Assembly: GCA_016182085.1 (NCBI GenBank)
Contig: JACOYB010000004.1
Span: 75,976 to 139,975, forward strand
Source of the DNA: Candidatus Magasanikiibacteriota bacterium
GTDB lineage: Bacteria > Patescibacteriota > Patescibacteriia > Magasanikbacterales > GWA2-37-8
Direction: 5' to 3'
DNA: 64,000 nt
Shown here: one piece after another, positions 1-64,000 of the stretch
Position numbering within the stretch: position 1 is the stretch's first letter
Layout: each line of letters starts with the position of its first letter
The notes under the pieces: model-generated
Told to the model about the DNA's origin: nothing
The model's database searches: none
Seen by the model: the letters and a program-made list of their open reading frames with translations, nothing else
Made by a program: the position numbers and the translations under genes

Positions 1-67
1 GAAAAAAGGCGTGGAAATTATTCCGTGCGGAGGGCTAATACGAGTAAGCCGGGTGAAAAAGAGGTAG
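1..67 (+). CDS. 3' end of an upstream gene (partial; frame 2 reads ...KKGVEIIPCGGLIRVSRVKKR*)
   Basis: Open frame running in from the window edge and ending at TAG 65-67, just upstream of ruvA. Identity not recognisable from 21 residues. Confidence 0.25.
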   Translation, partial: KKGVEIIPCGGLIRVSRVKKR

Positions 68-97
68 ATTTTACTCGCTAGTATTAATTAGTTTTTT

Positions 98-667
98 ATG
101 ATTTCGGTAATCGCCGGCAATATTTTAGATAAAAATGGCAATAAATTAACTGTTTTAACTTCGGGTGGAGTTGGCTATGAAATTATAGCAAGCGCCGCTT
201 CAATCAAGGCGTGGACTGTGGGGGCAGAAGCCACAATTTTAACGTATTTGGCTGTGCGGGAAAATGCGTTAGAGTTATACGGTTTTGCCAGTGCTCAGGA
301 AAAAGATTTGTTTGAAAAGTTTTTATTGGTAAGCGGAGTAGGGCCAAAAACCGCTTTGCATTTATTATCGCTTGGCAGTGTACAGGAAATTTCCACCGCC
401 ATTGGCCGTGAAGATCTAACATACCTGACAAAGGTAAGCGGTATTGGCAAAAAAACTGCGGAACGGATTTTAGTGGAATTAAAAAATAAAATGAGTGGTG
501 ATGGTACGGGCTTGGGAGAATTTGAAGGAGCCTTGGCAGACGTGATAGAAGGCTTGGGCGCGCTGGGTTATTCCATTGCCGAAGCCAGAAACGCGGTAAA
601 AGATTTGAATATTTCCGGCAAAACCAGCGAGCAGCTGCTTAAAGAGGCTTTGCAAAGAATTAAATAA
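98..667 (+). CDS. ruvA: Holliday junction branch-migration protein RuvA
   Basis: 189 aa. N-terminal OB fold, a central tandem helix-hairpin-helix region (LLVSGVGPKTALHLL...LTKVSGIGKKTAERILVELK) and a C-terminal domain III are typical of RuvA. Confidence 0.88.
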   Translation: MISVIAGNILDKNGNKLTVLTSGGVGYEIIASAASIKAWTVGAEATILTYLAVRENALELYGFASAQEKDLFEKFLLVSGVGPKTALHLLSLGSVQEISTAIGREDLTYLTKVSGIGKKTAERILVELKNKMSGDGTGLGEFEGALADVIEGLGALGYSIAEARNAVKDLNISGKTSEQLLKEALQRIK

Positions 668-681
668 ATTAATTTAAACAT

Positions 682-1443
682 ATGGAATTTGTTTTATTGG
701 CTATACTCATTTTGGCTGTACTTGGCCTAAGAATCGTAAAACAGTATGAAAAGGGCGTGGTTTTTCGTTTTGGAAAAATAGTTGGGATAAAAGAGCCGGG
801 GTTGAATTGGATAATCCCTTATATTGACAGGCTGCAAAAAGTAGATTTTCGCACAATTACCTTGCCTGTGCCAACGCAAAAAATTATTACCAGAGACAAT
901 GTGTCCGTAGATGTTTCGGCCGTGGCTTATTACAAAGTTGTAGATCCGATCAAAAGTATCGTTTCCATAGAGAATGTGATGAGCGCCATTAACCAGATTG
1001 CGCAAACTTCCATTAGAAATATTGTCGGTAAATTTCAGCTGGATGAGATATTAAGCGAACGCGAGCAGATCAATAAAAGCATTGCCACGGTTTTGGATGC
1101 CCATACTGAGGCCTGGGGAGTGGTAATTTCGGTGGTAGAAATAAAAGATATTGAACTTCCCGAAGGTATGCAGCGCGCCATGGCAAAGCAAGCCGAGGCG
1201 GAAAGAGAAAAACGCGCCAAAATTATTGCGGCGGAAGGAGAATTTTTATCTTCTCAAAAATTGGCTGATACTGCCGATATTATGGCGGCCCATCCAATCG
1301 CGCTGCAGCTGCGTAATTTACAAACCATGGCCGAAATCAGTATTGAGAAAAATTCCACGATTATTTTTCCGGCTCAATTTATGAGTACGATAAACGAGGT
1401 AAAAAAATTCATGGCACAAGAGAATGGACAAGTGAATAGATAA
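682..1443 (+). CDS. SPFH/band-7 (stomatin/HflC-like) membrane protein
   Basis: N-terminal TM helix followed by a band-7 core (VVFRFGKIVG...ITRDNVSVDVSAVAYYKVVDP) and a coiled-coil AEAEREKRAKIIAAEGE motif. Confidence 0.8.
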   Translation: MEFVLLAILILAVLGLRIVKQYEKGVVFRFGKIVGIKEPGLNWIIPYIDRLQKVDFRTITLPVPTQKIITRDNVSVDVSAVAYYKVVDPIKSIVSIENVMSAINQIAQTSIRNIVGKFQLDEILSEREQINKSIATVLDAHTEAWGVVISVVEIKDIELPEGMQRAMAKQAEAEREKRAKIIAAEGEFLSSQKLADTADIMAAHPIALQLRNLQTMAEISIEKNSTIIFPAQFMSTINEVKKFMAQENGQVNR

Positions 1444-1451
1444 ATAATTTT

Positions 1452-2462
1452 TTGTATCGATATATTATGGTAAAAGACAATTTAGATTTTTACGAAAATC
1501 GGAAGTTAAGCGGGGATGTGTCGGTGTTGGGAGTGCCTTTGGATTTAGGCAAAGATGCCACTGGTACTCAGCTTGGCCCGGCATATATACGCAAACATGG
1601 TTTGGAAGAAATGTGCAGAACTTTGGGATTTTTTTATAAAGATTTGGGAGATATAGAATGCGCTGGTCGTGAAGCGGCGGAAATGGGAGATATAAAAGTA
1701 AAATATTTGGATGAGATAAGCAGGGTGGTAGAAAAAACCGCCCGAATCGTACGGGATGAGATAAAAATGGGCGGCCAAATGCTCGTGCTGGGCGGTGATC
1801 ATGCTGTTTCTATCGGCAGTATTTCCGGGGCATCAGTAGCTTGCGAAGGTGATCTGGGGGTAATCTGGATAGATGCCCACGGCGATATGATGACACATGA
1901 AAATACCTTATCCGGCAATATTCACGGTATGCCATCTTCGGCAGTCATGGGTCTTGGACATCACACGTTGACGGATATATTAAAGCCGGGGGCAAAGATT
2001 AAGAAGGAAAATATTATTTATATTGGCCTCAAAGATCTGGATCAGGCGGAAATAGATTTGATCCGAAAGGAAAAACTCCATGCGTTTACCATGATGGATT
2101 TGGTGCGGGAAGGTTTTGGGCCAGTAACAGAAAGTCTGTTAGATTTACAAAAACGCGTCAGTAATATCTGGGTAAGTTTGGATGTGGATTCCATAGACTT
2201 GGATTATTCGCCAGCCACGCCTATGGCTACTGAAGGCGGTTTAACCCGAAGAGAGATTTCCAATTTGACAAAATTCATTGGCAAATTAAATAAAATCGTG
2301 GGGTTAGATGTGGTTGAATTAGCGCCAGAATTGGATAAAGATGGTAAAACCGGAAAGTTGGTAATTGAACTGGTCGCGCAGCTTCTCGGATCGGATTACG
2401 GCTGGTATGCGCATTATATGAAGAACGAAGAAGAAAAGCAGGTAAAAAGAGCTGCTATTTAA
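1452..2462 (+). CDS. arginase/agmatinase/formiminoglutamase-family ureohydrolase
   Basis: Mn-binding motifs GGDHAVS, IWIDAHGDMMT and SLDVDSIDLDYSPATP. Substrate specificity cannot be determined from sequence alone. Confidence 0.78.
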   Translation: MYRYIMVKDNLDFYENRKLSGDVSVLGVPLDLGKDATGTQLGPAYIRKHGLEEMCRTLGFFYKDLGDIECAGREAAEMGDIKVKYLDEISRVVEKTARIVRDEIKMGGQMLVLGGDHAVSIGSISGASVACEGDLGVIWIDAHGDMMTHENTLSGNIHGMPSSAVMGLGHHTLTDILKPGAKIKKENIIYIGLKDLDQAEIDLIRKEKLHAFTMMDLVREGFGPVTESLLDLQKRVSNIWVSLDVDSIDLDYSPATPMATEGGLTRREISNLTKFIGKLNKIVGLDVVELAPELDKDGKTGKLVIELVAQLLGSDYGWYAHYMKNEEEKQVKRAAI

Positions 2463-2468
2463 TAAAAA

Positions 2469-2582
2469 AATAACTAGTTTTCAGCAAACAACCTCTCGTC
2501 CGCCTCGGGCGGACTCGGGCGTTCAGATCTCATCCCGACGCGATTCGGGATTCCGGTGTGTTGCTGAAACTAGTTATTTTTT
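2469..2582. terminator. compound palindromic element / bidirectional terminator between convergent arginase-family gene and gatB
   Basis: Outer ~21-bp inverted repeat (aataactagttttcagcaaaca / tgttgctgaaactagttatt) encloses two GC hairpins (tccgcctcgggcgga and atcccgacgcgattcgggat). It fills the whole 120-bp convergent intergenic gap. Confidence 0.55.
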
Positions 2583-4135
2583 TATTTACTTATTTTTTTT
2601 CGCAGGAGTTTTTCGGTCACGGTTGGATCGGCCGATCCCTCGGTAGCTTTCATGACCATGCCCTTGAGGAATTGAAGAATAGGTTCCTTGCCATTTTTAA
2701 ACTGTTCCACTTGTTGCGGATAATTTTTTATGACTTCATCAATAACTTCCGAGAGTTTTCCTTCATCGCTAATTTGTCCGTAACCTTTTTCTTCCATTAC
2801 ATGGGTTGGGTCCAGATCCACGCCGGAATCAAGCATTTCATTTAGTATCTTTTGAGCGTTGGTAGAGTTTACGCGGTTGGTATAAATAAGCGCTACTAGT
2901 TCGGCAAAGTTTTCCGGTTTTAATCTAAGAATTTTAATATTTATGCTGCGTTCCGCCATCGCGCCCATAAGCTTGCTGGTAATCCAACCGCCGGCAAGTC
3001 TGGCGAGTTGCTGTTGTTTGTTTTGTAGGATTTCGTCCGTATCTGTTTTTGATTCGCTTAGGTTATGCAGCCAGTCTACCAGTTCGCTCATGACCTTTTC
3101 TGTATAGTCGGACCAGTGAAGATCGCTGGAAAGCAGTTCGGCATCTGCATAAGAAAATCCATATTCTTCACGCAGGCGAAGCCTTTTGGCTTGGGGTAAT
3201 TCTGGCAAAGATATATCTCCGGCGATTTTTACCGGGTGAAAAGGCGGAATATCCGGTTCGGGGAAATACCTGTAATCGGCGGCTGTTTCTTTGATTCTTT
3301 GCATCACGGTTTCGCCTTTGTTGTCATCCCAGCCCCTAGTTTGCTGTTTCCAGGCTTCTCCTTTTTCCAGCATGGCGGTTTGCCTGATTATTTCAAACTC
3401 AATCGCTTTTTCCACGGCTCGGAAAGAATTAATGTTTTTTACTTCTACTTTATGATTTAGGGTATAGCCGGCGACCGGTTTTATTACTCCTTTATCGTTT
3501 ATAAATTTATTTTCTTCCTGAAGAGAAATGTTGGCCTCACAGCGCATATTACCCTTTTCCATATCGGCATCGCTGATACCCAAATATCTAAAAATTGCTT
3601 GCAGTTCTTGGGAATACATTTTGGCTTCGGCCGAGCTGGTAACATCCGGTTCGGAAACTATTTCTACCAGCGGCACACCGGCCCGGTTAAAATTCACTAA
3701 AGTATTGCCCGAAGAGTCGTGAGATAATTTAGCCGTGTCTTCCTCCAAGTGTACTCTGGTAATACCGATATGGGCCTTGTCACGATAGTTTTTGCCCGGT
3801 AAGAATTCTAAATCTATATAGCCGTGTTCGCCAATAGGCTGGTCATACTGAGAAATTTGGTAGGCTTTGGGCAGGTCCGGATAAAAATAATGTTTGCGAT
3901 CAAATTTACTTTCGGTATTTATTTGGCAGTTTAATGCCTTGGCAATTTTGGCTGCCCATTCAATTGCCGTGTGGTTTGGCACAGGCAAGGTGCCGGGGTG
4001 GGCCAAGCAGATTTCACAGACATTGGTATTGGGAGCGGCGGAAAAAGGATCGTTTTTGCACGAACAAAACATTTTGCTTTTGGTTTTAAGCTCTACGTGA
4101 ATTTCCATGCCGATTATAGGGGTGTATTTGGGCAT
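2582..4135 (-). CDS. gatB: Asp/Glu-tRNA(Asn/Gln) amidotransferase subunit B
   Basis: 517 aa. N-terminus MPKYTPIIGMEIHVELKTKSKMFCSC with the C-terminal GatB/YqeY domain. Confidence 0.9.
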   Translation of the reverse strand: MPKYTPIIGMEIHVELKTKSKMFCSCKNDPFSAAPNTNVCEICLAHPGTLPVPNHTAIEWAAKIAKALNCQINTESKFDRKHYFYPDLPKAYQISQYDQPIGEHGYIDLEFLPGKNYRDKAHIGITRVHLEEDTAKLSHDSSGNTLVNFNRAGVPLVEIVSEPDVTSSAEAKMYSQELQAIFRYLGISDADMEKGNMRCEANISLQEENKFINDKGVIKPVAGYTLNHKVEVKNINSFRAVEKAIEFEIIRQTAMLEKGEAWKQQTRGWDDNKGETVMQRIKETAADYRYFPEPDIPPFHPVKIAGDISLPELPQAKRLRLREEYGFSYADAELLSSDLHWSDYTEKVMSELVDWLHNLSESKTDTDEILQNKQQQLARLAGGWITSKLMGAMAERSINIKILRLKPENFAELVALIYTNRVNSTNAQKILNEMLDSGVDLDPTHVMEEKGYGQISDEGKLSEVIDEVIKNYPQQVEQFKNGKEPILQFLKGMVMKATEGSADPTVTEKLLRKKISK

Positions 4136-4218
4136 AATTTAGTCTTATTTATGCGTTAAGATTATCATTTTATAGTTTTTTTGGCAATTTATTTTTTACT
4201 CTTTATCCCAATTCTATA

Positions 4219-4690
4219 TCACCCCATTTTGTCAGCAAAACGGGGTGATGCCCCAAAACTGCCTCGCGGATGTACTTATGCCTCGAACTGCCATCAGCTC
4301 TGTCTCGCTTTTGTCCTGAACTCAATTGGCCGTCTATAACGGCCAATCTCAAACAGCAGGACAAATTCCTCCCGTCAAGCGGGAGGAACCGCTCACCATC
4401 ACTGTGGCCAGTTCGGTCAAAGTCCATAGGCTCGGGTATCGAACCGTTGTCCAACGTTGTCCAGGCGAACATTGGAATTATGAGGATAGCAGACAGAGAC
4501 AAACCCGAACGATTCCCTGGCGGAATCTGCCCTGTGTTTGAGCCGAGGCGAGTTCAGGGCAGAAGTGAGTGGTGAGTCCTGTCTGGCTCCGAGTAATTCC
4601 ACCGTGAGCGATTTCTTTCCACCCCCTTTCTTTTAAAAGAAAGGGGGTAAGAGGGAGATGTGTTTTTGCTGACAAAATGGGGTGATAAAG
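4219..4690. ncRNA. candidate structured non-coding RNA or MITE-like element (identity unresolved)
   Basis: GC-rich island in an AT-rich neighbourhood. Closed by 25-bp inverted repeats (atcaccccattttgtcagcaaaa at 4219 / ttttgctgacaaaatggggtgat at 4665). Nested long-range complementarity (gcctcg/cgaggc, cctgaactc/gagttcagg), perfect hairpin ccccctttcttttaaaagaaaggggg. Only short mutually overlapping ORFs without RBS. Confidence 0.3.
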
Positions 4691-4749
4691 GATTATTTTT
4701 TAACTAAAATCCTCCATAAATATGGAGGATTTTAGAATATTTTTTTTGA

Positions 4750-5511
4750 TTACATTTGTTGAGAAGGTGGAGTGGAAGGCAAAGCAGATACCGGATTCTG
4801 TTTAGCGCTATAGTATAAAATAAGCATAGCGGCTGTAGAAAGAGGTGCCACCAAAACGGTTCCAAGGGAAGTAACCACGCTTGCCACTCCGCCTTTTAAA
4901 AATTCGGTAAGCGGTAGTAGATCAACTAAGGATGCGAGGACGTAAAAGAGGGCAAGATTGATGGCGCCAAATATCACATTAGGCGCCACGATTTTCCAAG
5001 CAATAGACCACCATCGTCCAAGTACGAGCGATTTACTGGTCTTTAGGGCAGCCATGCCTTTCTGGTTCTCAAAAATCATTACATATACATAAAAGCTATA
5101 CCATACGGTAAAGATTATGCCTGGAATGAGTAGTAATAAAAACCCGCCGATAATAATTAAGCCCGAAAGCAGAGAAGTATAGATGAAAGGCCAGATTAAC
5201 GGGCTGGACAAAGAAAAGTTTTCTCTCCAGTTTGTGGTTTGTCCGGACAAAAGACCGGATAGCGCCTTTGCCATGGCAATCGTTGTCCAAATGTTAAGTA
5301 CAATGGTAGCTACGCCCACAACTGTTATAAGCAGGTTTGTAGGTAAAGAGGATTTAGGCACAATGACTTCTAAGTATAGAGAAATAATGCCCAAAAGGGA
5401 TAGTGCGACTGTAGGAAGGAACAGAAGACCCAGGTATGGGACAAGGGCTCGCCAATTTTTGATATATAAATGGAAACTATTGCTAATAATTTCCCCTGCT
5501 GATTTGAGCAT
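4750..5511 (-). CDS. polytopic membrane protein, function unknown
   Basis: 253 aa with about six predicted TM helices. No recognisable catalytic motif. Confidence 0.55.
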   Translation of the reverse strand: MLKSAGEIISNSFHLYIKNWRALVPYLGLLFLPTVALSLLGIISLYLEVIVPKSSLPTNLLITVVGVATIVLNIWTTIAMAKALSGLLSGQTTNWRENFSLSSPLIWPFIYTSLLSGLIIIGGFLLLLIPGIIFTVWYSFYVYVMIFENQKGMAALKTSKSLVLGRWWSIAWKIVAPNVIFGAINLALFYVLASLVDLLPLTEFLKGGVASVVTSLGTVLVAPLSTAAMLILYYSAKQNPVSALPSTPPSQQM

Positions 5512-5520
5512 AGGTATGAG

Positions 5521-6234
5521 TTATTTGTGAATTAGATGTTGAAATAATTTTAAACTGTCTTGTTTCATTATATCAATTTCAGTCTCGGCATTCAAGTAAT
5601 GAATTTGGGTGCCGAGTTTTGTAAAAAAGTTTTGGTAAGCTTCTGACCTGTAAATTGCGGCGGCTTTTTTTAAAAAGTCGAGTTTTTCAAAAATAGCATC
5701 ATCATTTTTCTCAAGCCTTCCGCTTATACGCGCAAAGGCCTTGTCCGGAGAAATATCCATTAATACGAGATGTTGAGGCGGGTATTTTAAAGCAAAAGCA
5801 TTGCCGGGTATTTTGGCCAAAACATCAAAAGTTAAGTTTTCAGGATCAAGTATGTGTTGGTAACAAATGGAAGTACATACTGCCCGGTCACTAATGATGG
5901 TTTTCTCATTTTCTGCAAGAGCCGGCACAATCATTTTTTTGTAAAGAATTAAACGATCCAGAGCATAAGCTTCAGCAATGGCATAGGCCGGGTAGTCGGA
6001 GTTGTTTTTGATAAATTCTTCCCGGATAACCTTGCCAATTCCGGCGCTGGAAGGTTCGTGGCTAAAAATAAAGTCACAGGAGTCTGCTTCATTAAAATCA
6101 GGGTAGCGGTTAAATTCTTTTTGGTAATCCTTTAAATCAAAAATAGTATTGCCCTGGGCTGTCAGATAGTCTTTCCAAGTTTGTACGACTGTACTTTTGC
6201 CACTACCATCAATACCGTCAATCATGATGAACAT
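5521..6234 (-). CDS. tmk: thymidylate kinase-like P-loop kinase
   Basis: N-terminal MFIMIDGIDGSGKST matches the Tmk P-loop. The ~237-aa size and the position beside folA-thyA support a thymidylate kinase call. Confidence 0.6.
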   Translation of the reverse strand: MFIMIDGIDGSGKSTVVQTWKDYLTAQGNTIFDLKDYQKEFNRYPDFNEADSCDFIFSHEPSSAGIGKVIREEFIKNNSDYPAYAIAEAYALDRLILYKKMIVPALAENEKTIISDRAVCTSICYQHILDPENLTFDVLAKIPGNAFALKYPPQHLVLMDISPDKAFARISGRLEKNDDAIFEKLDFLKKAAAIYRSEAYQNFFTKLGTQIHYLNAETEIDIMKQDSLKLFQHLIHK

Positions 6235-6235
6235 A

Positions 6236-6709
6236 CTATCTGGTATATTTTACAAAAGAAAATCCTTCGTGATCTTCTCTCCATATTTCTTTCCAAATAT
6301 TTAAATCTATGGTTGGAAAAAATACATCGCCATCCGGTTCTTGATCTATCCAGGTTATATATAATGTATCAACTTTATTAAGGGTTTGTTTGTAAATACT
6401 GGCTCCGCCGCAGACGAATACGTCCTCGTCTTTAAGAGCATTCCAGGCTTCGTCTAGTGAATAAAAAACACGCACGCCTTCAGGCGCTTTAAAATTTGTG
6501 TCTAGAGTTATTACAACTGTTTGTCGGCCCGGCAGGGGCTTGCCCAAATATCCCAAAATGGACTCAAAGGTTTTTTGTCCCATCAGACAGGTTTTGCCAA
6601 GAGTAGTTTTTCTAAAATACTGAAAATCCTCGGGAACATTCCATGGGATTTTGTTATCCTTGCCGATACAATTGTTTTTGGCCACGGCCGCGATAAGAGA
6701 GAAGCTCAT
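6236..6709 (-). CDS. folA: dihydrofolate reductase
   Basis: MSFSLIAAVAKNNCIGKDNKIPWNVPEDFQYF...GKTCLMGQKTFESI...PLPGRQTVVITL. Start taken at the internal Met, since the upstream extension in the ORF track overlaps thyA. The ATG lies 1 nt after the thyA stop. Confidence 0.85.
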   Translation of the reverse strand: MSFSLIAAVAKNNCIGKDNKIPWNVPEDFQYFRKTTLGKTCLMGQKTFESILGYLGKPLPGRQTVVITLDTNFKAPEGVRVFYSLDEAWNALKDEDVFVCGGASIYKQTLNKVDTLYITWIDQEPDGDVFFPTIDLNIWKEIWREDHEGFSFVKYTR

Positions 6710-6710
6710 A

Positions 6711-7640
6711 TTAAACAGCGATCGGTGCTTTAATAGGTGGATCTGGGTTGTAGTCAACAAGTTCAAAATCTTCAAATTTAAAACCAAAGATATCTTTTAT
6801 ATCCGGATTAATTTTCATTTGAGGTAATTTTTTGGGAGTTCTAGATAGCTGTTCTTTCACTTGCTCAAAGTGATTGCGGTAAATATGAACATCACCAAAT
6901 GTATGAATAAATTCCCCAGGTTCCAGCCCGCTTACCTGCGCGATCATCATCGTAAACAAAGCGTATGATGCGAGGTTAAATGGTACGCCTAAGAAAACAT
7001 CCGCACTTCTTTGGTAAAGCTGGCAAGACAGTTTGCCATTGATAACCATGAATTGAAATAATGTATGGCATGGTGGTGGAGCGCTGTGGTGAGCACGGAT
7101 TAGTGTTTCAATTTCACCTACATTCCAGCCATTGATGATAATGCGGCGTGAAGTTGGATCGTTTTTTATTAAATCAAGAACAAGGTTTATTTGGTTAATT
7201 TCTTTACCATCTTTGGTACCCCATTTAACCCACTGTTTGCCATAAATCGGTCCTAGATCACCCCATTGTTTAGCAAACTGTTCGTCAGATTTCATGCTGC
7301 CGATAAATTTTTCAAATTCAACATTCCAGTTTTCTGAGTAGCGCGGAAAATCTTTTTCTAAATTATTTTTTTTAAGATAGTCGGCAAAAGCCCACTCATT
7401 CCAGATTTTTACGTCATTGTCTATCAAAAATTTAATGTTGGTATCACCACGTAAAAACCAAAGCAGTTCGTAAATAATTGCTTTGAGGTGGACTTTTTTG
7501 GTAGTCAGTAGAGGAAAGCCGTCAGCTAGATTTGCTCGGTATTGATATCCAAAAACACTGCGGGTACCTACACCAGTCCGGTCATTCTTATCTGTTCCGT
7601 TTTCATATAAGTGCCTTAACAGATCAAGGTATTGCTTCAT
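6711..7640 (-). CDS. thyA: thymidylate synthase (ThyA type)
   Basis: 309 aa. Contains catalytic PPCH and the [18 protein letters not shown]-type core. Confidence 0.95.
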
Positions 7641-7676
7641 AGTTACAAACTATTATTTAGTTTTATACCTTAGTAT

Positions 7677-7865
7677 TTAATTGTCTGTATTCTCATTTTC
7701 GTCCTCTGTAGCTACGCGATCAATCGCATTATCAACATCTTCATTTGATATTTCTTGTAAATCTATTTTAGCTTTAGCTTCCGCAATTTTTTCATCCCAT
7801 TCCCTAGCTTCTTCCTCGCTAATGATTCTTTCCGTGCTTGGTGGCAAAGATTTTTTATTATCCAT
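7677..7865 (-). CDS. small acidic hypothetical protein
   Basis: 62-aa highly acidic ORF between thyA and dut on the same strand. No motif recognised. Confidence 0.3.
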   Translation of the reverse strand: MDNKKSLPPSTERIISEEEAREWDEKIAEAKAKIDLQEISNEDVDNAIDRVATEDENENTDN

Positions 7866-7871
7866 ATTAAT

Positions 7872-8192
7872 TTAGTTTTCATCCTCCTCATCTTCTAAAG
7901 ATATAAGATCGTTTTCGGAGAGTTCGGTTTCTCCTGTGCCGTCAGCAAACTGTTTTTCGAGGGTATTTTCGTATTCTGCAGGGCTGAGCGGCTTTTGTCC
8001 CGAAACCTTCCTTTTTTCGTTTACCTTTTCTAATTCCCTTAACATTTGTTCATCTTTTTCATCGTGAACCCCAGGTAAGTAACCCTCTGGTTTTCTTGCT
8101 CTTTTTTCTTGTTCCATATATATACGATTTAAGTTAGATCCCGCTAAACGGGACGAGTTAATTAATAAACTATTATTGTCCGGTAGTTCCAA
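7872..8192 (-). CDS. acidic hypothetical protein
   Basis: 106 aa (or 81 aa from the internal Met), D/E-rich, co-directional within the nucleotide cluster. Its 3' end overlaps the dut start region. Confidence 0.35.
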   Translation of the reverse strand: MELPDNNSLLINSSRLAGSNLNRIYMEQEKRARKPEGYLPGVHDEKDEQMLRELEKVNEKRKVSGQKPLSPAEYENTLEKQFADGTGETELSENDLISLEDEEDEN

Positions 8193-8604
8193 ATCCGCCT
8201 CGGCTATCTTTTTTCATTTCACTTACCTCTTCCCACTCGCCCTGGTCTACGCGCACAAACGCCGCTTGGCCCATGCGTTCGCCTTTGGCTACAGGCGCTT
8301 CCTGGTCGGTAAAGTTGTAAATCTGGAGCATTATTTCGTCTTTTTCGCCGTGGTAATCTTGGTCAATTATACCAATCCCATGGGGTACAAGCAAGCCCTT
8401 TTTTTTGGGGGTGCTAGAACGGGTGACTACCGTAAGCATATAGCCTTTGGGGATTTCTACAATTATATTTGTTGGAATAAGCCCCAAAGATTTGGGAGCG
8501 ATAGTCATATCTACTCGGCTATACAAATCAAAAGCCACGGCGCCGGTAGTTTGATATTCGGGCAGGGGTAGAGAAGTGTCTATTCTTTTGATTTTAACTT
8601 TCAT
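8173..8604 (-). CDS. dut: dUTP diphosphatase
   Basis: dUTPase motifs AVAFDLYS, TRSSTPKKKGLLVPHGIGIIDQDYHGE and the C-terminal RGGFGTTG. Start set at MKVKIKR. Confidence 0.9.
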   Translation of the reverse strand: MKVKIKRIDTSLPLPEYQTTGAVAFDLYSRVDMTIAPKSLGLIPTNIIVEIPKGYMLTVVTRSSTPKKKGLLVPHGIGIIDQDYHGEKDEIMLQIYNFTDQEAPVAKGERMGQAAFVRVDQGEWEEVSEMKKDSRGGFGTTGQ

Positions 8605-8609
8605 AAAAT

Positions 8610-8981
8610 TTATGCGCACCCGCGATGCAGCGGTCTTGTTGGCAGATATGGGATGTTAAAAATAGTGTAGAGCCTAACAGTACAAAATCCACAATAATCT
8701 TGCATTCCGGTAGTCTGTGTAATTTCCATTCGTTGAGTTATTAATCTGCCAAACTCTAAAAAAGGGCCAGGTGCTCCACTATATAACATTGACCAACAGC
8801 CTTGTAATTCGGTATCCCCCAGTATTTTTCCTGAGGAGTTGTCTACGTAAACATGGCCACCAACTACTCCGATAAAATTATTATTTTTTGAAGCCTTGTG
8901 TGATATAGCCCTTCCCACAATAAAAGTTAGCAGTAAAATAACTGCCAAGGCTAGTAGTGAGTGTTTAACAACTTTTTTCAT
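8610..8981 (-). CDS. small secreted or membrane-anchored hypothetical protein
   Basis: Signal/TM segment MKKVVKHSLLALAVILLLTF followed by a Gly/Cys-containing domain. Unknown function. Confidence 0.4.
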   Translation of the reverse strand: MKKVVKHSLLALAVILLLTFIVGRAISHKASKNNNFIGVVGGHVYVDNSSGKILGDTELQGCWSMLYSGAPGPFLEFGRLITQRMEITQTTGMQDYCGFCTVRLYTIFNIPYLPTRPLHRGCA

Positions 8982-8985
8982 GTAA

Positions 8986-9570
8986 TTAATTTTGATATTT
9001 AGATAATAGGCTATCCAGATTTTTTTGCAGGTCTTCCATACTACCGTTATTATCCAAATTCTCAGCAGCATGGCTTATTACTTCGGGGATAGACATTTCG
9101 GTGGAACGTTTATGGTCTTCCATAAATTGTTCAAAAGTTTTGTTGGCATCATCCGGGTTTTCTCTTCTTTGTATTATTCTAGAGTATCTGGTGTGTGGGT
9201 CGGCAAAAATTTCTACCAAGACAAAATTTGGCAATTTGGAAAGATAAACAATATCGGCCATACGTCTTATACCTTCTACAACAATAATATTGTTAGAATC
9301 AGCGGCCGCATCTCCGGCAATAGTTTTGGCCATTATATCTTCGCCAAAAGTAGCGCGGATAGCTTCGGACATTTTGATTAAATTATCGCGGTTATGTTCT
9401 AGATGAATACGATCAAGCAAATCCCGCAAAATGGTAGAGAACCGATAAGTAGTGGCGCCATATTTTTGTTGGTAATAAGCAGCCACTGTACCTTTACCGC
9501 TGGCCATGAGGCCGGTAAAACCTAAAATTACTTTGCTATTGGTTTGCATAAGCTTCAACTTTATCTTCAA
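8986..9570 (-). CDS. P-loop nucleotide/nucleoside monophosphate kinase-like protein
   Basis: Walker A GFTGLMASGKGT near the N-terminus, ~190 aa. Resembles dNMP-kinase/CoaE-like small kinases. Exact start (M1 or M8) uncertain. Confidence 0.5.
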   Translation of the reverse strand: MKIKLKLMQTNSKVILGFTGLMASGKGTVAAYYQQKYGATTYRFSTILRDLLDRIHLEHNRDNLIKMSEAIRATFGEDIMAKTIAGDAAADSNNIIVVEGIRRMADIVYLSKLPNFVLVEIFADPHTRYSRIIQRRENPDDANKTFEQFMEDHKRSTEMSIPEVISHAAENLDNNGSMEDLQKNLDSLLSKYQN

Positions 9571-10045
9571 AATAATCTAATTCTATTCCAACTTGCCTAA
9601 ACATCTCTTCGCTTTCGGAACCGGCGTGGTATCTTTTTTCGCACACGACTCTTTTCACACTGGCGTTAATTATCATTTTGGCGCATACGGCACACGGAGT
9701 CATGCGGCAATAAACGGTAGCGCCATCAATCGGCACACCCAGCTTGGCAGCTTGTACGATAGCATTTTGTTCGGCATGAGCTGTGCGTACGCAATGTTGG
9801 CTTTGGTGTCCGTCTTCGTGAGTAACCGTTTTCATTTGGTGCCCAATTTCATCGCAGTGAGCCATGCCTTTGGGGGCGCCAGCGTAGCCGGTAACCAAAA
9901 TTTGTCTATCTTTGGCAATTACCGAACCAACTCGGCCTCGGTCGCAAGTAGCGCGTTTGGCTACCGCCCGACAGACTTCCATAAAGTATTCGTCCCAGGT
10001 AGGGCGAACGTAGGGCTGGTTAGAAGTTTCTTCTGACATACACAT
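9536..10045 (-). CDS. dCMP deaminase (cytidine/deoxycytidylate deaminase zinc-binding family)
   Basis: HAEQNAI...PCAVCAKMII zinc-binding motifs. 169 aa. Confidence 0.85.
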   Translation of the reverse strand: MCMSEETSNQPYVRPTWDEYFMEVCRAVAKRATCDRGRVGSVIAKDRQILVTGYAGAPKGMAHCDEIGHQMKTVTHEDGHQSQHCVRTAHAEQNAIVQAAKLGVPIDGATVYCRMTPCAVCAKMIINASVKRVVCEKRYHAGSESEEMFRQVGIELDYFEDKVEAYANQ

Positions 10046-10113
10046 TTATTGCACATGAATTATTAATCCAGTTTAGCAACAAATAAATAGGCTGGCAAAT
10101 GATGTTTGCCGGA

Positions 10114-11133
10114 TTAAAGTCCGTGAGATTTTTTGTACTTTTCCGCCTCCAAAATTATTTTTCTGGCGACCGATAATGTATAAGCCGGACGAGTACCCAG
10201 CGCGGTTTCGTTGCACAACATAATACCGTCGGCGCCATCAAGCACGATGTTGGTAAGGTCGGAAATATCCGAACGCAGAGGAATATAATTGTAAATCGTG
10301 CCTTCTAGAATTTGAGAAGAAATAATGACCGGTTTTTTATATTTTTTAATAGTTTTAATCGCATCTTTTTGGAAAATTCCCAATCGTTCAAATGGCATAT
10401 CCAGACCCAGCTTGCCGCGGTTGAGCAGAACCAAATCATAAAAATCATCTTGGCAAATGGCTTCTAAATTTTCTTTGGCCAACCGGCTTTCAATGCGAGC
10501 GATAATTTTTGGCCGCCAGCTAAAGTTGGATAACTGTTTGATTTTTTCGTTTACCGCCGGACTGATAAACGGAATGGCTACATATTCGGGAGAAATTTCT
10601 TCCAGCTTGGCCAGGACTTCCTGGCAGCGGTTTATATAGGCTTCGTTTTCGGTATTTTGCGCAATATGAATGCTGAGTGTTGACTGTAAAATGCCCTCGT
10701 TTAAAGCCTTAACTTTTACGGTTTTATCATTGATAATTTCGGTTATTTGTAAGGCGATTTTTCCGTGGTCAATGCTGGTAATTTGGTTGATATACACCTG
10801 GTTGCCAAGTTCGGGAATATGCACATATACATGATCATCAACCATAGGCTGGTCATGATACGCGGAGTGTAAAATAAGCTCTTCATTTTCCATAACCGTG
10901 CGTGGCTGAAGTGGCCCGGCCAGGCGAATTTGGTTGGAAGGAAGGTTGACAATAATTTTGGCCGAAGAATTTAGTTCATCAATTACTTTCATGCCGATTT
11001 TAATGCGGTCTATGGTATTTTCAGTCGGGCCATACGAAAAACTGTACCGCAAGGCATCTGCTCCGGCCAAAATAATTTTTCTGATTTTATCTTCGGAAAA
11101 GTTATTGATGCCAACGGTAGCAATAATGAACAT
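10114..11133 (-). CDS. pyk: pyruvate kinase, short form lacking C-terminal regulatory domain
   Basis: IIATVGINNFSEDKIRKIILAGADALRYSFSYG and NRGKLGLDMPFERLGIFQKDAIKTIKKYKKPVIISSQILEGT...LDGADGIMLCNETALG align with the pyruvate kinase barrel and active-site regions. Confidence 0.72.
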   Translation of the reverse strand: MFIIATVGINNFSEDKIRKIILAGADALRYSFSYGPTENTIDRIKIGMKVIDELNSSAKIIVNLPSNQIRLAGPLQPRTVMENEELILHSAYHDQPMVDDHVYVHIPELGNQVYINQITSIDHGKIALQITEIINDKTVKVKALNEGILQSTLSIHIAQNTENEAYINRCQEVLAKLEEISPEYVAIPFISPAVNEKIKQLSNFSWRPKIIARIESRLAKENLEAICQDDFYDLVLLNRGKLGLDMPFERLGIFQKDAIKTIKKYKKPVIISSQILEGTIYNYIPLRSDISDLTNIVLDGADGIMLCNETALGTRPAYTLSVARKIILEAEKYKKSHGL

Positions 11134-11149
11134 ATAGTATATTTTATTT

Positions 11150-11287
11150 TGTCATTCCCGCCGAAGCGGGAATCTAGTATCCGGTTGGGGTTGTCTCTGG
11201 ATTCCCGCTTCGGCGGGAATGACAGGTGTAGATCCCTCCGCTGTGGTCGGGATGACAATGAAACAATCCCGCTTGTGGCGGGACTGC
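11150..11287. repeat. palindromic hairpin-pair repeat element, copy A1 (two units)
   Basis: tgtcattcccgccgaagcgggaatc...gattcccgcttcggcgggaatgaca, then agatccctccgc...ggtcgggatgacaatg plus hairpin tcccgcttgtggcggga. Same family as 30902, 32057, 36567, 45190 and 45780. Confidence 0.85.
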
Positions 11288-11294
11288 ATTATTT

Positions 11295-11969
11295 TTAGGC
11301 GCTAATTTTTATGGAAGGACCCATGGCAGAGCAGACAGTTACGTTTTTCAGGAATGTTCCTTTGGCTGTGGCCGGTTTGGCTTTGCGCAACGCGTCCAAG
11401 AGCACACCGATATTTTCTTTTAATTTTTGTTCACCGAAACTGATCTTGCCTACGGCTTGGTGGACATTGCCACCGTCGTCATTTTTGAAAGTTACCTTAC
11501 CGGTTTTTAGATCGGCGATCATTTTTTTAAGATTGGTGCCAACGGTATCGCTTTTTGGGTTAGGCATCAAACCTTTTGGACCCAAGACTCTGGCGACTCC
11601 GGCTAGTTTAGGCATCATGTCCGGAGTAGTTACGGCCACTTCAAATGCAATTTTACCGGTATCTTTTATTTTTTTGATTTCTTCTTCTCCGTATACGAAA
11701 TCGGCTCCGGCTTCTTTTGCTTCCTTTTCTTTTTCTGGAGAAACGAAGGCGGCTACGGTTTTGGTTTTACCCGTACCGTGCGGCAACACAATAGTTGCGC
11801 GAACTTGCTGTTCGGTCTTTTTTGTATTGATGCCCAAATTGGCATGCAATTCCACGGTGGCGTCAAATTTTACGCCGGAAGTTTCCGCGAGTAGTTTTAC
11901 GGCCTCATCCAAGGAATAGACTTTATTTTTTTCTACCTTGGCGCTGCTCGCTGCCATTCTTTTTGACAT
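11295..11969 (-). CDS. rplA: 50S ribosomal protein L1
   Basis: 224 aa. MSKRMAASSAKVEKNKVYSLDEAVKLL...GKISFGEQKL typical of L1. It is not adjacent to rplK here. Confidence 0.93.
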   Translation of the reverse strand: MSKRMAASSAKVEKNKVYSLDEAVKLLAETSGVKFDATVELHANLGINTKKTEQQVRATIVLPHGTGKTKTVAAFVSPEKEKEAKEAGADFVYGEEEIKKIKDTGKIAFEVAVTTPDMMPKLAGVARVLGPKGLMPNPKSDTVGTNLKKMIADLKTGKVTFKNDDGGNVHQAVGKISFGEQKLKENIGVLLDALRKAKPATAKGTFLKNVTVCSAMGPSIKISA

Positions 11970-12028
11970 ATTTTTAAATTGTTAGTGGTGCAAACCCCGA
12001 GGTGTCCCAGGTCCCACTTAATGGGGTG

Positions 12029-12057
12029 AGTATATAGGAAGAGAGTGGTTTTGTCAA
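12029..12057 (-). promoter_or_regulatory. sigma70-like promoter for rplA (TTGACA-17-TATACT on minus strand)
   Basis: Reverse complement of 12029-12057 reads TTGACA, a 17-nt spacer, then TATACT, ~60 nt upstream of the rplA ATG. Confidence 0.5.
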
Positions 12058-12073
12058 TAAGAAAGAGGGGAGT

Positions 12074-12102
12074 TTGACAAATGGCTAATCTTAGTGTATA
12101 GT
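12074..12102 (+). promoter_or_regulatory. sigma70-like promoter (TTGACA-17-TATAGT), divergent from the rplA promoter
   Basis: TTGACA at 12074-12079, 17-nt spacer, TATAGT at 12097-12102. Drives the 12168 small ORF. Confidence 0.55.
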
Positions 12103-12167
12103 ATAGCCTTTCGTGAAATTGGCCAACCCCTGGCCACGGTGCAACTGGCAAGTTTTCGGGGGAAAAC

Positions 12168-12422
12168 TTGCTTAAAACGGAGCACGTACTCTTGGAAGAT
12201 CTTGAAATTGAAACCTGGGTTCCTGATATCCTTAGCGAGGTACAGTGTCCCAATCCAAATTGCGGCGGGCGGGCGGAAGAAGTGGCCGAGAATATTATCT
12301 GGTGCGCCAAGTGCCAGAAGCACTACCCGCCCCCACCCTCAATTGCGGTTGGTTTGAAAGAGCTGATGGCGATCACTCAAGCTCAGGACTGCAGCCGAAT
12401 TCCGCCGCAACTGGCTGAATGA
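12168..12422 (+). CDS. small zinc-ribbon protein (CxxC...CxxC), hypothetical
   Basis: 84 aa with CPNPNC and CAKC pairs downstream of a consensus promoter. Sits in a GC-richer accessory block. Confidence 0.45.
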   Translation: MLKTEHVLLEDLEIETWVPDILSEVQCPNPNCGGRAEEVAENIIWCAKCQKHYPPPPSIAVGLKELMAITQAQDCSRIPPQLAE

Positions 12423-12513
12423 AGCCCGGGCAATCCGCGAAAGAAGTTTTTTCGCCGTCGTCCTAGCTTTATAAAAATAACTTTTGTTTTTATAAAACTG
12501 GCGGCGAATTTCT

Positions 12514-12566
12514 TCTCAAAAAATAATTTTTACAAAACGCCGTTTTTATAAACGGTGTTTTGTTTT
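12514..12566 (+). repeat. terminator-like hairpin module, copy 1 (direct repeat with 13055-13100)
   Basis: aataatttttacaaaacgccgtttttataaacggtgttttgtttt repeated almost exactly ~540 bp downstream. Each copy is followed by a TTGAC(A/T)-17-(TACGAT/TTTAAT) promoter. Confidence 0.6.
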
Positions 12567-12626
12567 TTAAGTTTGACAAAACAGTGAACTCTGATACGAT
12601 AAAATTAAGTTGTAGGGGGTTGTTCC

Positions 12627-12938
12627 ATGAGAGTAGTAATTTCTCGGGAGAAGCTTCTGCTCGTGCGTACCGTGGAGTGTGGTCGTTACGTCATACTGCG
12701 CCAGGTGACCAGGCTAAACGGTCGGGTTCTCTCAAGGTTGAGTTTTCATCTTGGCGAGAAGTACCAAACATCTTTTTCAAAGGTGTTTACCTTGGAGCAG
12801 GCACAGGCGCTGTTCAAATCGGCAAAACTGCAATCCACACTCAACATGAGTGATAAAGAAGTAGAAGGCTTGTATCAACAACTGGGGGAGTTGTTCCCAG
12901 ATCCAGCGTCGTATTTGACGCAAGCTGGATCTAACTAG
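12627..12938 (+). CDS. hypothetical protein
   Basis: 103-aa ORF downstream of the first repeat/promoter module. No motif recognised. Confidence 0.35.
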   Translation: MRVVISREKLLLVRTVECGRYVILRQVTRLNGRVLSRLSFHLGEKYQTSFSKVFTLEQAQALFKSAKLQSTLNMSDKEVEGLYQQLGELFPDPASYLTQAGSN

Positions 12939-13054
12939 CAGCGTATGCACAGCGCCAGCTCATAGTGGTGCGATCAAGAGCTCTCGTTATCGCATCACCT
13001 TTCTGCAAATGAAAAAGTTGTTTATAGAAAGGTGATGACGAATTCTTGATAAGA

Positions 13055-13100
13055 ATAATTTTACAAAACGCCGTTTTTATAAACGGTGTTTTGTTTTATT
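13055..13100 (+). repeat. terminator-like hairpin module, copy 2
   Basis: Near-identical copy of 12514-12566. Followed by TTGACT-17-TTTAAT and the 13155 ORF. Confidence 0.6.
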
Positions 13101-13154
13101 GACTTGTTTTAATAAATAGAATTTAATACCCATATCACCAACTGGGGGATTGAC

Positions 13155-13589
13155 ATGAGCGATTTGGTCAAAGAAAAGTGGTTCCAAGTGCTTTATGTTC
13201 TAATGTCGGTGCCTGGTTTGTGGAATAACCTGCAACGGCGGGTCATCTTCACTGCCTTCAGCACGGATCCCGAAAGGCCGCTATATGGGCGGGTGCGTAT
13301 CTACCTGATCAACTCCCTTGAACAGGTGTTGCAGGTACACGCGCAAAATAGGGATTACATATGGCTAACAGATTTTTCGCCGTATGTAGAAGAAGTGGTA
13401 AATAAAGATCGCTTTCCTCGGCATAACTGCGAAGGCTTGCCGGAAGTGGAAATGCACGAAGATACGGAATTGGGCGCCTGGGCGCTTGGTATGGTGGAAT
13501 TTCAAATGGAGCAGCAACGCAAAACTGAAAGAGAGGCCGAAGAGGCGCTGCGAAAAGTTGAACAGAGCCGCAAAAAAGCAAAGGCCTGA
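13155..13589 (+). CDS. hypothetical protein with charged C-terminal helix
   Basis: 144 aa. C-terminal EQQRKTEREAEEALRKVEQSRKKAKA. Confidence 0.42.
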   Translation: MSDLVKEKWFQVLYVLMSVPGLWNNLQRRVIFTAFSTDPERPLYGRVRIYLINSLEQVLQVHAQNRDYIWLTDFSPYVEEVVNKDRFPRHNCEGLPEVEMHEDTELGAWALGMVEFQMEQQRKTEREAEEALRKVEQSRKKAKA

Positions 13590-13830
13590 CGTCTTGATGT
13601 AGTGAATGGGGTTGTAATAAAACAACCACCTGACACTGCGTTACTACCCATAGTAAATGGATAATAACGTGGAGGATACAGGTGGTTGTTTTTTATTTAA
13701 ATTATTTTTGATTTATTTTGATACGGCGGGGAAAGCGGCGTCTGAAAAGACACCGCTTTCTGACGGCTGAATTTCGGCATCGTTCGCATTGCGAACTGTG
13801 CCAGTGGGTGTTTCAGCCTGTAGGGGAAGC

Positions 13831-14121
13831 TCAGTCCAACGGCTCGCCGCTCCTTGAACGGCGCCGCCGATCGTCGATCTGCCACGACTGCAACTGCGGG
13901 ATCTGTTCCCTGGCAGGAGCGGGCTGTGCCGGACCGGAAGAGGTCTGGCTGGTCTGCGCCGGCGGCTGGTCGGTGGAATTGTTGTCTTGGGTAGTCGAAG
14001 GATCTTGGTCGATCGAATCCCGTAGCAGCTGTTCCTCGGAATACTTGTGGTTCGGAAAATGAGTCACGGTTTCCCCCATGGTCGGTTCAAATTGGTTTGC
14101 CAGAACCGTTCTAGCAAACAC
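13831..14121 (-). CDS. hypothetical low-complexity (T/Q/P-rich) protein in GC-rich patch
   Basis: 96 aa. The plus-strand ORF 13718-14062 is a likely shadow. An upstream minus-strand TTGCAA-16-TATAGT promoter is present. Start codon uncertain (GTG or the internal ATG at MGETV). Confidence 0.3.
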   Translation of the reverse strand: MFARTVLANQFEPTMGETVTHFPNHKYSEEQLLRDSIDQDPSTTQDNNSTDQPPAQTSQTSSGPAQPAPAREQIPQLQSWQIDDRRRRSRSGEPLD

Positions 14122-14163
14122 ATTAATTTACACTATAATATTTTTATTTAATTTGCAAGTGTT

Positions 14164-14192
14164 AAAAAACACCGTTTTCGGCGGTGTTTTTT
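14164..14192. terminator. bidirectional rho-independent terminator hairpin
   Basis: aaaaaacaccgttttcggcggtgtttttt, a perfect stem flanked by A and T runs. Confidence 0.6.
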
Positions 14193-14210
14193 AATTCTAT
14201 AAAATATATC

Positions 14211-14336
14211 TTATTTGCGTTTCTTTTTCGCAGCCTTTTTTTCAAGCATTAATCTTTTTGCCGCCAATCTCTTTTTGGTTTTAGGAGAATGTCTTGATTT
14301 AGTTCTTTTTTTTAGTCCGGTAGGTCTTTTTGCCAT
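14211..14336 (-). CDS. small very basic protein (41 aa), possibly ribosome-associated
   Basis: MAKRPTGLKKRTKSRHSPKTKKRLAAKRLMLEKKAAKKKRK. Not in the ORF track (under 60 aa). Lies in an otherwise empty 250-bp gap. Confidence 0.35.
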   Translation of the reverse strand: MAKRPTGLKKRTKSRHSPKTKKRLAAKRLMLEKKAAKKKRK

Positions 14337-14439
14337 ATAAAATATTTATTTAATAATACAATTATTATACATTATTTTTTAATTTAAGCAAAGCGGTCGC
14401 GGCAGTTTATGATAATATGCAAAATTTTGCAACTGTTTT

Positions 14440-15384
14440 TTATTTTCCTTCATACGCCTCTCTAAGTTTTGCAATATCAAACTTTTTCATCGGTAAAAAT
14501 GCCTGCGTTACTCGGTTAATTTGTTCGGGCGTGCCATTTTGCATCATCTCGTCCATAGCCGAGGGGACGATCTGCCAGGAAACGCCATATTTGTCTTTGA
14601 GCCAGCCGCACTGCTCGGATTTGGGCACAGCCGAAAGTTTTTCCCAATAGTAATCAATTTCTTCTTGGGTATCACAATGTACGATAAATGAAACCGCTTC
14701 GTTAAATACAAACTTGTGCATGGCGCTGCTTCCATCCATTGCCGCAAACCACTGACCCTCAAGCTGAAAATCGGTAAGCATGATCGCGCCTTCTTTGTTT
14801 GATTCCCCGCCCGCATCGCTACGGGAAGCATTGTGGGCAGGCATGCCAGCGGGATAGCGGGCAATTTGTCCGCGCTTTGTATTTTTGAATACGGAGAGAT
14901 AAAAATTTGTCGCTTCCTCTGCTTTGTCGCCTATATCGGTAACAAAAAGTAATGATGGAATAATGGGCGGTCGTCTTTCGCCTTCTGGATTAGTAAGAAT
15001 CAACTGCCAATCCAAACCGTATTTATCGCTCACCCAGCCATATTTTTCAGCGAATGGGTATTTCTGGAATTCCATCCGTACGTTTCCGCCATCGGAAAGT
15101 TTATCCCACAGTTCACCGATTCTCTTGCGCGCCTCTGTATCCTGCGAAGGATCAAAATTAACCATGAGGGAAATTGATGGGTTGAATTTAAAGAACGGTC
15201 CGGCGCTGATGGCTATAAACGAATACCCCCAGAGTTTAAATGATACTATATCGCAGTCACCGGATGGCGTGTCGCGGATTGTTTTTACATTCGTAATTTT
15301 TGAATCCGGGAACAGCGAGGTATAAAATTCGGCAGCCTCTTTGGCTTCTTTGTCGTACCATAAATGCGGAATAATTTTTTGCAT
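14440..15384 (-). CDS. tandem VOC-superfamily (glyoxalase/PhnB-like) domain protein
   Basis: Two repeated halves, each with IIPHLWYD / W..DKYGV.WQI-type motifs seen in PhnB-like proteins. Confidence 0.65.
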   Translation of the reverse strand: MQKIIPHLWYDKEAKEAAEFYTSLFPDSKITNVKTIRDTPSGDCDIVSFKLWGYSFIAISAGPFFKFNPSISLMVNFDPSQDTEARKRIGELWDKLSDGGNVRMEFQKYPFAEKYGWVSDKYGLDWQLILTNPEGERRPPIIPSLLFVTDIGDKAEEATNFYLSVFKNTKRGQIARYPAGMPAHNASRSDAGGESNKEGAIMLTDFQLEGQWFAAMDGSSAMHKFVFNEAVSFIVHCDTQEEIDYYWEKLSAVPKSEQCGWLKDKYGVSWQIVPSAMDEMMQNGTPEQINRVTQAFLPMKKFDIAKLREAYEGK

Positions 15385-15546
15385 AGTATTATGGTTAATT
15401 TATAACGCGCAGGTGGCTGCGATTAAGAAATTATACATCTGATGCTGGGGCAGGTAAAGGCAAATTTTTGGTAAAAATATAGAATACCCATTTGGGTATC
15501 CTATGATGTATCGGTTTCGTTCCGGTGGTAAGGTAAATCAGTTTGC

Positions 15547-15999
15547 TTATGCATTATGGTCTTTACCTCCGCCAAAGAAAAAGAGCGGCAGGTTTACGCC
15601 GAAATTACGCATAGTTTTGCTGCTATAATATAGGGCTATAAAAAATACTATGGCGAGTATTTGGTTAATGGTAAAAAATCGCCAAGAAATAGTAAATGGA
15701 GTTGAGGCAAGATAGTAAGAAATTGCTTCATATTGAAAAAGACCATAGCCCAGCGCGGCAATAATGGTGTTGATGCGGGTTACCCATTTTTTGTTTGGAC
15801 TTTGCAGCCCTGCCAAAAGAGCCATAATCATAATGGCTGCTATGGAAATAATAAAGGGAATGCCGATAAGTTCGGTGAAAAAAGGCAGAACGCTTATCAT
15901 CAGAATCCCCGCGCCCAAAAATAATTCACGCACGATATCTCCATAATAATGGGGAGGCGGAACGGATGGGGAGGATGTTTTTATAATCATATTATTCAA
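15547..15999 (-). CDS. membrane protein, hypothetical
   Basis: 150 aa with four predicted TM helices. Confidence 0.5.
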   Translation of the reverse strand: MNNMIIKTSSPSVPPPHYYGDIVRELFLGAGILMISVLPFFTELIGIPFIISIAAIMIMALLAGLQSPNKKWVTRINTIIAALGYGLFQYEAISYYLASTPFTISWRFFTINQILAIVFFIALYYSSKTMRNFGVNLPLFFFGGGKDHNA

Positions 16000-16011
16000 A
16001 ATTAAGGTAAA

Positions 16012-16131
16012 AAGAAGATGAAGTAGGCAATGCCGATCATTACGCCAATGATAAGCACAATACCAAAAACAGTATCCTTTGTCCCCGGAGATTGCAGAAG
16101 AGGATGTTGGACATTTGCCATATGTTTAAAG
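16012..16131 (-). CDS. possible 39-aa small membrane protein
   Basis: MANVQHPLLQSPGTKDTVFGIVLIIGVMIGIAYFIFFLP with one TM helix. Not in the ORF track. Confidence 0.2.
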
Positions 16132-16229
16132 TTAATGAATTAATGTGATTACGGCAGATTTGCACCCTTCTATAATTAATAGGTTAAAACCAAAAAAAGG
16201 TGTCAAAGACACCCCTATAGCTCTATTTG

Positions 16230-17369
16230 TTATTTGGAGACAACCAAGGCGCGCCGTAATTTTTTGCGGGCGCGAGAAAGGATAAGTTTTACCGCATTTT
16301 CACTTTTTCCAACCGCCAGCGCGATGTCTTTTGTCAATTTATCCTGCTGATATTTTAAAATTAAAATCTTTTGTTTAATACCCGACATTGTATGAATCGC
16401 GTTCCATAATTTTTCAATATCCCATATTTTTGCTTCATCAATCGGTGTGGCCGGAATATTTTCCGCCAAATCCAGATCTTGGACTTGGGGAGCATGGGCC
16501 GCGGAGCGATAGTGGCTTGCCAAAACATTGTGAGCAATGCGCAGAAGGTATGTCAGATACGAGGCGTTGGATACGGTAAAGCGGGGCAAATATTTGAATG
16601 CTTGCAGAAAAGTTTCCTGGGCTAAATCTTCAACAAAGGCAGGATTAGCCCGTTTGAAAAAGTATTGTTTTATATGCACATAATACTTTTGATACAATTT
16701 ATCAAAACGCAAGCTATTTAACTGGGCTGAATGTATTAGCTCACTATCTTCCAACCTGTCGCGGTATTGGGTTTGCGTTGGTTCCACCAGAATTTTTTGT
16801 AAGAACTGTTCTAAAAGAGAATCTGTTTTTTGAGTTTGCGAGCTTGGAAAATCATCAGTTCCCAGCGGTGAAGATAGAGAAAATAAATGTAAAAAAAAGC
16901 CAATCGCGCTGTCGTCGGTTTTTTGTTTTTCAAATTGACTGATAAATTCGTGGTCAAAATTGGCAGATTTGGAAAGATCCAAGGCGTTACTTATATCAAT
17001 TTCAATAAAGAATTTAATTTCACCGGCCTTGTTTAGGATAGGAGCAATATGCAACAGATCCGAATAAATCGTGCCATCCTTTTTTTTATTTTTAACCCAG
17101 CCGATGAAGGGCTGCTTTTGTCGGCCGATGGTTTGCCACATGTTCTGGTAAAATTCTTTCGGCATGTTGCCGCCCCAAAGCTGCCCCGGTTTTTTGCCGA
17201 TTACTTCGCCGGGTGAAAAACCGGTTTTTTCTTGGATTTTTTTATTAACATACAAAACCGACGCATCCGGAGCGGTAATTATAATTGTTCCCGCAGAGGT
17301 ATCGTCAAACTTTTGTTTGAGCGCGGGGGCAGTTATTTTTTGTTTAGGTTTTGATTTTTTTGGAGGCAT
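16230..17369 (-). CDS. PAS domain-sigma70 family fusion protein
   Basis: N-terminal PAS-like region (IIITAPDASVLYVNKKIQEKTGFSPGEVIGKKPGQLW...KDGTIYSDLLHIAPI). C-terminal sigma region 2 (LAQETFLQAFKYLPRF) and region 4 (LTKDIALAVGKSENAVKLILSRARKKLR). Start taken at the ATG for MPPKKSK. The ORF track extends it to a GTG. Confidence 0.65.
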   Translation of the reverse strand: MPPKKSKPKQKITAPALKQKFDDTSAGTIIITAPDASVLYVNKKIQEKTGFSPGEVIGKKPGQLWGGNMPKEFYQNMWQTIGRQKQPFIGWVKNKKKDGTIYSDLLHIAPILNKAGEIKFFIEIDISNALDLSKSANFDHEFISQFEKQKTDDSAIGFFLHLFSLSSPLGTDDFPSSQTQKTDSLLEQFLQKILVEPTQTQYRDRLEDSELIHSAQLNSLRFDKLYQKYYVHIKQYFFKRANPAFVEDLAQETFLQAFKYLPRFTVSNASYLTYLLRIAHNVLASHYRSAAHAPQVQDLDLAENIPATPIDEAKIWDIEKLWNAIHTMSGIKQKILILKYQQDKLTKDIALAVGKSENAVKLILSRARKKLRRALVVSK

Positions 17370-17666
17370 ATTTTTATACCCTATCACGATTGTATAGAGG
17401 GGGCAACTTGGGTTAGACACCTTTTAGGCAGCATTTGCATTTATTTAGGTAGAAGCGTTATATATTCGCTTCAGAGAGGAGGTGAGCATGCAGAAACATA
17501 GTTACATGAAGCGGTAAAAAGGACGATAGCTCCTTGACAATTGGCTAAAAGAAGTAGTTGGGATTTACTAGTTCTATCTATCTCGGTATAATTAGAGTAA
17601 CCTATTGCATAAATATGAATCGCTGCTTTAGATCCGCGCGATAAAAATTTTAATATAGTTAATTGT

Positions 17667-18677
17667 ATGCCAGTAAACAAAAAATCGCGCGTTGTTTTCT
17701 ATGGTCTTTGGCCGGAATTACATAATTATACTCGTACTTTGTTGCGCGCATATTCTTGCGCCCTGCATAGTGAAAAGATTAGCATAGACAATGTTGATCC
17801 TCACACTGACATTTTGGCCGTATTTATTGAGTCGCCGGTAACTAAGGAGATAATGGGTAAAATGTCTCGCTTAAAATTAATTTCGGCTATGAGTACGGGG
17901 TATGATCATATAGATCTAAAGGCTGCGAAGAAGGGCAATATTAGCGTAGCCAATGTCCCGACCTATGGAGAAAATACAGTAGCCGAACATACGTTCGCTC
18001 TTATACTCGGCCTCACGCGAAAACTTTTTGAATCGGTTAAACGCGTCAAGGAAGGAAAATACGATTTTGATGGCTTGCGAGGTATGGATTTGAAAGATAA
18101 AACTCTGGGTATAATCGGTACCGGACATATTGGCTCCCATGTCATACGAATGGCCAAGGGGTTTGATATGCAAGTAGTCGCTTACGACGTTAAGCCAAAT
18201 CGCCAACTTTCAAAAACCATGGGCTTTGCCTATGTGTCCCTAAACGAACTGCTTAAAAAGTCGGATATCGTTAGTTTGCACACGCCTTTATTTAAAGAGA
18301 CATACCATCTCATAAACAAAAAAAATATCAAACTAATGAAACCGGGCAGTTTGCTTATAAATACCGCGCGCGGCGGACTAGTGGAACCGGAAGCACTTTT
18401 GCAAGCGCTTAATGAAAAACGCTTAGCCGGGGCCGGCCTGGACGTGTTGGAAGATGAAAACTTGCTTCAAAATTTTGAAGAAGTCATGAATTGCGGGGAT
18501 AATGCCTGCAAACTAAAAACTTCACTCATTAATAATTTAATCATTGACCACCCCAACACCATTGTTACCCCGCATAACGCGTTTAATAGTACCGAGGCCC
18601 TGCAGCGTATCATAGACGTAACCGTTTCAAATATTAAAGATTTTATTGCCGGCAGACTTAAAAATAAAGTTGTCTAA
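17667..18677 (+). CDS. D-isomer-specific 2-hydroxyacid dehydrogenase (NAD-binding)
   Basis: GIIGTGHIGSHVIRMAKGFDMQVVAYD Rossmann motif and catalytic R/E/H arrangement. Confidence 0.85.
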   Translation: MPVNKKSRVVFYGLWPELHNYTRTLLRAYSCALHSEKISIDNVDPHTDILAVFIESPVTKEIMGKMSRLKLISAMSTGYDHIDLKAAKKGNISVANVPTYGENTVAEHTFALILGLTRKLFESVKRVKEGKYDFDGLRGMDLKDKTLGIIGTGHIGSHVIRMAKGFDMQVVAYDVKPNRQLSKTMGFAYVSLNELLKKSDIVSLHTPLFKETYHLINKKNIKLMKPGSLLINTARGGLVEPEALLQALNEKRLAGAGLDVLEDENLLQNFEEVMNCGDNACKLKTSLINNLIIDHPNTIVTPHNAFNSTEALQRIIDVTVSNIKDFIAGRLKNKVV

Positions 18678-18704
18678 AATGCTCGCCCCTAGAAATTAGG
18701 AAAA

Positions 18705-18733
18705 CAAAAAACTAACCCACGGGTTAGTTTTTT
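18705..18733. terminator. bidirectional terminator hairpin between convergent genes
   Basis: aaaaaactaacccacgggttagttttttg. Confidence 0.55.
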
Positions 18734-18748
18734 GTTTAGAAGCTATAA

Positions 18749-19078
18749 TTATAATTTGGATTTTGATTTTTTAGATTGTCTACTCAGTATTCCTTGCACC
18801 GAAGGGCTTACCGATTTATCCGTGCGATGAATACAGCCAATCCAGCAACACGGCCGGCGCTTTCCTTCCTTTAGTTCACCCACCAGCCTCTTAATATGCC
18901 CCATTCTCGTCTCGGCTTGCTTGACGAAGGTAACCCAGCAAATCCACTCATTGCGTGCGAGCGGCGTAAGATTCTCCCATTTTGCGAGCGCTGCTTTATC
19001 GGCAGTGAGAGTTTTTTGTAAATCCACCGGTACTTTGTGTACCACACCGGCAGAGATTTCTTTTTTGGGCATAAGCAT
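18749..19078 (-). CDS. YdeI/OmpD-associated-like small protein (DUF1801-like)
   Basis: 109 aa, W-rich core (ALAKWENLTPLARNEWICWV) reminiscent of the YdeI family. Weak call. Confidence 0.35.
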   Translation of the reverse strand: MLMPKKEISAGVVHKVPVDLQKTLTADKAALAKWENLTPLARNEWICWVTFVKQAETRMGHIKRLVGELKEGKRRPCCWIGCIHRTDKSVSPSVQGILSRQSKKSKSKL

Positions 19079-19304
19079 ATGTAAGTGTATTTATTTTAAT
19101 AAATATTATTAAAATTAACAATGCTGCGCCCGTCCACTCTCCTAAGCTAGGACAATGTATCTGGGGATAACCAATGTAAAGTATACTTGACATTATATTT
19201 TTTCTATTTTAAAATTAACTTTATAATTCAAATTTAATCTTTTGTTCTAGACAAAAAATTAATATAAATCATCCCGATATCTATCGGGAGATAATTTTAA
19301 TAAT

Positions 19305-19898
19305 ATGCAATATAAATTAGTGGTCGGCATTACTATGCTGCTAGGAGCCATAGCCATTACCGGAGCGGGCTGTGTTTCTACCAATCAATCAAGCGCTCCT
19401 GCGGCCAGCTCATCCGCAGATGCTATGGCAGAAAAACAAAAAATTGAAGAGAGAGAAAAAGCGGCAATGATGGAAAAGCAAAAGATGGAAGAAAAAGAGA
19501 AGGCAGATGCAATGGAAAAAGAAAGAACGATGGCGTTGGAGAAAACAGCGACGGCAGAGAAAGAGGCGATGATGGATAAAGCTGTGGCAGGAATGTATAA
19601 AGATTACTCGCCAGCTGCCCTAGCCGAAGCGACCAAAAATGGCGGTAAAGCCGTGCTATTTTTTTGGGCTGCCTGGTGCCCCTACTGCAAGGAAGCCAAT
19701 GCCGATTTTTTGGCAAATACAAGTAAAATCCCAAATAATGTAACAGTGCTTAAAACTAATTACGATACCGAAAAAGATCTTAAAACAAAATATGGCGTTA
19801 CATACCAGCATACTTTTGTGCAAGTAGACGCGCAAGGAAATCAAATTACCAAATGGAACGGCGGCGGCACTCAAGCATTAATAAATAATTTAAAATAA
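19305..19898 (+). CDS. thioredoxin-fold lipoprotein (CPYC active site)
   Basis: Lipobox ITGAGC, an E/K/M-rich repeat linker (EKQKIEEREKAAMMEKQKMEEKEKADAMEKE), then WAAWCPYCKEANADF. Confidence 0.72.
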   Translation: MQYKLVVGITMLLGAIAITGAGCVSTNQSSAPAASSSADAMAEKQKIEEREKAAMMEKQKMEEKEKADAMEKERTMALEKTATAEKEAMMDKAVAGMYKDYSPAALAEATKNGGKAVLFFWAAWCPYCKEANADFLANTSKIPNNVTVLKTNYDTEKDLKTKYGVTYQHTFVQVDAQGNQITKWNGGGTQALINNLK

Positions 19899-19899
19899 A

Positions 19900-21561
19900 A
19901 TGTTGCAAATTATTTTTTCCTTTCTGGCGGGCGCGCTTACCATTGGCGCGCCCTGCATTCTGCCGATGCTTCCAATTATCTTGGGCGCATCGGTGGGTCA
20001 TACTAGCAAAACCAGACCGCTGTTTATTACCCTTGGTTTTGTTGCTACATTTTCGGTGGCGGGGCTTACGCTATCCCTTATTGTGCAAAAACTCATGATC
20101 GCGCCCGATTTGCTGCGAAATATCGCAGTGGCCGGCCTTGCCATTTTTGGCTTGCTCATGTTATTTCCTAGAATTTTTGAAGTGTTGGCGCAGCGATTAT
20201 CCGGGCTTTCTACCCAAGCCCAACAAATCAGTCAAAAAGCAGGCAGTAAAAATTTTGGCGGTTTTGTTTTGGGCGCGATCCTTGGTCTTATATGGACACC
20301 TTGCGCCGGGCCAATTTTGGGCAGTATTCTTACGCTTATCGCGACCCAGTCAAATTTTGGCCAAGCGGCAGTTTTGCTTGTAGCGTATTCGGCTGGAGCG
20401 GGCGTGCCAATGATTGCGATTTCTTACGGCGGACAAGCCGTCACTACCAAAGTCCGTTCCATCGCAAAATATACAAACACAATTCAAAAATTATTTGGCG
20501 GTATAATTTTATTGCTGGCGGCGGCTATGTATTTTCAATATGATTTAAAATTACAGGCAAAAATTTTGGAATACTACAGTTTTCCCGCTTTAGAAGAAAA
20601 ACTTATTCGGCCAAGGTTGAATAATTTACCGGCATCTAATGTGAAAACAAACAGCAGTACAACCACAACCGACCTCCCCAATTACGGACAAGCTCCTGAT
20701 TTTAAAAACATAATCTCTTGGATTAACACCGACAAAAATTTAACCATGAATGACCTGAAGGGCAAAGTGGTGCTCGTTGATTTTTGGACATATTCCTGCA
20801 TCAATTGTATTCGCACATTGCCCTATGTAACATCTTGGTATGAAAAATATAAAGACCAAGGTTTTGTGGTTATAGGGGTGCATACGCCGGAATTTGAATT
20901 TGAAAAAGTGCTAGATAATGTAAAAACCGCGACAAAAAGATATGGCATTAATTATCCAGTAGTATTAGATAATAATTTTGGTACTTGGAATAATTATAAT
21001 AATCATTATTGGCCAGCCCACTATCTTATTGATCGCGATGGAAATATTCGTTATTACCATTTTGGCGAAGGCAAGTACGAAGAAACAGAAAGCAACATTG
21101 CCAGCCTGCTGGGTATGAAAGCTGCGGTCGCGCCACGCACGGAAGAGCCGGCCAAAAATATACGCACTCCGGAAATTTATTTTGGCACGGATAGATTGGA
21201 ATACCTGACAAATTCTCAATCTCCTTCTGCATCAGGTAAGCAATTTTCTTTGCCAACGCAACATGAAGAAAATCATTTTGCTTTACAAGGAATGTGGAAA
21301 TTTGATAAAGAATATGTAGAATTAGCCGAAGGAGCCGGGATAATTAAAATGAAATTTTTTGCCGGCAAGATTCATATGGTGGCAGAAGCAAGCAAACCGA
21401 TAATCGTACAGATTACGGTAGATGGTAAAAAACAAAAACCGGTTACTATTTCTGTGTCCGACTTATATACGCTTTTTGATTCAAACAATTATGCTTCCCA
21501 TGAAATTATCATAGAAATTCCGGAAGCCGGGCTGGAAGTATATACATTCACCTTTGGATAA
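19900..21561 (+). CDS. CcdA/DsbD-type membrane thiol-disulfide transporter fused to TlpA-like thioredoxin and a C-terminal domain (DipZ-like)
   Basis: N-terminal polytopic region with conserved Cys pairs (GAPCILPML, WTPCAGPILG), FWTYSCINCIRTLP thioredoxin motif and a ~130-aa C-terminal beta-rich domain. Confidence 0.78.
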   Translation: MLQIIFSFLAGALTIGAPCILPMLPIILGASVGHTSKTRPLFITLGFVATFSVAGLTLSLIVQKLMIAPDLLRNIAVAGLAIFGLLMLFPRIFEVLAQRLSGLSTQAQQISQKAGSKNFGGFVLGAILGLIWTPCAGPILGSILTLIATQSNFGQAAVLLVAYSAGAGVPMIAISYGGQAVTTKVRSIAKYTNTIQKLFGGIILLLAAAMYFQYDLKLQAKILEYYSFPALEEKLIRPRLNNLPASNVKTNSSTTTTDLPNYGQAPDFKNIISWINTDKNLTMNDLKGKVVLVDFWTYSCINCIRTLPYVTSWYEKYKDQGFVVIGVHTPEFEFEKVLDNVKTATKRYGINYPVVLDNNFGTWNNYNNHYWPAHYLIDRDGNIRYYHFGEGKYEETESNIASLLGMKAAVAPRTEEPAKNIRTPEIYFGTDRLEYLTNSQSPSASGKQFSLPTQHEENHFALQGMWKFDKEYVELAEGAGIIKMKFFAGKIHMVAEASKPIIVQITVDGKKQKPVTISVSDLYTLFDSNNYASHEIIIEIPEAGLEVYTFTFG

Positions 21562-21760
21562 GCACATGATTAAAAATAAAATTAAAAATTTGCGAGAAAA
21601 TAAAGGCATAACCCAAGAGGATTTTGCGGGCGCGCTTAAAGTTTCCCGCCAAACCGTGATTGCGATGGAAAAAGGAAACTACGAGCCGTCGCTGGGCCTG
21701 GCTTTAAAAGTAGCCAAGTTTTTTGATATGCCGGTAGAAAAAATTTTTATCATTAATTAG
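21554..21760 (+). CDS. XRE-family HTH transcriptional regulator (YozG-like, 68 aa)
   Basis: LRENKGITQEDFAGALKVSRQTVIAMEKGNYEPSLGLALKVAKFF, a cro/C1-type HTH. Confidence 0.8.
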   Translation: MDKHMIKNKIKNLRENKGITQEDFAGALKVSRQTVIAMEKGNYEPSLGLALKVAKFFDMPVEKIFIIN

Positions 21761-21776
21761 TTTAACCGCACGTTAT

Positions 21777-22148
21777 ATGCCGCGTCTAAAAATTTTGGTT
21801 TATTATATAATCCTATTTGTCCTCATTGCCCTGATTGCGGCCTATCTATTTTTTAAGCCTATGGATGAAATGTCTATGCCCGCCATGATTTCCATATCCA
21901 TGGTTTTGGTTTTGTACTCAGTGTTGATATCGCTGGCCGGGGAGATAAAAAGCGAGGACGAGCGAGAGGTTTTGCATCGCAATCTTTCCAATAGAGTGGC
22001 AACCATTGCCGCCACGATATTTATTTCCGGCGGATTAATTTATCAGATTTTTGTTACGCATCATATAGATTGGTGGCTGCTAGCGGCGATAATTATAATT
22101 AACCTCACAAAAATTACTAGTCTTATTTATTTTCATTATAAAAAATAA
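21777..22148 (+). CDS. small membrane protein partner of the XRE regulator (DUF2975-like architecture)
   Basis: 123 aa with 3-4 TM helices, immediately downstream of the 68-aa HTH gene. This pairing is common in Firmicutes. Confidence 0.5.
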   Translation: MPRLKILVYYIILFVLIALIAAYLFFKPMDEMSMPAMISISMVLVLYSVLISLAGEIKSEDEREVLHRNLSNRVATIAATIFISGGLIYQIFVTHHIDWWLLAAIIIINLTKITSLIYFHYKK

Positions 22149-22171
22149 CTATCAAGTATTCTTTAAAATAA

Positions 22172-22199
22172 AAATAAAGCATGTACTGCTTTATTTTTT
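22172..22199 (+). terminator. rho-independent terminator
   Basis: aaataaagcatgtactgctttatttttt. Confidence 0.6.
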
Positions 22200-22232
22200 G
22201 GCTCCGAACATTGAACGAAATCCACGTTAGTG
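22200..22232. repeat. degenerate copy of the 3' half of tRNA-Asn (putative island att remnant)
   Basis: ggctccgaacattgaacgaaatccacgttagtg shares gaaatccacgtta (13/13), gctcc and gaac blocks with the tRNA 3' end at 24982-25021, in the same orientation. Confidence 0.4.
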
Positions 22233-22333
22233 ATTATTACAATACTATACAATTAGAATTTACGATAGTTTATGGTTTGGGTAGGGATGGGCATTCTCAG
22301 CCTAATTAGATATTGTTTTTATTCAGTCTGAAT

Positions 22334-24919
22334 TTAAAAAGACTTCATTCCGTTCAAATCTAAATATACCCCAAACGGTGTTGCCTTCCAATAAGACATA
22401 TTTATACCATAAGTTAGTAGTATTTGAGTTACAGTATTAGAGCTTATGCCCTTAATTGGGAGGAAGTAGCTAGCGGGTATCTTTACTTTGTGAGTCATTG
22501 CATTATTATTTTCATTCTTATATTCTTCTTTATAGTCTGCCTCTATATTTTTAAATATACTTTCCAAGTTGATCCCTTTAAGACGATCAACATATTCCTT
22601 GGTTCGGATATTTGCCTCCACTGGATTAGTAATAGTTTGCACAGACGTAAGAATATCTCTATATAAATCTATAAAATCTTTTAAGTATTCTTTTTCCTTA
22701 ATTTGATGCCAGAATCTTGTATCTGGATCAGTAAACATAATTAAATTATACTCATCCAAAGCTTTTGCTAAAGTTTCCCACAAATTATCCTGTTTTTCTT
22801 TAGGCTTCTTAAGCTCTGATAATTTATATTCTTTCCAAAAATGTTTTATATCTGTATATACAAAAGAGCCAGTAATCTGTGCTAGGTAAAGTGCCATTTC
22901 AAGAGTGCCGCTCATTTGATAAACATGCATTTGACCCCCTTTTTCACCGATACCAATTGGTTGTAAGGATGCTAGTGGGTTGTCTAGTTTTTTCTTTTGT
23001 ATATATTTCAAGGCATCCTCAATCTCTTCTTCAGAAGCATTGGGTGATTTTTCTTTAAGTTTGTATTTTAAAATATCTGGTGGTAAGTTAAAGATCGAAC
23101 TTTTCATATCATCTCGCATCAATTTTTGTGCAAGATCTGTATCATTTTTATCTATACTACGATATTTCATTCTCGCTTCAGCCATTTTATAAGTACGTTT
23201 TTTTAAATCTAAATTAAAATCGCAGGGATCTGGGATCATTTCGACAATGCCAGAATCAATAAGAGGCATTAAGCCCAGTATTAAATTAACATTTTTAATC
23301 GTGTTCTCCATGTATTGATGAGGGTTTTCATAAGGGCTATATTTTTCGTTCATGGTCCTGGGATTTAAAAATGGCGAATACATAATTATCTTATCGACAT
23401 ACAGAGAATAACCCATTATTGTTAGTGGGGTTACTCTGGGGTCAAGTGAACCATGGTAAAGGGCTTTTAATTCATCTTTATTTGGCTTTGATAGCAATGC
23501 TGTTAGCTCGGTATCAGGATTCCAGAGATGCCCTATGACACGGTATAATTCCCGAATTTTATCATCAGTCAACTCTTTGCGAAAGTCATCCCAATTTATG
23601 CCTTTATCAAAACCAAATATTTTGTAGATCGCATTATTTAGAATCTCGTTTCTCTCTTTAATTGAGTATTTTCGTACTGGGTCATTCTCATTTTCTCTGC
23701 TTGTATGCCTACGACCAAACGCATCCTGATACCAAGCGAGGCCGCCATCTTTGCCGCCAACATAAATTTCACCTCCAAACTGGTATAATCCATCCTTTGG
23801 TGGTAGTAGTATTTTATATAAAGACCCCCACTCATTTTGAGAGTATGTTTTTTCTGGGTATAGCCATTCTAATTTCCCAGCAGCAATGTACTTTCGAGCA
23901 CGGTTTTTTATAATATAGTTAAACGCACGCACTTCTTCGGCTTTTAATTTCCTTTCTCGTATAACAGTATCCCACCTAGTTATAGTTTGAGAAAAGAATC
24001 GCGGGTTAGTTCTGCTGGAAACTGGATCTACTTCGTTTGGAGAGGTCGCATATTCAAGGTTTGTTAAAACAAGACAGTGGTTTAAATCTAATGGAAATAT
24101 TGTTTGAGATGCCTTCCACGCTGTTGAGGGATCGTTGGGGTATTTGCATGCCTCTGACTCAGGAGGGCAGGCGGGATTATATATTGTCACAGGATGGTCA
24201 GAGATAATAAATTTAATATCGGATTCTTCGGCAGAAACTATCTCCATCACTCCCTCTATCCACATAGTACAATGCATGGTTCTTAAAAATTGCATTTCTA
24301 GTAGCAGTTCATCTTTTGTAAGCTGAAAATAGTTAGAACGAATCCAATCAAGCCCCTTAATAGTCCGTAGCTTTTGGGCATCAATATATACAAATATATC
24401 TTGAAAATATTTATGTAAAATATTAGGATCATTTGCTACTAATCCATCTATGGCAGCAGAAATATTGTTATCCATCTTTCCAAATAAAAGAGTTTCTATA
24501 TCCTCATTTCTCATGCCAAAGAAATTTGTCGTATATAAATTTTTTTTATGAAAATAACTTCCAGGTCCCTTATTATATTTCTCTGTAAGTTTTACTCGTC
24601 TTCCATTCGGGAGATCCTTATAAGGCTTTAAATCAATACAGTGCAGCGTTTTTTGTCCAGGTAGAAGGAATCTTTTTTGGTATTTAATCGGAACATAATG
24701 ATTATTTTGTCTTTTTGGCTTTGATGCGTATAACATAAAGTCTCCGTTTTGATTTTTAGATGTATCGTTATAATTTAACCTCTGGATTGAATTACTCAAT
24801 ACAGAATACTCTTGAGGAGTAGAAGCTTCTCGAGTTTTATTAATGCAACATTTCTTATATTTTTTACCACTCCTACACGGACATGGCTTGTTTAAGTATT
24901 TTCCTTTCCCCATAAACAA
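22334..24919 (-). CDS. large SEC-C-motif plus DUF4238-like domain protein with ~430-aa uncharacterised C-terminal half
   Basis: N-terminal KPCPCRSGKKYKKCC (SEC-C metal-binding motif), then NHYVPIKYQKRF...IISDHPV characteristic of DUF4238. Very AT-rich. Immediately downstream of tRNA-Asn on the same strand. Confidence 0.7.
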   Translation of the reverse strand: MFMGKGKYLNKPCPCRSGKKYKKCCINKTREASTPQEYSVLSNSIQRLNYNDTSKNQNGDFMLYASKPKRQNNHYVPIKYQKRFLLPGQKTLHCIDLKPYKDLPNGRRVKLTEKYNKGPGSYFHKKNLYTTNFFGMRNEDIETLLFGKMDNNISAAIDGLVANDPNILHKYFQDIFVYIDAQKLRTIKGLDWIRSNYFQLTKDELLLEMQFLRTMHCTMWIEGVMEIVSAEESDIKFIISDHPVTIYNPACPPESEACKYPNDPSTAWKASQTIFPLDLNHCLVLTNLEYATSPNEVDPVSSRTNPRFFSQTITRWDTVIRERKLKAEEVRAFNYIIKNRARKYIAAGKLEWLYPEKTYSQNEWGSLYKILLPPKDGLYQFGGEIYVGGKDGGLAWYQDAFGRRHTSRENENDPVRKYSIKERNEILNNAIYKIFGFDKGINWDDFRKELTDDKIRELYRVIGHLWNPDTELTALLSKPNKDELKALYHGSLDPRVTPLTIMGYSLYVDKIIMYSPFLNPRTMNEKYSPYENPHQYMENTIKNVNLILGLMPLIDSGIVEMIPDPCDFNLDLKKRTYKMAEARMKYRSIDKNDTDLAQKLMRDDMKSSIFNLPPDILKYKLKEKSPNASEEEIEDALKYIQKKKLDNPLASLQPIGIGEKGGQMHVYQMSGTLEMALYLAQITGSFVYTDIKHFWKEYKLSELKKPKEKQDNLWETLAKALDEYNLIMFTDPDTRFWHQIKEKEYLKDFIDLYRDILTSVQTITNPVEANIRTKEYVDRLKGINLESIFKNIEADYKEEYKNENNNAMTHKVKIPASYFLPIKGISSNTVTQILLTYGINMSYWKATPFGVYLDLNGMKSF

Positions 24920-24983
24920 AATAAACGAGTATTACCTCGTTTGAATCAAGACCCAAACGGGTCGCTCTCACGTATTTAATTTG

Positions 24984-25055
24984 CTCCCAGGCTTGGACTC
25001 GAACCAAGGAAATCCACGTTAACAGCGTGGCGTTGTACCGCTCAACTACCTGGGA
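24984..25055 (-). tRNA. tRNA-Asn (anticodon GUU)
   Basis: Minus-strand cloverleaf. Acceptor UCCCAGG/CCUGGGA, D-arm GUUG..CAAC, anticodon stem CCACG/CGUGG with loop CUGUUAA, T-arm CUUGG-UUCGAGU-CCAAG, discriminator G. CCA not encoded. Confidence 0.85.
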
Positions 25056-25068
25056 ATAGAACTTGAAA

Positions 25069-25087
25069 GCCCGCTTGTGGCGGGCGT
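25069..25087. repeat. solo hairpin of the repeat family (cccgcttgtggcggg), just 5' of tRNA-Asn
   Basis: Identical hairpin core to 11265-11287. Followed by a second hairpin gtagtttctatataaaactac. Confidence 0.5.
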
Positions 25088-25280
25088 AGTTTCTATATAA
25101 AACTACACCTGCGTTAGGCGTTATTATTATTTAAGTTGTTATTTAGGCTTTTCATATGTGGTGCGTATCATAAATCTTTTAACCCGTCTTGTCAATGAAA
25201 TATTACTAGGATAGTATTTAGAGCATCAATGTAACATGTTGGCGACTCAGGTATTATCCTTATATATAACTAATTAGTTT

Positions 25281-25805
25281 ATGGAAGTCAGTGAAGAGCT
25301 GAGGCTGGTAGCTCGCGCCAAGACCGGAGACCGGGATGCTTTGGGCTTGCTTTGGGATGACCTGACTCCAAAATTATATGGCTATTTGCTTAATCAGTTA
25401 CGTCAAAAAGATCTGGCCGAAGATATAACCCAGGAAACCTGGCTCAAGGCTATAAACCATTTAGATAAGTTTAAGGACAGAGGAGTTCGTTTTAGCGCAT
25501 GGGTGTTTGCGATTGCCCGCAATGAGTGCCGGCAACATTGGCGAGGAGGAAATAAAGAAATACCGGTAGATTGGACTGAAGAGGGGGCTGATAGTAATTT
25601 ACAATCCACCCACAGCGACGATTATCTAATGATTGAATCTGTTTTTATTCATTTATCAAATGAGGAACAGGAAATTTTACGGCTCCGCTATTTGGCCGAA
25701 TTATCCTTTAAAGAAATTGCCGGTATTTTGGAAATTTCCATGATTGCGGCGCGGGTACGCTTGCATAGAGCTTTGTCACGCGCTCGCAACCATATACAAA
25801 AATAA
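25281..25805 (+). CDS. ECF-type RNA polymerase sigma factor
   Basis: Sigma-70 region 2 (DITQETWLKAINHLDKF) and region 4 (LSFKEIAGILEISMIAARVRLHRALSRAR). Confidence 0.85.
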   Translation: MEVSEELRLVARAKTGDRDALGLLWDDLTPKLYGYLLNQLRQKDLAEDITQETWLKAINHLDKFKDRGVRFSAWVFAIARNECRQHWRGGNKEIPVDWTEEGADSNLQSTHSDDYLMIESVFIHLSNEEQEILRLRYLAELSFKEIAGILEISMIAARVRLHRALSRARNHIQK

Positions 25806-25806
25806 T

Positions 25807-27048
25807 ATGTTTTTTACAAATCCGTTAGACAATAAATTGCGAAAGTGGGGCAAAGCAAAACAAGAATTGCCCGCGAGTGTTTCGGCGATGAAAGAAAAAG
25901 TTCTGGCATCTGTAAAGCCAAAGGCAGAACCCTTGCCAAAAACAAAAAACCGCACGCCTTATTGGTTTGTGTTGTCAGGAGCTTTGGCAGCCTTGGTTTT
26001 GTTTATTGGGCAGTATACTTTAAGGCAGATAAATACGCCCGTCGCAGATAGTGGTTTTGGTATCGCCTCTCAAGAACAAATGGCTTTAAGCAGTAAATAT
26101 GAAGAGGAAAATTTGGCATCAGACATGGTTACGCCGAATGTAACCCCGAGCGATTTGGGTATTCAATATGGTGAGGCAACCGGTCTGGGGGGCAGATCGT
26201 ATGAAGATAGTATGGTTGAGAAAGTTTCCAACTTTATTTCTACAGGCCAAGATAGAAACGGCGCTATCTCCGATGCTCGTGAATTTTTAAAGTATGATTA
26301 CAGCGCCACCATTAAAACCAGAAAAGTTGAGCAAATAAGTTCGCGCGTGCAAACGATTGTGCGCGGGCATGGCGGCAGGGTAGACAATATGTATGTGCAG
26401 GAAAAACACGGATATGTTTACTTTGTGGTTCCGAAAAGTTCGCTGGAGGCATTTAAAAATGAGATCAAAGGTTTGGTAAATGTCCGTTTTTACACCGAAT
26501 CAGTTCGCGCTCAAAATTTATTGCCGGAAAAAGTCATAATAGAAAAATCAACCGAAACCGCCAAAGAATCGTTAGCTTCTTTGGAAGGCGAGCTAGCCAT
26601 TCTTACCAAAGAGCACAATACAAGAATTTCCGATCTGCAAAAACAGCTAAACGGAGTAGTGGCAAGTATAAACCGTTTGCGTAACGAGGTAACAACGAGC
26701 ACCGTGCGCCAAGAGGAGATAAAACGAGATATATCACGGCTTTCTGCTGTCCAGCAAAAGCTGCAAAGACAAATTACCGATGAAAATCAAAATTATAATT
26801 CTCAAAAATTTTATTTGGACGACAGAATAAAAAATGCCAAATCTGAAATTTCCAATTTGGCCGAGCAAGATCAAAATCTGCAAGATAACGTGGAGACTGT
26901 CCAAGGGTCGGTAGAAGTAGAATGGGTAAGTATATTTGAAATTATTAAATTATACGTTCCGTATTATTGGGCTTGGGTCCTATCTTTTTGCGCCATTGCG
27001 CTCGCGGTTAATTATTTTAGCAAACGCAGAACTATAGAAGCGCTTTAA
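25807..27048 (+). CDS. putative anti-sigma factor / DUF4349-like membrane protein with extended coiled coil
   Basis: Starts 1 nt after the sigma gene stop. One TM helix after ~65 aa, a long coiled-coil region and a C-terminal TM helix. The ORF-track N-terminal extension overlaps the sigma gene and was trimmed. Confidence 0.5.
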   Translation: MFFTNPLDNKLRKWGKAKQELPASVSAMKEKVLASVKPKAEPLPKTKNRTPYWFVLSGALAALVLFIGQYTLRQINTPVADSGFGIASQEQMALSSKYEEENLASDMVTPNVTPSDLGIQYGEATGLGGRSYEDSMVEKVSNFISTGQDRNGAISDAREFLKYDYSATIKTRKVEQISSRVQTIVRGHGGRVDNMYVQEKHGYVYFVVPKSSLEAFKNEIKGLVNVRFYTESVRAQNLLPEKVIIEKSTETAKESLASLEGELAILTKEHNTRISDLQKQLNGVVASINRLRNEVTTSTVRQEEIKRDISRLSAVQQKLQRQITDENQNYNSQKFYLDDRIKNAKSEISNLAEQDQNLQDNVETVQGSVEVEWVSIFEIIKLYVPYYWAWVLSFCAIALAVNYFSKRRTIEAL

Positions 27049-27156
27049 ATTTTAAAAGGCTGGCAGTACTTTTCAACAAACTTTTTGAGTAGTTGAATTT
27101 CTTGCCAGCCTTGTTGCCCTCTCTTTAGATCGGACGATATTCCAATCCATGTGCTG

Positions 27157-27699
27157 CTACTTGGTCGCGGTCGCTCGCGCCGAGCGGAAGTGGCGGGCGC
27201 AGGCGCAGCGGTGCGTTGGAAACAGTTCGCCCAAGTGTTGGGCCAGAGGTGAAAGCGGATGCCGCAACTGCATTGCCTGCATGAAGCCGGTAACGAGTAC
27301 GCATTTCGCCTCTTCGGGGCAGAAGACTATGACTTTGAGCGCAGCCAGCTTCTGCAGCTGCTCCCCGCTCATTTCCTGCACACCTTCCACCTTGCCAACA
27401 GCGTCAACTGCCAGAGCCAGATTATCAAGGTATGCCTTGCCGGCCTCACCTTGATTTCTGAAGAACTCAATTGAATATCTGCACGCTATGGCCGTTCCTT
27501 CGTCAAGGAAATCTGGCTTCACCAGGAACACAACGTCGTTCGGCGTTGGAATCTGAGCGATCGGAGTTCCGCTCGTATTGGCCGGTGAATAGGTAAAGAG
27601 CACGGGGTTGTTGTTCATGATTGCCTCGCGTGGTGATGGGTACACCGTAGCTTGTACTACGGTGATTTGAAAAAGTTCAACCTGGGTATTTATATCCAA
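27157..27699 (-). CDS. hypothetical protein encoded in a GC-rich (~55%) island
   Basis: 180 aa (or ~153 aa from MNNNPV). Composition contrasts sharply with its neighbours. No motif recognised. Confidence 0.4.
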   Translation of the reverse strand: MDINTQVELFQITVVQATVYPSPREAIMNNNPVLFTYSPANTSGTPIAQIPTPNDVVFLVKPDFLDEGTAIACRYSIEFFRNQGEAGKAYLDNLALAVDAVGKVEGVQEMSGEQLQKLAALKVIVFCPEEAKCVLVTGFMQAMQLRHPLSPLAQHLGELFPTHRCACARHFRSARATATK

Positions 27700-27777
27700 T
27701 TTTTTAGTTTTGTCAACCAGTTAAACTTGTCAGCTAAGCCTTTTACTGCTAATCTATCCTTGTATTAATTTTATTTT

Positions 27778-29247
27778 ATGCCTCAAGATAAAGAGAAGTT
27801 AGCAGGATCGGAAAGCAAAGCTATTGCCAAACGAGCCGAAGATTATTCCCAGTGGTACATTGATATTATTGATGTTGCGGGTCTGGCCGAGCACGGGCCG
27901 GTAAAAGGTACAATGGTGATAAAGCCATATGGCTACGCGATTTGGGAGAATATTCAAAAGATTTTAGACGCAAAATTTAAAGAGTTAGGCGTGCAAAATG
28001 CGTACTTTCCTTTGTTTATTCCTGAAAGTTTTTTGAAAAAAGAAAAAGAACATGTGGAAGGATTTTCGCCGGAGTTGGCAGTGGTTACCCACGGCGGCGG
28101 TAAAAAGTTGGAAGAACCGCTGGTGGTGCGCCCGACTTCGGAAACTATCATGTATAGCACCTTTGCCAAGTGGATACATTCATACCGTGATTTGCCGCTG
28201 CTTATTAATCAATGGGCCAATGTAGTACGCTGGGAAATGAGGCCGCGGTTGTTTTTGCGTACCACTGAATTTTTATGGCAGGAAGGGCATACAGCTCACA
28301 AAACTGCCGATGAAGCCAAAGAATATGCGCTCATGATTTTAAATGATGTGTACAAATGGTTCGCGCAAGAGTATTTGGCAATTCCGGTTTTGGTTGGGCA
28401 AAAATCTCAGAATGAACGATTCGCTGGCGCGCTTTCTACATTTACGATAGAAGCCTTGATGCAAGATGGGAAATCTTTGCAGATGGGTACAGCTCACGAC
28501 CTGTCAGATCATTTTGCTAAATCATTTGAAGTAATGTATTTGGATGAGAAGGGTGAGCAGCAGTTTGTGTTTCAAACCAGCTGGGGTGTCAGTACACGTC
28601 TGATTGGCGGTATTGTTATGAGCCATAGTGATGATAATGGGTTGGTATTGCCGCCAAAAATTGCGCCAATTGAACTTGTAATTGTGCCGATATTTAGAAA
28701 TGCGGATGACGCGCAGCTGCAAGAAGCAAAAAAGATAGCAGAAAATTTAAAGAATACATTCAGAATAAAATTAGATGAGCGGGATAATTTACGAGTGGGG
28801 GAGAAGTTTTTTGAATGGGAAAAAAAAGGCGTGCCGCTGCGTTTGGAAATCGGACCGAAGGATTTGGCTGCCGGACAGTGCGTGCTCGTGCGCAGAGATA
28901 CCGGAGAAAAAATTGTGTGTCCGCTTAGTGATGTAGAAAAAACGGTGAAAGATTTGCTTGAAAAAATCCAGACCAATTTATTTGAATCAGCCTTGGCCCG
29001 ACAGAAACAAAATACTGTATCAGTAGATAATTGGGATGCGTTTGTAGAATCTTTGGAAAAAGGCGGATACATTTCCGCGTTTTGGTGCGAGCGAGCGGAG
29101 TGTGAGTTGGAAATAAAAGAAAAAACCAAAGCAACCACCAGATGTTTACCGTTTGATGCTGAAGAAGAAACAGGTAAGCATGTTTGTGTCCATTGTGGTA
29201 AAGCTGCGCCGCAAGGCAAGCGTTGGATTTTTGCCAGAGCGTATTAA
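27778..29247 (+). CDS. proS: prolyl-tRNA synthetase (archaeal/eukaryote-like class II form)
   Basis: 489 aa. WYIDIIDVAGLAEHGPVKGTMVIKPYGYAIWENIQ..., class II motifs and a C-terminal zinc-binding tail (CVHCGKAAP). Confidence 0.9.
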   Translation: MPQDKEKLAGSESKAIAKRAEDYSQWYIDIIDVAGLAEHGPVKGTMVIKPYGYAIWENIQKILDAKFKELGVQNAYFPLFIPESFLKKEKEHVEGFSPELAVVTHGGGKKLEEPLVVRPTSETIMYSTFAKWIHSYRDLPLLINQWANVVRWEMRPRLFLRTTEFLWQEGHTAHKTADEAKEYALMILNDVYKWFAQEYLAIPVLVGQKSQNERFAGALSTFTIEALMQDGKSLQMGTAHDLSDHFAKSFEVMYLDEKGEQQFVFQTSWGVSTRLIGGIVMSHSDDNGLVLPPKIAPIELVIVPIFRNADDAQLQEAKKIAENLKNTFRIKLDERDNLRVGEKFFEWEKKGVPLRLEIGPKDLAAGQCVLVRRDTGEKIVCPLSDVEKTVKDLLEKIQTNLFESALARQKQNTVSVDNWDAFVESLEKGGYISAFWCERAECELEIKEKTKATTRCLPFDAEEETGKHVCVHCGKAAPQGKRWIFARAY

Positions 29248-29261
29248 AATATTTAAAAAAC

Positions 29262-29300
29262 AAAAAACAGCCTTTGATGAAAACGCTGTTTTTTGTTTTT
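29262..29300 (+). terminator. rho-independent terminator after proS
   Basis: aaaaaacagcctttgatgaaaacgctgttttttgttttt. Confidence 0.6.
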
Positions 29301-29342
29301 GCCTCGACCCATGCTTCACAGCATTGGTCGAGGCTTGTACAA

Positions 29343-30023
29343 CTACCTCTGGCCCTTGGGGTCCCGTCCGTCAGGTGCGGCCTTGCGGCGCGCCTTGGCC
29401 CTGTCCTTCTTGAACTTTTTCCAGTCCTTGGCACCCGTGCTGGTGCTGGTCGTGGTCTGCTGCGGCGAGTTCTCCTCGTACCACTTCGCGTCCTGGCAGG
29501 CATCAGCCATGCAGTACTTGAAGTAGTTGGGAATCATCGCCTTGCAGTCCGGACCAGCGCACTGGTGGCCACAGTCAGAGCAGTAGAGCCCACCGTCCGC
29601 CGGAATCTCGACACTGCACCCCTTGCAGGGCTTGGTGGCGAATTCCGAACAGTTCGGGCAGTAGGTGTGCCACACCGGAATGGTCCGGCCGCATCCACCC
29701 CAGCAGGAATGAACGCAGTCGTCGCACAGCCCGGAGCGGTGGCCCAGTGGCAGCCGGTTGGTGCACTGCGCGCCGGTATCCGGGTGCTCCCGGTTGCGAC
29801 ACTGCTTGGTGGCCGGAGCCATGATCTTCGGCGGCGGAACCACGGGGGGTTCCACCACGGTCGGCTTCATCTGCTTGAGCTGTACCTCCTGGGACAGCGG
29901 GTTGGTGTCGGTCGTCTCCGGGGCGTTGGCCTCGGAGGTGGTGACGGACATCTGGTTGTTGATGGCGCCGGTGAGGATCTGGCCGAGGATGTTGACCAGG
30001 GAATCGGTGAGACGAGCGAACAT
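29343..30023 (-). CDS. cysteine-rich multi-zinc-ribbon protein in GC-rich island
   Basis: 226 aa from MFARL. AAGGAG SD 6 nt upstream. About eight CxxC/CxxxxC pairs (CDDCVHSCWGGCGR, CPNCSEF, CKGCSVE, CSDCGHQCAGPDCK). The plus-strand 350-aa ORF is a GC-rich shadow. Confidence 0.5.
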   Translation of the reverse strand: MFARLTDSLVNILGQILTGAINNQMSVTTSEANAPETTDTNPLSQEVQLKQMKPTVVEPPVVPPPKIMAPATKQCRNREHPDTGAQCTNRLPLGHRSGLCDDCVHSCWGGCGRTIPVWHTYCPNCSEFATKPCKGCSVEIPADGGLYCSDCGHQCAGPDCKAMIPNYFKYCMADACQDAKWYEENSPQQTTTSTSTGAKDWKKFKKDRAKARRKAAPDGRDPKGQR

Positions 30024-30325
30024 GGCATTCTCCTTGTTGAACTCGATGTTCTTCGTAGAAGCGCGCGGGTTGGACCGCACACTTCTTGGAGAGATGGCAC
30101 GCTGTTCATCTCAGCAGGTTGTCATGTGCGGCGTAAAGACAAATTTCATTGGGATAGTCGCATAGATCACCTCGTGGTTAAGTTGTACAGAACGCGGAAA
30201 CCCCGCCTATATATGGCAGTTATTCCGACAGAAAGAAGTTTAAATCCTTTCTCTTGGAACAACAAGAGAGACTAAACAATGTATCATAAAACTCTGGCTT
30301 TGTCAACCGTATATGCTCGCACAAA

Positions 30326-30357
30326 AAAGTCACCGATGAGGGCGACTTTTTTGTTAA
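30326..30357. terminator. terminator hairpin
   Basis: aaaaaagtcaccgatgagggcgactttttt. Confidence 0.5.
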
Positions 30358-30375
30358 TTTTTTATTTAAGACGAA

Positions 30376-30783
30376 CTAAAGGTTTTCATCCTTTCTGCGA
30401 ACGATTCTCCAGTGAATTAAGAACAGTGGAATGCCAACTGCAATCATAGAAAGATCGCGCACGACATCCCTTTGTTTTTGAGCGATGCGATTATCCTCCT
30501 GTTGTTTTTTGCTTAGTTCATTTTGTTTTTCACAATCTTCCCTAGATATTGGCGGGACCGCGTTTGGATCGGTCTTTACTCCAGCCGGCACCAGTCTGGC
30601 GTTCTCACATATGTTTGGCGCATAGTACACATCTTTGTCCGCTTGAGTGAATACCCAAGTTTTTAGAGCGATATTAATTAAATCCGCGGTAGAAAATACG
30701 ACCATCATTAAGGCGACAAATGATACGAGGTAGAAGTAGATGCTTTTGATTGTTTTTTTTGATTGTGCTGGCTGGTTGTCCAT
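30376..30783 (-). CDS. membrane protein, hypothetical
   Basis: 135 aa. N-terminal TM helix, C-terminal TM helix, charged middle. Confidence 0.5.
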   Translation of the reverse strand: MDNQPAQSKKTIKSIYFYLVSFVALMMVVFSTADLINIALKTWVFTQADKDVYYAPNICENARLVPAGVKTDPNAVPPISREDCEKQNELSKKQQEDNRIAQKQRDVVRDLSMIAVGIPLFLIHWRIVRRKDENL

Positions 30784-30901
30784 ATACGAAATGAGTGAGA
30801 GAAATAATCAAATGTGTTTGATTATTTCCGAGTGAATGAGTATATATGCGGCTTTAGCCCCTATATTGTTATAATTAAGAATTATTAAGTTGTTTTTTGT
30901 T

Positions 30902-30974
30902 TGTCATTCCCAACGAATTGGGAATCCAGTATCCGGCCGAATTGTCTGGATTCCCGCTTGCGGCGGGAATGACA
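30902..30974. repeat. palindromic hairpin-pair repeat element, copy A2
   Basis: tgtcattcccaacgaattgggaatccagtatccggccgaattgtctggattcccgcttgcggcgggaatgaca. ~80% identical to the A1 first unit. Immediately 3' of trpS. Confidence 0.85.
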
Positions 30975-30986
30975 ATTGAGTTGGCA

Positions 30987-31961
30987 TTACAGCAATCCCA
31001 TTTTTGTTTTTACTTCTTCCATTTTTTTCTCTGCCACGACCTTGGCTTTGGCTGCGCCTTCCTCCAAAATCTTTTTTACTTTATTATCGTCCAGCGCGTT
31101 AAATTTACTTTGGAATTCCGAAATAAATTGTGTGACTACTTGTGCCAAGCCTTTTTTGAAATCCGCATAACCCTTGCCTGCGTATTCTTTTTCAATATTT
31201 TTTATACTCTGATTTGAAAGTAAAGAATATATAGTAAGCAGGTTGGTTAACGCTGGTCTGTCTGCGCCAGATTCTATAGTTGTGCCGGAGTCAGTGACTG
31301 CGCGGCTGATTTTTTTGGCTACTACTTCTGGAGAATCCAGTAGAGCAATATAGCTGTTGGCGCTAGCGGCGCTTTTGCTCATTTTTTTGGTTGGGTCATC
31401 TAGGCCCATAATGCGCGCGCCTTCTTTATTTATGAGTGGTTTTGGTTCAATAAATGTTTTACCATATAAGGAATTAAACCTGGCGGCTAAATCTCGGGTT
31501 AATTCCACATGCTGTTTTTGATCTTCGCCAACCGGCACGACTTCCGGGCTATATAATAAGATGTCGGAAGCCATAAGTACTGGGTAGTCAAACAGCCCCA
31601 TATTTATATTTTCTTTGTGCTCTTTGGCCTTATCTTTAAATTGGGTCATTCGTTCTAGTTCCGAAAGTTTAGCGATAGTATTTAAAACCCAAGCCAGTTC
31701 GGCATGCTGCGGCACATGTGATTGGACAAAAATTGTAGACTTGTCCGGGTCAACACCCAAAGCCAAATAAGTTTTGGCCACATTTAAAACATTTTGGCGA
31801 AGTTGTTTAGGGTCTTGTTTTACCGTTATGGCATGCAAATCTACCACGCAATAAAAAGCATCATAGGAATTTTGCAATTCTACCCAGTTTTTGATCGCTC
31901 CAAGGTAATTGCCCAGATGCAAATTGTTGGTTGGTTGTACGCCGGAGAATACGCGTTTCAT
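30987..31961 (-). CDS. trpS: tryptophanyl-tRNA synthetase
   Basis: 324 aa. QPTNNLHLGNYLG (HIGH region) and KMSKS present. Confidence 0.9.
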   Translation of the reverse strand: MKRVFSGVQPTNNLHLGNYLGAIKNWVELQNSYDAFYCVVDLHAITVKQDPKQLRQNVLNVAKTYLALGVDPDKSTIFVQSHVPQHAELAWVLNTIAKLSELERMTQFKDKAKEHKENINMGLFDYPVLMASDILLYSPEVVPVGEDQKQHVELTRDLAARFNSLYGKTFIEPKPLINKEGARIMGLDDPTKKMSKSAASANSYIALLDSPEVVAKKISRAVTDSGTTIESGADRPALTNLLTIYSLLSNQSIKNIEKEYAGKGYADFKKGLAQVVTQFISEFQSKFNALDDNKVKKILEEGAAKAKVVAEKKMEEVKTKMGLL

Positions 31962-32056
31962 AGTATTGATTACACGGATTACAGTATGGATTACGCAGAT
32001 TTGAAATTGATAGAGATAGTTTACCGAATTTGTTATGGCTTGTAAACAATCACAGT

Positions 32057-32186
32057 TGTCATTCCCCTAACAAGGGGAATCCAGTATTCGATCGGGTCGA
32101 CTGGATTCCCGCTTTGGCGGGAATGACAGTTGGGACAGAGATCCCTCCGCGGAGTTTATACCCTTTAGGGTGGTCGGGATGACAAT
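32057..32186. repeat. palindromic hairpin-pair repeat element, copy A3 (two units)
   Basis: tgtcattcccctaacaaggggaatccagtattcg...ctggattcccgctttggcgggaatgaca, then agatccctccgcggag...ggtcgggatgacaat. Lies between rlmH and trpS. Confidence 0.85.
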
Positions 32187-32207
32187 TAGCGAAACCTGTA
32201 AGTAATT

Positions 32208-32687
32208 TTAATAATGATAATTCCTGCCGGTATTTATCATCATGGCCCGATAAATTTGTTCCCATAAAAATACCCGGGCCATTTGGTGGGTAAAGGTCAT
32301 GGAAGACAAAGAGAGTTTTAGCTTCGCTAGTTTTAGAATAGACTCATGCAGTCCGAGCGGCCCGCCGATGATAAAAGTGAGATTGTTAATTTGTTGATTA
32401 GTTAACTGGTTGATTTGTTTGGCAAAATCAATTGAAGAAAAATTTTTGCCATGTTCGTCCAGCGCAATTACATGTGCGTCTTTTATTTTGTCTAAAGCCG
32501 CCAAGATTTTTTCCGCCTCTTTTTGTTTTATATTTTCTATATTATCTTTTTCGGAAAAAGATTCTTCACGCAACTGGTGAATAATAATTTTGGCCCAAGG
32601 TTTTAGGCGTTTAAGATATTCAGCCTCGGCTTCTTGCCAGAAAGCTTCTTTTAATTTTCCGAGAACGATTAAATCTATATGTAACAT
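32208..32687 (-). CDS. rlmH: 23S rRNA (pseudouridine1915-N3)-methyltransferase RlmH
   Basis: 159 aa SPOUT-type. MLHIDLIVLGKLKEAFWQEAEAEYLKRL and C-terminal MARVFLWEQIYRA. Confidence 0.78.
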   Translation of the reverse strand: MLHIDLIVLGKLKEAFWQEAEAEYLKRLKPWAKIIIHQLREESFSEKDNIENIKQKEAEKILAALDKIKDAHVIALDEHGKNFSSIDFAKQINQLTNQQINNLTFIIGGPLGLHESILKLAKLKLSLSSMTFTHQMARVFLWEQIYRAMMINTGRNYHY

Positions 32688-33242
32688 ATATAGTATGTAG
32701 CCACGCTCTTAACATTTAATTAGAACATTAGGAGCGTGGCAGACCAACCTTGAGTTATGGGCTAGATGCCGCGCTGACCTCGTCGCCTGACTGCATGCTT
32801 TGGCGGCAGATCTGCCGCATTCGCCGCCCTGGTCGGCTTGTTATGCGGAGGCAGGCAACTTTCAGCCAAACGCGGTGTGAAGTCAATGCCAAGCCAGCCG
32901 AAGATCGGACAGTAATAGTGAGAGAGCGCAATACCCATGGTATCCCCCTATTTTTTGATGTTGCTATCCTGGATAGTAGCGTACGAGTAACCCCAAAGTC
33001 AATTGTGGGTAACTAAGGTTGTACATTGTTGTACATACAAAAGGGTTTATGTTATATTAAATTTATCAAAGACTTACTTACTATGTATGTCAAAACTACT
33101 TAAGCAATCAATGCCGCCGCCCGGGCGCTCTGCGCAAAGTAGGGAAGCTATACAAACGCGACCCAATCCTTTAGGCAGTCTGGATCAAAAAAGGCAAGAA
33201 AGCGTGTTGCCGCAAGCAGTAATCAAAAATTTAGTAGGTAAA

Positions 33243-33273
33243 TAAAAATCCCTGATTTATTTCGGGGATTTTT
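33243..33273. terminator. terminator-like hairpin
   Basis: aaaaatccctgatttatttcggggattttta. Confidence 0.45.
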
Positions 33274-33333
33274 ATTTGTAGCTTAGAGCGTTCATTGACA
33301 ATCAACCAAATACTCACAGACAGGAAGTACCAC

Positions 33334-35670
33334 ATGTCGAAGAAAAGAGATCAGCGCGTCTATTTTTTGAGCGAGATCGCGTACGACGCTCACTTCTTCA
33401 ATGCGGATGCCTATGAGAATTTGGTCAGGTTCCTTGAACAGGATCCCGACGATATCATGCTGGTGGTTGATGGCGCCTTAATTCGCCTCGATCGTCCAGA
33501 AATTCTCAACAGCCTCCTGACGTATTGGGAAAAGAGCGAGAAGGAGTGCCGCAAGGCTAGTGACTTAGTGCCTAATTACGAGCAGAGCCAGAGCATGTTG
33601 AAAGTGCAAATGGAAATCTTGGATAAACATCTGGCTAATCTGCGCAAGCGTTTGCCTGAAGCCAAGATTGTGCTGTGTGTTGATAATGACGATACTCAAT
33701 ACACGGTTTCTCGCATACTTTTGGATCTTCTCATTCATCGCCGCGCCCAAATTAATATGGCCATCAAGGAGATGGTCAAGGAAAAGAGGGGCTTGGCTAC
33801 GGAGTATAAAAAACTCCGGAAGGAATACCGAACCAAGAAGTTCGTTTCTGGAAAGCGCAAGGCAAAGCGCCGGACGATCAAGAAACAACGCCGCGCCCTC
33901 AAGAAAATGGAAGCAGAGATCGTGGCGAGCAAGCAAGAGCTGACTTTGTATCGGGCGCAGAAGATTCGTCCGACGCATCAATTCGTAACGGCTACGTTTG
34001 TAAAGCACCTGATGCAAATGTACAAGGATATTTGCATCAAGCATGAGGTTGAGTTCATGGATCGGCCGCAGGTTCTGCGGTTTGGTAAATCGGAAAGTGA
34101 TCTGACGGTGAAGTATGCGCATAGCGGCCATAAGACTTGGATGCCGGTGCTTCATCGAGATCATTCCTTGGTTCGTTCGGTGCTGGCTAACCAGAACAAG
34201 TACAATAATCTGATTAAGCAGGTGGCTAGCGAAGCTGAGGCGCAGCAGTTCAATGTTTGTGTTGAGAGCGGGCACCATGGAATTGGCTTTGCTACCCTGC
34301 AGAAAATCAAGGACCATCTTCAGGAGACCAACTTTAAGGGGAATTCTGCCTACGATCCAGTGATTGCCGGCTTGAAAGATTACGTGAAAATCTGTTTGGC
34401 AATTCCCTTTGAAGACCAAGAGCTTATTGTGCGGTTTTTGGAGAACCAAGAGCCGGTTCGCATGAGCCTGGGTAAGCCGGGCGGTACAAGGAGTCACGAA
34501 GTCTTCCGTCGTCTCCACAACGGAAGTGTTTCTGGTTTGTTCATGCTTACTAAGAGTGCCAGTGATGGTCTCCTTTGGACTCGATACATCCAGTATCAGG
34601 ACTTTAAGGATGGATCGGTTCTCAATCAGCCAAGTCGCTACTTTGCCGCGTGGGTTACTTCCGATGAGCACTTGGGTTCTCCGGAAGAAAATCCCATGGT
34701 GCGAGATGGTCTGTTCGCCCTCTGTAAGGCGCATGCCGATAATCCATTTAACTTCTACGGTCGGCCAACTGAGCTCGCGTCGTTTATCAGCGGCGGCGAT
34801 ACTTCGGAAGCAACGCTCATCAGGTGGGATCGTCGGTACGATGATCGGCGTGACCCGCAAGAGCTTCTGCAAGAAAATATTGGCAAGTTGGCTAACTTGG
34901 ATCAGGAAAATAGGGAAGAAATTCTTGAGTTAGCCGCCAAAATGGTGAGCGATACAATGAGCGGCTACCCGGGCAGTATGCGAGTGATGTTGGAAAGAGT
35001 GGCCAGGTACTATCAGCAGTTCCTGGATATTACTCTGTCGGTGAGCAAGTCCAAGTGGGCACATCTCTCTGTTCCCGGAAATCACGCAGACGGCGTGTTG
35101 CGTCAAACTGGTTTGCGGGAAACGGATTTTTTTGCGAGAGATGTTAAAGCCCAAGGGGTTGGAGTGTACGAAGTCGGAGTGTCTGATCACTATAGGGCTG
35201 ATTCAATGCAAGGGGCGCGTGTTGGTTTGGGTGGGTATGGTGATGCTCGTATTATCCATATTGAGGATTACGGGCATGGTGTAGATGGCGAGGCATTGTT
35301 CGGTCCAATCAGCTTGTTGATTCAGCATGATCCTGAAGGGCCCGGTACAAGCGGACTGGTTGGCGCAGCGGAAAAAGTAGGCGCAGATGTGGCGCTGGCT
35401 GGCCATGTTCATGAGAATTGGGTAAAGCTGTTCCGGATTGGACTCAACCAATTCAGGGTGGCCTACCGACTCTCTACCGTTCAGGGTGTAACCATGACGG
35501 AAAAGAAGTATGCCAGCTCACCGCCGCGAACGCAGGCTGCACACTGTATTATCATGCCTAAGCCGGGTGATTTTGCAGAAAAAGCTCTGCCAGCTGCGTA
35601 CCTGCGGGAAGTGGGTGTACGGTACAACCTGCAGAAGGTTGAAGAAGAAATTGCCAAGAAAGATACGTAA
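33334..35670 (+). CDS. large metallophosphoesterase-motif protein with KR-rich coiled-coil insert (GC-rich island gene)
   Basis: 778 aa from the ATG with AGGAAG SD (the ORF track starts at an upstream TTG). Calcineurin-like motifs LVVDGALIRLD, GNHADG and AGHVHENW, separated by a long K/R-rich coiled coil (KEKRGLATEYKKLRKEYRTKKFVSGKRKAKRRTIKKQRRALKKMEAEIV). GC content well above the local background. Confidence 0.55.
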   Translation: MSKKRDQRVYFLSEIAYDAHFFNADAYENLVRFLEQDPDDIMLVVDGALIRLDRPEILNSLLTYWEKSEKECRKASDLVPNYEQSQSMLKVQMEILDKHLANLRKRLPEAKIVLCVDNDDTQYTVSRILLDLLIHRRAQINMAIKEMVKEKRGLATEYKKLRKEYRTKKFVSGKRKAKRRTIKKQRRALKKMEAEIVASKQELTLYRAQKIRPTHQFVTATFVKHLMQMYKDICIKHEVEFMDRPQVLRFGKSESDLTVKYAHSGHKTWMPVLHRDHSLVRSVLANQNKYNNLIKQVASEAEAQQFNVCVESGHHGIGFATLQKIKDHLQETNFKGNSAYDPVIAGLKDYVKICLAIPFEDQELIVRFLENQEPVRMSLGKPGGTRSHEVFRRLHNGSVSGLFMLTKSASDGLLWTRYIQYQDFKDGSVLNQPSRYFAAWVTSDEHLGSPEENPMVRDGLFALCKAHADNPFNFYGRPTELASFISGGDTSEATLIRWDRRYDDRRDPQELLQENIGKLANLDQENREEILELAAKMVSDTMSGYPGSMRVMLERVARYYQQFLDITLSVSKSKWAHLSVPGNHADGVLRQTGLRETDFFARDVKAQGVGVYEVGVSDHYRADSMQGARVGLGGYGDARIIHIEDYGHGVDGEALFGPISLLIQHDPEGPGTSGLVGAAEKVGADVALAGHVHENWVKLFRIGLNQFRVAYRLSTVQGVTMTEKKYASSPPRTQAAHCIIMPKPGDFAEKALPAAYLREVGVRYNLQKVEEEIAKKDT

Positions 35671-35690
35671 GCAAATTTTAAAAAGTCGTT

Positions 35691-35720
35691 GGGCGTCCGA
35701 AATGTCGGCGCCCTTTTTGC
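35691..35720 (+). terminator. rho-independent terminator
   Basis: gggcgtccgaaatgtcggcgccc followed by ttttt. Confidence 0.6.
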
Positions 35721-35733
35721 TGCTAAATATTTT

Positions 35734-36984
35734 TTAAATCCATTTATTTTTTAATTCCATAAATTTATTTTCCTGTATCGCGGTTCTGGCTTGGCGCATC
35801 AAGTCAAGCATGAAAAATAAATTGTGAATGCTAGACAAGCGCATAGCCGAAATTTCTCCGGCATTAAACAGATGGTGCAAATAGGCGCGTGAATAATGTT
35901 GACAGGTATGACAACCGCAATTGGGGTCTACGGGGCCGCTGTCTGTTGCGTATTTTTTATTGGTAATATTTATTCTCAACTTTTGTTCTTCAGTTGGACC
36001 GACAAATAGCATGCCGTGGCGGGCTAGTCTGGTTGGAGCCACGCAATCAAACATATCCACGCCATGTTCTATGGCAATGAGCAGATCGGTAGGTGACAAG
36101 CCAATGCCCATGGCATAGTGCGGTTTATTTTCCGGAATGAGCGGAAATACCCAATCCAAAATATCTTTGGTCGCCTCCATATTGTAGCCAACCGATTCGC
36201 CGCCAATCGCAATGCCATCAAAATCCAAAGATGAAATATATTTGGCAGATTCCTGGCGCAAGTTTTTGTATACAGATCCTTGAATAATGCCAAATAAAAA
36301 TTGTTTGTAGTCGCGAGTATTTTGCGCGGATAATTTTTGGTGTTCATCTAACGATCGTTTGGCCCAACGATGTGTGCGTTCCATGGCTTCGCGCGCGTAT
36401 TTTTCTTCTACGCTATCTGGCGTGCATTCATCAAAAGCCATAATAATATCCGCGCCGATTTTATGCTGCGTTTCAACGGCTATTTCGGGAGTAAAACGGT
36501 GTGAGCTGCCATCTATATGAGATTTAAAAGTAACGCCTTCTTCATCTATAGAAACAAGCTGTGCGTTGTCATTCCGACCGGAGTCCGTAGACAGAGTGGA
36601 GGAATCCCTCTCGTCTGGTTTAAGGGATCCCTCGACTGCGCTCGGGATGACAGTTGTTGGCCTTGATCTTTTTTGTTTCCCTAAACTAAACACCTGGAAT
36701 CCGCCACTGTCGGTAAGAATTGGCTTGTTCCAGTTCATGAATTTATGCAGCCCGCCAAATTCGTTAATTAAATCTTCGCCCGGACGCAAATGTAAATGAT
36801 AGGTGTTGCCCAAAATAATTTGGGCGGGCAAGTTTTGCAGATCGGTTTGATCTAACGTTTTAACGGTAGCTTGAGTTCCTACCGGCATGAAAATAGGTGT
36901 CAAAATATCGCCATGATCAGTATGGATTACGCCGGTTCTAGCCCGGGAATTTTCGTCTTTATGCTGTAGTTCAAAAAATGGCAT
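35734..36984 (-). CDS. tgt: queuine tRNA-ribosyltransferase carrying an in-frame repeat-element insertion
   Basis: MPFFELQHKDENSRARTGVIHTDHGDILTPIFMPVGTQATVK, TDSGGFQVFSLG and the zinc motif CGCHTCQHYSRAYLHHL. Start set at MPFFEL. The ORF-track N-terminal extension is unsupported. Contains about 30 extra residues encoded by repeat A4. Confidence 0.88.
   Translation of the reverse strand: MPFFELQHKDENSRARTGVIHTDHGDILTPIFMPVGTQATVKTLDQTDLQNLPAQIILGNTYHLHLRPGEDLINEFGGLHKFMNWNKPILTDSGGFQVFSLGKQKRSRPTTVIPSAVEGSLKPDERDSSTLSTDSGRNDNAQLVSIDEEGVTFKSHIDGSSHRFTPEIAVETQHKIGADIIMAFDECTPDSVEEKYAREAMERTHRWAKRSLDEHQKLSAQNTRDYKQFLFGIIQGSVYKNLRQESAKYISSLDFDGIAIGGESVGYNMEATKDILDWVFPLIPENKPHYAMGIGLSPTDLLIAIEHGVDMFDCVAPTRLARHGMLFVGPTEEQKLRINITNKKYATDSGPVDPNCGCHTCQHYSRAYLHHLFNAGEISAMRLSSIHNLFFMLDLMRQARTAIQENKFMELKNKWI
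36567..36652. repeat. palindromic repeat element, copy A4, inside the tgt coding sequence (in frame)
   Basis: tgtcattccgaccggagtccgtagacagagtggaggaatccctctcgtctggtttaagggatccctcgactgcgctcgggatgaca. Its reverse complement translates as RPTTVIPSAVEGSLKPDERDSSTLSTDSGRNDN between conserved Tgt blocks. Confidence 0.8.
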
Positions 36985-37036
36985 GACCCCATAGTAAAAG
37001 ATTTTGTACAAATAATCAAGATATGGTAGTATGTGA

Positions 37037-38104
37037 TTGTTTATGATGAAAGCAAAGTTGATCCTAAAAGATGGTTCGGTGTTTGAGGGTTTTTCTTTTG
37101 GTTCAGAGACTGGCACCAGTGGTGAAGTGGTATTTAATACAGGCATGGTAGGGTATCCCGAAACCATGACCGATCCTTCATACCGCGGACAAATTTTAGT
37201 AATGACCTATCCGCTCGTTGGAAATTATGGCGTGCCATCTGCAACAAATGCAGATGATTTTTTTAAATACTTCGAATCGGGCGCTATCCAAATCACGGCT
37301 TTGATTGTGAGTGAACAGTGTAAAGATTTTTCTCACTTCAGCGCAACAAAATCTTTGTCGGACTGGATGAAAGAAAACAATGTGCCCGGCATATATGGCA
37401 TTGATACGCGCGCCTTAACAAAAAAATTACGCGCCAGCGGCACCATGCTCGGCAAAATTATAGTTGATGAAACAAGCAATATAGAATTTGATGACCCTAA
37501 CACTCGTAATTTGGCAGCCGAAGTAAGTGTTAAAGAACCAATAAAATATGGCAGCGGGGAAAAGACGGTGATTGTGGTGGACTGCGGCGTGAAAAATAAT
37601 ATTATTCGTTCGTTTGTAAACAGAGGCGTGTCGGTTTTACGAGTTCCTTGGAATTATAATTTCTCGGATACGGCTGCTGATGGCATTTTAATTTCCAACG
37701 GGCCGGGTGATCCAAAAATGTGTACAGACACGATTGCAAATGTTAGGGCCGCGCTTGCGGACAGCCGGCCAATTTTGGGGATTTGTTTAGGCTCGCAAAT
37801 TTTAGCGCTGGCCGCCGGAGCTGATACCTATAAATTAAAATACGGACATCGCGGACAAAATCAGCCATGCGTGGAAATGGGCACGAAAAAATGTTTTATC
37901 ACTTCACAAAATCACGGCTTTGCCGTGGACACAAAAACGCTGCCCGAAGATTGGCGCGAGTGGTTTGCAAATGATAACGACGATACCAATGAAGGTATTA
38001 TTCATATTTCCAAGCCGTTTTTTGGCGCGCAATTTCACCCCGAAGGCGCGCCGGGCCCCGATGACAGTGAATTTATTTTTGATATGTTTATCAGGTCGCT
38101 TTAA
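37037..38104 (+). CDS. carA: carbamoyl-phosphate synthase small (glutaminase) subunit
   Basis: GEVVFNTGMVGYPE, the GICLGSQ catalytic Cys and HGFAV/QFHPE motifs. Confidence 0.9.
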   Translation: MFMMKAKLILKDGSVFEGFSFGSETGTSGEVVFNTGMVGYPETMTDPSYRGQILVMTYPLVGNYGVPSATNADDFFKYFESGAIQITALIVSEQCKDFSHFSATKSLSDWMKENNVPGIYGIDTRALTKKLRASGTMLGKIIVDETSNIEFDDPNTRNLAAEVSVKEPIKYGSGEKTVIVVDCGVKNNIIRSFVNRGVSVLRVPWNYNFSDTAADGILISNGPGDPKMCTDTIANVRAALADSRPILGICLGSQILALAAGADTYKLKYGHRGQNQPCVEMGTKKCFITSQNHGFAVDTKTLPEDWREWFANDNDDTNEGIIHISKPFFGAQFHPEGAPGPDDSEFIFDMFIRSL

Positions 38105-38119
38105 TAAAGGCTATTTGTT

Positions 38120-41100
38120 ATGATCAGAAGCATTAAACCGAAAACAATTTTGATCCTTGGTTCCGGCGCTTTGCAAATCGGACAAGCCGGTGAGTTTGAT
38201 TATTCCGGCAGCCAGGCGATAAAGGCGTTAAAAGAAGATGGAATTTTTACGGTGCTTATAAATCCCAATATTGCCACCATCCAAACCTCGGAGCATTTGG
38301 CGGATAAAGTATATTTCTTACCGGTGAATGTTTCTTTTGTGGAACAAATAATTATCAAAGAAAAACCCGATGGTATTTTACTTGGTTTTGGCGGGCAGAC
38401 CGCTTTAAATGTTGGAGTGCAATTGTATGAACAAGGAATTTTAGAGAAATATAACGTAAAAGTGTTGGGTACATCGGTAGAAACCATTAAAGATACCGAA
38501 GATAGACAGCTCTTTGCCGATAAAGTTACGGAAGTTGGGTTAAAAGTGGCTAGAAGCATTACAGCTGCTACTACTGACGAAGCCTTACAAGCTGCCGAAA
38601 AAATCGGTTATCCGGTCATGTGCCGCGTAGCGTACGCGCTTGGCGGCTTGGGTTCGGGAATCGTGCAAAACAAAGAAGAGTTAAAAGAAAAAACCGATAG
38701 AGCCTTTGCGTTTACAAATCAAGTGTTAATAGAGGAATGTTTGTATGGCTGGAAAGAAGTAGAATACGAAATTGTGCGCGATGCCTACGATAATTGCATT
38801 ACCACGTGTTCCATGGAAAATTTTGATCCGATGGGTATTCATACGGGCGACAGTATTGTGGTGGCACCAGTGCAGACTTTAACTGCTAAAGAGCATTTTA
38901 ATTTGCGGGCAATCGGACTTAAACTTATCAGACATTTGGGAGTTGTGGGAGAGTGCAATATTCAATACGCGCTCGACCCGCGTTCGGGAGATTACCGGAT
39001 TATAGAAGTAAACGCGCGGCTTAGCCGTAGTTCGGCGCTGGCTTCCAAGGCTACCGGCTATCCGCTCGCGTTTGTGGCAACCAAACTTGCGCTGGGTTAT
39101 AGCTTAAATGAAGTAGAAAATATTATTACCAAAGAAACTTCCGCCTGTTTTGAACCGGCGCTTGATTATATTACCCTCAAATTTCCACGCTGGGATCTGC
39201 AAAAATTTGAGCAGGTAAATAAAGTGCTGGGTACGGAAATGAAATCCGTAGGCGAAGTGATGGCCATTGGCCGCAGTTTTGAAGAAGTATTGCAAAAGGC
39301 CGTGCGCATGTTGGATATTGGAATGAGCGGACTCGTAGAAGACAGCTTGCAATTTTTGGATTTAGATAAGGAAATTAGCCAGCCAACGGATAAAAGAATT
39401 TTTGCAATTGCCCGGGCTTTAAAACAGGGGTATACGGTAGATAGAATTCACGAACTCTCCAAAATTGACCGTTGGTTTTTGCATAAACTAAAAAATATTG
39501 TTGATCTGGACAATAGTTTAAAAAACTTTACTCTGGAAACTTTGCCGCTGGACGTGCTAAAAACCGTCAAACAAGCGGGATTTTCCGATAAACAGATAGC
39601 CGAAGTGATTGGCTGCGCCAGTGAACAAGTGCGCGCAAAGCGAAAAGAGCTTGGCGTATTGCCGGTGGTGAAACAGATTGATACGTTGGCGGCTGAATAC
39701 CCGGCAAAAACTAACTATTTATATCTTACGTATCATGGACAGGAAAATGACGTGATGCCGTCTACAGAAAAACAGGTCATAGTGCTCGGCAGCGGACCAT
39801 ATCGTATCGGCTCTTCGGTAGAATTTGATTGGTGCGGCGTTAATTCGCTTATGACGCTGCAAAAATGCGGATATAAAACGATCATGATAAATTGTAATCC
39901 GGAAACTGTAAGTACGGACTACGATGTTTCGGATCAATTATATTTTGAAGAATTAAGCCTGGAAAAGATTTTAGATATTTACGAATGGCAGAAGCCAATA
40001 GGGGTGGTGGTTTCTATGGGCGGGCAGGTGCCAAATAATCTGGCTTTAAAACTGCATAAGGCCGGCGTAAATATTTTGGGCACGTCACCGATGCAAATAG
40101 ATAATGCGGAAAGCCGGCAGAAATTTTCTCAAATTTTAGATGGTTTAGGCATAGATCAGCCCGAATGGAAGGAACTTACCGATTTAGCTTCGGCCAAAGA
40201 ATTTGCCGAGCGGGTAGGGTATCCGGTGCTTGTGCGCCCCAGCTATGTGCTCTCTGGCGCGGCTATGAGCATATCCTATAGCAAAGATGATTTGGAATTA
40301 TTTCTCAAAAAAGCCGTTGATATAAACAAAGAACATTCGGTGGTAATTAGCAAGTTTATTACTAAAGCCAGGGAAATAGAGCTGGACGGCGTGGCAAATA
40401 ATGGCGAACTGTTTTGTTATGCCATTTCCGAACATTTGGAAAATGCCGGGGTGCATTCCGGCGATGCTACGCTCGTGTTTCCGCCGCAAAAAACCTATTT
40501 GGAAACCACCAGAAGAATAAAGAAGATCGCTAAAGAAGTAGCTAAAGCCCTAGAAATTACCGGCCCGTTTAATATGCAGCTGATTGCCAAGGATAATGAT
40601 ATTAAAGTAATTGAATGTAATTTGCGCGCCTCCCGCAGTTTTCCATTTGTGTCAAAAGTGTTGAAAATAAATTTTGTAGATATTGCCACACGACTCATGA
40701 TGGGCCAGTCCGTGCCAAAATTAAGCCGTTCGTCTTTTGATTTAGACTATGTGGGAGTGAAAGCTTCGCAATTTTCTTTTACCAGGCTGAAGGGTTCAGA
40801 TCCGGTAACGCGGGTGGAAATGAGTTCTACCGGTGAAGTAGCTTGTTTGGGCGATAATTTAAACGAAGCATTTTTAAAGAGTATAATTTCCACCGGTTTT
40901 AACGTGGAACCAAAATCGGTGTTATTGTCCATTGGCTCGGCTGATAAAAAACTGGCATTTTTGGAAGAAGCGCGCGCCTTGCAAGATATGGGTATAAAGA
41001 TTTATGCTACTAAGGGCACCGGAACTTTTTTACAGAAAAATAATATTCAAACTGAAATTTTGGAGTGGGCGGAGAGCAGCCAGCCTAGCGTGATGTCTTA

Positions 41101-41311
41101 TTTATCTGACAAGATGATTGATTTAGTCGTAGCTATTCCAAATAATACGGAGAAGGTTGGTATCAGTAACGGCTATTTGGCCAGAAGAAAAGCCATAGAT
41201 CAAAATATTTCTTTGATCACCAATTTAGAATTCGCGCGCCGGTATGTAAAAGCTATTAGTAAATTTAAAATGAGTGATTTGAAAATAAAAAGTTGGGATG
41301 AATATGTGTAG
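38120..41311 (+). CDS. carB: carbamoyl-phosphate synthase large subunit
   Basis: 1063 aa. Duplicated ATP-grasp halves (ILILGSGALQIGQAGEFDYSGSQA ... VIVLGSGPYRIGSSVEFDWCG) and the MGS-like C-terminus. Confidence 0.95.
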   Translation: MIRSIKPKTILILGSGALQIGQAGEFDYSGSQAIKALKEDGIFTVLINPNIATIQTSEHLADKVYFLPVNVSFVEQIIIKEKPDGILLGFGGQTALNVGVQLYEQGILEKYNVKVLGTSVETIKDTEDRQLFADKVTEVGLKVARSITAATTDEALQAAEKIGYPVMCRVAYALGGLGSGIVQNKEELKEKTDRAFAFTNQVLIEECLYGWKEVEYEIVRDAYDNCITTCSMENFDPMGIHTGDSIVVAPVQTLTAKEHFNLRAIGLKLIRHLGVVGECNIQYALDPRSGDYRIIEVNARLSRSSALASKATGYPLAFVATKLALGYSLNEVENIITKETSACFEPALDYITLKFPRWDLQKFEQVNKVLGTEMKSVGEVMAIGRSFEEVLQKAVRMLDIGMSGLVEDSLQFLDLDKEISQPTDKRIFAIARALKQGYTVDRIHELSKIDRWFLHKLKNIVDLDNSLKNFTLETLPLDVLKTVKQAGFSDKQIAEVIGCASEQVRAKRKELGVLPVVKQIDTLAAEYPAKTNYLYLTYHGQENDVMPSTEKQVIVLGSGPYRIGSSVEFDWCGVNSLMTLQKCGYKTIMINCNPETVSTDYDVSDQLYFEELSLEKILDIYEWQKPIGVVVSMGGQVPNNLALKLHKAGVNILGTSPMQIDNAESRQKFSQILDGLGIDQPEWKELTDLASAKEFAERVGYPVLVRPSYVLSGAAMSISYSKDDLELFLKKAVDINKEHSVVISKFITKAREIELDGVANNGELFCYAISEHLENAGVHSGDATLVFPPQKTYLETTRRIKKIAKEVAKALEITGPFNMQLIAKDNDIKVIECNLRASRSFPFVSKVLKINFVDIATRLMMGQSVPKLSRSSFDLDYVGVKASQFSFTRLKGSDPVTRVEMSSTGEVACLGDNLNEAFLKSIISTGFNVEPKSVLLSIGSADKKLAFLEEARALQDMGIKIYATKGTGTFLQKNNIQTEILEWAESSQPSVMSYLSDKMIDLVVAIPNNTEKVGISNGYLARRKAIDQNISLITNLEFARRYVKAISKFKMSDLKIKSWDEYV

Positions 41312-41323
41312 TGTATAATTTGT

Positions 41324-43348
41324 ATGATTGATTTTGCCAAAGAATTAAACCCAGAACAATTGGAAGCAGTGTTGCACGGCGATGGGCCGTGTTTAGTTTT
41401 GGCTGGCGCGGGAAGCGGTAAAACTAGAGTAATTACGTATCGTGTAGCCTATCTGTTGGAACAGGGTATAGGCCCAGAAAATATATTATTGGTAACGTTT
41501 ACCAATAAAGCCGCAGATGAGATGGTTCGCCGCATGCAACAGCTGACCGGTTCGGAAAGCCGTTTGCCTTGGGCCGGCACATTTCATCATATTGCGTATA
41601 GAATTTTAAAAATTTACGCGCCGGTTTTGGGGTATAAAAGTAATTTTACGATTTTGGATAGCGATGACAGTGAGACAATTTTAAAATTATGCGCCAAGCC
41701 GTTTAAAGATACAGGCAGAGCCAAGTTTCCTTCGGCGCGAGTATTGCAAAATATAATCAGTTTTGCTCGTAATTCGGAAACGACCATCGCCGATGTGTTG
41801 GATTTAAAATTTCCACAGTGGATGATTTTTGCTGATGAAATTAAAAGCGTGGCGCATGAGTATGAATTGAAAAAGAAAGAGGCAAATGCCATGGATTTTG
41901 ATGATTTGCTGGTAAATTTTTTGGCGCTCTTAAACAATGAATCGGTATTAAAAAAGTACGCTGAGCAATTTATATATATTTTGGTTGATGAATACCAGGA
42001 CACCAACAAAATCCAATCTTCTATTATAAAAAAATTAGCCATCGTGCATGGTAATTTGCTGGTGGTAGGCGATGACGCGCAAAGCATTTATTCTTTCCGC
42101 GCCGCCGATATTGCTAATATTTTACAATTTGAAAAGCAATACCCTAATGCTAAAGTTTTTAAATTAGAAACCAATTACCGTTCCAGCCAGGAAATTCTAC
42201 AGGTCGCCAATGATGTAATTGTAAATAATGTAAAACAATATAAAAAAGAACTCAAAACCATATCAAAAGGCGGACAAAAACCAAGTTTGCATCCGCAGAT
42301 GGATCAAGGCAGCGAAGCGGAATTTGTCGTAAGTAAAATTTTGGAACTGATAGATAAAGGCGTACCGCCAAATGATATTGCGGTACTCTTTCGTGCCAGC
42401 CACCATTCACAGCTGCTGGAAATGGAGCTGGTAAAAGCGGGGATTGCGTATGATTATCGTGGCGGCCTAAGATTTTTTGAACGCGCGCACGTAAAAGATG
42501 TGTTGGCCTATTTGCGAATTTTAAATAACATAACAGACACGGCCGCTTGGATGCGAGTGCTGATGCACGAAGAAGGGATTGGGGCAGTAGCCGCCAGTAA
42601 AATTGTGGAAGCATTAAAAAAAGCGACCAATATAGAAGATATTAAAATAATCGGCCAAGAAGTGTTAGGGCAGAAAGCCAAAAACGGCTGGAATAATTTT
42701 GTGCGCATTTGGGAAAGTATGTTAAGTAACAGTCGCACCGACACCGCGGGACTTATCGCCTCAATTATAGATTCACCGTATAAAGAGTACGTGCAGACTG
42801 AATATATAGACAGTAAGGATCGGTTGGAAGATATTGCGCAGCTGCAAATGTTTGCCCAAAAGTACAATGAGCTGGAACAGTTTTTGGCTGAAGCCACTTT
42901 GCAGGAAGGGTTTAATCGCGGCACGGCAAATCAAAATAAAGATCAGTCAGGGCCAAAAGTTGTACTCTCAACCATTCATCAGGCCAAAGGTTTGGAATGG
43001 TCGGCAGTATTTATTATCAACTTAGCTTCCGGCGCTTTTCCGAGCGACAGAGCGCTTCAAGAAGAAAACGGTTTGGAAGAAGAGCGCAGGTTGTTTTATG
43101 TGGCCATTACCCGCGCGAAAAAGCATCTGCATCTTTCGTATCCAATGGCCGGCGGCTGGGGCGATTCAATGGCCGGCCCAAGTTTGTTTTTAGGTGAAAT
43201 CAGTTCGGATCTTATAGAAGATCATTCGCTTTTATCTTCAAACGGACTAGTTTTAGATGATGAAGATGCGGGTGTGCATTATGAAAGTGAAGACAGGCCG
43301 CTTAAAATAAAACCAGGAAGTTTTTTGCGTAGTTTGGATGATTTATAA
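41324..43348 (+). CDS. uvrD: UvrD/PcrA-family ATP-dependent DNA helicase
   Basis: LNPEQLEAVLHGDGPCLVLAGAGSGKTRVITYRVAYL, VDEYQDTN, LETNYRSSQEIL and the C-terminal VAITRAK. Confidence 0.88.
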   Translation: MIDFAKELNPEQLEAVLHGDGPCLVLAGAGSGKTRVITYRVAYLLEQGIGPENILLVTFTNKAADEMVRRMQQLTGSESRLPWAGTFHHIAYRILKIYAPVLGYKSNFTILDSDDSETILKLCAKPFKDTGRAKFPSARVLQNIISFARNSETTIADVLDLKFPQWMIFADEIKSVAHEYELKKKEANAMDFDDLLVNFLALLNNESVLKKYAEQFIYILVDEYQDTNKIQSSIIKKLAIVHGNLLVVGDDAQSIYSFRAADIANILQFEKQYPNAKVFKLETNYRSSQEILQVANDVIVNNVKQYKKELKTISKGGQKPSLHPQMDQGSEAEFVVSKILELIDKGVPPNDIAVLFRASHHSQLLEMELVKAGIAYDYRGGLRFFERAHVKDVLAYLRILNNITDTAAWMRVLMHEEGIGAVAASKIVEALKKATNIEDIKIIGQEVLGQKAKNGWNNFVRIWESMLSNSRTDTAGLIASIIDSPYKEYVQTEYIDSKDRLEDIAQLQMFAQKYNELEQFLAEATLQEGFNRGTANQNKDQSGPKVVLSTIHQAKGLEWSAVFIINLASGAFPSDRALQEENGLEEERRLFYVAITRAKKHLHLSYPMAGGWGDSMAGPSLFLGEISSDLIEDHSLLSSNGLVLDDEDAGVHYESEDRPLKIKPGSFLRSLDDL

Positions 43349-43382
43349 GTAGAATTTGTAATTTTTTACTAAAAAATATCAT

Positions 43383-43410
43383 TGACTTTTTGGCTAATTT
43401 GTGGTATAAT
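43383..43410 (+). promoter_or_regulatory. sigma70 consensus promoter (TTGACT-16-TATAAT)
   Basis: ttgacttttggctaatttgtggtataat, 40 nt upstream of the 43448 ORF. Confidence 0.55.
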
Positions 43411-43447
43411 ATCGTGGTATAGTTTTTAAGTTAAAAAATAATTTTTT

Positions 43448-43960
43448 ATGGAAGGATTATCCCCTCATAGTGGCAAACAAAGAGAGCCTGTGCCGATGAT
43501 AAAGATCCCAATAGATTCTGGCGCGCGTCGAGAAGTGGCTGGAGAGATTGGCAGTAAGGCAGAAAAACCTCGTGCTGATTTAGCAGCCAGCGGCGTCGCG
43601 AAAGAAAAAGTTGCGGAAAAAATGAGAGAGCAGGATTTTACGGCCGTAGATTTAGCTTTACGCAGAATGGTAATAGAAGCCACCAGCGGGCCGGAACTTT
43701 CAGATCCCGAAGTCAGGGCTTTAGTGGCAAAGATGAGAGAAAAAGTCGGGGAATTCGCATTTCATGACGGGGTTTTTTTGGCAGAAAAACAAAAAGCCGG
43801 GGAACCTTTTGTTGATACAAAGCGAAAAATAGAAATAACAACATCCACAGGTAAAAAAGCGGAATTTAAAGTTATGTTAAAAACCGATACGGGAGAATTT
43901 AAATTACAAGGTGATTTTTCAACTACGAGCGGTATCTATGCGGAACAGCTCATGGATTAA
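43448..43960 (+). CDS. hypothetical protein
   Basis: 170 aa, downstream of a consensus promoter. No motif recognised. Confidence 0.42.
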   Translation: MEGLSPHSGKQREPVPMIKIPIDSGARREVAGEIGSKAEKPRADLAASGVAKEKVAEKMREQDFTAVDLALRRMVIEATSGPELSDPEVRALVAKMREKVGEFAFHDGVFLAEKQKAGEPFVDTKRKIEITTSTGKKAEFKVMLKTDTGEFKLQGDFSTTSGIYAEQLMD

Positions 43961-43995
43961 GCAAGATCAGATTTTTAGTTTTTAATATTGAATGT

Positions 43996-44568
43996 ATGGC
44001 TGGAGATCGTGTGCGCGGGCCTTGGGAGGAAGAACAGCAAACAAAGTTTTTTGATGGAGCAAAAACATTTGATGATATTTTTGAATTAATTCGCAGCGCC
44101 GCGCCGGGAAGTTTGACAGATAGTTCTGGGAATGAAATAAATCCGGCCGCAGTAGTGGTCGTAAGAGACTTAGCTCAACAAGGCAAGTTGGTGGGCGGAA
44201 TAATAATAAAAGAAATTACCAGAAAGTACGGGCTTAGGGAGGCAGTCGTAAGAGCTATGGCTCCGGATTTTTTAAAGGTGAGCGGAGGGAATCTTGATTA
44301 TATTATTCAATGGCTTCTGCATGTAAAGACACAGCAAGATGGGTTGCAAGGCGTAGAAAGCGGCAGTGGAAAACCATTAACCATTTTATTTGACAGTAGC
44401 GGCAATCCCGTAAACGTAGATTATTATATTTCAACCCTAAACAGCGTCAAAAATTGGCTAGCGCAGAATCCCGGGCACCCCTATCCCGCAGACGATGACT
44501 TTTATATGCAATTTACAGGAAACAACGGTTTGCGAGAGTCAATAATGAAGGCGCTGGGACGAGTTTAG
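43996..44568 (+). CDS. hypothetical protein
   Basis: 190 aa, co-transcribed with the 43448 ORF. No motif recognised. Confidence 0.45.
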   Translation: MAGDRVRGPWEEEQQTKFFDGAKTFDDIFELIRSAAPGSLTDSSGNEINPAAVVVVRDLAQQGKLVGGIIIKEITRKYGLREAVVRAMAPDFLKVSGGNLDYIIQWLLHVKTQQDGLQGVESGSGKPLTILFDSSGNPVNVDYYISTLNSVKNWLAQNPGHPYPADDDFYMQFTGNNGLRESIMKALGRV

Positions 44569-44598
44569 CTTATGAGTTTGCGGCAGAACGCTATCCTA

Positions 44599-44627
44599 TT
44601 GACTATTTTGGGATCATCATATATACT
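44599..44627 (+). promoter_or_regulatory. str-operon promoter (TTGACT-17-TATACT) with structured leader
   Basis: Promoter 130 nt upstream of rpsL. The leader contains hairpin agaacgtccccctgcgggggttct. Confidence 0.5.
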
Positions 44628-44757
44628 CATACCCAGAACGTCCCCCTGCGGGGGTTCTCCAAAAAGACTGGAGAAAGAGACTCGTGGCTGAGCACATTTT
44701 CGTTCAGTTTTTTTGTTTAATTTAGAAATTTAAAATTTAGAATTTATTAACTAACGT

Positions 44758-45186
44758 ATGCCAACAATTAATCAACTTATCCGCAAAGGCAGAACCAGCA
44801 AGGTTCGCAAAAGTAAAGTTCCGGCTTTGCAATTTACCGTAGACAATTTGCACAGACGCAAAACTATTTTTGCTAAAGGCTCTTCTTTTAAAAGAGGTGT
44901 TTGCACCAAGGTGTATACCACTACTCCTAAAAAACCAAACTCTGCGCTTCGTAAAGTAGCCAAGGTTCGTTTGTCCAATGGTATGGAAGTAATCGCCTAT
45001 ATTCCGGGAGAAGGACACAATTTACAAGAACACTCTATCGTACTTCTTCGTGGCGGTCGTGTAAAAGACTTGCCAGGTGTACGTTATCATATCGTACGCG
45101 GTGTGTATGATGCTCAAGGCGTTGAAGGACGTCGCAAGGGCCGCAGTTTATACGGAGCCAAGAGACCAAAGGCAGCTAAGAAATAA
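44758..45186 (+). CDS. rpsL: 30S ribosomal protein S12 (with ~20-aa internal insertion)
   Basis: [12 protein letters not shown]...[29 protein letters not shown]...[19 protein letters not shown]. Carries an extra [22 protein letters not shown] segment relative to the ~124-aa canonical form. Confidence 0.93.
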
Positions 45187-45189
45187 AGT

Positions 45190-45266
45190 TGTCATCCTGA
45201 ATTCACTTCAGGATCTAAGGGATCAAAAATTGAGATGAGATGCTGAAAACTTGTTCAGCATGACAA
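45190..45266. repeat. palindromic hairpin-pair element, copy A5, in the rpsL-rpsG spacer
   Basis: tgtcatcctgaattcacttcaggatc...gatgctgaaaacttgttcagcatgacaa. Same TGTCAT...ATGACA architecture. Confidence 0.8.
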
Positions 45267-45294
45267 TATAAACTTATTATTAAATTATTGAAAT

Positions 45295-45771
45295 ATGCGC
45301 GGTGGAAATAAAGATTATAAACGAGAGATAGCTCCGGATCCAAAATTCGGCAGTGTAGCGCTCGCAAAATTCATCAATCACATCATGGAACGAGGCAAAA
45401 AAACTGTGGCTCAATCTATTGTGTATGGCGCGTTTGAAAAAATCGCCGCTACCGGAAAAGACCCAATGAAAGTTTTTGAAGAAGCGATGAAAACCGTACA
45501 GCCTCAAGTGGAAGTACGATCTCGCCGAGTCGGCGGCGCCAATTATCAGGTGCCAATGCCGGTAAGCGTTGGCAGACAAAACGCTCTAACCTTTCGCTGG
45601 GTTGTGGAGGCAGCCAGAAATAAAAAAGGACAAGCTATGGCTGATAAGTTGGCTACAGTGCTTATGGACAGCGCTCAAGGTGTTGGTGATGCGATTAAGA
45701 AACGCGACGATGTTCACAGAATGGCTGAAGCTAATAAAGCCTTTGCTCACTTTGCTAGATTTGCTAAGTAA
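45295..45771 (+). CDS. rpsG: 30S ribosomal protein S7
   Basis: 158 aa. [47 protein letters not shown]. Confidence 0.93.
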
Positions 45772-45779
45772 AATTTAAT

Positions 45780-45838
45780 CGTCATCCTGAATTCATTTCA
45801 GGATCCTGTGAGATGCTGAAAACTAGTTCGGCATTACA
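45780..45838. repeat. palindromic element, copy A6 (degenerate), in the rpsG-fusA spacer
   Basis: cgtcatcctgaattcatttcaggatcctgtgagatgctgaaaactagttcggcattacaaa. ~85% identical to A5. It shares gctgaaaactagtt with the element at 2469-2582. Confidence 0.75.
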
Positions 45839-45862
45839 AATAAATATTTAGATTTATATTTT

Positions 45863-47938
45863 ATGCCTCGTGAATATCCCATAGAAAAAACTCGTAATAT
45901 CGGTATCATGGCGCACATTGACGCGGGTAAGACCACCACTTCCGAACGCGTGCTTTTTTATACCGGCAAGAAACATAAAATTGGCGAAGTGCATGAAGGT
46001 GAAGCGACCATGGACTGGATGGAACAGGAAAAAGAACGCGGTATTACCATTACTTCCGCCGCCACCACTTGTTTTTGGAAAGGCCATCGCATCAACCTCA
46101 TTGATACTCCGGGCCACGTAGACTTTACGGTAGAAGTAGAGCGATCTTTGCGCGTGCTTGATGGCGCCGTGGCTGTGTTTGACGCTTCTCAAGGCGTGGA
46201 ACCACAATCCGAAACTGTCTGGCACCAGGCCGATAAATACAACGTGCCTCGCGTTGCTTTTATAAATAAAATGGATAAGCTCGGCGCGGATTTCTACATG
46301 AGTCTTGATTCCATTAACGAACGATTGTCCGCAAATGCCGTAGCTGTACAATTACCAATTGGCGCTGATAGCAGCTTTTCCGGACTTATAGATATTATTG
46401 AAGAAAAGGCTTTTAAATTTGAAGGCGCTAAAGGTGAAAATATTGTTGAAATGCCAATTCCTGAAGACATGAAAGAAAAGGTAAAAGAATATCGCGCCAA
46501 ACTCATGGAAAAAGTAGCCGAAGCCAATGATGAAATGATGAATAAATATTTAAGCGGAGAAACTTTTTCTATCGATGAATTGAAAACAGGTATTCGCAGC
46601 ATGGTGATTAAAGGCACTATCTATCCAGTGCTTTGCGGTTCGGCACTTGCTAATATCGGCGTGCAATTAATGCTTGACGCGGTGATTGCGTATTTGCCGG
46701 CGCCAACTGACTTGCCTCCGATTAAAGGTATTAACCCGGATACTGAAGCCGAAGAAACCAGATTGCCTTCGGATAAAGAACCTTTCTGCGCTTTGGCTTT
46801 CAAAATTGCTACCGACCCGTTTGTTGGTAAACTTATTTTCTTCCGCGTTTACTCCGGTGTAGTAACTGCCGGTAGTTATGTATATAACTCAAGCACTGGC
46901 GGCAAGGAACGCTTAGGCCGCATTGTGCGTTTGCATGCCAACCAGCGCGAGGATGTGCAAGAAGTTTATGCCGGTGAAATCGCCGCCGCGATTGGTTTGA
47001 AAGAAGTAAGTACCGGTGATACGTTGTGTGATGAAGATAAGCCAATGATCATGTATCGCCCGACTTTTGCCGAACCGGTAATCTCCATGGCGATTGAGCC
47101 AAAAACCAAAGCTGACCAAGAAAAAATTGGTATGGCGCTGCAGAAACTGGCCGAAGAAGATCCAACTTTCCGCGTACATACCGATGAAGAAACCTTGCAA
47201 ACTATTATTGCGGGTATGGGTGAGCTGCACTTGGATATTCTGGTAGACCGCATGCGCCGTGAATTTAAAGTAGAAGCCAATGTTGGTAAGCCGCAAGTAG
47301 CGTATAAAGAAACAATTAAAATGTCTGCCGAAGCCCAGGGTAAATATATCAAGCAGTCCGGTGGTAAGGGTCAGTATGGTGATTGTTGGCTTAAGGTAGA
47401 ACCAAAAGAACAGGGTGCAGGGTATGAATTTGAAGATGATACCAAAGGCGGATCCATCCCTAAAGAATTTATTCCAGCTGTGGAAAAAGGTGTGAAAGCT
47501 TCGCTTACTCGCGGTATTCAAGCAGGCTATCCGGTGGTGGATATAAAAGTTACGGTGTACGACGGTTCATACCACGAAGTTGACTCTTCGGAAATGGCCT
47601 TCAAAATGGCCGGATCCATGGCTTTCCAAGCTGCTTGTAAAAAGGCAAATCCAATCATTATGGAACCGATCATGAAAGTTGAAGTCACCACTCCGGAAGC
47701 ATATATGGGTGATGTGATTGGTGATTTGAACTCAAAACGCGGACAAATTCAGGAAATGTTTGACCGAGGTCAGATCAAAGTTATTAAAGCTATTGTACCT
47801 CTCGCAAGCATGTTTGGTTACGCCACCACGCTTCGCAGTATTTCTCAGGGTCGCGCCAATTATTCCATGGAGTTCGGTCATTATGCCGAAGTGCCAAGAA
47901 ATGTGGCAGAGACTATCATTGCGGGTTCACAGAAGTAA
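45863..47938 (+). CDS. fusA: elongation factor G
   Basis: 691 aa. [32 protein letters not shown] and the domain IV/V signature. Confidence 0.95.
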
Positions 47939-48094
47939 AAAAATAAGGCAAAAACCAACCAATATACCGGTTGGTTTTTGTTTTGGTAAAAATTAGTAAT
48001 TTTATCCACATTTAATGATAAATTTATGGTTATATGCCGGTAGTTTGGTTTGATTTTTTATGGTATAATTCTTCTGTAAAGAAAGTTTGCTCTT

Positions 48095-51000
48095 ATGAAA
48101 AGGGAAAAATTTTTTAGTTTGCATTTCCTCCTTATCAAAAAAAGACTAAAGAGATTTTTTTTGTTGAATTTTCTTTCGCAAGAGAATTCATGTCTGAGTG
48201 AGCCACAGCGAGCGAAGGCGATTCTTTATCGCACCCGTCACATAGTTAATAAAAAACAATTTCGCGCCGCGACGGCTGTGGTTTTACTTATAGTTATTTT
48301 GGTAAATGTATTTTTACCTGAACCCGGGCAAATTGCCCAAGCCGCAACCTATACGTTTGTTCAAACCAGCTGGAGCGGGGGAGCAAGCGCCACCGTTCCG
48401 GTACACCCTACCAACCAAACCAGCTGGAATAAATTTTCCACTAGCACTAGTGCCTTCACAACCGGCACTACAACCGTAACTATTGCCAGTACCACATACA
48501 GTTCTACCGACGATGGAACTTTTTCATCTACCGGCAGCGCGACCGGAGGCGGTTTTAATAATGGCACGACTTCATCCGCAGCTGTTTCGGGCAGCGGCGC
48601 TTCAGCTGTAATTAAATTAACAGGGAGCTCAAGTGCGATAAATCGAGTTACCGTTACTTCCTCAAATAATGGTGCGAGCGCTAATTTTCATGGCGCTTCT
48701 CAAGTCGTTGGCGCTTCCGGATCAGATTATTTATATTTTGTTGAAGCCGCCAATGAAGGCAGGGCATTGCGCCGTTATTCTATTTCCGGAAATTCATGGA
48801 CAGATTTGGCGTCTTATACATATGCCTACTTTGGCGCTCAGTTATTATGGAATGGAAGCGATGATTATATGTATTTAGCTGAAGGCCAAAGTACTGCCTT
48901 TGTTCGTTATTCCATTTCCGGCAATTCTTGGTCATCTATGACTGCTATTCCAGCAGCACTGCCTACCGGCATTACCCAAACGGCCGCTTTGCGCTATGGC
49001 TCAGAAGATTATATCTATCTTTTTAGAGGCGCGGGGCAAACAGCATTTTATCGTTATTCAATTAGTGGAAATAGTTGGGGCACCATGACTGCATTGCCAG
49101 TCGCAGCCGATGTCGGTATCCAAGCTGTCAGAGATGCAGATGGCGATTATATTTATGTGATTACCGGAAATAGCACAGCTTTTTATCGTTATTCTATATC
49201 CGGAAATTCCTGGTCTCATATGGCTTCTAGTTCTGTAAGTCTCACCGGTAACAACGCCAGTGTTTTGCATGATGATGGCAGTGATTATATTTATCTTTTA
49301 ACTAATAATAGTTTCCTTAGATACTCCATTTCCGGAAATTCATGGTCAACTATGGCAGATGCTTCTTCAGTAAATCCTGATTTTGGTTCAACTTTAATCC
49401 ACCCTGCAGGAGGAGATGTTATATATGCGACAGGTGAGTGGGATTGTTGTGGCGCGGTAAGGGTGTGGGGGTACTCTATTTCTGGCAATAGTTGGACAGG
49501 TTACCATATAACTGCGGGTCATTCCGGTGGTTATGGCGCGCCAAATAAAACCGCATACTTAAGATCGGGCGATGAATCATTTTATTTTTTTACTGCCAAT
49601 CAGGATAATGAACTGTTTAAATACACCATGACCGAAACCGTTTATAACACTACGGGTACTTTTACTTCTGCGGCCATGGATTTGGGCGTAGCCGAAATGA
49701 AAAATTTGTCTTGGACCAGCACAACTCCGTCCGGAGTGGGTAATGATGCGATTAAATTTCAACTCGCAGCCAATAATGACAACAGCACCTGGAGCTATGT
49801 TGGCCCAGATGGAACAACTGCTACTTACTTTATAAATAATGGCTCTACTTCATTCCCATCATCTTTTCTTAATAAAAGGTATTGGCGTTATAAAGCGTAT
49901 TTAGGCACATCTAGTACCAGCGCCACGCCATCGCTGGATAATGTTACATTTTCTTATTCTTCTTACGCAACCTCCAGTTATCTTACTTCTTCTATGTACG
50001 ATGCGGGAGATCCAACTAATGTGCTCGCCAGTGTTGCTTGGAATCGGGTGGAGCCGACCAGTACGACAATTAAATTCCAGCTGCGTACCGGTTCTAGCAC
50101 TTCCAGTCTTAACACAGCTGACTTCGTTGGCCCAAGCGGTGTCAGCACGACTTACTTTACTACCAATACCGGAGAAAATACTTCTTCCACCATGCGTGAC
50201 GGATCTAACGATCGCTATTTTCAATATAAAGTTTATTTAGAAACCACAAATCGCGCCTTTACTCCTACGCTCATCGGCGTTACAACCACCTATGTAGTTA
50301 ATGCCAGTCCGGAAATACAAAATGCTTCTTCCAGTCAAATGGCCAGCGGTACGGTATCTATTACTTATCAAGTACGTGACTCAGATACAGATACTGGCAC
50401 AATAAATCCTGGGTATGTGAGCTCTACCTTTGAATATTTAGATGCGGCTGGCGCGTATCAGGTTATTCCAACTAGCCAGCTTTCTTCGGGCGCCAATACC
50501 GTGGCTGTAGACGATGTAAATTGGACTACAAGCAGTGTTACTTGGACTCCGCCGGCAGGTTTAAGTATTGCGGCCAGTAGAATTCGCGTAACATTAAATG
50601 ATAATGAGGCAGCAAATAATACTACGAGTACGATTTCAAATACGTTTCAATTAGATACCGTCACGCCAGCCTCAGGCGCGATTGTGGTGGACGGTTCGCA
50701 AACGTCGGCTTTGGTTACACTTACTGCCGTAGATAGTTCAACTCTGTATATGAAAGTGTCGCTAAATAGCACGCTTTCCGATGTTTCCAGCTGGTCGGCA
50801 TTTTCGGCTACGACCACAATTACCTTAACTTCAAATCCGGCCACCGTATATGTGCAATTTAAAGATGGGTTTAATAACACGTCCAGTATTTTTAGCGCCA
50901 CCACTCCGGAAACACCGAGCAGCACCATAGTTCAAGATATTTCTAATCTGGTAAACGGTATAACCGACTATCGTCTTTTCGTAGCTTGGAAAGTAATAAC

Positions 51001-54000
51001 TACTCCTAGCCCAGGGTTTGCTAATTACATAGTGTATAGATCGCCTGATCAATCTGTATGGACGCCGGTTGCCACCAATACTACCATCACCAACAATTAT
51101 ATTGCGGATAGTTCTGTAGTTTCTAATACGCTTTATTATTATAAAGTGAAATCAACGGATTCTTCAGGCAATGTTTCTATATTTTCATCTATAGTAAACG
51201 GCCGCGCTAACGGTGATCAAGATGCGGGTGAAGGCGGTGGTGGCGCCGGTCCGCCTATAATTACCAGCGTGGCAACCTCTTCGCCAACACCTTCTTCAAT
51301 TACCATTACTTGGAATACGGATGTGCTATCCAATTCCATTGTTGGATTCTCCACCACGGCAGGTAATTTTACCGATAATTCAGTGACGGTCGGTACGATG
51401 GTAGATAGTTCTTCCGGATCCATAGGTCCTCATACCGTAGTTTTGGGAGGACTCACGCCAAATACCACTTATTATTTTAATGTAAAATCCGTTACGGCAG
51501 CTAGTGCTTCCACCACCGAAAATAATGGCGGCAACGGATATATATTTAGAACGCCCAATGGTTCAACCATCACCGGTGTTTCAGCCTCGGAAGTTTATAA
51601 TACCTCTGCGAGAATCGTTTGGAATACTTCGGAAAATGCCGATAGCACCGTCTATTATTCCACTTCCACCAATTTATCAAACGCAATTTCTACCAGCTCA
51701 TCCGCGCTTGGCACATCGCATGATATAACGCTCACCGGACTGACCGGCGGCACGCGATATTATTTTTATGTTCAGTCTGTAAACGCGTCCCAGGTAACTT
51801 CTACAGATAAAAATTTAGTGAGCGGTGTTTATGAATATTATAATTTAGCCACCACGCTTGATACGACGGCGCCGACCATTTCTTCCATTGCCACCACAAC
51901 CAGCAATAATTCTTCAAATGTTACGTGGGTTACAAATGAAGTTGCTAACTCTCAAATAATATACGGTACAACTACCAATTACGGATCCACTACCACCTTG
52001 GATTCCACCTATACCACTCAACATCTTGTGACGGTCGCTGGCCTCGCTTCATCTACGCTGTATCACTTCAAAATTTTATCAAGAGATAAAAATGATAATT
52101 TAACCTCTTCCACCGACCAGGTAATAACCACATCCGCGGCTCCAGATGCGACGGCGCCGACAATTACCAGCGTCACTACTTCCAGCGTGACGCTTACTGG
52201 AGTTACGATTACCTGGTCAACAAACGAAAATGCCAGTTCTATTGTGGAGTATGGTCTGACTACATCTTCATATAACTATATTGCTGGTTCTAATACCACA
52301 TCGGTTACTTCACACTCTGTGTCTTTAACGGGATTAAGCGGCAATACTACATATTATTTCCGAGTCAGATCCACGGACTCATCTGGAAATGCTGGGCTCG
52401 ATGATAATAACGGCAATGGCTGGAGGTTTGTAACCGTGGCCGATACGACCGCTCCGACGATTTCTAATGTTACAATTTTAGTTAATAATACTTCTTCAAT
52501 TATTACTTGGACTACCAATGAAGCCGCCACTTCGGAAATTAACTATGATACAACTGCCGGAGTCTATGGCGCTACGGTTTCAAGTTCCACCCTTAATACC
52601 GGACATTCAATTACGCTTACCGGATTAACGGCAAATACCACCTATTATTTCCGTATCAGATCTGCAGATGCTTCCAGTAATACTAGTACGGATAATAACG
52701 GCGGCACGGGTTATAGCTTTACGACGCTGGCGGCGCCAGTTACGGTTATTGGCGGCGGCGGAAGCGGGGCGGCCGTGGATAGGGATCCGCCGTCTATTGC
52801 AAATCTTAGCATTACTGATATTACGCCAATTTCAGCAAGTGTATCTTGGAGCACAAATGAAGAGGGGAATTCTTTAATACGTTATGGTTCAACAGTCCAG
52901 TATGGAACCTTGGTTGGAAATGATGAACAATTATTATCATCTCAACATAATGTAAAACTGTTTAATTTGAAACCCGGACAAACGTATCATTTGAAAGCAG
53001 TTACCTATGATGCGGCCGGCAATCGTTCCGAGTCGCAAGACCAGATATTTACCACTCTAAATGCTGATGGTACGCAAGCAACTTCAACTGCCACTACAAC
53101 TACTGCTACAAGCACCCAAGATAGCGAGTTGCCTCCAGAAACACAATTTATATCAGAATCTTTGCAAAAAGCCTCAAGCCGATCTCTGCAGCAATTTTTG
53201 AAAGATATAGCGTCCAATCCGCTGCTTAAAGATATTCCGGAAGATAAATTTATTCAAGCATTGCTTGAAATGGCCAGTAAAGTTATAGAGGCGCCGACCA
53301 TTGTCGGTATTAAGCCAACCGTGGAGGTAAGGGGCACTACGGCAATTATTACCTGGTCTACGGATAAAAAATCGACTTCCGAAGTCAACTTTGCCAAAGA
53401 TAGTAATTATAAGCCTGCTGATCGCAGTCCGTACACCAATGCTGCGGTGAACCCCGATGAATTTGGGCTTGCTCATAGAGTAGAATTAACCGGTCTTGAT
53501 GCGGGTATTCTGTATCACTTTAAAGTGATATCCCGCGGTTTAATTGGCCCAGAAGCCTCTAGCGCTGATTTTACGTTCCGAACCTCGGGCGAGTTGCCGG
53601 CGATTTCCGATATACGAGTTACCAGACCTACGAATACTCAATCCATGGTAGTGGTGGGCTGGAGAACTAATGTTCCGACAGCCGGTACCGTAGAGTATAA
53701 GAATGCCAGATCCGGCCAATCCTTAACTCAAGGAGACGCAAGTTTGCTCATCAACCACGAGGTTACTCTGAAGTCGCTTGAAGGTGGAATAAATTATACA
53801 TTGGTTATAAAAGCTAAGGATGAATTTAACAACGAAGTTTCCAGTTTGCCGATAACATTCTCTACTTCGCTTGATAAGGCTCAACCAACCATTTCCAAAC
53901 TCTCTTCAGATTCCACATTATATCCTGGCAGAGATTCCAAAGTGCAGACAATTATTTCTTGGGAAACCGATGAACCGGCCACCTCGCAAGTATTCTATCA

Positions 54001-54256
54001 AGAAGGATTATCTGGTGATAATATCGTATCATTACCTTTGGACACGGCCTTAAATACCAGACATATTGTTGTGGTAACGAAATTTAAACCTGGTACGGTC
54101 TATAAATATTGGGTAGAATCCAAAGACTTGGCCGGCAATATGGCCAAATCCGAAGTATTCTCAATCCTGACGCCGCAAGAAAAAGAAACTATCATTGATA
54201 TTATTATCAATAATTTCCAATCAGTATTCGGCTGGACCAAAAATATTGGAATCTAG
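48095..54256 (+). CDS. giant membrane-anchored surface protein: six-blade YSISGNSW-repeat propeller plus ~10 fibronectin-III-like domains
   Basis: 2053 aa. N-terminal TM anchor (AATAVVLLIVILVNVF). Six ~55-aa repeats each containing (Y/F)(R/V)YSISGNSW(S/T). Then repeated ~95-aa modules with (I/V)TW.TNE...S...YG.T..Y......H.V.LTGL...TTYYF(R/K)(V/I)(R/K)S.D.SGN. S/T-rich linkers. Confidence 0.85.
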   Translation: MKREKFFSLHFLLIKKRLKRFFLLNFLSQENSCLSEPQRAKAILYRTRHIVNKKQFRAATAVVLLIVILVNVFLPEPGQIAQAATYTFVQTSWSGGASATVPVHPTNQTSWNKFSTSTSAFTTGTTTVTIASTTYSSTDDGTFSSTGSATGGGFNNGTTSSAAVSGSGASAVIKLTGSSSAINRVTVTSSNNGASANFHGASQVVGASGSDYLYFVEAANEGRALRRYSISGNSWTDLASYTYAYFGAQLLWNGSDDYMYLAEGQSTAFVRYSISGNSWSSMTAIPAALPTGITQTAALRYGSEDYIYLFRGAGQTAFYRYSISGNSWGTMTALPVAADVGIQAVRDADGDYIYVITGNSTAFYRYSISGNSWSHMASSSVSLTGNNASVLHDDGSDYIYLLTNNSFLRYSISGNSWSTMADASSVNPDFGSTLIHPAGGDVIYATGEWDCCGAVRVWGYSISGNSWTGYHITAGHSGGYGAPNKTAYLRSGDESFYFFTANQDNELFKYTMTETVYNTTGTFTSAAMDLGVAEMKNLSWTSTTPSGVGNDAIKFQLAANNDNSTWSYVGPDGTTATYFINNGSTSFPSSFLNKRYWRYKAYLGTSSTSATPSLDNVTFSYSSYATSSYLTSSMYDAGDPTNVLASVAWNRVEPTSTTIKFQLRTGSSTSSLNTADFVGPSGVSTTYFTTNTGENTSSTMRDGSNDRYFQYKVYLETTNRAFTPTLIGVTTTYVVNASPEIQNASSSQMASGTVSITYQVRDSDTDTGTINPGYVSSTFEYLDAAGAYQVIPTSQLSSGANTVAVDDVNWTTSSVTWTPPAGLSIAASRIRVTLNDNEAANNTTSTISNTFQLDTVTPASGAIVVDGSQTSALVTLTAVDSSTLYMKVSLNSTLSDVSSWSAFSATTTITLTSNPATVYVQFKDGFNNTSSIFSATTPETPSSTIVQDISNLVNGITDYRLFVAWKVITTPSPGFANYIVYRSPDQSVWTPVATNTTITNNYIADSSVVSNTLYYYKVKSTDSSGNVSIFSSIVNGRANGDQDAGEGGGGAGPPIITSVATSSPTPSSITITWNTDVLSNSIVGFSTTAGNFTDNSVTVGTMVDSSSGSIGPHTVVLGGLTPNTTYYFNVKSVTAASASTTENNGGNGYIFRTPNGSTITGVSASEVYNTSARIVWNTSENADSTVYYSTSTNLSNAISTSSSALGTSHDITLTGLTGGTRYYFYVQSVNASQVTSTDKNLVSGVYEYYNLATTLDTTAPTISSIATTTSNNSSNVTWVTNEVANSQIIYGTTTNYGSTTTLDSTYTTQHLVTVAGLASSTLYHFKILSRDKNDNLTSSTDQVITTSAAPDATAPTITSVTTSSVTLTGVTITWSTNENASSIVEYGLTTSSYNYIAGSNTTSVTSHSVSLTGLSGNTTYYFRVRSTDSSGNAGLDDNNGNGWRFVTVADTTAPTISNVTILVNNTSSIITWTTNEAATSEINYDTTAGVYGATVSSSTLNTGHSITLTGLTANTTYYFRIRSADASSNTSTDNNGGTGYSFTTLAAPVTVIGGGGSGAAVDRDPPSIANLSITDITPISASVSWSTNEEGNSLIRYGSTVQYGTLVGNDEQLLSSQHNVKLFNLKPGQTYHLKAVTYDAAGNRSESQDQIFTTLNADGTQATSTATTTTATSTQDSELPPETQFISESLQKASSRSLQQFLKDIASNPLLKDIPEDKFIQALLEMASKVIEAPTIVGIKPTVEVRGTTAIITWSTDKKSTSEVNFAKDSNYKPADRSPYTNAAVNPDEFGLAHRVELTGLDAGILYHFKVISRGLIGPEASSADFTFRTSGELPAISDIRVTRPTNTQSMVVVGWRTNVPTAGTVEYKNARSGQSLTQGDASLLINHEVTLKSLEGGINYTLVIKAKDEFNNEVSSLPITFSTSLDKAQPTISKLSSDSTLYPGRDSKVQTIISWETDEPATSQVFYQEGLSGDNIVSLPLDTALNTRHIVVVTKFKPGTVYKYWVESKDLAGNMAKSEVFSILTPQEKETIIDIIINNFQSVFGWTKNIGI

Positions 54257-54274
54257 CGGTATGACCAATTTAAC

Positions 54275-55606
54275 TTGTTTTCCATGGAGCCAATTATCAA
54301 AACAGAAAATATTAAAGTTATATATAATAAAGGCCAAGATAATCAGTATATTGCGCTCAATGATATTAGTATAGAAGTATTTCCGGAAGAGTATTTAATT
54401 TTTTTCGGGCCATCCGGTTGCGGTAAATCAACCTTGCTCTATACGATTTTGGGGCTGCAGAAATTAAGCGAAGGCAAATTATATATAAAAGGCAAGGACA
54501 GCGCCTCTTTTTCGGAAGCTGAAAAACGGAACATGGATTCTCAGTTTTTTGGCATCGTATTTCAAAATTTTAACCTGATATACTCGTTAAATGTTTTGGA
54601 TAATATCACCTTGCCCCAGGTTTTTATTGAAGCCGACCAAGAAGCTAGAAAGGCGAAAGCACACACGCTGCTCGCTCGGTTTGGCATAGAGACCAGAGCC
54701 AAAAATTTACCGGCATCGCTCTCCGGCGGTCAGCAGCAACGCGTAGCTATTTGTCGGTCGCTTGTAAATGACCCGGTTGTGCTGCTAGCCGATGAGCCGG
54801 TCGGAAACTTGGATAGTGAATCGGCCAGGATCGTAATGGAAACACTTTGGGATATCAATAAAAAAGATAAAAAAACCGTTATTTTAGTTACCCACGACCC
54901 AAGCTACCTGCCATTTGCCGACCGTATATATTATTTCAAGGATGCAAAATTGGAAAAGGTGGTAAAAAACGCCAATCCGCAACCAATGCATGCCAAGCCA
55001 AACGAAACACCGCAGAGCCAAGGCCAAGATACACCGCTCGGAGAACTTGAAAAAATGGCGCGCGCGCATAATTTTATGACTGTGCCGCAGCTTAAGGCCT
55101 GGAGCGTAACCAATTATTTAACTGATGAATTTACGGTCAATCAATTGGAACGCTTGGAAAAATGCATGGAAGAAATACTCGCGGGAGAGTTGAGCGAACA
55201 TCAGTTTTTTGAGCGTTTAAATATGCCATATAGTGATGGCGGTGTTGGTTTGTATAGAGGCACGGCCATTAGATTTGTGCGCAAAATTTCTTCGGTTCTA
55301 AAAGAAGTTAAGGAATTTTTACAGCATCTAAAAATTAGCAAGGATCCGGAAAAAAATGCAAAGTTAGTTGATATGCTTCGGAAGTTTTTATTGGAAGAAT
55401 ATCGTGGTACCCTAAAGGAAGGGCAAATAGAGCTTTTGGAAAAAGGCATTAACGATCGTTTGCTTGGCGCAATGAGCGCGGCGCAATTTAGCGTGCTTTT
55501 GGACAAGCCGTTTGCCGAAGGGGGTGTCGGGTTAAATTCCCTTACGGCCGAACATTTATCCGAACGGCTAGAAATTATTTTGGCTCAAGCATATGAAGTC
55601 AGCTGA
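54275..55606 (+). CDS. ABC transporter ATP-binding protein (MacB/LolD-like) with C-terminal tandem-repeat extension
   Basis: Walker A FGPSGCGKSTLL, signature LSGGQQQRVAICRSL, Walker B LLADEPVGNLD. A ~200-aa C-terminal tail holds two related repeats (LNMPYSDGGVGLYRGTAIRFVRKI / LDKPFAEGGVGLNSLTAEHLSERL). Confidence 0.85.
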   Translation: MFSMEPIIKTENIKVIYNKGQDNQYIALNDISIEVFPEEYLIFFGPSGCGKSTLLYTILGLQKLSEGKLYIKGKDSASFSEAEKRNMDSQFFGIVFQNFNLIYSLNVLDNITLPQVFIEADQEARKAKAHTLLARFGIETRAKNLPASLSGGQQQRVAICRSLVNDPVVLLADEPVGNLDSESARIVMETLWDINKKDKKTVILVTHDPSYLPFADRIYYFKDAKLEKVVKNANPQPMHAKPNETPQSQGQDTPLGELEKMARAHNFMTVPQLKAWSVTNYLTDEFTVNQLERLEKCMEEILAGELSEHQFFERLNMPYSDGGVGLYRGTAIRFVRKISSVLKEVKEFLQHLKISKDPEKNAKLVDMLRKFLLEEYRGTLKEGQIELLEKGINDRLLGAMSAAQFSVLLDKPFAEGGVGLNSLTAEHLSERLEIILAQAYEVS

Positions 55607-56792
55607 TCTCTTTTCCTTATCAACTAGAATGTTTAGGACCAATCCATCTCGTACCTGGCTGACTGTTTTGGGTATCAGCGTAGGCATATCGGCGGTGTTA
55701 TTTTTGGTTTCACTCGGGTATGGACTGCAAAATGTTATTTTAGAGAAAATTGTTTTTAACCAGGCGTTGTTAAGTTTAGTTATTACTCCAAGTACGGATG
55801 TGATTATCCTAGACGACACTGCCATATCCGATATTTCTAAAATTTCAAATGTTGCCGATGTCGCGCCGCTCGCTAAATTTACCGGCCAGGTGTCGCTAGA
55901 CGGTATCAATGGAACTGTAGAAATGAGAGCTGTGGATTCTCCCTATTTTTCTTATTCTGGTACGGCGGTAAAATTTGGCAGTCTGTATGAAGAAAATGAT
56001 CAAAATCAAATATTGATATCCGAAGCGGTGCTCCAGCTATTTGGCATTACGGATCCCAATTTAGTTTTAGGAAAGCAGGTTAATTTAAAAATTTTTAACA
56101 GTAAAACTACTTTGGGTCAGGAGCAGCTTGAGATTGTTGATATCCCCGTTAAATATACGATAAAAGGGATTATAGAAGACAATCAAGAGAGTTATGTTTT
56201 TTTATCGCTCAAAGAAACGACCGGTTATTTAAAAGTTAGCAGCTACGAACAAGCCCGAGTAAAAGCAAATAGCAGCAATGATTTGCCATTTATAAAAGAA
56301 GAGGTTATCGCGAGAGGCTATCAAACACAGTCGCTTTCAGAAACCATTGATCAGGCCAATAAAATTTTCCGGGTTATTCAAATTGTTTTGGGGCTTTTCG
56401 GCGCCGTGGCGCTCGTTGTTTCTTCCATCGGCATGTTTAATACCATGACGGTTACGCTCCTGGAGCGTACCAATGAAATTGGTATTATGAGATCGCTTGG
56501 AGCAAGCCGGAGTAATTTACGCAACTTATTTTTATCCGAGTCGGTCATCATCGGATTTTTAGGCGGGTTGGTTGGTACGGCCATCGGCATAATGGGCGGC
56601 CAGATTTTTAATTTTGCAATTAATAGTCTGGCGGCAAAATTTGGCGGCGCCAAAACCGACCTATTTGTGTATCCGGTTTCATTCCTGCTTATCATTATTT
56701 TTCTTTCAGTTTTTATCGGATTCTTGTCCGGTATTTTTCCAGCCCGCCGCGCCGCGGGTATGGACCCTTTAGAGGCATTGCGGTATAAGTAA
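55593..56792 (+). CDS. ABC transporter permease, FtsX/MacB-like with periplasmic core domain
   Basis: 399 aa. N-terminal TM, large extracytoplasmic domain, C-terminal FtsX-type TM bundle (IGIMRSLGASRSNLRNLFLSESVIIGFLGGLVG). Overlaps the ATPase gene by 14 nt. Confidence 0.85.
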   Translation: MKSADLFSLSTRMFRTNPSRTWLTVLGISVGISAVLFLVSLGYGLQNVILEKIVFNQALLSLVITPSTDVIILDDTAISDISKISNVADVAPLAKFTGQVSLDGINGTVEMRAVDSPYFSYSGTAVKFGSLYEENDQNQILISEAVLQLFGITDPNLVLGKQVNLKIFNSKTTLGQEQLEIVDIPVKYTIKGIIEDNQESYVFLSLKETTGYLKVSSYEQARVKANSSNDLPFIKEEVIARGYQTQSLSETIDQANKIFRVIQIVLGLFGAVALVVSSIGMFNTMTVTLLERTNEIGIMRSLGASRSNLRNLFLSESVIIGFLGGLVGTAIGIMGGQIFNFAINSLAAKFGGAKTDLFVYPVSFLLIIIFLSVFIGFLSGIFPARRAAGMDPLEALRYK

Positions 56793-56811
56793 AACATCCT
56801 TGGTTTCGGGG

Positions 56812-56839
56812 TTGACTTTAAAATTTTTAATGGTAAAAT
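56812..56839 (+). promoter_or_regulatory. sigma70-like promoter (TTGACT-16-TAAAAT) followed by UUCG-type hairpin
   Basis: ttgactttaaaatttttaatggtaaaat. Downstream hairpin tccgcttcgggcgga. Confidence 0.45.
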
Positions 56840-56900
56840 ATTAAAAAGTTTCCGCTTCGGGCGGACGGATGTTTGATAGAAGTTCTAAATATATTGATGT

Positions 56901-57317
56901 ATGCAAAATTCTCAGATCAATAGAGTGGTGAGATTAGTAAGGAGAACCGGCGAAAAAGCGGTAATTATGGATACCGAATCAGATGCAGTCATGATGCTTA
57001 TGGATCTTGGCGCTTATGAAAAGATGCTGGAGAACTCTGAAGGGATAGAGAAATTAACCGAAGAAGAATTGATGGAGAAGATTAATAGAGATGTGGCCGT
57101 CTGGCGCGCCTATAATGATAAAGAACGACTGGAAACAATTGATAAGGTCGTAGAAAAGCCGGTACCAGCGCAACCAGCTAAGATTGAGCCTGAAAAACCG
57201 CGAGAAAACAAAGCCGTAACTCTCGATTATGGCGCTACTGTTGGTCCGGAAGAATCAGTGAGCGACATTGCTTCAGAAGAAGGGGAGGAGAAGTTCTACT
57301 TAGAACCAGTAGAGTAG
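56901..57317 (+). CDS. hypothetical acidic protein
   Basis: 138 aa with an E-rich C-terminal half. No motif recognised. Confidence 0.4.
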   Translation: MQNSQINRVVRLVRRTGEKAVIMDTESDAVMMLMDLGAYEKMLENSEGIEKLTEEELMEKINRDVAVWRAYNDKERLETIDKVVEKPVPAQPAKIEPEKPRENKAVTLDYGATVGPEESVSDIASEEGEEKFYLEPVE

Positions 57318-57364
57318 GGGGTAAAAAAGGGAAAAAACCCATTTCCTATCCACAATTTGTCCCC

Positions 57365-57393
57365 TTGCAATTTTTTTATTTATCTGCTACAAT
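57365..57393 (+). promoter_or_regulatory. tuf promoter (TTGCAA-17-TACAAT) with palindromic leader element
   Basis: ttgcaatttttttatttatctgctacaat. The leader contains the near-perfect palindrome ttccgaagggatcccttcgggaa at 57452-57474. Confidence 0.5.
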
Positions 57394-57538
57394 GCTCACG
57401 CTATTAAACTTTATTGAATAATTAGCAAAATTTTAATAATTTTAACATAAATTCCGAAGGGATCCCTTCGGGAAATAACGGCTGGACAAAAAATCTATTC
57501 CGACCACTCGGTAATAGTGCCGTATAAGGATTAAACTT

Positions 57539-58726
57539 ATGGCTGAGTTTATTAGAAACAAGCCACACGTAAATATTGGTACTATTGGTCACGTTGACCA
57601 TGGTAAAACTACGCTAACCGCAGCTATTTTGTCAGTTTTGCGCAGCCGTGGTGGAGCCGCTTCAAACAAGGGTGTTGATGATTTGGATAAATCTCCAGAG
57701 TCAAAAGCTCGTGGTATTACCATTTCTACCGCTCACGTAGAATATGAAACCGATAACAGACACTATGCTCACGTTGACTGTCCAGGTCACGCTGACTATG
57801 TTAAAAACATGATTACCGGCGCTGCTCAAATGGACGGCGCTATCCTTGTAGTTTCTGCCGCTGACGGTCCGATGCCTCAGACTCGTGAGCACATCTTGCT
57901 TGCTCGTCAGGTAGGTGTACCTTATATCGTTGTTTTCTTAAACAAAGTTGATCAGGTTTCTGATCCAGAACTTATTGATCTCGTAGAAGCCGAAGTTCGC
58001 GATCTCTTAAAGAAGTACGAATTCCCTGGCGACACCACTCCTATCATCCGCGGTTCCGCTTTGCAGGCTTTGCAAAACCCAACCGATGAAGCTGCTTCTA
58101 AGCCAGTTTTGGACTTAATGAAAGCAGTTGATGAATATATTCCTCAACCAGTGCGTGATACTGACAAGCCATTCCTGATGCCTATTGAAGACGTATTCTC
58201 CATTGAAGGCCGCGGTACGGTAGTAACCGGTCGTATGGAAAGAGGTATCGTTCACATTAACGATGAAGCTGAAATCGTAGGTATCAAAGATACCCAAAAG
58301 ACTGTTGTTACCGGTGTGGAAATGTTTAACAAACAGCTTAAAGAAGGTCAGGCTGGCGACAACGTTGGTTTGTTGCTTCGCGGTACCAAGAAGGAAGATG
58401 TAGAACGTGGTATGGTAATCGCCAAACCAGGCACTATCACTCCCCACACTGATTTTGAAGCTCAAGTATATATCTTGACCAAAGATGAAGGCGGCAGACA
58501 CAAACCATTCTTCAAAGGTTATAAACCACAGTTCTATATCAGAACTACCGATGTAACCGGTGAAGTAGAACTCGCAGCTGGCACTGAAATGGTTATGCCT
58601 GGCGACACTATCAGCTTTACTGTTAAATTAATTACTCCAGTAGCGATGGAAGACAAGATGAATTTTGCTATCCGCGAGGGTGGTAAAACCGTAGGCGCTG
58701 GTGTAGTAACTAAAATCTTAAAATAA
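57539..58726 (+). CDS. tuf: elongation factor Tu
   Basis: 395 aa. [26 protein letters not shown]. Confidence 0.96.
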
Positions 58727-58735
58727 TTGTTGATG

Positions 58736-58775
58736 CCCCGCCCCGACGCTTAGTTGGGGCGGGGTTATCTCGTTC
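58736..58775 (+). terminator. GC-rich hairpin (attenuator/terminator) between tuf and rpsJ
   Basis: ccccgccccgacgcttagttggggcgggg, then a U-rich tract ending 3 nt before the rpsJ ATG. Confidence 0.55.
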
Positions 58776-58778
58776 CTT

Positions 58779-59120
58779 ATGAAAGATACTCAGCACAAAA
58801 AAACCGTGGAGGAAACTATTAGCCGAATTAGAATTAAGATTCGTGCTTATGATAACAAAATTATAGATCAGGCTACCAAAAATATCATTGAGACAGCCGA
58901 ACGTCATGGCGCCCAAATCGTTGGTCCGATTCCTTTGCCTACCGAAAAGACCAAATTTACCGTAAACCGTTCCACTTTTGTGCATAAAGATGCCCGCGAA
59001 CAATACGAAATGCGCGTTCATAAACGATTGATTGATATTTTAAATCCTACTGCCAAAACCGTAGATGCGCTCATGAGTTTGCAAGTTCCAGCCGGTGTAG
59101 ACATCGAAATAAAAATGTAA
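58779..59120 (+). CDS. rpsJ: 30S ribosomal protein S10
   Basis: [43 protein letters not shown]. ~15-aa N-terminal extension if the start is at 58779. Confidence 0.88.
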
Positions 59121-59145
59121 GGCGGTACATTTATTCTGCCCGCCC

Positions 59146-59174
59146 TTGACAGATATAAAAAAATATAGTAAAAT
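59146..59174 (+). promoter_or_regulatory. internal promoter (TTGACA-17-TAAAAT) in the rpsJ-rplC spacer
   Basis: ttgacagatataaaaaaatatagtaaaat. Followed by a ~260-nt leader with inverted repeat ctagaaacaa...ttgtttctag (59333-59397). Confidence 0.45.
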
Positions 59175-59434
59175 CCGGATAACAAAATTGTTGATTTTGG
59201 CCTAGTAAATAAGATGCATAGCAAAACATTTATCAGGCCTCAAAAAACAAGGAGAAAATTATTTCAAAATAAATTCACATAAGGCCAATCTAAGCAAAGC
59301 CCTGTGTTGTATAGGGTAGAAAAGTAGATAAGGCTAGAAACAAAAGCATGTTTTTTAATGCTAATTTTAGCGGAAAAAGCAGGTTATTGTTTCTAGTTTT
59401 TTAAATAAGAAAAGCAGAAAGAATTGGATGTAGT

Positions 59435-60187
59435 ATGAAATTCATTTTAGGTAAAAAAATAGGCATGACTCAAGTGTTTTTGCCAAGTGGAATGGTAGTA
59501 CCAGTTACAAAAGTACAAGCCGGCCCTTGCCAAATTACTGAAGTGAGAGTTGATACAAAGAATGGAACCAAGGCCGTTCAGATTGGTTTTGGTGAAACCA
59601 AAGAAGTCAGATTAGCTCAACCACAGGTGGGTCATTTAAAAGATTTAAGTAAAGTTAGAAACCTAAGAGATTTTAAAATTGAAACTAATTCCGAAGTAAA
59701 AAGAGGCGATACGATTACGGTAGAAGCATTTACTACCGGTGATAAAGTTTTGGTAGTGGGAGAATCCAAAGGTAAAGGTTTTGCCGGTGTGGTAAAACGC
59801 CATCATTTCCGAGGCGGACCCGCTTCTCATGGTCATAAAGACAATTTGCGCATGCCTGGTTCCATTGGCGCCGGCGGTGTACAAAGAGTTTTCAAAGGCA
59901 TGAGAATGGGTGGCCGCATGGGCGGTGACAGAGTTACCATAAAAAATTTGGAAATTGTTGAAGTACATCCTGAAACTAACGAGCTGTTTATCAAAGGCGC
60001 TGTGCCGGGCGGACGCAACGCACTACTCCTTATTAGCGCTGAAGGCGAATTAAAAGTGACTCACCTTGTGAGTCATCCTGAGCAAAGCGAAGGATCTATT
60101 GAAGTAGCTCCGGTTGAAGAAGTGCAAGCCGAACCTGTAGCTGAAGCGGTAGCCGAAACAACCAATAACGAAAATCAATCCGTATAA
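59435..60187 (+). CDS. rplC: 50S ribosomal protein L3 (with acidic C-terminal extension)
   Basis: MKFILGKKIGMTQVF...GKGFAGVVKRHHF. ~40 extra C-terminal residues. Confidence 0.9.
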   Translation: MKFILGKKIGMTQVFLPSGMVVPVTKVQAGPCQITEVRVDTKNGTKAVQIGFGETKEVRLAQPQVGHLKDLSKVRNLRDFKIETNSEVKRGDTITVEAFTTGDKVLVVGESKGKGFAGVVKRHHFRGGPASHGHKDNLRMPGSIGAGGVQRVFKGMRMGGRMGGDRVTIKNLEIVEVHPETNELFIKGAVPGGRNALLLISAEGELKVTHLVSHPEQSEGSIEVAPVEEVQAEPVAEAVAETTNNENQSV

Positions 60188-60268
60188 AAAATACTATATA
60201 GTTAAAACATATAATCTCATTCGTTCGAAAATGTTAACAAGTTACCATTTTGCTCACTCATATCGATT

Positions 60269-60901
60269 ATGAAAATAAAAGTCTACAATCTAGAAGGTAA
60301 AGAAACTGGCGAGATGAATCTTTCCGACAGTATTTTTGGCGTAAAGGTAAAGCCGGAAATTGTGCATGAAGTATTTGTGGCTTTGCAAAATAACCAACGA
60401 GAACCATGGGCTGACACCAAAAACAGAGGTGAGGTCAGAGGTGGTGGCAAGAAGCCTTGGCAGCAAAAAGGCACTGGCCGCGCCCGTCACGGTTCTATCC
60501 GTTCGCCAATTTGGAAGGGCGGCGGCGTGACATTTGGTCCGCTTTCCATTCGCAATTATAAAACAAAGATCAATAAAAAAACCAGACAGGCCGCGCTTAG
60601 AATGTGTTTGACCGATCGTGCTGAAAATAAAGCGCTCTGGGTGTTTGAGGATTTTAATTTTGCCGAACCGAAGACAAAACTATTTGTTAAATTTTTGGGA
60701 TCATTACCAGCCAAGGCAAAATCATTCTTGGTGCTCACCCCTGGTAAAAATGATACGGTTTTGCGCATGACCAGAAATTTGAAATCAGTGAAAACTACCC
60801 GTGTTGAAGATGTAAATGTTATGGATGTATTATCAAAATCAGTCGTGCTTGCCAGTAAATTAGGTATAGAAAAGTTGGAAGCAACCCTAAATAAAGCTTA
60901 G
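60269..60901 (+). CDS. rplD: 50S ribosomal protein L4
   Basis: 210 aa. KPWQQKGTGRARHGSIRSPIWKGGGVTFGP. Confidence 0.9.
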   Translation: MKIKVYNLEGKETGEMNLSDSIFGVKVKPEIVHEVFVALQNNQREPWADTKNRGEVRGGGKKPWQQKGTGRARHGSIRSPIWKGGGVTFGPLSIRNYKTKINKKTRQAALRMCLTDRAENKALWVFEDFNFAEPKTKLFVKFLGSLPAKAKSFLVLTPGKNDTVLRMTRNLKSVKTTRVEDVNVMDVLSKSVVLASKLGIEKLEATLNKA

Positions 60902-60913
60902 AATTAAAATAGT

Positions 60914-61384
60914 ATGGGTTTAATCAATAATTGGTTACATAAGAAAGATAAAGAACAGTTGCATAAAGCTGGTGAGAAAAAATCACAAGCTGTGGTTGTG
61001 GCCGAAGAAAAACCGAAAGCCCCAAAAAAGAAAAAAGAACACGATCATAAAGATCATGAGGCTAAGCCGGTAAAATCCACCGTGAAAGTATCTGCCGGCA
61101 GCGCCGCGTTTAAAGTGCTTGTAAAGCCGCTGGTTACGGAAAAAAGCGCGATTGCCGAAAGCAGTAATAAATATAGTTTTTTAGTAAATAAGCTAGCTAA
61201 CAAAAATCAGATCAAATCTGCGGTCGCTGAAATTTACGGTGTAGCCCCAATTCAAGTAAATGTAGCCAATGTGGAAGGACGTGCCGTAAGATTTGGCAGA
61301 TCTTTGGGACGCCGCAGTGATTATAAAAAAGCGATTGTGACCTTGCCAGCCGGTAAGACCATAGATATTCACACTGGAGTTTAA
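60914..61384 (+). CDS. rplW: 50S ribosomal protein L23 with ~60-aa lysine-rich N-terminal extension
   Basis: C-terminal 95 aa (KPLVTEKSAIAES...YSFLVNKLANKNQIKSAVAEIYGVAPIQVNV) is canonical L23. The N-terminus is K/E-rich low complexity. Confidence 0.85.
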   Translation: MGLINNWLHKKDKEQLHKAGEKKSQAVVVAEEKPKAPKKKKEHDHKDHEAKPVKSTVKVSAGSAAFKVLVKPLVTEKSAIAESSNKYSFLVNKLANKNQIKSAVAEIYGVAPIQVNVANVEGRAVRFGRSLGRRSDYKKAIVTLPAGKTIDIHTGV

Positions 61385-61392
61385 TAATATAT

Positions 61393-62238
61393 ATGCCGAT
61401 TAAGATTTACAAACCAACAAGCGACGGACGACGCCATTCAAGCGTGCAGTCTTTTTCTGATATTACCAAAAAGAAACCGGAGAAGTCTTTGGTTGTTTTC
61501 TTAACCCCAAGTTCCGGCCGCAATAATCAGGGCGTGCTTACCGTCAGACATCAGGGCAGCGGCGTGAAACAATTTTATCGTTTAGTAGATTTTAAATTAC
61601 AAAAATTTGATGCTGAAGCCAAAGTGTTGGCCATTGAATACGATCCAAATCGCGGCCCGCGTATTGCTTTGGTGCAATATACTGATGGTACAAAATCCTA
61701 CGTACTCGCTCCGCAAGATTTAAACGTTGGCGGCACTATCATGTCTTCTCAAAAAGCTATTGAAGCTAAAGTTGGCAACCGTATGCCTTTGGAGTTTATT
61801 CCAGTTGGTATGTTTATCCACAATCTTGAATTAACTCCGGGTAAGGGTGGGCAGTTAGTACGCGGTGCCGGTCTAGCAGCTCAAATAGTTGGTAAAGAAG
61901 ACGACTATGTTTTGGTAAAATTGCCATCCGGAGAAGTGAGAAAAGTATTAAAAGAATGCGCAGCCACCGTTGGTTCAATGGGTAATCCGGATTATGGTTT
62001 GATTCGCTGGGGTAAGGCTGGCCGCAACCGCATGCGCGGTATTCGTCCTCGTGTAAACGGTAAGAACATGAATCCTGTTGATCACCCGCATGGTGGTGGT
62101 GAGGGTCATAACCCAATTGGTCAGAAACGAGGCCCGCAAACCATTTATGGTAAACCTGCAATGGGTGTGAAGACTCGCAAACCAGGAAAATGGAGCGATA
62201 AATTTGTGGTTAAATCACGCAAAGTTAAATCCGTATAA
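61393..62238 (+). CDS. rplB: 50S ribosomal protein L2
   Basis: 281 aa. MNPVDHPHGGGEGHNPIG. Confidence 0.95.
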   Translation: MPIKIYKPTSDGRRHSSVQSFSDITKKKPEKSLVVFLTPSSGRNNQGVLTVRHQGSGVKQFYRLVDFKLQKFDAEAKVLAIEYDPNRGPRIALVQYTDGTKSYVLAPQDLNVGGTIMSSQKAIEAKVGNRMPLEFIPVGMFIHNLELTPGKGGQLVRGAGLAAQIVGKEDDYVLVKLPSGEVRKVLKECAATVGSMGNPDYGLIRWGKAGRNRMRGIRPRVNGKNMNPVDHPHGGGEGHNPIGQKRGPQTIYGKPAMGVKTRKPGKWSDKFVVKSRKVKSV

Positions 62239-62255
62239 TATAAGGCATTAATTGT

Positions 62256-62594
62256 ATGTCAAGAAGTTTAAAAAAAGGCCCTTACGTTGATCCGAGAGTG
62301 TTAAATAAGGTGTTGAAAGTAAAGGCCAGCGGTAAAAGACAACCAATAAAGACCTGGTCCAGAGCCTGCGTGATTTCTCCGGAAATGGTAGCTCAAACTT
62401 TTTTAGTTCACAACGGTAAAGATTTTTTGACCGTACTGGTAGAAGAAAATATGGTAGGCCATCGCTTGGGTGAATTTGCTCCGACCAAAAAATTTGTCCG
62501 ACATGGCGGTAAAATGGCCAAAGATCAAGAAGGCGCCGCTGCAGCCGCAGCTAGCGCTAAACCGGCAGCCGCTAGTCCGGAAAAGAAAAAATAA
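62256..62594 (+). CDS. rpsS: 30S ribosomal protein S19 with Ala-rich C-terminal tail
   Basis: [19 protein letters not shown]...VHNGKDF. ~25-aa tail [24 protein letters not shown]. Confidence 0.9.
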
Positions 62595-62615
62595 GTGAAA
62601 TACGAATAAAATAAT

Positions 62616-62993
62616 ATGACTGAAGTAACAGCAAAATTGAGATTTTTGAGAATGGGGCCTCGTAAGGTTCGTCTTGTGGCTGATATGATCCGCGGTAAAA
62701 AGGTGTCACAAGCCCTTGATATTTTGTCCGTATTGCCAAAAAGAGCGGCTCGTCCAGTTTTGAAGTTGCTTAACTCCGCTGTTGCCAATGCCAAACATAA
62801 CCACTCTTTGGCTGTGGAAGATCTGAAAGTTTCGCAAATTTATGTGGATGGCGGTCCGGTGCTAAAGAGATCAATGCCAAAAGCGCATGGTCGCGCTACG
62901 CCGATTAGAGAACGTACCAGCCATATTAATTTGGTTTTAGCAGTATTTGATAAAAAAACCAAAAAAGAAAAAGTTAAAGAAAGTTCTAAATAA
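62616..62993 (+). CDS. rplV: 50S ribosomal protein L22
   Basis: 125 aa. AKLRFLRMGPRKVRLVADMIRGKKVSQALDIL. Confidence 0.9.
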   Translation: MTEVTAKLRFLRMGPRKVRLVADMIRGKKVSQALDILSVLPKRAARPVLKLLNSAVANAKHNHSLAVEDLKVSQIYVDGGPVLKRSMPKAHGRATPIRERTSHINLVLAVFDKKTKKEKVKESSK

Positions 62994-63004
62994 TTATTTC
63001 ACGT

Positions 63005-63715
63005 ATGGGACATAAAGTACACCCAAAAATTCACAGAATACCGACTATCTATTCCTGGGATTCAAAATGGTTTGCCAAAAATGATCAGTTGCCTTTGTTT
63101 TTAAAACAGGAAGTAGCTGTTCGAGAATTCTTAACCAAGAAATTAAAGGATTCTTTGATTGATAGTATTAGTATTGAAAGAACTCCAAAGGAAATGACGG
63201 TGTATATTTTGTCGGGAAAACCGGGCACAATTATTGGCCGTGGCGGCCAGGGCTTGGGAGATTTATCCAAAAAAATTGAAAAGAGTATTTTACAACAAAA
63301 ATTAAAAGTTAAAATTAATGTTTTGGAAGTGCGCCAGCCGGCTTTGTCCGCTCAAATTGTGGCGCAAAACGCAGCTACCGATATTGAAAAACGTTTTCCA
63401 TTCCGCCGTGTCATGAAACAAGTCATAGAACGCGTCATGAGCGCCGGAGGTCAAGGAGTAAAAATCTGTATGAGCGGCCGCTTAAACGGCGTGGAAATTG
63501 CCCGTACTGAAAAATTAAGCGCTGGAAAAATGTCGCTTATTACTCTGCGCAGCGATGTTGATTACGCGCTCGCCGAAGCCCAAACTTTATATGGAAAAAT
63601 CGGCGTTAAAGTTTGGATATATAAAGGTGAAGCATTCAGCCGCAGAGATAAATTCGCCAAAAAAGAAGAAGAGACTAAAAAAGAAGAAAAACATACTGTT
63701 AAAAGAACTAAGTAA
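63005..63715 (+). CDS. rpsC: 30S ribosomal protein S3
   Basis: MGHKVHPKIHRIPTIYSWDSKWFA, KH domain GKPGTIIGRGGQG. K/E-rich C-terminal tail. Confidence 0.9.
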   Translation: MGHKVHPKIHRIPTIYSWDSKWFAKNDQLPLFLKQEVAVREFLTKKLKDSLIDSISIERTPKEMTVYILSGKPGTIIGRGGQGLGDLSKKIEKSILQQKLKVKINVLEVRQPALSAQIVAQNAATDIEKRFPFRRVMKQVIERVMSAGGQGVKICMSGRLNGVEIARTEKLSAGKMSLITLRSDVDYALAEAQTLYGKIGVKVWIYKGEAFSRRDKFAKKEEETKKEEKHTVKRTK

Positions 63716-63782
63716 GGCGTAGGGGGTAAGGAGTAGTAAAAAATTAACTACTCATCACACCCCACTCACTACTAACTATTAT

Positions 63783-64000
63783 ATGTTGTTACCAAAAAAA
63801 GTATTACATAGAAAATGGCATAAGGGCCGCCGCAGACAATTGGGTGTTGCTACACGCAACAACTTCGTGGCGTTCGGAGATTATGGCATCAAGAGTCAAG
63901 AACATGGATGGGTAAGCAGCCGTCAGATTGAAGCTATCCGCCGCGTGCTTACTCGCTATGTAAAAAAAGGCGGAAAAATTTGGATTCGCATATTTCCAGA
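63783..64000 (+). CDS. rplP: 50S ribosomal protein L16 (partial, continues beyond window)
   Basis: [72 protein letters not shown]. Confidence 0.85.

Follow-up and report, generated by a model that had tools for sequence, protein, structure and literature searches.

The window analysed here, a 64-kb stretch of DNA taken at its full length, contains a GC-rich non-coding island upstream of gatB, and this locus raises the question of whether such an island is a large structured RNA or a mobile element of the MITE type, both of which had been offered in the original prediction. On balance, region 4199-4692 appears to be a MITE-like foldback element, transposable but non-autonomous, from a family with multiple copies in one subclade of Candidatus Magasanikbacteria; its arms probably function as RNA. 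The element family is previously undescribed. The element, its ends, and the duplicated target are located as follows:

4199-4692, no strand assigned: inserted element of 494 bp, non-coding, a foldback of two inverted arms, with ends set by the 10-bp duplication and the terminal repeat.
4210-4240, no strand assigned: left terminal inverted repeat, 31 nt long, pairing at 94% with 4664-4694 and perfectly over 23 nt.
4664-4694, no strand assigned: right terminal inverted repeat, whose counterpart in the left-end hairpin is the loop plus the 3' arm.
4189-4198, no strand assigned: left target-site duplication copy TTATTTTTTA, abutting the -35 box of the putative gatB promoter.
4693-4702, no strand assigned: right target-site duplication copy TTATTTTTTA, an identical 10-mer just outside the element end.

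The composition of the island agreed with the earlier description of a GC-richer block without a plausible coding frame. The GC content was 0.50-0.54 over 4201-4600, compared with 0.35-0.38 in the neighbouring spacers and 0.42 in the entire window, and the ORFs of the window copy were short, overlapping, and different from those of other copies. According to the cross-copy comparison, conserved nucleotide motifs were spread over all three frames, and the ORF starting at a conserved ATG ranged from 22 to 101 aa, with sequences unrelated between copies. A protein-coding reading was ruled out because the ORFs were inconsistent among copies and the motifs occurred in all frames. With 494 bp and no coding capacity, the element falls within the size expected of a MITE (under about 600 bp).

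The inverted-repeat closure of the island, previously given as 25 bp, was found to span 31 nt at 94%, with the perfect 23-nt part at 4218-4240 / 4664-4686. A 21-mer of this repeat was present at only two sites in the 64 kb, with a chance expectation of 0. The element ends read CTCTTTATC...GATAAAGGA, and the termini of the family were CTSTCTTTAT...ATCACCCCATTTTGTCAGC, with TTTCCACCTTTTGKAACC as alternative termini. Both hairpins noticed earlier were recovered, namely the one formed by the 5' terminal copy itself (arms 4218-4231 / 4236-4249) and the perfect hairpin toward the 3' side (4621-4648). Among the other copies, the right terminal repeat was kept in L091a, L083, L082, and partly in L094, and was missing or degenerate in L092 and L085. 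Insertion duplicated 10 bp of an AT-rich target. The 10-mer TTATTTTTTA occurred only four times on the plus strand of the 64 kb, and a 10-nt repeat surrounded a random 494-bp segment in 79 of 200,000 trials (chance about 4e-4). The ends of L091a carried a 9-bp direct repeat with one mismatch (8 of 9 bases matching); a clean target-site duplication was seen in the window copy only, the ends of the other copies being ambiguous. The window copy possesses both terminal inverted repeats and a target-site duplication, as expected of a MITE.

The surroundings of the element include three features that lie outside it:

4159-4187, minus strand: putative gatB promoter, composed of a -35 box TTGCCA (4182-4187), a 17-nt spacer, and a -10 box TAATCT (4159-4164).
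4704-4735, minus strand: terminator hairpin of the upstream membrane-protein gene, from a terminator scan and orthologous hairpins.
4750-5511, minus strand: membrane-protein gene, the upstream neighbour.

The motif TTGCMA-N17-TAATCT upstream of gatB was kept in relatives with filled and empty sites (L097, L101, L104, L106, L107, and L108), and its consensus match suggests that it is the gatB promoter. A hairpin orthologous to 4704-4735 was situated at the same place in L101, which bears a remnant, and in L104, whose site is empty; it was rejected as the element's own plus-strand terminator since it is ancestral and present in relatives without the element. The element inserted into the narrow stretch that separates the membrane-protein gene's terminator from the gatB -35 box. 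Exact-protein look-ups with the window membrane protein and P0124 returned no match.

When related Candidatus Magasanikbacteria contigs were considered, about a dozen homologous copies were identified at unrelated intergenic sites. The exact-pattern scan of metagenome contigs located copies at eight loci on four contigs, including at least three on one 389-kb contig and at least four on one 197-kb contig; five of the 13 metagenome pattern matches (L084, L087, L089, L090, and L093) were discarded as chance matches inside genes. Similarity between loci was limited to the element itself, and the copies were all intergenic and in every orientation relative to neighbouring genes. The GatB and TypA proteins of the host contigs corresponded to Candidatus Magasanikbacteria, with a TypA 100% identical to that of RIFOXYD1_FULL_40_23. 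The copies consisted of combinations of 5' domain types I, II, III, or IV with 3' types a or b, several subtypes occurred together in each carrier genome, some copies carried extra terminal hairpin modules, and decayed remnants and truncated copies were also present.

Filled and empty states among relatives were found at three loci, as expected of MITE dispersal. At gatB, the gap measured 614 nt in the window versus 113-119 nt in L104 and L106, and the site was empty in L104, L106, L107, and L108. The relatives with 84-88% identical GatB had an empty site, one relative (L101) carried a remnant of about 75 nt, and nine more distant relatives showed gaps of about 0-200 nt. In the 91% relative (L097/L098), the gatB site was occupied by a different subtype in the opposite orientation. 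The amino-acid-permease site spanned 524 nt in L091/L113 versus 7 nt in L111/L112, and the typA site was occupied in L092/L113 and empty in L111; one close relative lacked both copies within 21 kb. The MITE alternative of the original prediction was therefore upheld by multicopy dispersal, filled and empty states at three loci, terminal inverted repeats, and the 10-bp target-site duplication.

No distant relatives were detected around gatB in about 80 other Patescibacteria and Bacillota by nhmmer, or in 39 of those loci by a covariance model. A phage, plasmid, or viral origin was rejected: blastn against phage and plasmid collections gave no match, and two pattern scans of viral contigs yielded only chance matches within coding sequence. 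As a separate observation, the element coincided with contig breaks and changes in genomic context (L099 versus L097, L113 versus L114), and copies exchanged modules; some of the apparent rearrangements at the element are possibly assembly chimeras.

Regarding known RNAs, no Rfam family matched the window copy on either strand, at the gathering threshold or at E<=10, and none matched at nine loci with other members. The RNase-P-like strings reported earlier are indeed present in the window sequence, but the RNase P RNA identity was not sustained: Rfam gave no match (E<=10, both strands), AAAGUCC had no partner for P4, and neither AAAGUCC nor ACAGAGACAAACC was conserved across copies. No tmRNA was detected by ARAGORN or Rfam. 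The HEARO and OLE identities likewise found no Rfam match in the window copy or in other copies, and HEARO or an IscB-TnpB omega RNA was discarded given the lack of an RF02033 match, the housekeeping genes in the neighbourhood, and the presence of terminal repeats and a duplication. Candidates such as 6S RNA, self-cleaving ribozymes, group I and II introns, OLE, GOLLD, ROOL, and raiA were dismissed for the same lack of Rfam matches.

The internal organization of the element is that of an inverted dimer of a module of about 200-230 nt, the two copies of which are the arms:

4217-4445, minus strand: left arm, a structured module read from the centre outward and ending in the hairpin 4217-4250, identified by its match to the right-arm model.
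4455-4651, plus strand: right arm, the second module copy, read outward, with a fold from RNAalifold.

A covariance model built from right arms only matched the left arm over its full length on the minus strand (58.6 bits, E about 4e-13), and across copies the same model scored 45-89 bits against the reverse complement of the left arms. On the model pairs, the left arm formed 44 Watson-Crick pairs, 7 G-U pairs, and 1 A-C pair. Each module is closed by a helix whose tandem G-A/A-G mismatch lies in a YGAR context. It also contains a long helix with interruptions, two hairpins in which the internal loop UGUUUGAG/GAGUU is conserved, the likewise conserved linker CCGYGAGSG, and a hairpin at its terminus. 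In the right arm, the helices were located at 4473-4480:4594-4601, 4490-4510:4565-4585, 4513-4516:4522-4525, and 4526-4540:4549-4563, and the terminal hairpin at 4622-4631:4637-4646. The local helices of the left arm (4270-4297:4402-4427, 4310-4318:4357-4365, 4325-4333:4339-4347, and 4366-4375:4379-4388) recurred in other subtypes with different sequences.

The covariation check proposed earlier found compensatory pairs in the fold of the arms. RNAalifold on the right-arm alignment A4 predicted 55 pairs, 30 of them with compensatory changes, and among 19 arms (17 complete) 94.9% of cells were paired, compared with 35-46% in slid controls; 42 of the 55 pairs had changed on both sides, and none of 500 shuffles came up to the real alignment in covariation score or in percentage of paired cells. 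These statistics overstate the number of independent events, given an arm alignment fitted to the model and copies that are related to one another. The full-length alignment showed compensatory changes at 36 of 87 pairs. Many compensatory changes are whole-block swaps among a few domain types. The outward orientation was distinguished by 79 G-U cells versus 11 A-C cells. Alignment-free folding also favoured sense over antisense in 17 of 17 complete arms, by a mean of 11.6 kcal/mol; in the window copy, the left arm reached -104.8 kcal/mol on the minus strand versus -88.7 on the plus strand, and the right arm -81.0 kcal/mol on the plus strand versus -76.4 for its complement. The two arms within one element were 44-55% identical, and in most copies unpaired positions were better conserved between them than paired ones. 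What selection maintains is the single-strand fold of each arm, since the arms are only about 50% identical and share the same fold, which is best on the outward strand. The structured-RNA idea survives for each arm of about 200 nt, which has a strongly conserved, covarying, and strand-specific fold, and is not supported for a single RNA of about 470 nt with a closing stem.

The arms most likely act as RNA rather than as folded single-stranded DNA. The same mobile foldback element could nevertheless use its arms as single-stranded DNA recognition structures, exposed on the lagging-strand template or on 3' tails while the element transposes or is replicated, a reading that we take seriously while judging it unlikely. 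Integron attC sites, IS200/IS605 ends, and parvoviral or Streptomyces terminal hairpins are recognition structures of this kind. The favoured strand has its 3' end at the element end, which makes it the strand that excision in linear form would expose as a 3' tail, and the tandem G-A motif in YGAR context is present in the arms, tandem sheared G-A pairs in this context being stable in DNA too. With DNA parameters, the sense strand was still more stable in 16 of 17 arms, and no convincing or conserved promoter for outward transcription was found in the element copies. However, the gap between sense and antisense dropped from 11.6 to 4.4 kcal/mol with those parameters, and the conserved G-U-rich helices (UUUG/YGAG, with two of four pairs wobble) would be weak as G-T. 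The 10-bp target duplication also points to a double-strand, DDE-type mechanism, and the single-stranded DNA recognition elements known to us are simple hairpins, not multi-helix folds of about 200 nt.

It is improbable that the copies are paralogous ncRNA genes of benefit to the host, scaffold or regulatory, which were spread and reshuffled by recombination and are not transposable themselves. Their strong structural conservation, with unpaired positions better conserved between arms in most copies, the several subtypes per carrier genome, and the lack of a transposase in the 64-kb window would suit such genes. Their distribution argues otherwise: terminal inverted repeats and a 10-bp duplication bound the window copy, close relatives differ in presence or absence at three loci, with both copies missing within 21 kb in one of them, orientation and position are random with respect to neighbouring genes, and decayed remnants and truncated copies occur. 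The lack of any copy around gatB in about 80 other Patescibacteria and Bacillota (39 with the covariance model) also weighs against them.

A single plus-strand RNA of about 470 nt that is closed by a terminal stem and stabilised by nested long-range helices, similar to a ribozyme or to the OLE or HEARO RNAs, is very improbable. The element as a whole is strongly foldable (MFE -222.5 kcal/mol, z = -10.9 on the plus strand), its plus-strand MFE fold is a rod with a centroid close to the MFE structure, and the pair GCCTCGCGG:CCGTGAGCG appears as G-U, G-C, and A-U across copies. The minus strand, however, folds equally well (z = -10.6), and the left arm is 16 kcal/mol more stable on that strand. 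The long closing stem of the original prediction was missing or replaced in L092, L085, and L082. The nested long-range complementarity is present, at coordinates that differ by 2-10 nt from those first given (4304-4323 with 4550-4569, 20 nt at 85%, and 4298-4305 with 4491-4498), but it reflects arm-to-arm homology and not conserved helices: it exists because the two halves are diverged inverted copies of one module, and the three inner pairings proposed as helices were lost where domain types had been swapped between copies. A B:Z1 helix closing the whole RNA was rejected for weak support, as the 3' linker position covaried perfectly with a nearer partner (A-U in five copies, G-C in three), and Rfam gave no match for such an RNA.

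An inverton, whose inversion by a site-specific recombinase would regulate gatB or genes nearby, is very unlikely. The inverted-repeat bounds, the position immediately upstream of the promoter -35 boxes of gatB and typA, the opposite orientation to gatB in the window and in the 91% relative, and the reversed core of the L100 contig would fit. Against this, the window and L097 copies are different subtypes and not flipped versions, the 64-kb window has no invertase, some copies are placed between convergent genes, where switching a promoter would be pointless, and a target duplication is present. A real inversion in L100, the only contig in reverse orientation, was rejected because the same flank on both sides marks a foldback assembly artefact, like that of the element-free L110.

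Returning to the MITE-like foldback element with RNA arms, a transposase encoded elsewhere in the genome would recognise the terminal inverted repeats of about 30 bp and move the element. This autonomous partner is hypothetical; no transposase, reverse transcriptase, or TnpB/IscB-like gene was found within the 64-kb window, and no larger element or autonomous IS with the same termini in the window or at the loci examined. Owing to the inverted arrangement of the arms, transcription that enters from either side gives an RNA with one sense arm at its 3' side. The arms probably function for the element itself and not for a host gene; they could, for instance, be a recognition partner or structured cofactor of the mobility protein, or control that protein at the RNA level. 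A more specific and rather doubtful proposal is that each arm is an outward-reading structured RNA of about 200 nt that would guide a nuclease or recombinase encoded elsewhere or be its scaffold, as an active component of a mobility or genome-targeting system, a role comparable to that of omega RNAs and bridge RNAs; the symmetry of the arms means that a sense copy faces each flank. If this were true, the non-autonomous transposons of the Candidate Phyla Radiation would include a new, RNA-bearing class to which this element belongs.

Few mobile elements have been described in Patescibacteria, whose genomes are tiny and streamlined, and we know of no repeat or large ncRNA family of this kind reported for them; a full-text literature search returned no report of such elements in Patescibacteria. 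Arm identity of about 50%, together with about 55 pairs per arm kept symmetrically on opposite strands through compensatory change, marks the arms as a functional folded nucleic acid and not as a transposon end in decay. Should the arms be RNAs, they would form a new sizeable class of structured RNA travelling as a mobile dimer; should they act as DNA, they would constitute an unusually elaborate single-strand recognition structure. In practical terms, the element breaks metagenome assemblies and coincides with synteny changes, a point of importance when genomes of these lineages are binned or their rearrangements inferred.

When compared to other systems, the element resembles bacterial MITEs with folded transcripts, namely the Neisseria Correia, enterobacterial ERIC, pneumococcal BOX and RUP, and cyanobacterial Nezha elements, which are also small, non-coding, multicopy, and intergenic, with terminal inverted repeats, target duplication, mosaic copies, filled and empty sites, and transcripts predicted as long hairpins. 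In contrast to these, the window element is larger than most (about 500 bp), is a dimer of a multi-helix module of about 200 nt with strand-specific arms conserved through compensatory changes, has no known parent IS, and resides in a Patescibacterium. The REP, BIME, and REPIN sequences are likewise intergenic palindromic units in alternating orientations and mosaic arrays, but REP units are palindromes of 20-40 nt, whereas the repeating unit here is about 200 nt, the terminal hairpin was never solitary outside full elements in the family's contigs, and no RAYT was seen; a REP or REPIN identity was rejected on these grounds. The large, ornate OLE, GOLLD, ROOL, and raiA RNAs were also found as GC-rich, structured, covarying non-coding islands in AT-rich intergenic regions, the kind of reasoning by which the window element was noticed too; unlike them, the window element is multicopy, with terminal repeats, a target duplication, variable site occupancy, and an inverted dimer organization. 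The HEARO/omega-RNA elements of the IS200/IS605 type and the ORF-less PATEs resemble it as multicopy mobile elements with a large structured RNA near the end, toward the flank. However, IS200/IS605 elements lack the terminal inverted repeats and target duplication seen here, and the window element has two symmetric modules in place of one, no IscB or TnpB nearby, and no Rfam HEARO match. Finally, the eukaryotic FB elements and the IR-DR Tc1/mariner elements, with inverted repeats of about 230 bp, share the plan of two long inverted arms around a short centre, while the window element belongs to a bacterial host and has a 10-bp target duplication. In FB and IR-DR elements the arms are kept similar in sequence as double-stranded protein-binding sites, whereas in the window element the sequence of the arms has diverged and their single-strand fold is kept.

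The intergenic region between gatB and a membrane-protein gene, both part of a thyA-folA-tmk-membrane-gatB cluster on the housekeeping chromosome, contains a 494-bp element with the following organization:

2582–4135, minus strand: gatB, whose start bounds the intergenic region
4199–4692: element proper, with limits set by a flanking 10-bp direct repeat
Left terminus of the element: hairpin of 14 bp
4621–4648: perfect 14-bp hairpin
4704–4735: ancestral terminator hairpin of the membrane-protein gene, outside the element
4750–5511, minus strand: DUF7847-like membrane-protein gene, whose stop bounds the region on the other side

The exact direct repeat TTATTTTTTA flanks this copy at 4189–4198 and 4693–4702 and therefore defines the element proper, with the insertion point 1 base from the gatB -35 box. 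The plus strand of the 64 kb contains this 10-mer four times, and a repeat 10 nt long flanked a random 494-bp segment in 79 of 200,000 trials. The ends form an inverted repeat (31 nt, 94%, 23 nt perfect) whose motif is absent elsewhere in the window, where 0 matches are expected by chance. The GC content is 0.50–0.54 across 4201–4600, compared with 0.35–0.38 in the adjacent spacers and 0.42 in the whole window, and the entire block is far more stably folded than its shuffled versions (z = -10.9 and -10.6 on the two strands). The original prediction had thus described the sequence accurately (GC-richer, inverted-repeat ends, hairpins), with coordinates off by a few bases, and its view that the block is non-coding holds across copies, which share no conserved reading frame. 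It had also failed to fit RNase P or tmRNA, in agreement with Rfam 15 (either strand, 0 matches at the gathering threshold and 0 at E ≤ 10) and with ARAGORN, which found no tmRNA. The element does not qualify as RNase P, tmRNA, HEARO/omega RNA, OLE/GOLLD/ROOL, an intron or REP/REPIN, and an inverton reading is unsupported. The hairpin at 4704–4735 was rejected as part of the element, being the membrane gene's terminator and found in element-less relatives.

GatB homology placed the host within the Patescibacteria, in Candidatus Magasanikbacteria, and closer relatives were obtained through GatB homologues. The gap between the membrane gene and gatB is 614 nt here versus approximately 0–200 nt in nine more distant relatives (GatB 64–74%, same gene order). 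Among the fetched loci, L104, L106, L107 and L108 (GatB 84–88%) are empty, with only the terminator hairpin, a 6–25 nt spacer and a conserved TTGCMA-N17-TAATCT promoter. Locus L101 (GatB 87%) carries a remnant of about 75 nt at the gatB site, consisting of a terminal-type hairpin and one end repeat (L101:9834–10000, hairpin CCTTACCTTTTTGCCAGCAAAAAGTAAGG followed by the alternative end repeat GTTACAAAAGGTGGA), which suggests an older insertion whose core was later lost. In L097/L098 (GatB 91%), a full element of another subtype lies in the opposite orientation relative to gatB. Likewise, L091/L113 have 524 nt separating a permease gene from a convergent gene where L111/L112 have 7 nt, and upstream of typA the element is present in L092/L113 and missing from L111, again lying between a terminator and a -35 box. 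The block beside gatB is an insertion, and the element moves or did so until recently; it occupies terminator-promoter spacers or positions between convergent genes.

Regarding the promoters themselves, a conserved sigma-70-like sequence, TTGCCA-N17-TAATCT, precedes gatB (4159–4187, minus strand), and typA has TTGACA-N17-TATATT (L092:3490–3530; L111:9855–9890). At both sites the element lies 0–25 nt upstream of the conserved -35 box; it could affect promoter activity, or may merely mark the only insertion-tolerant spacer.

A single end-motif search of metagenome contigs yielded 13 loci, five of which were chance matches within genes, while eight were homologous elements on four contigs, 74–89% identical to the window copy over aligning stretches. 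At least three copies occur on one 389-kb contig and at least four on one 197-kb contig. Similarity between loci ends at the element limits, and all copies are intergenic, with convergent, divergent and tandem neighbours and in either orientation; one copy adjoins a typA gene whose product matches TypA of Candidatus Magasanikbacteria RIFOXYD1_FULL_40_23 at 100% identity. Homologous copies at unrelated loci, insertion polymorphism and a target duplication (clean in one copy only) support the mobile, MITE-type alternative of the original prediction. No copy was found in phage, plasmid and viral collections, by nhmmer in the gatB regions of approximately 80 other Patescibacteria and Bacillota, or by a covariance model on 39 of those loci. 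Contexts in metagenome assemblies can be chimeric at repeats, and many contig ends fall within the element (L001, L115–L118). Contigs with identical GatB (L099:8898–10000 versus L097:9385–10000) or identical TypA (L113 versus L114, ~9290–10000) carry entirely different genes beyond the element, with the breakpoint inside it, which may mean either that copies recombined or that the repeat led to chimeric assembly. Two other contigs, one in which a reversed element has the gatB-side flank at either end (L100:1–586) and one in which the terminator hairpin lies between two inverted gatB copies (L110:286–3571), are foldback (palindromic) assembly artefacts.

Each copy is a mosaic of conserved blocks (a terminal hairpin of two flavours, CCCCAAAACTGCCTCGCGGATG, CCATATGCTCGG, TGTCCAGGCGAACATTGGAA, TTCCACCGYGAGCGATTCTT and a second hairpin) alternating with variable domains that occur in many combinations, the left-hand ones falling into four types and the right-hand ones into two. 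These types differ through compensatory replacement of whole helices, for example ATTGGCCG/CGGCCAAT to ACACCTG/CAGGTGT or CAGACAG/CTGTCTG to AATTTAG/CTAAATT. RNAalifold on seven full-length copies gave 87 pairs, 36 with changes on both sides, and 94.6% of cells paired versus 35–50% with partners slid. Long-form copies bear, beyond the left hairpin, a further inverted 3' linker-plus-hairpin module, in some cases together with an end repeat (L092:2949–3035; L083:2148–2199; L086:8656–8706; L088:8696–8745; L082:~790–855), giving inverted repeats about 85 nt long (41 nt perfect in L092). L086 and L088 are each built from two left-type arms, so the arms behave as interchangeable modules.

A covariance model built from right halves only (195 positions, 55 pairs) aligned end to end with the reverse-complemented left halves of those elements, scoring 45–89 bits (58.6 bits for 4217–4445, minus strand); therefore, the element consists of two inverted copies of a module of ~200–230 nt, each running 5' to 3' away from the centre. 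The nested long-range complementarities seen in the original prediction reflect homology between these arms and are not kept in copies mixing domain types, and L092, L085 and L082 either lack the long closing stem it proposed for a single RNA or have something else in its place. The arms of one element share only 44–55% identity, with unpaired columns better conserved than paired ones in most copies. In 19 arms (17 complete) aligned by fitting to the model, 94.9% of cells were paired versus 35–46% in slid controls, and 42 of 55 pairs had both-side changes, although copies are few and mutually related and many "compensatory" changes are block swaps among a handful of domain types. In 500 shuffles, neither the covariation score nor the paired percentage of the real arms was ever reached. 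A 9-bp helix stays 100% paired, most of its positions showing three or four pair types, and in both arm types the closing helix retains a tandem G-A/A-G mismatch within a YGAR context, next to a pair that is C-G in some arms and G-C in others.

The fold is strand-specific, with the same sense in both arms: the outward orientation contains 79 G-U versus 11 A-C cells, and in alignment-free folding it beat its complement in 17 of 17 complete arms (the left arm of the window copy reaches -104.8 kcal/mol on the minus versus -88.7 on the plus strand). The arms are under structural selection on their outward-reading strands. Because mutational strand bias across the genome would act with opposite sign on the two arms, the symmetric preference suggests that each arm is selected as a folded single strand.

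A transposase acting in trans would move the element with staggered cuts; none was found within the 64-kb window. Across the 17 complete arms, the outward strand is favoured by a mean of 11.6 kcal/mol under RNA parameters and of 4.4 under DNA parameters. We consider it rather probable that the arms act as RNA, in a role serving the element. The inverted arrangement would let a transcript from either side carry one sense arm; no convincing promoter for outward transcription was found. It would equally place one sense arm at either 3' end of an excised form. We regard it as less probable that the arms serve the element as folded single-stranded DNA.

Elsewhere in the window, the stretch 22334–25055 encodes a protein of 861 aa, with DUF4238 and SEC-C motifs, next to the only tRNA, tRNA-Asn (24983–25055, minus strand); this may be an accessory or defence-type gene. 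Other features include an unusual sigma-factor architecture, a PAS domain fused to sigma-70 regions 2 and 4 (16230–17420, minus strand), and a 2053-aa protein, probably a large surface protein, with five purple-acid-phosphatase N-terminal domain repeats, FN3 and Kelch (48095–54256, plus strand), with a paralogue-like 1254-aa gene in L085. Three stretches of 600–850 nt lack ORFs of at least 120 aa (12311–13154, 13590–14439 and 32688–33294) and matched neither the element profile nor Rfam at the gathering threshold.

When compared to known systems, the element is MITE-like by its defining features, agreeing in size, lack of an ORF, terminal inverted repeats, target duplication, copy number and insertion polymorphism, each of which was tested. 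Full-text literature searches turned up no account of an element like this from Patescibacteria, and there is a minority chance that the arms constitute a new class of functional mobile RNA. In contrast to bacterial MITEs and foldback transposons, most of its length is a diverged pair of arms that conserves fold rather than sequence.

Follow-up and report, generated by a model that had tools for sequence, protein, structure and literature searches.

Organization of the locus

The window, by which we mean the whole 64-kb stretch of DNA analyzed here, carries on its minus strand a tightly packed group of genes for dCMP deaminase, a P-loop kinase, dUTPase, ThyA, DHFR and dTMP kinase. Interspersed among these are an 81-aa and a 62-aa acidic ORF and a membrane or secreted 123-aa ORF. 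The original prediction placed a cluster of six nucleotide-metabolism genes between positions 5521 and 10045; all six are present there and their families are confirmed by profile matches, but the co-directional block that is conserved reaches beyond these limits, from rplA (11295-11969) through a membrane protein gene (4750-5511). In the order of the block, the features are as follows.

11295-11969, minus strand: rplA (ribosomal protein L1; Pfam Ribosomal_L1 on an identical Logan contig), conserved upstream neighbor of the block
11136-11285, no strand: rplA/pyruvate kinase spacer with hairpin units TCCCGC-N4-GCGGGA
10114-11133, minus strand: pyruvate kinase, barrel domain only, 339 aa, without the C-terminal domain (PF00224, 146 bits)
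9536-10039 (alternative start 10045), minus strand: dcd, dCMP deaminase (PF00383, 87.7 bits; HAE and PCxxC motifs)
8986-9549, minus strand: kin187, P-loop (d)NMP-kinase-like, UPF0200/SSO1041 type (AAA_17; NCBIfam PRK08356; phrog_139)
8610-8981, minus strand: sec123, 123-aa ORF, basic, four Cys, N-terminal hydrophobic anchor or signal
8173-8604, minus strand: dut, dUTPase, dUTP -> dUMP + PPi (TIGR00576, 108.5 bits, cut-off 102.55)
7872-8117, minus strand: ac81, 81 aa, pI 4.4, net charge -12 (homologue in the relative L083)
7677-7865, minus strand: ac62, 62 aa, pI 4.1, net charge -12 (homologue in L083)
6711-7640, minus strand: thyA, canonical folate-dependent thymidylate synthase, 309 aa (TIGR03284, 442 bits; full-length Pfam match; PPCH)
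6236-6709, minus strand: folA, DHFR (PF00186, 171 bits)
5521-6234, minus strand: tmk, dTMP kinase (TIGR00041, 95.3 bits, cut-off 83.25)
4750-5511, minus strand: multi-pass membrane protein (weak match to UPF0259 / GPDPase_memb); the block ends with this conserved gene
4704-4735, no strand: perfect 15+15-nt palindromic hairpin (repeat I11), just past the last gene

Intergenic gaps read from the sequence range from -14 to 74 nt between the pyruvate kinase and membrane protein genes, and this spacing suggests that the block is a single transcription unit; a promoter scan scored no better than shuffled sequence. The folA ATG lies 1 nt past the thyA stop, as had been noted, tmk begins 1 nt past the folA stop, and there is a 14-nt overlap between the start of kin187 and the stop region of dcd. 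The transcription unit probably ends at the hairpin at 4704-4735. At the other end, the rplA/pyruvate kinase spacer contains a 28-nt inverted repeat (11150-11177 / 11197-11224) and may work in termination or attenuation, or may be a small repeat element that was inserted; L083 differs in having only a plain terminator-like hairpin here.

A route from dCMP and dUTP to dTTP

Family assignments show a putative pathway in which Dcd and Dut supply dUMP from dCMP and dUTP, respectively, ThyA turns dUMP into dTMP while FolA recycles dihydrofolate, and Tmk phosphorylates dTMP to dTDP, in agreement with the dCMP -> dUMP -> dTMP -> dTDP route proposed from the gene set. FolA would regenerate tetrahydrofolate from the dihydrofolate that ThyA produces, and folA is missing in L093 and L094, where ThyX fills the synthase slot. 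Dcd and Dut are 95% and 93% identical in amino acid sequence to their L083 counterparts, with dN/dS values of 0.07 and 0.085.

The barrel-only pyruvate kinase, which heads the block, covers PF00224 model positions 6-325 of 328 and matches TIGR01064 only at positions 5-339 of this 476-position model. It is kept between rplA and dcd in L083, L085, L086, L089, L091-L094, L108, L155, L157 and L159. Because pyruvate kinase has a precedent as an NDP kinase in mycoplasmas (PMC6609329), we regard it as a candidate for the dTDP -> dTTP step, using PEP. The kin187 protein scores 63.8 bits against PRK08356 (below the cut-off), and matches the phrog_139 dNMP kinase (3.5e-13) and PDB entries 3LW7/3H0K (E=1.6e-11); it would phosphorylate other (d)NMPs from salvage. 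The terminal membrane protein, with homologues 3' of tmk in L083, L085, L086, L090, L093, L097, L104, L108, L115, L150, L155 and L158, may be linked to precursor uptake.

The overlap of dcd and kin187 raises another reading, in which the pair is a split anti-phage dCTP deaminase of the AvcD / 'dCTPase' defense type and not two housekeeping enzymes. Both proteins match PADLOC PDLC02373 (kin187 at model positions 152-311, 4.1e-10; Dcd at 335-484, 1.5e-22) and both match NCBIfam NF041025, but the latter scores are 64 and 21 bits, far under the cut-off of 400, and the gene order is opposite to that in the fused defense protein. Dcd is moreover stronger on ordinary dCMP deaminase models (phrog_174, 150 bits; ComEB-like, 115 bits, under the equivalog cut-off), and the pair sits inside a conserved dTTP operon with dN/dS of 0.04-0.07. 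We thus give a defense role very little credence. Adjacency of dcd and a kinase gene is a widespread arrangement in the Patescibacteria.

A native chromosomal block

The original prediction left open whether the cluster is a laterally acquired, phage-like module or an unusually organized native operon. Comparison with relatives favors a native operon, and an ordinary one: the scaffold adjoining rplA recurs in many Patescibacteria, with L1 on the same strand upstream in 15 ThyA-anchored and about 35 dut-anchored loci, and Saccharibacteria, Komeilibacteria and other Patescibacteria have L1-linked blocks of dcd, kinase, dut, tmk, thyA and folA. The complete scaffold is found in L083 and L085-L094, and the cluster is thus conserved in relatives. 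This recurrence shows an inherited scaffold of rplA-pyk-dcd-kinase-dut-[small acidic ORFs]-thymidylate synthase-folA-tmk-membrane protein.

Under the alternative, the entire cluster would be a phage-derived nucleotide-metabolism module inserted in the chromosome. Every enzyme family of the cluster is also found in phages (PHROG matches), kin187 has its weak match to the phrog_139 dNMP kinase, and thyA is not vertically inherited within the clade. However, the block is flanked by housekeeping genes, with no phage hallmark genes or integrase found in its flanks, and its composition is typical of the window: GC is 0.35-0.48 and GC3 0.25-0.45, against window backgrounds of 0.433 +/- 0.041 and 0.415 +/- 0.062. 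In-frame codon log-likelihood ratios likewise fall in the window background range, so that the proposed check of codon use finds the cluster to be like the rest of the window, with sec123 as the atypical member. The ThyA sequence itself, suggested as one that might group with phage homologues, does not do so; the best phage and IMG/VR sequences are at most 55-57% identical to it, whereas among the matches listed those from Saccharibacteria, Peribacteria and DPANN MAGs are 70-74% identical, and a simple neighbor-joining tree, drawn without support values, places it among sequences of these three groups. Furthermore, kin187 has no phage match by tblastn and ac81 is absent from the phage collections searched. 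Because the rplA-linked scaffold recurs, the composition is typical, and phage ThyA proteins are more distant than cellular ones, we conclude that the block is native and not phage-like, and the phage-module explanation is largely refuted.

Allele replacement within a conserved scaffold

Conservation of the scaffold does not extend to the alleles that occupy it. In the nearest relatives the synthase slot holds either a 290-aa ThyA that is 32-38% identical to the window ThyA, or ThyX, and Pfam assigns the protein at this slot to ThyA in L085 and to ThyX in L093 and L094. Relative to L083, dS is 3.6 for thyA and 0.3-0.45 for neighboring genes, and nucleotide identity of 92-97% gives way to 76-85% in precisely the stretch made up of the 3' part of ac62, the thyA gene and the 5' part of folA; over kin187 it is 80-87%. 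Per-gene identities (%) between the window and L085 are similarly uneven, at 90 for L1, 88 for pyruvate kinase, 28 for dcd, 74 for the kinase, 87 for dut, 38 for thyA, 83 for folA and 55 for tmk, and with L115 they are 61 for dut, 82 for folA and 87 for tmk.

These comparisons show the window thyA to be a xenologous allele that displaced, in the same slot, the usual 290-aa synthase of the clade, which most near relatives have, and the thyA, dcd, kinase and tmk slots to have evidently been overwritten in place by divergent alleles. The donor pool of these alleles appears to be common to CPR bacteria and DPANN archaea. Vertical descent of all six genes, which the original prediction had set against a phage-like origin, does not hold, as the alleles at thyA, dcd, the kinase and tmk are discordant. 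Displacement between ThyA and ThyX is frequent (PMC2826268), and thyA has been described both as part of the minimal Patescibacteria repertoire and as a candidate for horizontal gene transfer (PMC12455944).

The acidic ORFs are genuine genes

The two strongly acidic, same-strand small ORFs noted earlier are present, and a search of all frames of the 64-kb window for ORFs of 45-130 aa in which D+E make up at least 25% of residues finds no others. The size range of 81-106 aa given for the larger one can be narrowed: since L083 does not conserve the extension to 106 aa from a TTG, the 81-aa call is to be preferred, and an independent gene caller run on Logan contigs makes the same 81-, 62- and 123-aa calls. 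Both ORFs are intact in L083, where ac81 has 89% amino acid identity at equal length (dN/dS 0.31) and ac62 has 72% identity and indels that leave the frame intact (dN/dS 0.35).

At least one small acidic ORF (pI 4.1-5.7) follows dut in 13/13 loci in which the post-dut DNA is sequenced, these being the window, L083 and L085-L094, which form the near-relative subclade, and L115; in more distant relatives dut abuts the synthase gene with a gap of 2-15 nt. In a database of 7363 ORFs, phmmer finds reciprocal matches of ac81 to the same-position ORF in L091 (E about 1e-3) and of ac62 to that in L086 (E 5e-4 to 1e-3), and nearly all matches of the acidic ORFs are to same-position ORFs; homology to the distant ones rests on E values of about 1e-3 and short motifs in compositionally biased sequences. 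The shared motifs are LPGV and A-[DE]-GTGE-x-EL-[ST]-E-x-D-[LI] for ac81 and WDxKIAExK and ISNEDIDxA for ac62, which belongs to the same positional family.

The original prediction allowed that such ORFs might be spurious, in which case the dut-thyA interval would be a variable spacer or recombination scar whose AT-/GA-rich sequence is open by chance. ORF length and number do vary between relatives, the ORFs sit at a recombination breakpoint, Shine-Dalgarno sites are absent from the genome, and homologues of ac81 and ac62 were not found outside a narrow clade, with none for ac81 among 1.84e9 representative proteins. An interval open by chance is nonetheless improbable, given a frame that is open in every one of the sequenced intervals, dN/dS of 0.17-0.42 in nine comparisons (0.05-0.16 for dut), peptide motifs that are kept while synonymous sites are saturated, a codon log-likelihood ratio that for ac81 is positive in the called frame only, and the rarity of such ORFs across six frames. 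The acidic ORFs are therefore real genes under purifying selection, conserved by position and partly by sequence, and constitute a family confined to the clade, whose members are small, acidic and for the most part disordered. Their evolution is several times faster than that of the neighboring genes, yet they stay between dut and any type of synthase. Taking the locus as a whole, we consider it probable that it is a native chromosomal dTTP operon of a tiny-genome Candidatus Magasanikbacteria (Patescibacteria/CPR), with exchanged slots and real acidic genes. The window comes from a MAG of this group, and protein matches bearing the group's name carry the locus tags HYT15_00670, HYT15_00675 and HYT15_00685.

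Possible roles of the acidic proteins

An AlphaFold2 model of ac81 has helices at 20-39 and 46-58 with low-confidence tails, a predicted helical hairpin with disordered ends, and that of ac62 has two short helices, again with low-confidence tails. By analogy with the acidic phage proteins Ocr and Ugi, the original prediction had offered both as DNA mimics or regulators, and as mimics they might inhibit uracil-DNA glycosylase or restriction enzymes (Ugi, p56 or Ocr type), a function for which a place beside dut and thyA would serve the control of uracil handling. Strong negative charge, small size and proximity to the dUTPase gene fit this idea, but the likeness to Ocr and Ugi is one of charge, without a shared family, phage homologue or fold. 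Neither protein matches a Pfam, NCBIfam, PHROG or PADLOC family or a PDB sequence, and Foldseek searches of the models against the PDB gave nothing at E<=0.001 and no match to Ugi, Ocr or ArdA. The models are helical and disordered and not compact, charge-patterned folds, the context is chromosomal and housekeeping and not that of a mobile element, and rapid turnover with shuffled motifs suits linear-motif proteins better than shape mimics. We have thus rejected folded DNA mimicry as very unlikely.

Our best guess, held with low confidence, is that the acidic proteins are disordered protein-binding regulators or adaptors; ac81 and ac62 may act through short linear motifs, with targets in the dTTP pathway or in DNA precursor use. 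The family is not required for the pathway, since most Patescibacteria with the same operon lack acidic ORFs.

This same absence would fit genes that are real but unrelated to dTTP metabolism, young clade-specific hitch-hikers on an essential, strongly expressed operon, such as factors associated with the membrane or the nucleoid. Some homologues start with an amphipathic N-terminus of the MFFGKK/MFGRR type that is not obviously enzyme-related, and sec123 and a GxxExxY-type ORF are unrelated genes inserted in the operon. Hitch-hiking deserves some weight but seems to us unlikely, as ThyA-to-ThyA' and ThyA-to-ThyX replacements have left the ORFs in place between dut and the synthase gene and there are no paralogues elsewhere within the window.

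The sec123 ORF has no family match in profile searches of Pfam, NCBIfam, PHROG and PADLOC and is absent from L083 and L085-L094. A single homologue (69% amino acid identity) lies at the same kinase/dut junction in L084, and by this distribution sec123 is a variable insertion at that junction.

Gene content and extent of the block

Six nucleotide-metabolism genes had been predicted on the minus strand, and all of them are recovered in the ORF list and in profile searches against Pfam, NCBIfam and PHROGs. The co-directional block extends beyond the region originally flagged, with rplA (whose product is L1) and a barrel-only pyruvate kinase gene (PK) upstream and a membrane-protein gene downstream.

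Features of the block in window coordinates, with profile scores and their cut-offs
11295-11969, (-), rplA; upstream end of the co-directional block
10114-11133, (-), PK, barrel-only pyruvate kinase; upstream part of the block
9536-10039, (-), dcd, dCMP deaminase; PF00383, 87.7 bits (cut-off 25)
8986-9549, (-), kin187, P-loop kinase; AAA_17, NCBIfam PRK08356, phrog_139 dNMP kinase
8610-8981, (-), sec123, basic 123-aa ORF with four Cys and an N-terminal hydrophobic segment; between kinase and dut
8173-8604, (-), dut, dUTPase; TIGR00576, 108.5 bits (cut-off 102.55)
7872-8117, (-), ac81, acidic 81-aa ORF; between dut and thyA
7677-7865, (-), ac62, acidic 62-aa ORF; between dut and thyA
6711-7640, (-), thyA, ThyA; TIGR03284, 442 bits (cut-off 108)
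6236-6709, (-), folA, DHFR; PF00186, 171 bits
5521-6234, (-), tmk, dTMP kinase; TIGR00041, 95.3 bits (cut-off 83.25)
4750-5511, (-), multi-pass membrane protein, UPF0259 / GPDPase_memb-like; downstream end of the block
4704-4735, perfect palindromic hairpin after the membrane-protein gene

Intergenic gaps within the block range from -14 to 74 nt; as predicted, and as read directly from the sequence, folA starts 1 nt past the thyA stop, and tmk starts 1 nt past the folA stop. The dcd translation contains the zinc-binding HAE and PCxxC motifs, and its ComEB match scores 115 bits, under the equivalog cut-off of 219. An independent gene caller agrees on the same calls in identical Logan contigs, and exact protein matches, encoded on a contig of 410 kb, carry the Candidatus Magasanikbacteria locus tags HYT15_00670/00675/00685. 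In at least 12 related loci the membrane-protein gene is conserved as the gene that closes the block, and a link of its product to precursor uptake is possible. No Shine-Dalgarno-like motif lies between -18 and -4 in 44 of the 50 long ORFs of the window, and the genome appears to be largely SD-independent. A promoter consensus scan of the block gave matches no commoner than in shuffled sequence.

A native operon linked to rplA

The original prediction left two origins open, a laterally acquired phage-like module or a native operon, and these differ in the synteny, composition and affinities expected. A ThyA-anchored scan using one genome per species, with matches listed from outside the window's own lineage, returned at least 80 loci, and L1 lies upstream on the same strand in at least 15 of those listed; in several Patescibacteria (L009, L010, L014, L025, L027, L034 and L059) L1 is followed by co-oriented dcd, kinase(s), dut, tmk, thyA and folA. 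A dut-anchored metagenome scan returned graded relatives, the nearest being the closest relative L083 together with L085-L094 (L1 75-98% and dut 79-93% identical), all of which retain the full scaffold rplA-PK-dcd-kinase-dut-[small ORFs]-thymidylate synthase-folA-tmk-membrane protein. The GC content, GC3 and in-frame codon log-likelihood ratio of the cluster fall inside the window background, the outliers being ac62 (GC3 0.25) and sec123, whose codon use is atypical.

Searches of phage sequences point the same way. The best phage identity for ThyA is 55% in GenBank phages and 57% in IMG/VR, as against 70-74% for cellular CPR and DPANN MAGs among the matches listed, and tblastn of kin187 against phages gave no match. 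We found no phage or mobile-element genes or boundaries near the block, which is flanked by gatB, arginase, rplA, a sigma factor gene and the like, and no tRNA or integrase adjoining it; the sole RNA gene that Rfam identifies in the window is a distant tRNA-Asn, and the window otherwise carries housekeeping genes (gatB, arginase, proS, tgt, carB, uvrD, fusA). Because of the rplA-linked synteny, the background composition, the cellular-closest ThyA and the absence of kin187 from the phages searched, we conclude that the block is a native operon and reject phage import.

The cluster is thus an unremarkable housekeeping operon, well organised and of a type widespread in Patescibacteria. Its enzymes and chemistry are those of known bacterial thyA-folA units and pyrimidine operons (thyA, folA, tmk, dut, dCMP deaminase/comEB), with which it also shares the adjacency and probable translational coupling of thyA and folA, a widely documented arrangement; CPR folA genes are functional (PMC11974145). 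Unlike those units, it places the entire route in one rplA-anchored co-directional block, adds a barrel-only PK, a UPF0200-type kinase and a membrane protein, and is interrupted by clade-specific acidic ORFs.

Displacement of thymidylate synthase in place

A native origin does not imply simple vertical descent of every gene, and a check of ThyA upheld its non-phage affinity and not its vertical inheritance. Identity to the window varies greatly from gene to gene. In L085 it is 90% for L1, 88% for PK, 28% for dcd, 74% for the kinase, 87% for dut, 38% for thyA, 83% for folA and 55% for tmk; L089 has 86% for dcd and 48% for the kinase, and L115 has 61% for dut, 87% for tmk and 82% for folA.

The synthase slot is occupied in most near relatives by a 290-aa ThyA type that is 32-38% identical to the window ThyA (for example, L085 7039-7911), and in L093 (7081-8709) and L094 (5947-7395) by a two-domain ThyX, with folA absent; the 309-aa ThyA of the window is common only to L083 among near relatives. 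Relatives with swapped synthase types have L1 75-90% identical, and the dut and folA/tmk flanks are 77-90% identical around a synthase that is either the 32-38% identical ThyA or ThyX. In a neighbor-joining tree sampled from the ThyA matches listed, the window ThyA falls among sequences from Saccharibacteria, Peribacteria and other Patescibacteria and from contigs labelled Nanoarchaeia/Woesearchaeota, away from those of the L1-closest relatives. Read from these comparisons, the operon is a per-gene mosaic with gene displacement in place at the synthase slot.

Some exchange is seen even against L083. Nucleotide identity drops from 92-97% to 76-85% across 7800-6575 (the 3' part of ac62, thyA and the 5' part of folA) and is 80-87% across kin187 (8986-9560), and dS for thyA is 3.6, compared with 0.3-0.45 for neighbouring genes; these two sharply bounded low-identity tracts indicate recent allelic replacement by recombination.

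The closest ThyA sequences among the matches listed (66-74%; L003, L011, L013, L015, L017) include MAG contigs labelled Nanoarchaeia/Woesearchaeota. Since the matches were listed from outside the window's own lineage, the 74% identity to a Nanoarchaeia-labelled contig is a lower bound for the closest ThyA. The affinities suggest a ThyA allele pool common to CPR bacteria and putative DPANN archaea.

That thymidylate synthases ThyA and ThyX displace each other is already known (Stern et al. 2010, PMC2826268; Filee et al. 2023, PMC9931769), and displacement of thyA has been proposed in Patescibacteria (PMC12455944). As in those cases, close lineages here hold ThyA, a second ThyA type or ThyX, and folA is lost where ThyX is present. 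The difference is that the exchange is visible in one operon slot between orthologous flanks, at L1 identities of 75-90%, and that the ThyA allele appears to come from a pool shared with DPANN-labelled MAGs. We regard this unusually fine-scale view of synthase displacement in place as moderately new; with three synthase types in one slot among near relatives, it offers a clean example of essential-gene replacement.

Two acidic mini-proteins beside dut

The two strongly acidic small ORFs of the original prediction are present, each with a net charge of -12, a pI of 4.1-4.4 and 30-32% D+E, and a check of all six frames across the 64-kb window finds no other ORF of 45-130 aa whose D+E content reaches 25%. 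Both occur in the same order in L083, where ac81 is 89% identical with zero indels and ac62 is 72% identical with frame-preserving indels. Their dN/dS values against L083 are 0.31 (ac81) and 0.35 (ac62), with 0.01-0.09 for the enzymes; seven more pairwise comparisons of acidic ORFs at this position gave 0.17-0.42, with 0.05-0.16 for dut. Judged by positional conservation, these dN/dS values and the frame-preserving indels, ac81 and ac62 are real genes and not spurious calls. A 106-aa version of ac81 was rejected: it requires a TTG extension running into dut, and the sequence ahead of the ATG is unconserved, with indels in L083.

The window, L083, L085-L094 and L115 have one to three small ORFs after dut wherever this region is sequenced, at least one of them acidic (pI 4.1-5.7). 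In the more distant L097, L100, L104, L108, L148, L157 and L158, only 2-15 nt separate dut from the synthase gene, which marks the insertion as derived and confined to a narrow clade. A search for homologues of the acidic ORFs succeeded at this position in relatives and failed to reach any wider family. Against the 7363 ORFs of the fetched loci, each positional ORF matches almost only others at the same position; ac81 pairs reciprocally with one in L091 (E about 1e-3) and ac62 with one in L086 (E 5e-4 to 1e-3), and those of L086, L087, L088 and L091 are mutually linked, as separately are those of L089, L090, L092 and L094. Short motifs recur among the acidic members, namely [EG][YL]LPGV, GSKPE[IL]K[KM]P, WD-x-KIAE-x-K, IS[ND][EK][DE]ID-x-A, and A[DE]GTGE-x-EL[ST]E-x-D[LI] followed by an acidic C-terminus, and some homologues have an N-terminal MFFGKK or MFGRR.

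Beyond these relatives the searches were negative. Scans of Pfam, NCBIfam, PHROGs and PADLOC placed ac81, ac62 and sec123 in no family, and a Pfam scan of six homologues from relatives gave no match. A word-indexed search of 5.8e9 proteins returned only self and one relative for each acidic ORF; an ac81 profile run with HMMER against 1.84e9 representatives returned only two compositional matches, on long proteins; and an IMG/VR scan for ac81 found none. Iterated HMMs of two subgroups did not enlarge the family at E<1e-3, and ac81 has no significant similarity to an 85-aa ORF after dut in L084. BLASTP finds no similarity between ac81 and ac62, which are thus not detectable paralogues. An orphan family of predicted disordered acidic mini-proteins fixed inside an essential operon is in our view moderately new.

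Candidate roles of the acidic mini-proteins

By analogy with Ocr and Ugi, the acidic ORFs had been proposed as DNA mimics, and the comparison holds only for charge. Like the phage mimics Ugi, p56 and Ocr, ac81 and ac62 are small and strongly negative; they differ from them in sequence and predicted fold, in their chromosomal housekeeping context, and in being predicted helical and disordered with short shuffled motifs. AF2 models (pLDDT 71, from two-sequence alignments and so of modest confidence) show short helical hairpins with low-confidence, probably disordered tails and not a compact mimic fold; PDB sequence and profile searches gave no match, and Foldseek against the PDB returned nothing at E<=0.001, neither Ugi nor Ocr. 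With no family, viral, PDB or Foldseek match the analogy comes down to charge, and a Ugi-like mimic is very improbable.

Given that they are real genes, ac81 and ac62 could be disordered, motif-based binders that modulate pathway enzymes or pass products to replication, a tentative reading put forward because they stay beside dut through all three synthase replacements, whichever of ThyA, the second ThyA type or ThyX fills the adjacent slot. In its main rival, also doubtful, both are hitch-hikers of recent origin whose role is unrelated. A non-functional spacer, less likely than a hitch-hiker and scarcely probable, would have to accommodate dN/dS values well below one and frame-preserving indels.

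The binder reading can be made more specific. Sml1, Spd1 and Dif1 are small disordered eukaryotic regulators of dNTP synthesis that target ribonucleotide reductase, and ac81 and ac62 would resemble them in being small, disordered, fast-evolving, motif-based and tied to dNTP supply, with no homology between the two groups. That the positional acidic ORFs form an undescribed bacterial class of disordered short-linear-motif proteins regulating or scaffolding thymidylate/dNTP supply, an analogue of Sml1/Spd1, is unlikely; if true, such regulation would be new for bacteria, and otherwise the region amounts to no more than a well-organised housekeeping operon. In either case the acidic mini-proteins offer a concrete, testable instance in which small disordered proteins of recent origin have become fixed in an essential operon.

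Predicted route to dTTP

Family assignments agree with the dCMP -> dUMP -> dTMP -> dTDP route that had been proposed. Dcd and Dut would supply dUMP, which ThyA would methylate while FolA recycles dihydrofolate, and Tmk would yield dTDP. The final step to dTTP could be taken by the operon-encoded PK, with kin187 presumably phosphorylating other salvaged (d)NMPs. PK has 339 aa and no C-terminal regulatory domain, covering only positions 5-339 of the 476-position PK model, and is conserved between rplA and dcd in relatives, which makes it a candidate NDP-kinase substitute inside the dTTP operon by analogy with ndk-less mycoplasmas, in which PK acts as a nucleoside-diphosphate kinase (Pollack et al. 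2002, as reported in PMC6609329). As there, a reduced genome has PK at hand for (d)NDP -> (d)NTP; unlike there, PK lacks the C-terminal domain and is encoded in the dTTP operon.

The kin187 translation has the P-loop GLMASGKGT and aligns over residues 7-180 with PDB 3LW7 and 3H0K (E about 1.6e-11), as expected of the UPF0200 / SSO1041 AdkA-like P-loop kinases; phage dNMP kinases (phrog_139) are the other comparison family. It differs from those kinases in being fixed beside a dCMP deaminase in Patescibacteria. CPR bacteria are believed to depend on scavenged precursors, and the block shows one CPR lineage wiring a complete predicted dCMP/dUTP -> dTTP route into a ribosomal-gene-linked operon, possibly with its own NDP-kinase substitute.

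The dcd and kin187 genes overlap by 14 nt. Two models of the anti-phage dCTP deaminase, PADLOC PDLC02373 and NCBIfam NF041025, match dcd in their deaminase portion and kin187 in their kinase portion. Assignment to this defence system (AvcD, dCTPase) was rejected both by score, with NF041025 scores of 64.3 and 21.3 bits, far below its cut-off of 400, and only partial PDLC02373 matches, and by architecture, since the defence type is one polypeptide with the kinase-like part before the deaminase and here there are two genes, deaminase first. Possibly the fused defence enzyme arose from a housekeeping pair such as this one.

sec123, repeats and other features

The sec123 gene lies precisely at the junction of the kinase stop and the dut start. 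L083, in which that stop and start are 1 nt apart, lacks the gene, as do L085-L094; a homologue with 69% amino acid identity occupies the same junction in the more distant L084 (149-514), whose dut is 73% identical, and L089 has a different, GxxExxY-like ORF there. This distribution suggests either repeated loss or lateral insertion at one junction.

Two repeat structures were noted. The rplA-PK spacer (11136-11285) contains hairpin units TCCCGC-N4-GCGGGA and a 28-nt inverted repeat (11150-11177 / 11197-11224), and the L083 spacer has a plain terminator-like hairpin only; with a third unit at 32107-32122 the window has 3 matches, against 0.1 expected by chance, and one candidate for the spacer repeat is a small element of the REP or MITE type. 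A stretch of 423 nt, apparently non-coding and situated between gatB and the membrane-protein gene, is flanked by 31-nt inverted repeats (4210-4240 / 4664-4694, 94% complementary); Rfam gave no credible match in the 4100-4800 stretch, and the element could be a MITE or an unknown RNA.

Elsewhere in the window are genes for a full-length carbamoyl-phosphate synthase large subunit (38120-41311, plus strand) and an arginase-family protein (1452-2462, plus strand), so that this reduced genome has retained, at a minimum, the first step common to pyrimidine and arginine synthesis.

Follow-up and report, generated by a model that had tools for sequence, protein, structure and literature searches.

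The window, by which we mean the whole 64-kb stretch of DNA (64,000 nucleotides) analyzed here, belongs to a CPR bacterium (Magasanikbacteria) and carries six repeat elements, which comprise ∼13 hairpin modules, all oriented and built as (T)GTC-AT[stem-loop-stem]AT-C, and are mostly laid out as inverted pairs, TGTCAT...ATGACA. All six had been located in an earlier note on this DNA, and all have been found again at their positions. The terms used in the following are those of Chenal et al., in which NTS denotes the Neisseria Transformation Sequence (CGTCATTCCCGCGMAVGCGGGAATCYRG), which includes dRS3, and SRM denotes the broader Ssn-related motifs (Chenal et al. 2025, Nat Commun 16:2388, PMC11893778). 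Copy 1 lies between rplA and pyk and starts with an NTS-type module at 11150-11177 (+ strand), TGTC-ATTCCCGC-CGAA-GCGGGAAT-CTAG, which contains an exact dRS3 site, agrees with the Neisseria NTS at 25/28 positions and folds into an 8-bp hairpin (z -4.3). Its inverted NTS-type partner at 11197-11224 (- strand) is 96% complementary to 11150-11177 and likewise reaches 25/28, and a third module at 11231-11257 (- strand; GATCCCTCCGC..GGTCGGGATGACA, repeat D11) is of the kind that terminates ssn cassettes on the 3' side and corresponds to the right end of the ssn cassette of the closest relative (L001). The element had been drawn up to position 11287 in the earlier note; the stretch from 11259 to 11287 has turned out to be a separate GC hairpin, which is devoid of module flanks and has a terminator-like score downstream of rplA. 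Copy 2, located between trpS and a DUF5671 gene, consists of an NTS-type left module with a stem compensated to AA/TT and an exact dRS3 site (30902-30929, + strand) and an NTS-type right module (30946-30974, - strand), the sole one in the window that fits the published SRM search pattern. In copy 3, between rlmH and trpS, the NTS-type left module (32057-32084, + strand) again contains an exact dRS3 site and is compensated to CT/AG, the NTS-type right module (32101-32128, - strand) agrees with the Neisseria NTS consensus at 26/28 positions, and a further, solitary module follows at 32137-32184 (- strand; TGTCATCCCGACC...GGAGGGATCTCT), which is of cassette type and long-looped.

The remaining three copies are of different build. 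Copy 4 occupies 36567-36652 and lies within the coding sequence of tgt (queuine tRNA-ribosyltransferase; 35734-36984, - strand), its long-loop module TGTCATTCCGACC...GGAGGAATCCCT at 36567-36610 (+ strand) being paired with TGTCATCCCGAGCGCAGTCGAGGGATCCCT at 36623-36652 (- strand). Copies 5 and 6 reside among rpsL, rpsG and fusA. In the rpsL-rpsG spacer, the left module of copy 5 (45190-45216, + strand), TGTC-ATCCTGAA-TTCAC-TTCAGGAT-C, is followed by TAAGGGATC, the junction of ssn cassette 3' ends, and by a right module (45239-45265, - strand), TGTC-ATGCTGAA-CAAGTT-TTCAGCAT-C, whose hairpin is unlike that of the left arm. In the rpsG-fusA spacer, the left module of copy 6 (45780-45806, + strand; CGTCATCCTGAATTCATTTCAGGATC) shares 86% identity with its counterpart in copy 5 (repeat D16), and the right module (45812-45838, - strand) has a degenerate end that reads GTAAT, not GTCAT.

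The abundance of these modules has been gauged against shuffled sequences in which the dinucleotide composition is preserved. The string GTCATYCC occurs 14 times in the window as compared to 2.3 expected, a count that is reached in 0/100 shuffles, and 3 modules match the Neisseria NTS consensus with ≤3 mismatches against an expectation of 0.00 (0/100 shuffles). The repeats are real and non-random. When treated as ssDNA, the six elements obtain folding z-scores between -2.5 and -9.2, a single module yields a hairpin of 8 bp (NTS-type and ATCCTGAA-type stems), and every module folds as an imperfect palindrome of ∼20-50 nt, so that the stable hairpins ascribed to the arms have been confirmed. A repeat finder has recovered a common left arm (D4, D7), a right arm (D5) and a tail (D11). 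That the two arms of a unit are inverted repeats of each other, as had been stated for all copies, holds for copies 1-3 with a complementarity of 96, 83, and 75%, respectively, and fails for copies 5 and 6, which are each made of two different hairpins. Similarly, the shared internal strings have been found in copies 1-3, and of the supposedly common termini copies 5 and 6 keep only the outer TGTCAT/ATGACA signature, which is itself degenerate in copy 6 (CGTCAT...ATTACA). These two copies are assigned to the family by their ends and the junction motif only and may be regarded as putative members. Three solo hairpins that had been counted with the family (25069-25087, 56845-56860, and one within 2469-2582) are without GTC...C flanks and are not assignable to it.

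Three types of modules can be told apart. Type 1 (copies 1-3) shows ATTCCCGC/GCGGGAAT stems as well as the compensated variants AA/TT and CT/AG and continues with CYAG, type 2 (found in copy 4 and at the tail end of copies 1 and 3) shows ATCCCGA.. or ATTCCGA.. stems and continues with CCCT, and type 3 (copies 5 and 6) shows the stems ATCCTGAA and ATGCTGAA. Covariation has been followed in an alignment restricted to the NTS type, which comprises 13 modules taken from the window and from three further CPR loci (four genomes). The GTC and the 3' C are invariant throughout this alignment (13/13), and both are present in all modules of the window with the exception of the degenerate right end of copy 6. 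The stems change from GC/GC to AA/TT and to CT/AG, by which three pairs are altered on both sides; 96/96 cells are paired, a figure that is somewhat favored by the fact that the aligned modules have partly been found via their pairing, which does not apply to the compensated variants within the otherwise identical window copies. When stem positions 6-9 of the CCCT-type modules were tested for symmetric pairing, fewer pairs were obtained than with shuffled partners; this test has been discarded, because the internal GA/A or tandem G·A loop of those hairpins puts the test in the wrong register. An Rfam scan of the window has yielded no family for the repeats, its sole match being one tRNA. Matches to GTCATCCC at 3323 (gatB), 23585, 25354, and 49518 have been rejected as lone octamers without hairpins; read by eye, the octamer in gatB codes for GWDDNK.

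The identity of the family has been reached via a full-text literature search with strings of the repeat sequence. Exact dRS3 sites (ATTCCC-N8-GGGAAT) are found at five positions of the window (11154, 11201, 30906, 32061, and 32105), and the best modules deviate from the NTS consensus by 2 and 3 mismatches, which fall on the first base and the loop. The resemblance to dRS3 noticed earlier is thus a literal one. Taken together, the five exact dRS3 sites and the three modules that agree with the NTS at 25-26 of 28 positions argue that the window repeats are very probably hairpin repeats of the NTS/SRM type, i.e., the cognate ssDNA sites of Ssn-family GIY-YIG nucleases. Most of the modules fall outside the published search patterns in their original form, which counts against the assignment. 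The NTS search of Chenal et al. tolerated 1 mismatch (PMC11893778), and at this threshold (≤1 mismatch) 0 of the ∼13 window modules are retrieved. The degenerate SRM string, derived from 29 genomes of 4 phyla (PMC11893778), matches 1 of the ∼13 modules as compared to 0.04 expected; the remainder fail at one loop position, a single base at which the expression is too stringent for it to decide on membership in the present case.

SsnA of Neisseria is a 94-aa single-domain GIY-YIG protein (cd10448) that binds the folded hairpin solely as ssDNA and cleaves a few nucleotides upstream of it, whereby the C right after the palindrome is needed for binding and three upstream bases are needed for cutting; RNA is not bound (PMC11893778). 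Such a site-specific cleavage of ssDNA upstream of a hairpin is known only for the enzymes of Neisseria and Wolbachia. The chemistry is hydrolytic, and SsnA lowers the integration of NTS-flanked transforming DNA (PMC11893778). Most ssn homologues have such motifs on their flanks, and the NTS-ssnA-NTS layout is insertion-sequence-like, its mobility being merely hypothesized; CPR bacteria are absent from this account (PMC11893778). Our literature search for work that ties GIY-YIG proteins to MITE or hairpin repeats, to Patescibacteria or to the Rickettsia palindromic elements (RPE) has found nothing relevant.

The 64-kb window has no ssn gene according to tblastn, and none of the 120 best ssn homologues lies on its 410-kb source contig. 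Such a gene has been found in relatives. In the rlmH-trpS spacer of L001, a gene for a GIY-YIG protein of 96 aa is placed between TGTCATCCCGACCGCAGCGGAGGGATCCC and its inverted copy, and the cassette, with the end TGTCATCCCGACC..GGAGGGATCCC, opens with the same TGTCATCCCGACC at the place where copy 3 stands in the window. The L001 protein consists of the GIY-YIG domain alone and is 54% identical (E 1e-32) to the sole homologue in N. gonorrhoeae, which we infer to be the SsnA orthologue because of its 94 aa, its residues Y6, Y17, and E64 and its NTS flanks. The gene of the relatives thus combines a single GIY-YIG domain of <150 aa with homology to SsnA and the catalytic Tyr/Tyr/Glu. A second relative (L002) has an ssn gene 80% identical to that of L001 at another locus (carA-carB), with ends of the same kind and adjoining a gene-less pair. 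A scan for homologues with one genome per species has resulted in 41 loci, which are distributed over Magasanik-, Howlett-, Peregrini-, Sacchari-, Buchanan-, Doudna-, Uhr-, and Gracilibacteria and also include a few Acidobacteria and Planctomycetes and one alphaproteobacterium. A correctly oriented module is present within 150 nt upstream in 33/41, downstream in 27/41 and on both sides in 25/41 of these loci, as compared to a chance expectation of ∼6% per side even at the enriched local density. All CPR ssn genes found are flanked by CCCT-type modules, and none among them has flanks of the NTS (CCAG) type that occurs in copies 1-3. The outcome for the two ends of one cassette has been mixed, as they are mutual best matches in 6 of 25 loci only.

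These flanking data bear on the likeness to REP/BIME that had been suggested for the window repeats. Two inverted hairpins that form a larger hairpin and occur in multiple extragenic copies are indeed the architecture of REP/REPIN elements, which are spread by RAYT, a domesticated IS200/IS605 Y1 transposase, and as an architectural analogy the comparison stands. The sequence, however, fits NTS/dRS3 and not REP, and in 25-33 of the 41 related loci the gene between the modules codes for a GIY-YIG nuclease instead of a Y1 transposase, so that a RAYT-driven origin appears highly improbable.

Whether the repeats move has been addressed by orthologous spacers. The comparison of insertion sites with empty sites in relatives, as proposed in the earlier note, has been fruitful in that the spacers rpsL-rpsG, rpsG-fusA, and trpS-DUF5671 are all empty in L001. 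The rpsL-rpsG spacer measures ∼20 nt in L001 and 108 nt in the window, and the rpsG-fusA spacer measures 40 and 91 nt, respectively; the element of copy 2 is missing in the orthologous spacer not only in L001, it is also missing in L002 and L004. The carA-carB spacer presents the range of states: it is empty (15 nt) in the window, contains one pair in L001 and a pair nested in another in L004, and in L002 harbors a cassette as well as a pair. The cassette junctions ATCCCTTAA and TAAGGGAT persist in pairs that carry no gene. On one Uhrbacteria contig, two cassettes 72 kb apart are 88% identical over the 421 nt that begin with TGTCAT and end with ATGACA; their flanks are 43-46% identical, which is the level of unrelated sequence. 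From these comparisons, we consider the repeats to be probably mobile. That Ssn is the mobilizing enzyme is a weaker proposition, whose chances we would put somewhat short of even. To our knowledge, no transposition has been demonstrated in the NTS/SRM-Ssn family, and we know of no strand-transfer activity of a hydrolytic GIY-YIG nuclease.

A presence/absence polymorphism of this kind, together with the small size and the terminal inverted repeats TGTCAT/ATGACA, would also be expected from classical, Correia-like MITEs of insertion sequences with a DDE transposase. No target-site duplication is visible at the six window copies or at the insertions in tgt and in a uvrD-like gene. An exact insertion boundary is not definable, owing to the strong divergence between the intergenic flanks and to the variable nature of the loop that constitutes the coding site. 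Furthermore, each of the "terminal repeats" forms a hairpin of its own, the stem of which covaries, and the full-length relatives code for a 96-aa nuclease and not for a transposase. A DDE-type origin is thus scarcely credible, and the likeness to Correia elements drawn in the earlier note has found no support, given the different ends and no sign of a TA duplication. The same orthologous spacers speak to the notion that the hairpins are regulatory devices of the host, namely terminators, attenuators or sites for the stabilization or processing of mRNA at operon junctions. All five intergenic copies are located in short spacers between co-directional genes and are for this reason probably co-transcribed, and their folding is stable. 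Against this, they have no T tail and are missed by a terminator scan, the same spacers of a close relative do without them, including those of the conserved str operon, and one copy is inside a coding sequence. Neither the single-stranded flanks GTC and C, which do not vary, nor the symmetric pairing on two strands is required for a function as RNA, and SsnA does not bind RNA (PMC11893778). The suggestion of terminators or processing sites has therefore become a weak one, and a regulatory role as the reason for the repeats is very unlikely.

Insertions are also found in coding sequences. The Pfam TGT match of the window tgt product is split in two, and residues 104-142 (39 extra residues) fall between the adjacent residues 113/114 of the solved Z. 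mobilis TGT. The pair of copy 4 is translated in the tgt frame as TVIPSAVEGSLKPDERDSSTLSTDSGRND, 29 residues that correspond to 87 nt (the 86-nt core + 1), and after subtraction of these 29 residues the loop has the length seen in P0010, a homologue without the element; close TGT homologues are without the insert. In an AlphaFold model the insert region shows a pLDDT <50 and no secondary structure, and the insert is accordingly predicted to be a disordered loop. At the same tgt site, three genomes exhibit identical DNA flanks (ccaacaac preceding TGTCAT and acgcaca following ATGACA) and differ in the hairpin interiors, and a fourth genome has a pair elsewhere in the same TGT loop. The loop is enlarged in 57/107 homologues, with peptides of the module-end type in at least 16, and 29 aligned TGT homologues reveal at least 4 variable insertion sites. 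The uvrD-like gene of L004 contains two in-frame pairs that add 23 and 26 residues. Insert lengths in the coding cases are 87, 69, and 78 nt, each a multiple of three. Operon boundaries had been named as the location of all copies in the earlier note, which is incorrect for copy 4, the other five being found in intergenic spacers; its comparison with RPE gains from this very insertion in tgt, which had escaped it.

The best explanation overall, in which we have good confidence, is that the window contains NTS/SRM repeats that probably represent mobile, gene-less derivatives of ssn cassettes. The pairs would have arisen as MITE-like deletion derivatives of SRM-ssn-SRM cassettes in which the junctions ATCCCTTAA...TAAGGGAT have been retained, and they would spread and turn over in CPR lineages. 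Selection may then filter the survivors for sites of low harm, that is, short spacers in co-directional operons or, for inserts whose length is divisible by three, a disordered loop on the TGT surface. On either strand of an inverted pair, the 5' end of the element would carry one properly oriented module, so that the nicks set by Ssn would enclose the element from opposite strands. Upon exposure of ssDNA during replication or DNA uptake, a putative resident Ssn could nick each strand just outside the element, by which the recombination or integration of repeat-bearing DNA would be modulated, as has been proposed for Neisseria (PMC11893778).

The repeats might alternatively be targets of Ssn that are not moved by it. 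They would then be spread by hairpin-driven template switching, gene conversion or uptake and recombination, and Ssn would be a domesticated factor of "ssDNA restriction" that targets DNA with such repeats or works against it, as has been proposed for Neisseria. The reduced integration of NTS-flanked transforming DNA by SsnA and its hydrolytic chemistry (PMC11893778) agree with this reading, as do the different interiors between shared flanks at the tgt site of three genomes, which fit a conversion or replacement of modules, and the cassettes whose left and right ends are often different variants. On the other hand, the cassette junction motifs are kept by gene-less pairs, cassette duplication involves discrete, sharply delimited units, and nested pairs resemble insertion events more than conversion. 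We take this alternative seriously and rate it a good deal short of even. Returning to mobile cassette derivatives, a further-reaching and equally tentative version can be formulated, in which SRM-ssn-SRM cassettes would be autonomous mobile elements of an unrecognized class, driven by a ∼95-aa GIY-YIG ssDNA nuclease, with the pairs as their MITEs. In CPR bacteria they might be active enough to vary among close relatives, to nest and to colonize coding sequences repeatedly (the TGT loop at least two independent times, with an enlargement in about half of 107 homologues), thereby adding variable peptide loops to housekeeping enzymes.

The questions left open by Chenal et al. concern the role that Ssn and its repeats play beyond Neisseria and a possible mobility, present or past, of NTS-ssnA-NTS (PMC11893778). 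The window and its relatives provide comparative evidence that touches both, and mobility becomes testable in a defined set of sequences. A nearly identical recognition sequence of 28 nt is encountered in a phylum that is maximally distant from Neisseria within the bacteria. On the practical side, the repeats break assemblies, as can be seen from the many ssn genes on contigs of 0.5-3 kb, and in the annotation of MAGs they seed spurious ORFs and odd peptide inserts. CPR genomes constitute an untapped source of Ssn/hairpin pairs with varied specificities for ssDNA tools.

In comparison to known repeat systems, dRS3 and the Neisseria intergenic mosaic elements (NIMEs) are close by virtue of the five exact dRS3 sites and the mosaic, modular build. 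In contrast to NIMEs, no RS units of 50-150 bp are found between the window repeats. In Neisseria, dRS3 serves as a phage integration site, whereas the window sites show no sign of phage integration. With REP/BIME/REPIN-RAYT systems, the family in principle shares a hairpin with a directional flank that is recognized as ssDNA by a small nuclease, a nuclease gene that is itself flanked by the repeats, and the amplification of inverted doublets; the enzyme differs (GIY-YIG hydrolase versus HUH Y1 transposase), as does the repeat sequence. Elements of the IS200/IS605 group and their PATE/MITE derivatives likewise have ssDNA hairpin ends, no target duplication and gene-less miniatures, but their two end hairpins are oriented alike and one strand is cut by a covalently acting Y1 enzyme, whereas the ends here are inverted and the enzyme is hydrolytic. 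The RPE were reportedly described by Ogata et al. in 2000 as selfish elements that sit in frame in housekeeping genes and are translated as extra loops. Palindromic repeats of a reduced genome, in frame in tgt and in a uvrD-like gene, behave alike, which speaks for shared behavior and is no proof of membership. We know of no enzyme assigned to the RPE. A link between RPE and SRM is possible because Rickettsia is among the genomes with >300 SRMs (PMC11893778); the RPE are likened here by behavior and not by sequence.

The NTS/SRM-Ssn system itself offers the closest match. The module is the same (GTC, palindrome, C) and multi-copy, copies 1-3 are near-identical to the NTS in sequence, ATTCCCGC-N4-GCGGGAAT-CYAG, and the gene bracketed by the modules in relatives codes for a ∼95-aa single-domain GIY-YIG protein, 54% identical to the putative gonococcal SsnA orthologue. 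Unlike in Neisseria, the host is a CPR bacterium, the window modules are mostly tight inverted pairs with GTCAT ends facing outward, and several stem variants coexist in the window (ATTCCCGC, ATCCCGA, ATTCCGA, ATCCTGAA, ATGCTGAA). The modules that flank ssnA point toward the gene in Neisseria, and those of the CPR cassettes point outwards. Copies stand in frame inside genes here, as compared to 2% of the NTS located within genes in N. meningitidis (PMC11893778). The kind of repeat family is thus already known, namely NTS/SRM-Ssn, and the window would represent its member from a CPR lineage. Beyond the published account are the CPR host, the orthologous spacers that are empty or contain a pair, nested pairs or a cassette, the cassette duplicates with 88% identity, and the pairs inserted in frame.

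The spacer between rlmH and trpS is an insertion hot spot, and its content differs in each of the four related genomes in which it was compared (window 31962-32207; L001:14783-15201, from the closest relative; L002:15536-16097; L004:12405-12972): the window carries a cluster of Ssn-related motifs (SRM), L001 an ssn cassette, and L002 and L004 ORFs of 117 and 165 aa. The trpS product, 324 aa long both in the window and in L001, reaches 375 aa in one relative (L004:12973-14100) and 362 aa in another (L050:4050-5138), and the longer forms may represent further in-frame insertions. Besides the module-derived peptides, other recurrent insert peptides have been observed in TGT homologues of the protein alignment A1 (P0012, P0039, P0055, P0032 and P0038), among them HISPLPRGSAEGV...PSLERRGDN and CHCEEGTDEAIP...ARNDR. 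These are found at four TGT sites and suggest that further hairpin-repeat types are translated in CPR proteins.

Within the window, the stretch 2469-2582 carries a 16-nt inverted repeat (AACTAGTTTTCAGCAA / TTGCTGAAACTAGTT), between whose arms lies a degenerate module, CTCATCCCGACGCGATTCGGGATTCC, together with GC-rich hairpins. The repeat is similar to the right-hand modules of copy 5 (45190-45266) and copy 6 (45780-45838), and the element may therefore represent a decayed relative. The 15-mer CCCGCTTGTGGCGGG occurs twice, namely at 11263-11287 on the minus strand, downstream of rplA, where it has been scored as terminator-like, and at 25066-25084, where it adjoins a tRNA gene (24984-25055, minus strand); the GTC...C flanks of the module are absent from both sites.

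Two small candidate insertions have been identified as well. A 39-nt perfect direct repeat (12528-12566 and 13059-13097), each copy of which is a 14-bp terminator-like hairpin, borders a 531-nt segment of higher G+C content that contains an orphan ORF of 103 aa (12627-12938) with no Pfam match, and the whole looks like a small insertion that has duplicated its target terminator. Likewise, a 31-nt inverted repeat with 94% complementarity (4210-4240 / 4664-4694) encloses 423 nt holding only orphan ORFs, again with no Pfam matches, and may delimit another small mobile element. The direct-repeat families D1-D3, D8 and D10 are accounted for by a 2053-aa ORF (48095-54256), in which Kelch motifs occur together with six repeats of the purple-acid-phosphatase-N/FN3 type.

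Regarding the ssn cassettes, the L002 gene has ACG in place of the ATG start of L001, preceded by an in-frame TAA (L002:7418-7448). Its gene call begins at an internal ATG and gives 86 aa; this copy may therefore be decaying. The record of L001/L006 (CAZUFD010000004.1) is titled 'uncultured Gammaproteobacteria bacterium', a taxon label that is probably wrong because gene order and protein identities agree with the Magasanikbacteria window (TGT, 91% over aligned positions). PLSDB files two 2.17-Mb N. gonorrhoeae chromosomes as plasmids, NZ_CP119142.1 and L049 (NZ_CP119140.1). In L049, the copies of the Neisseria motif version (NTS) flanking ssnA face the gene, whereas the CPR cassettes show the opposite orientation.
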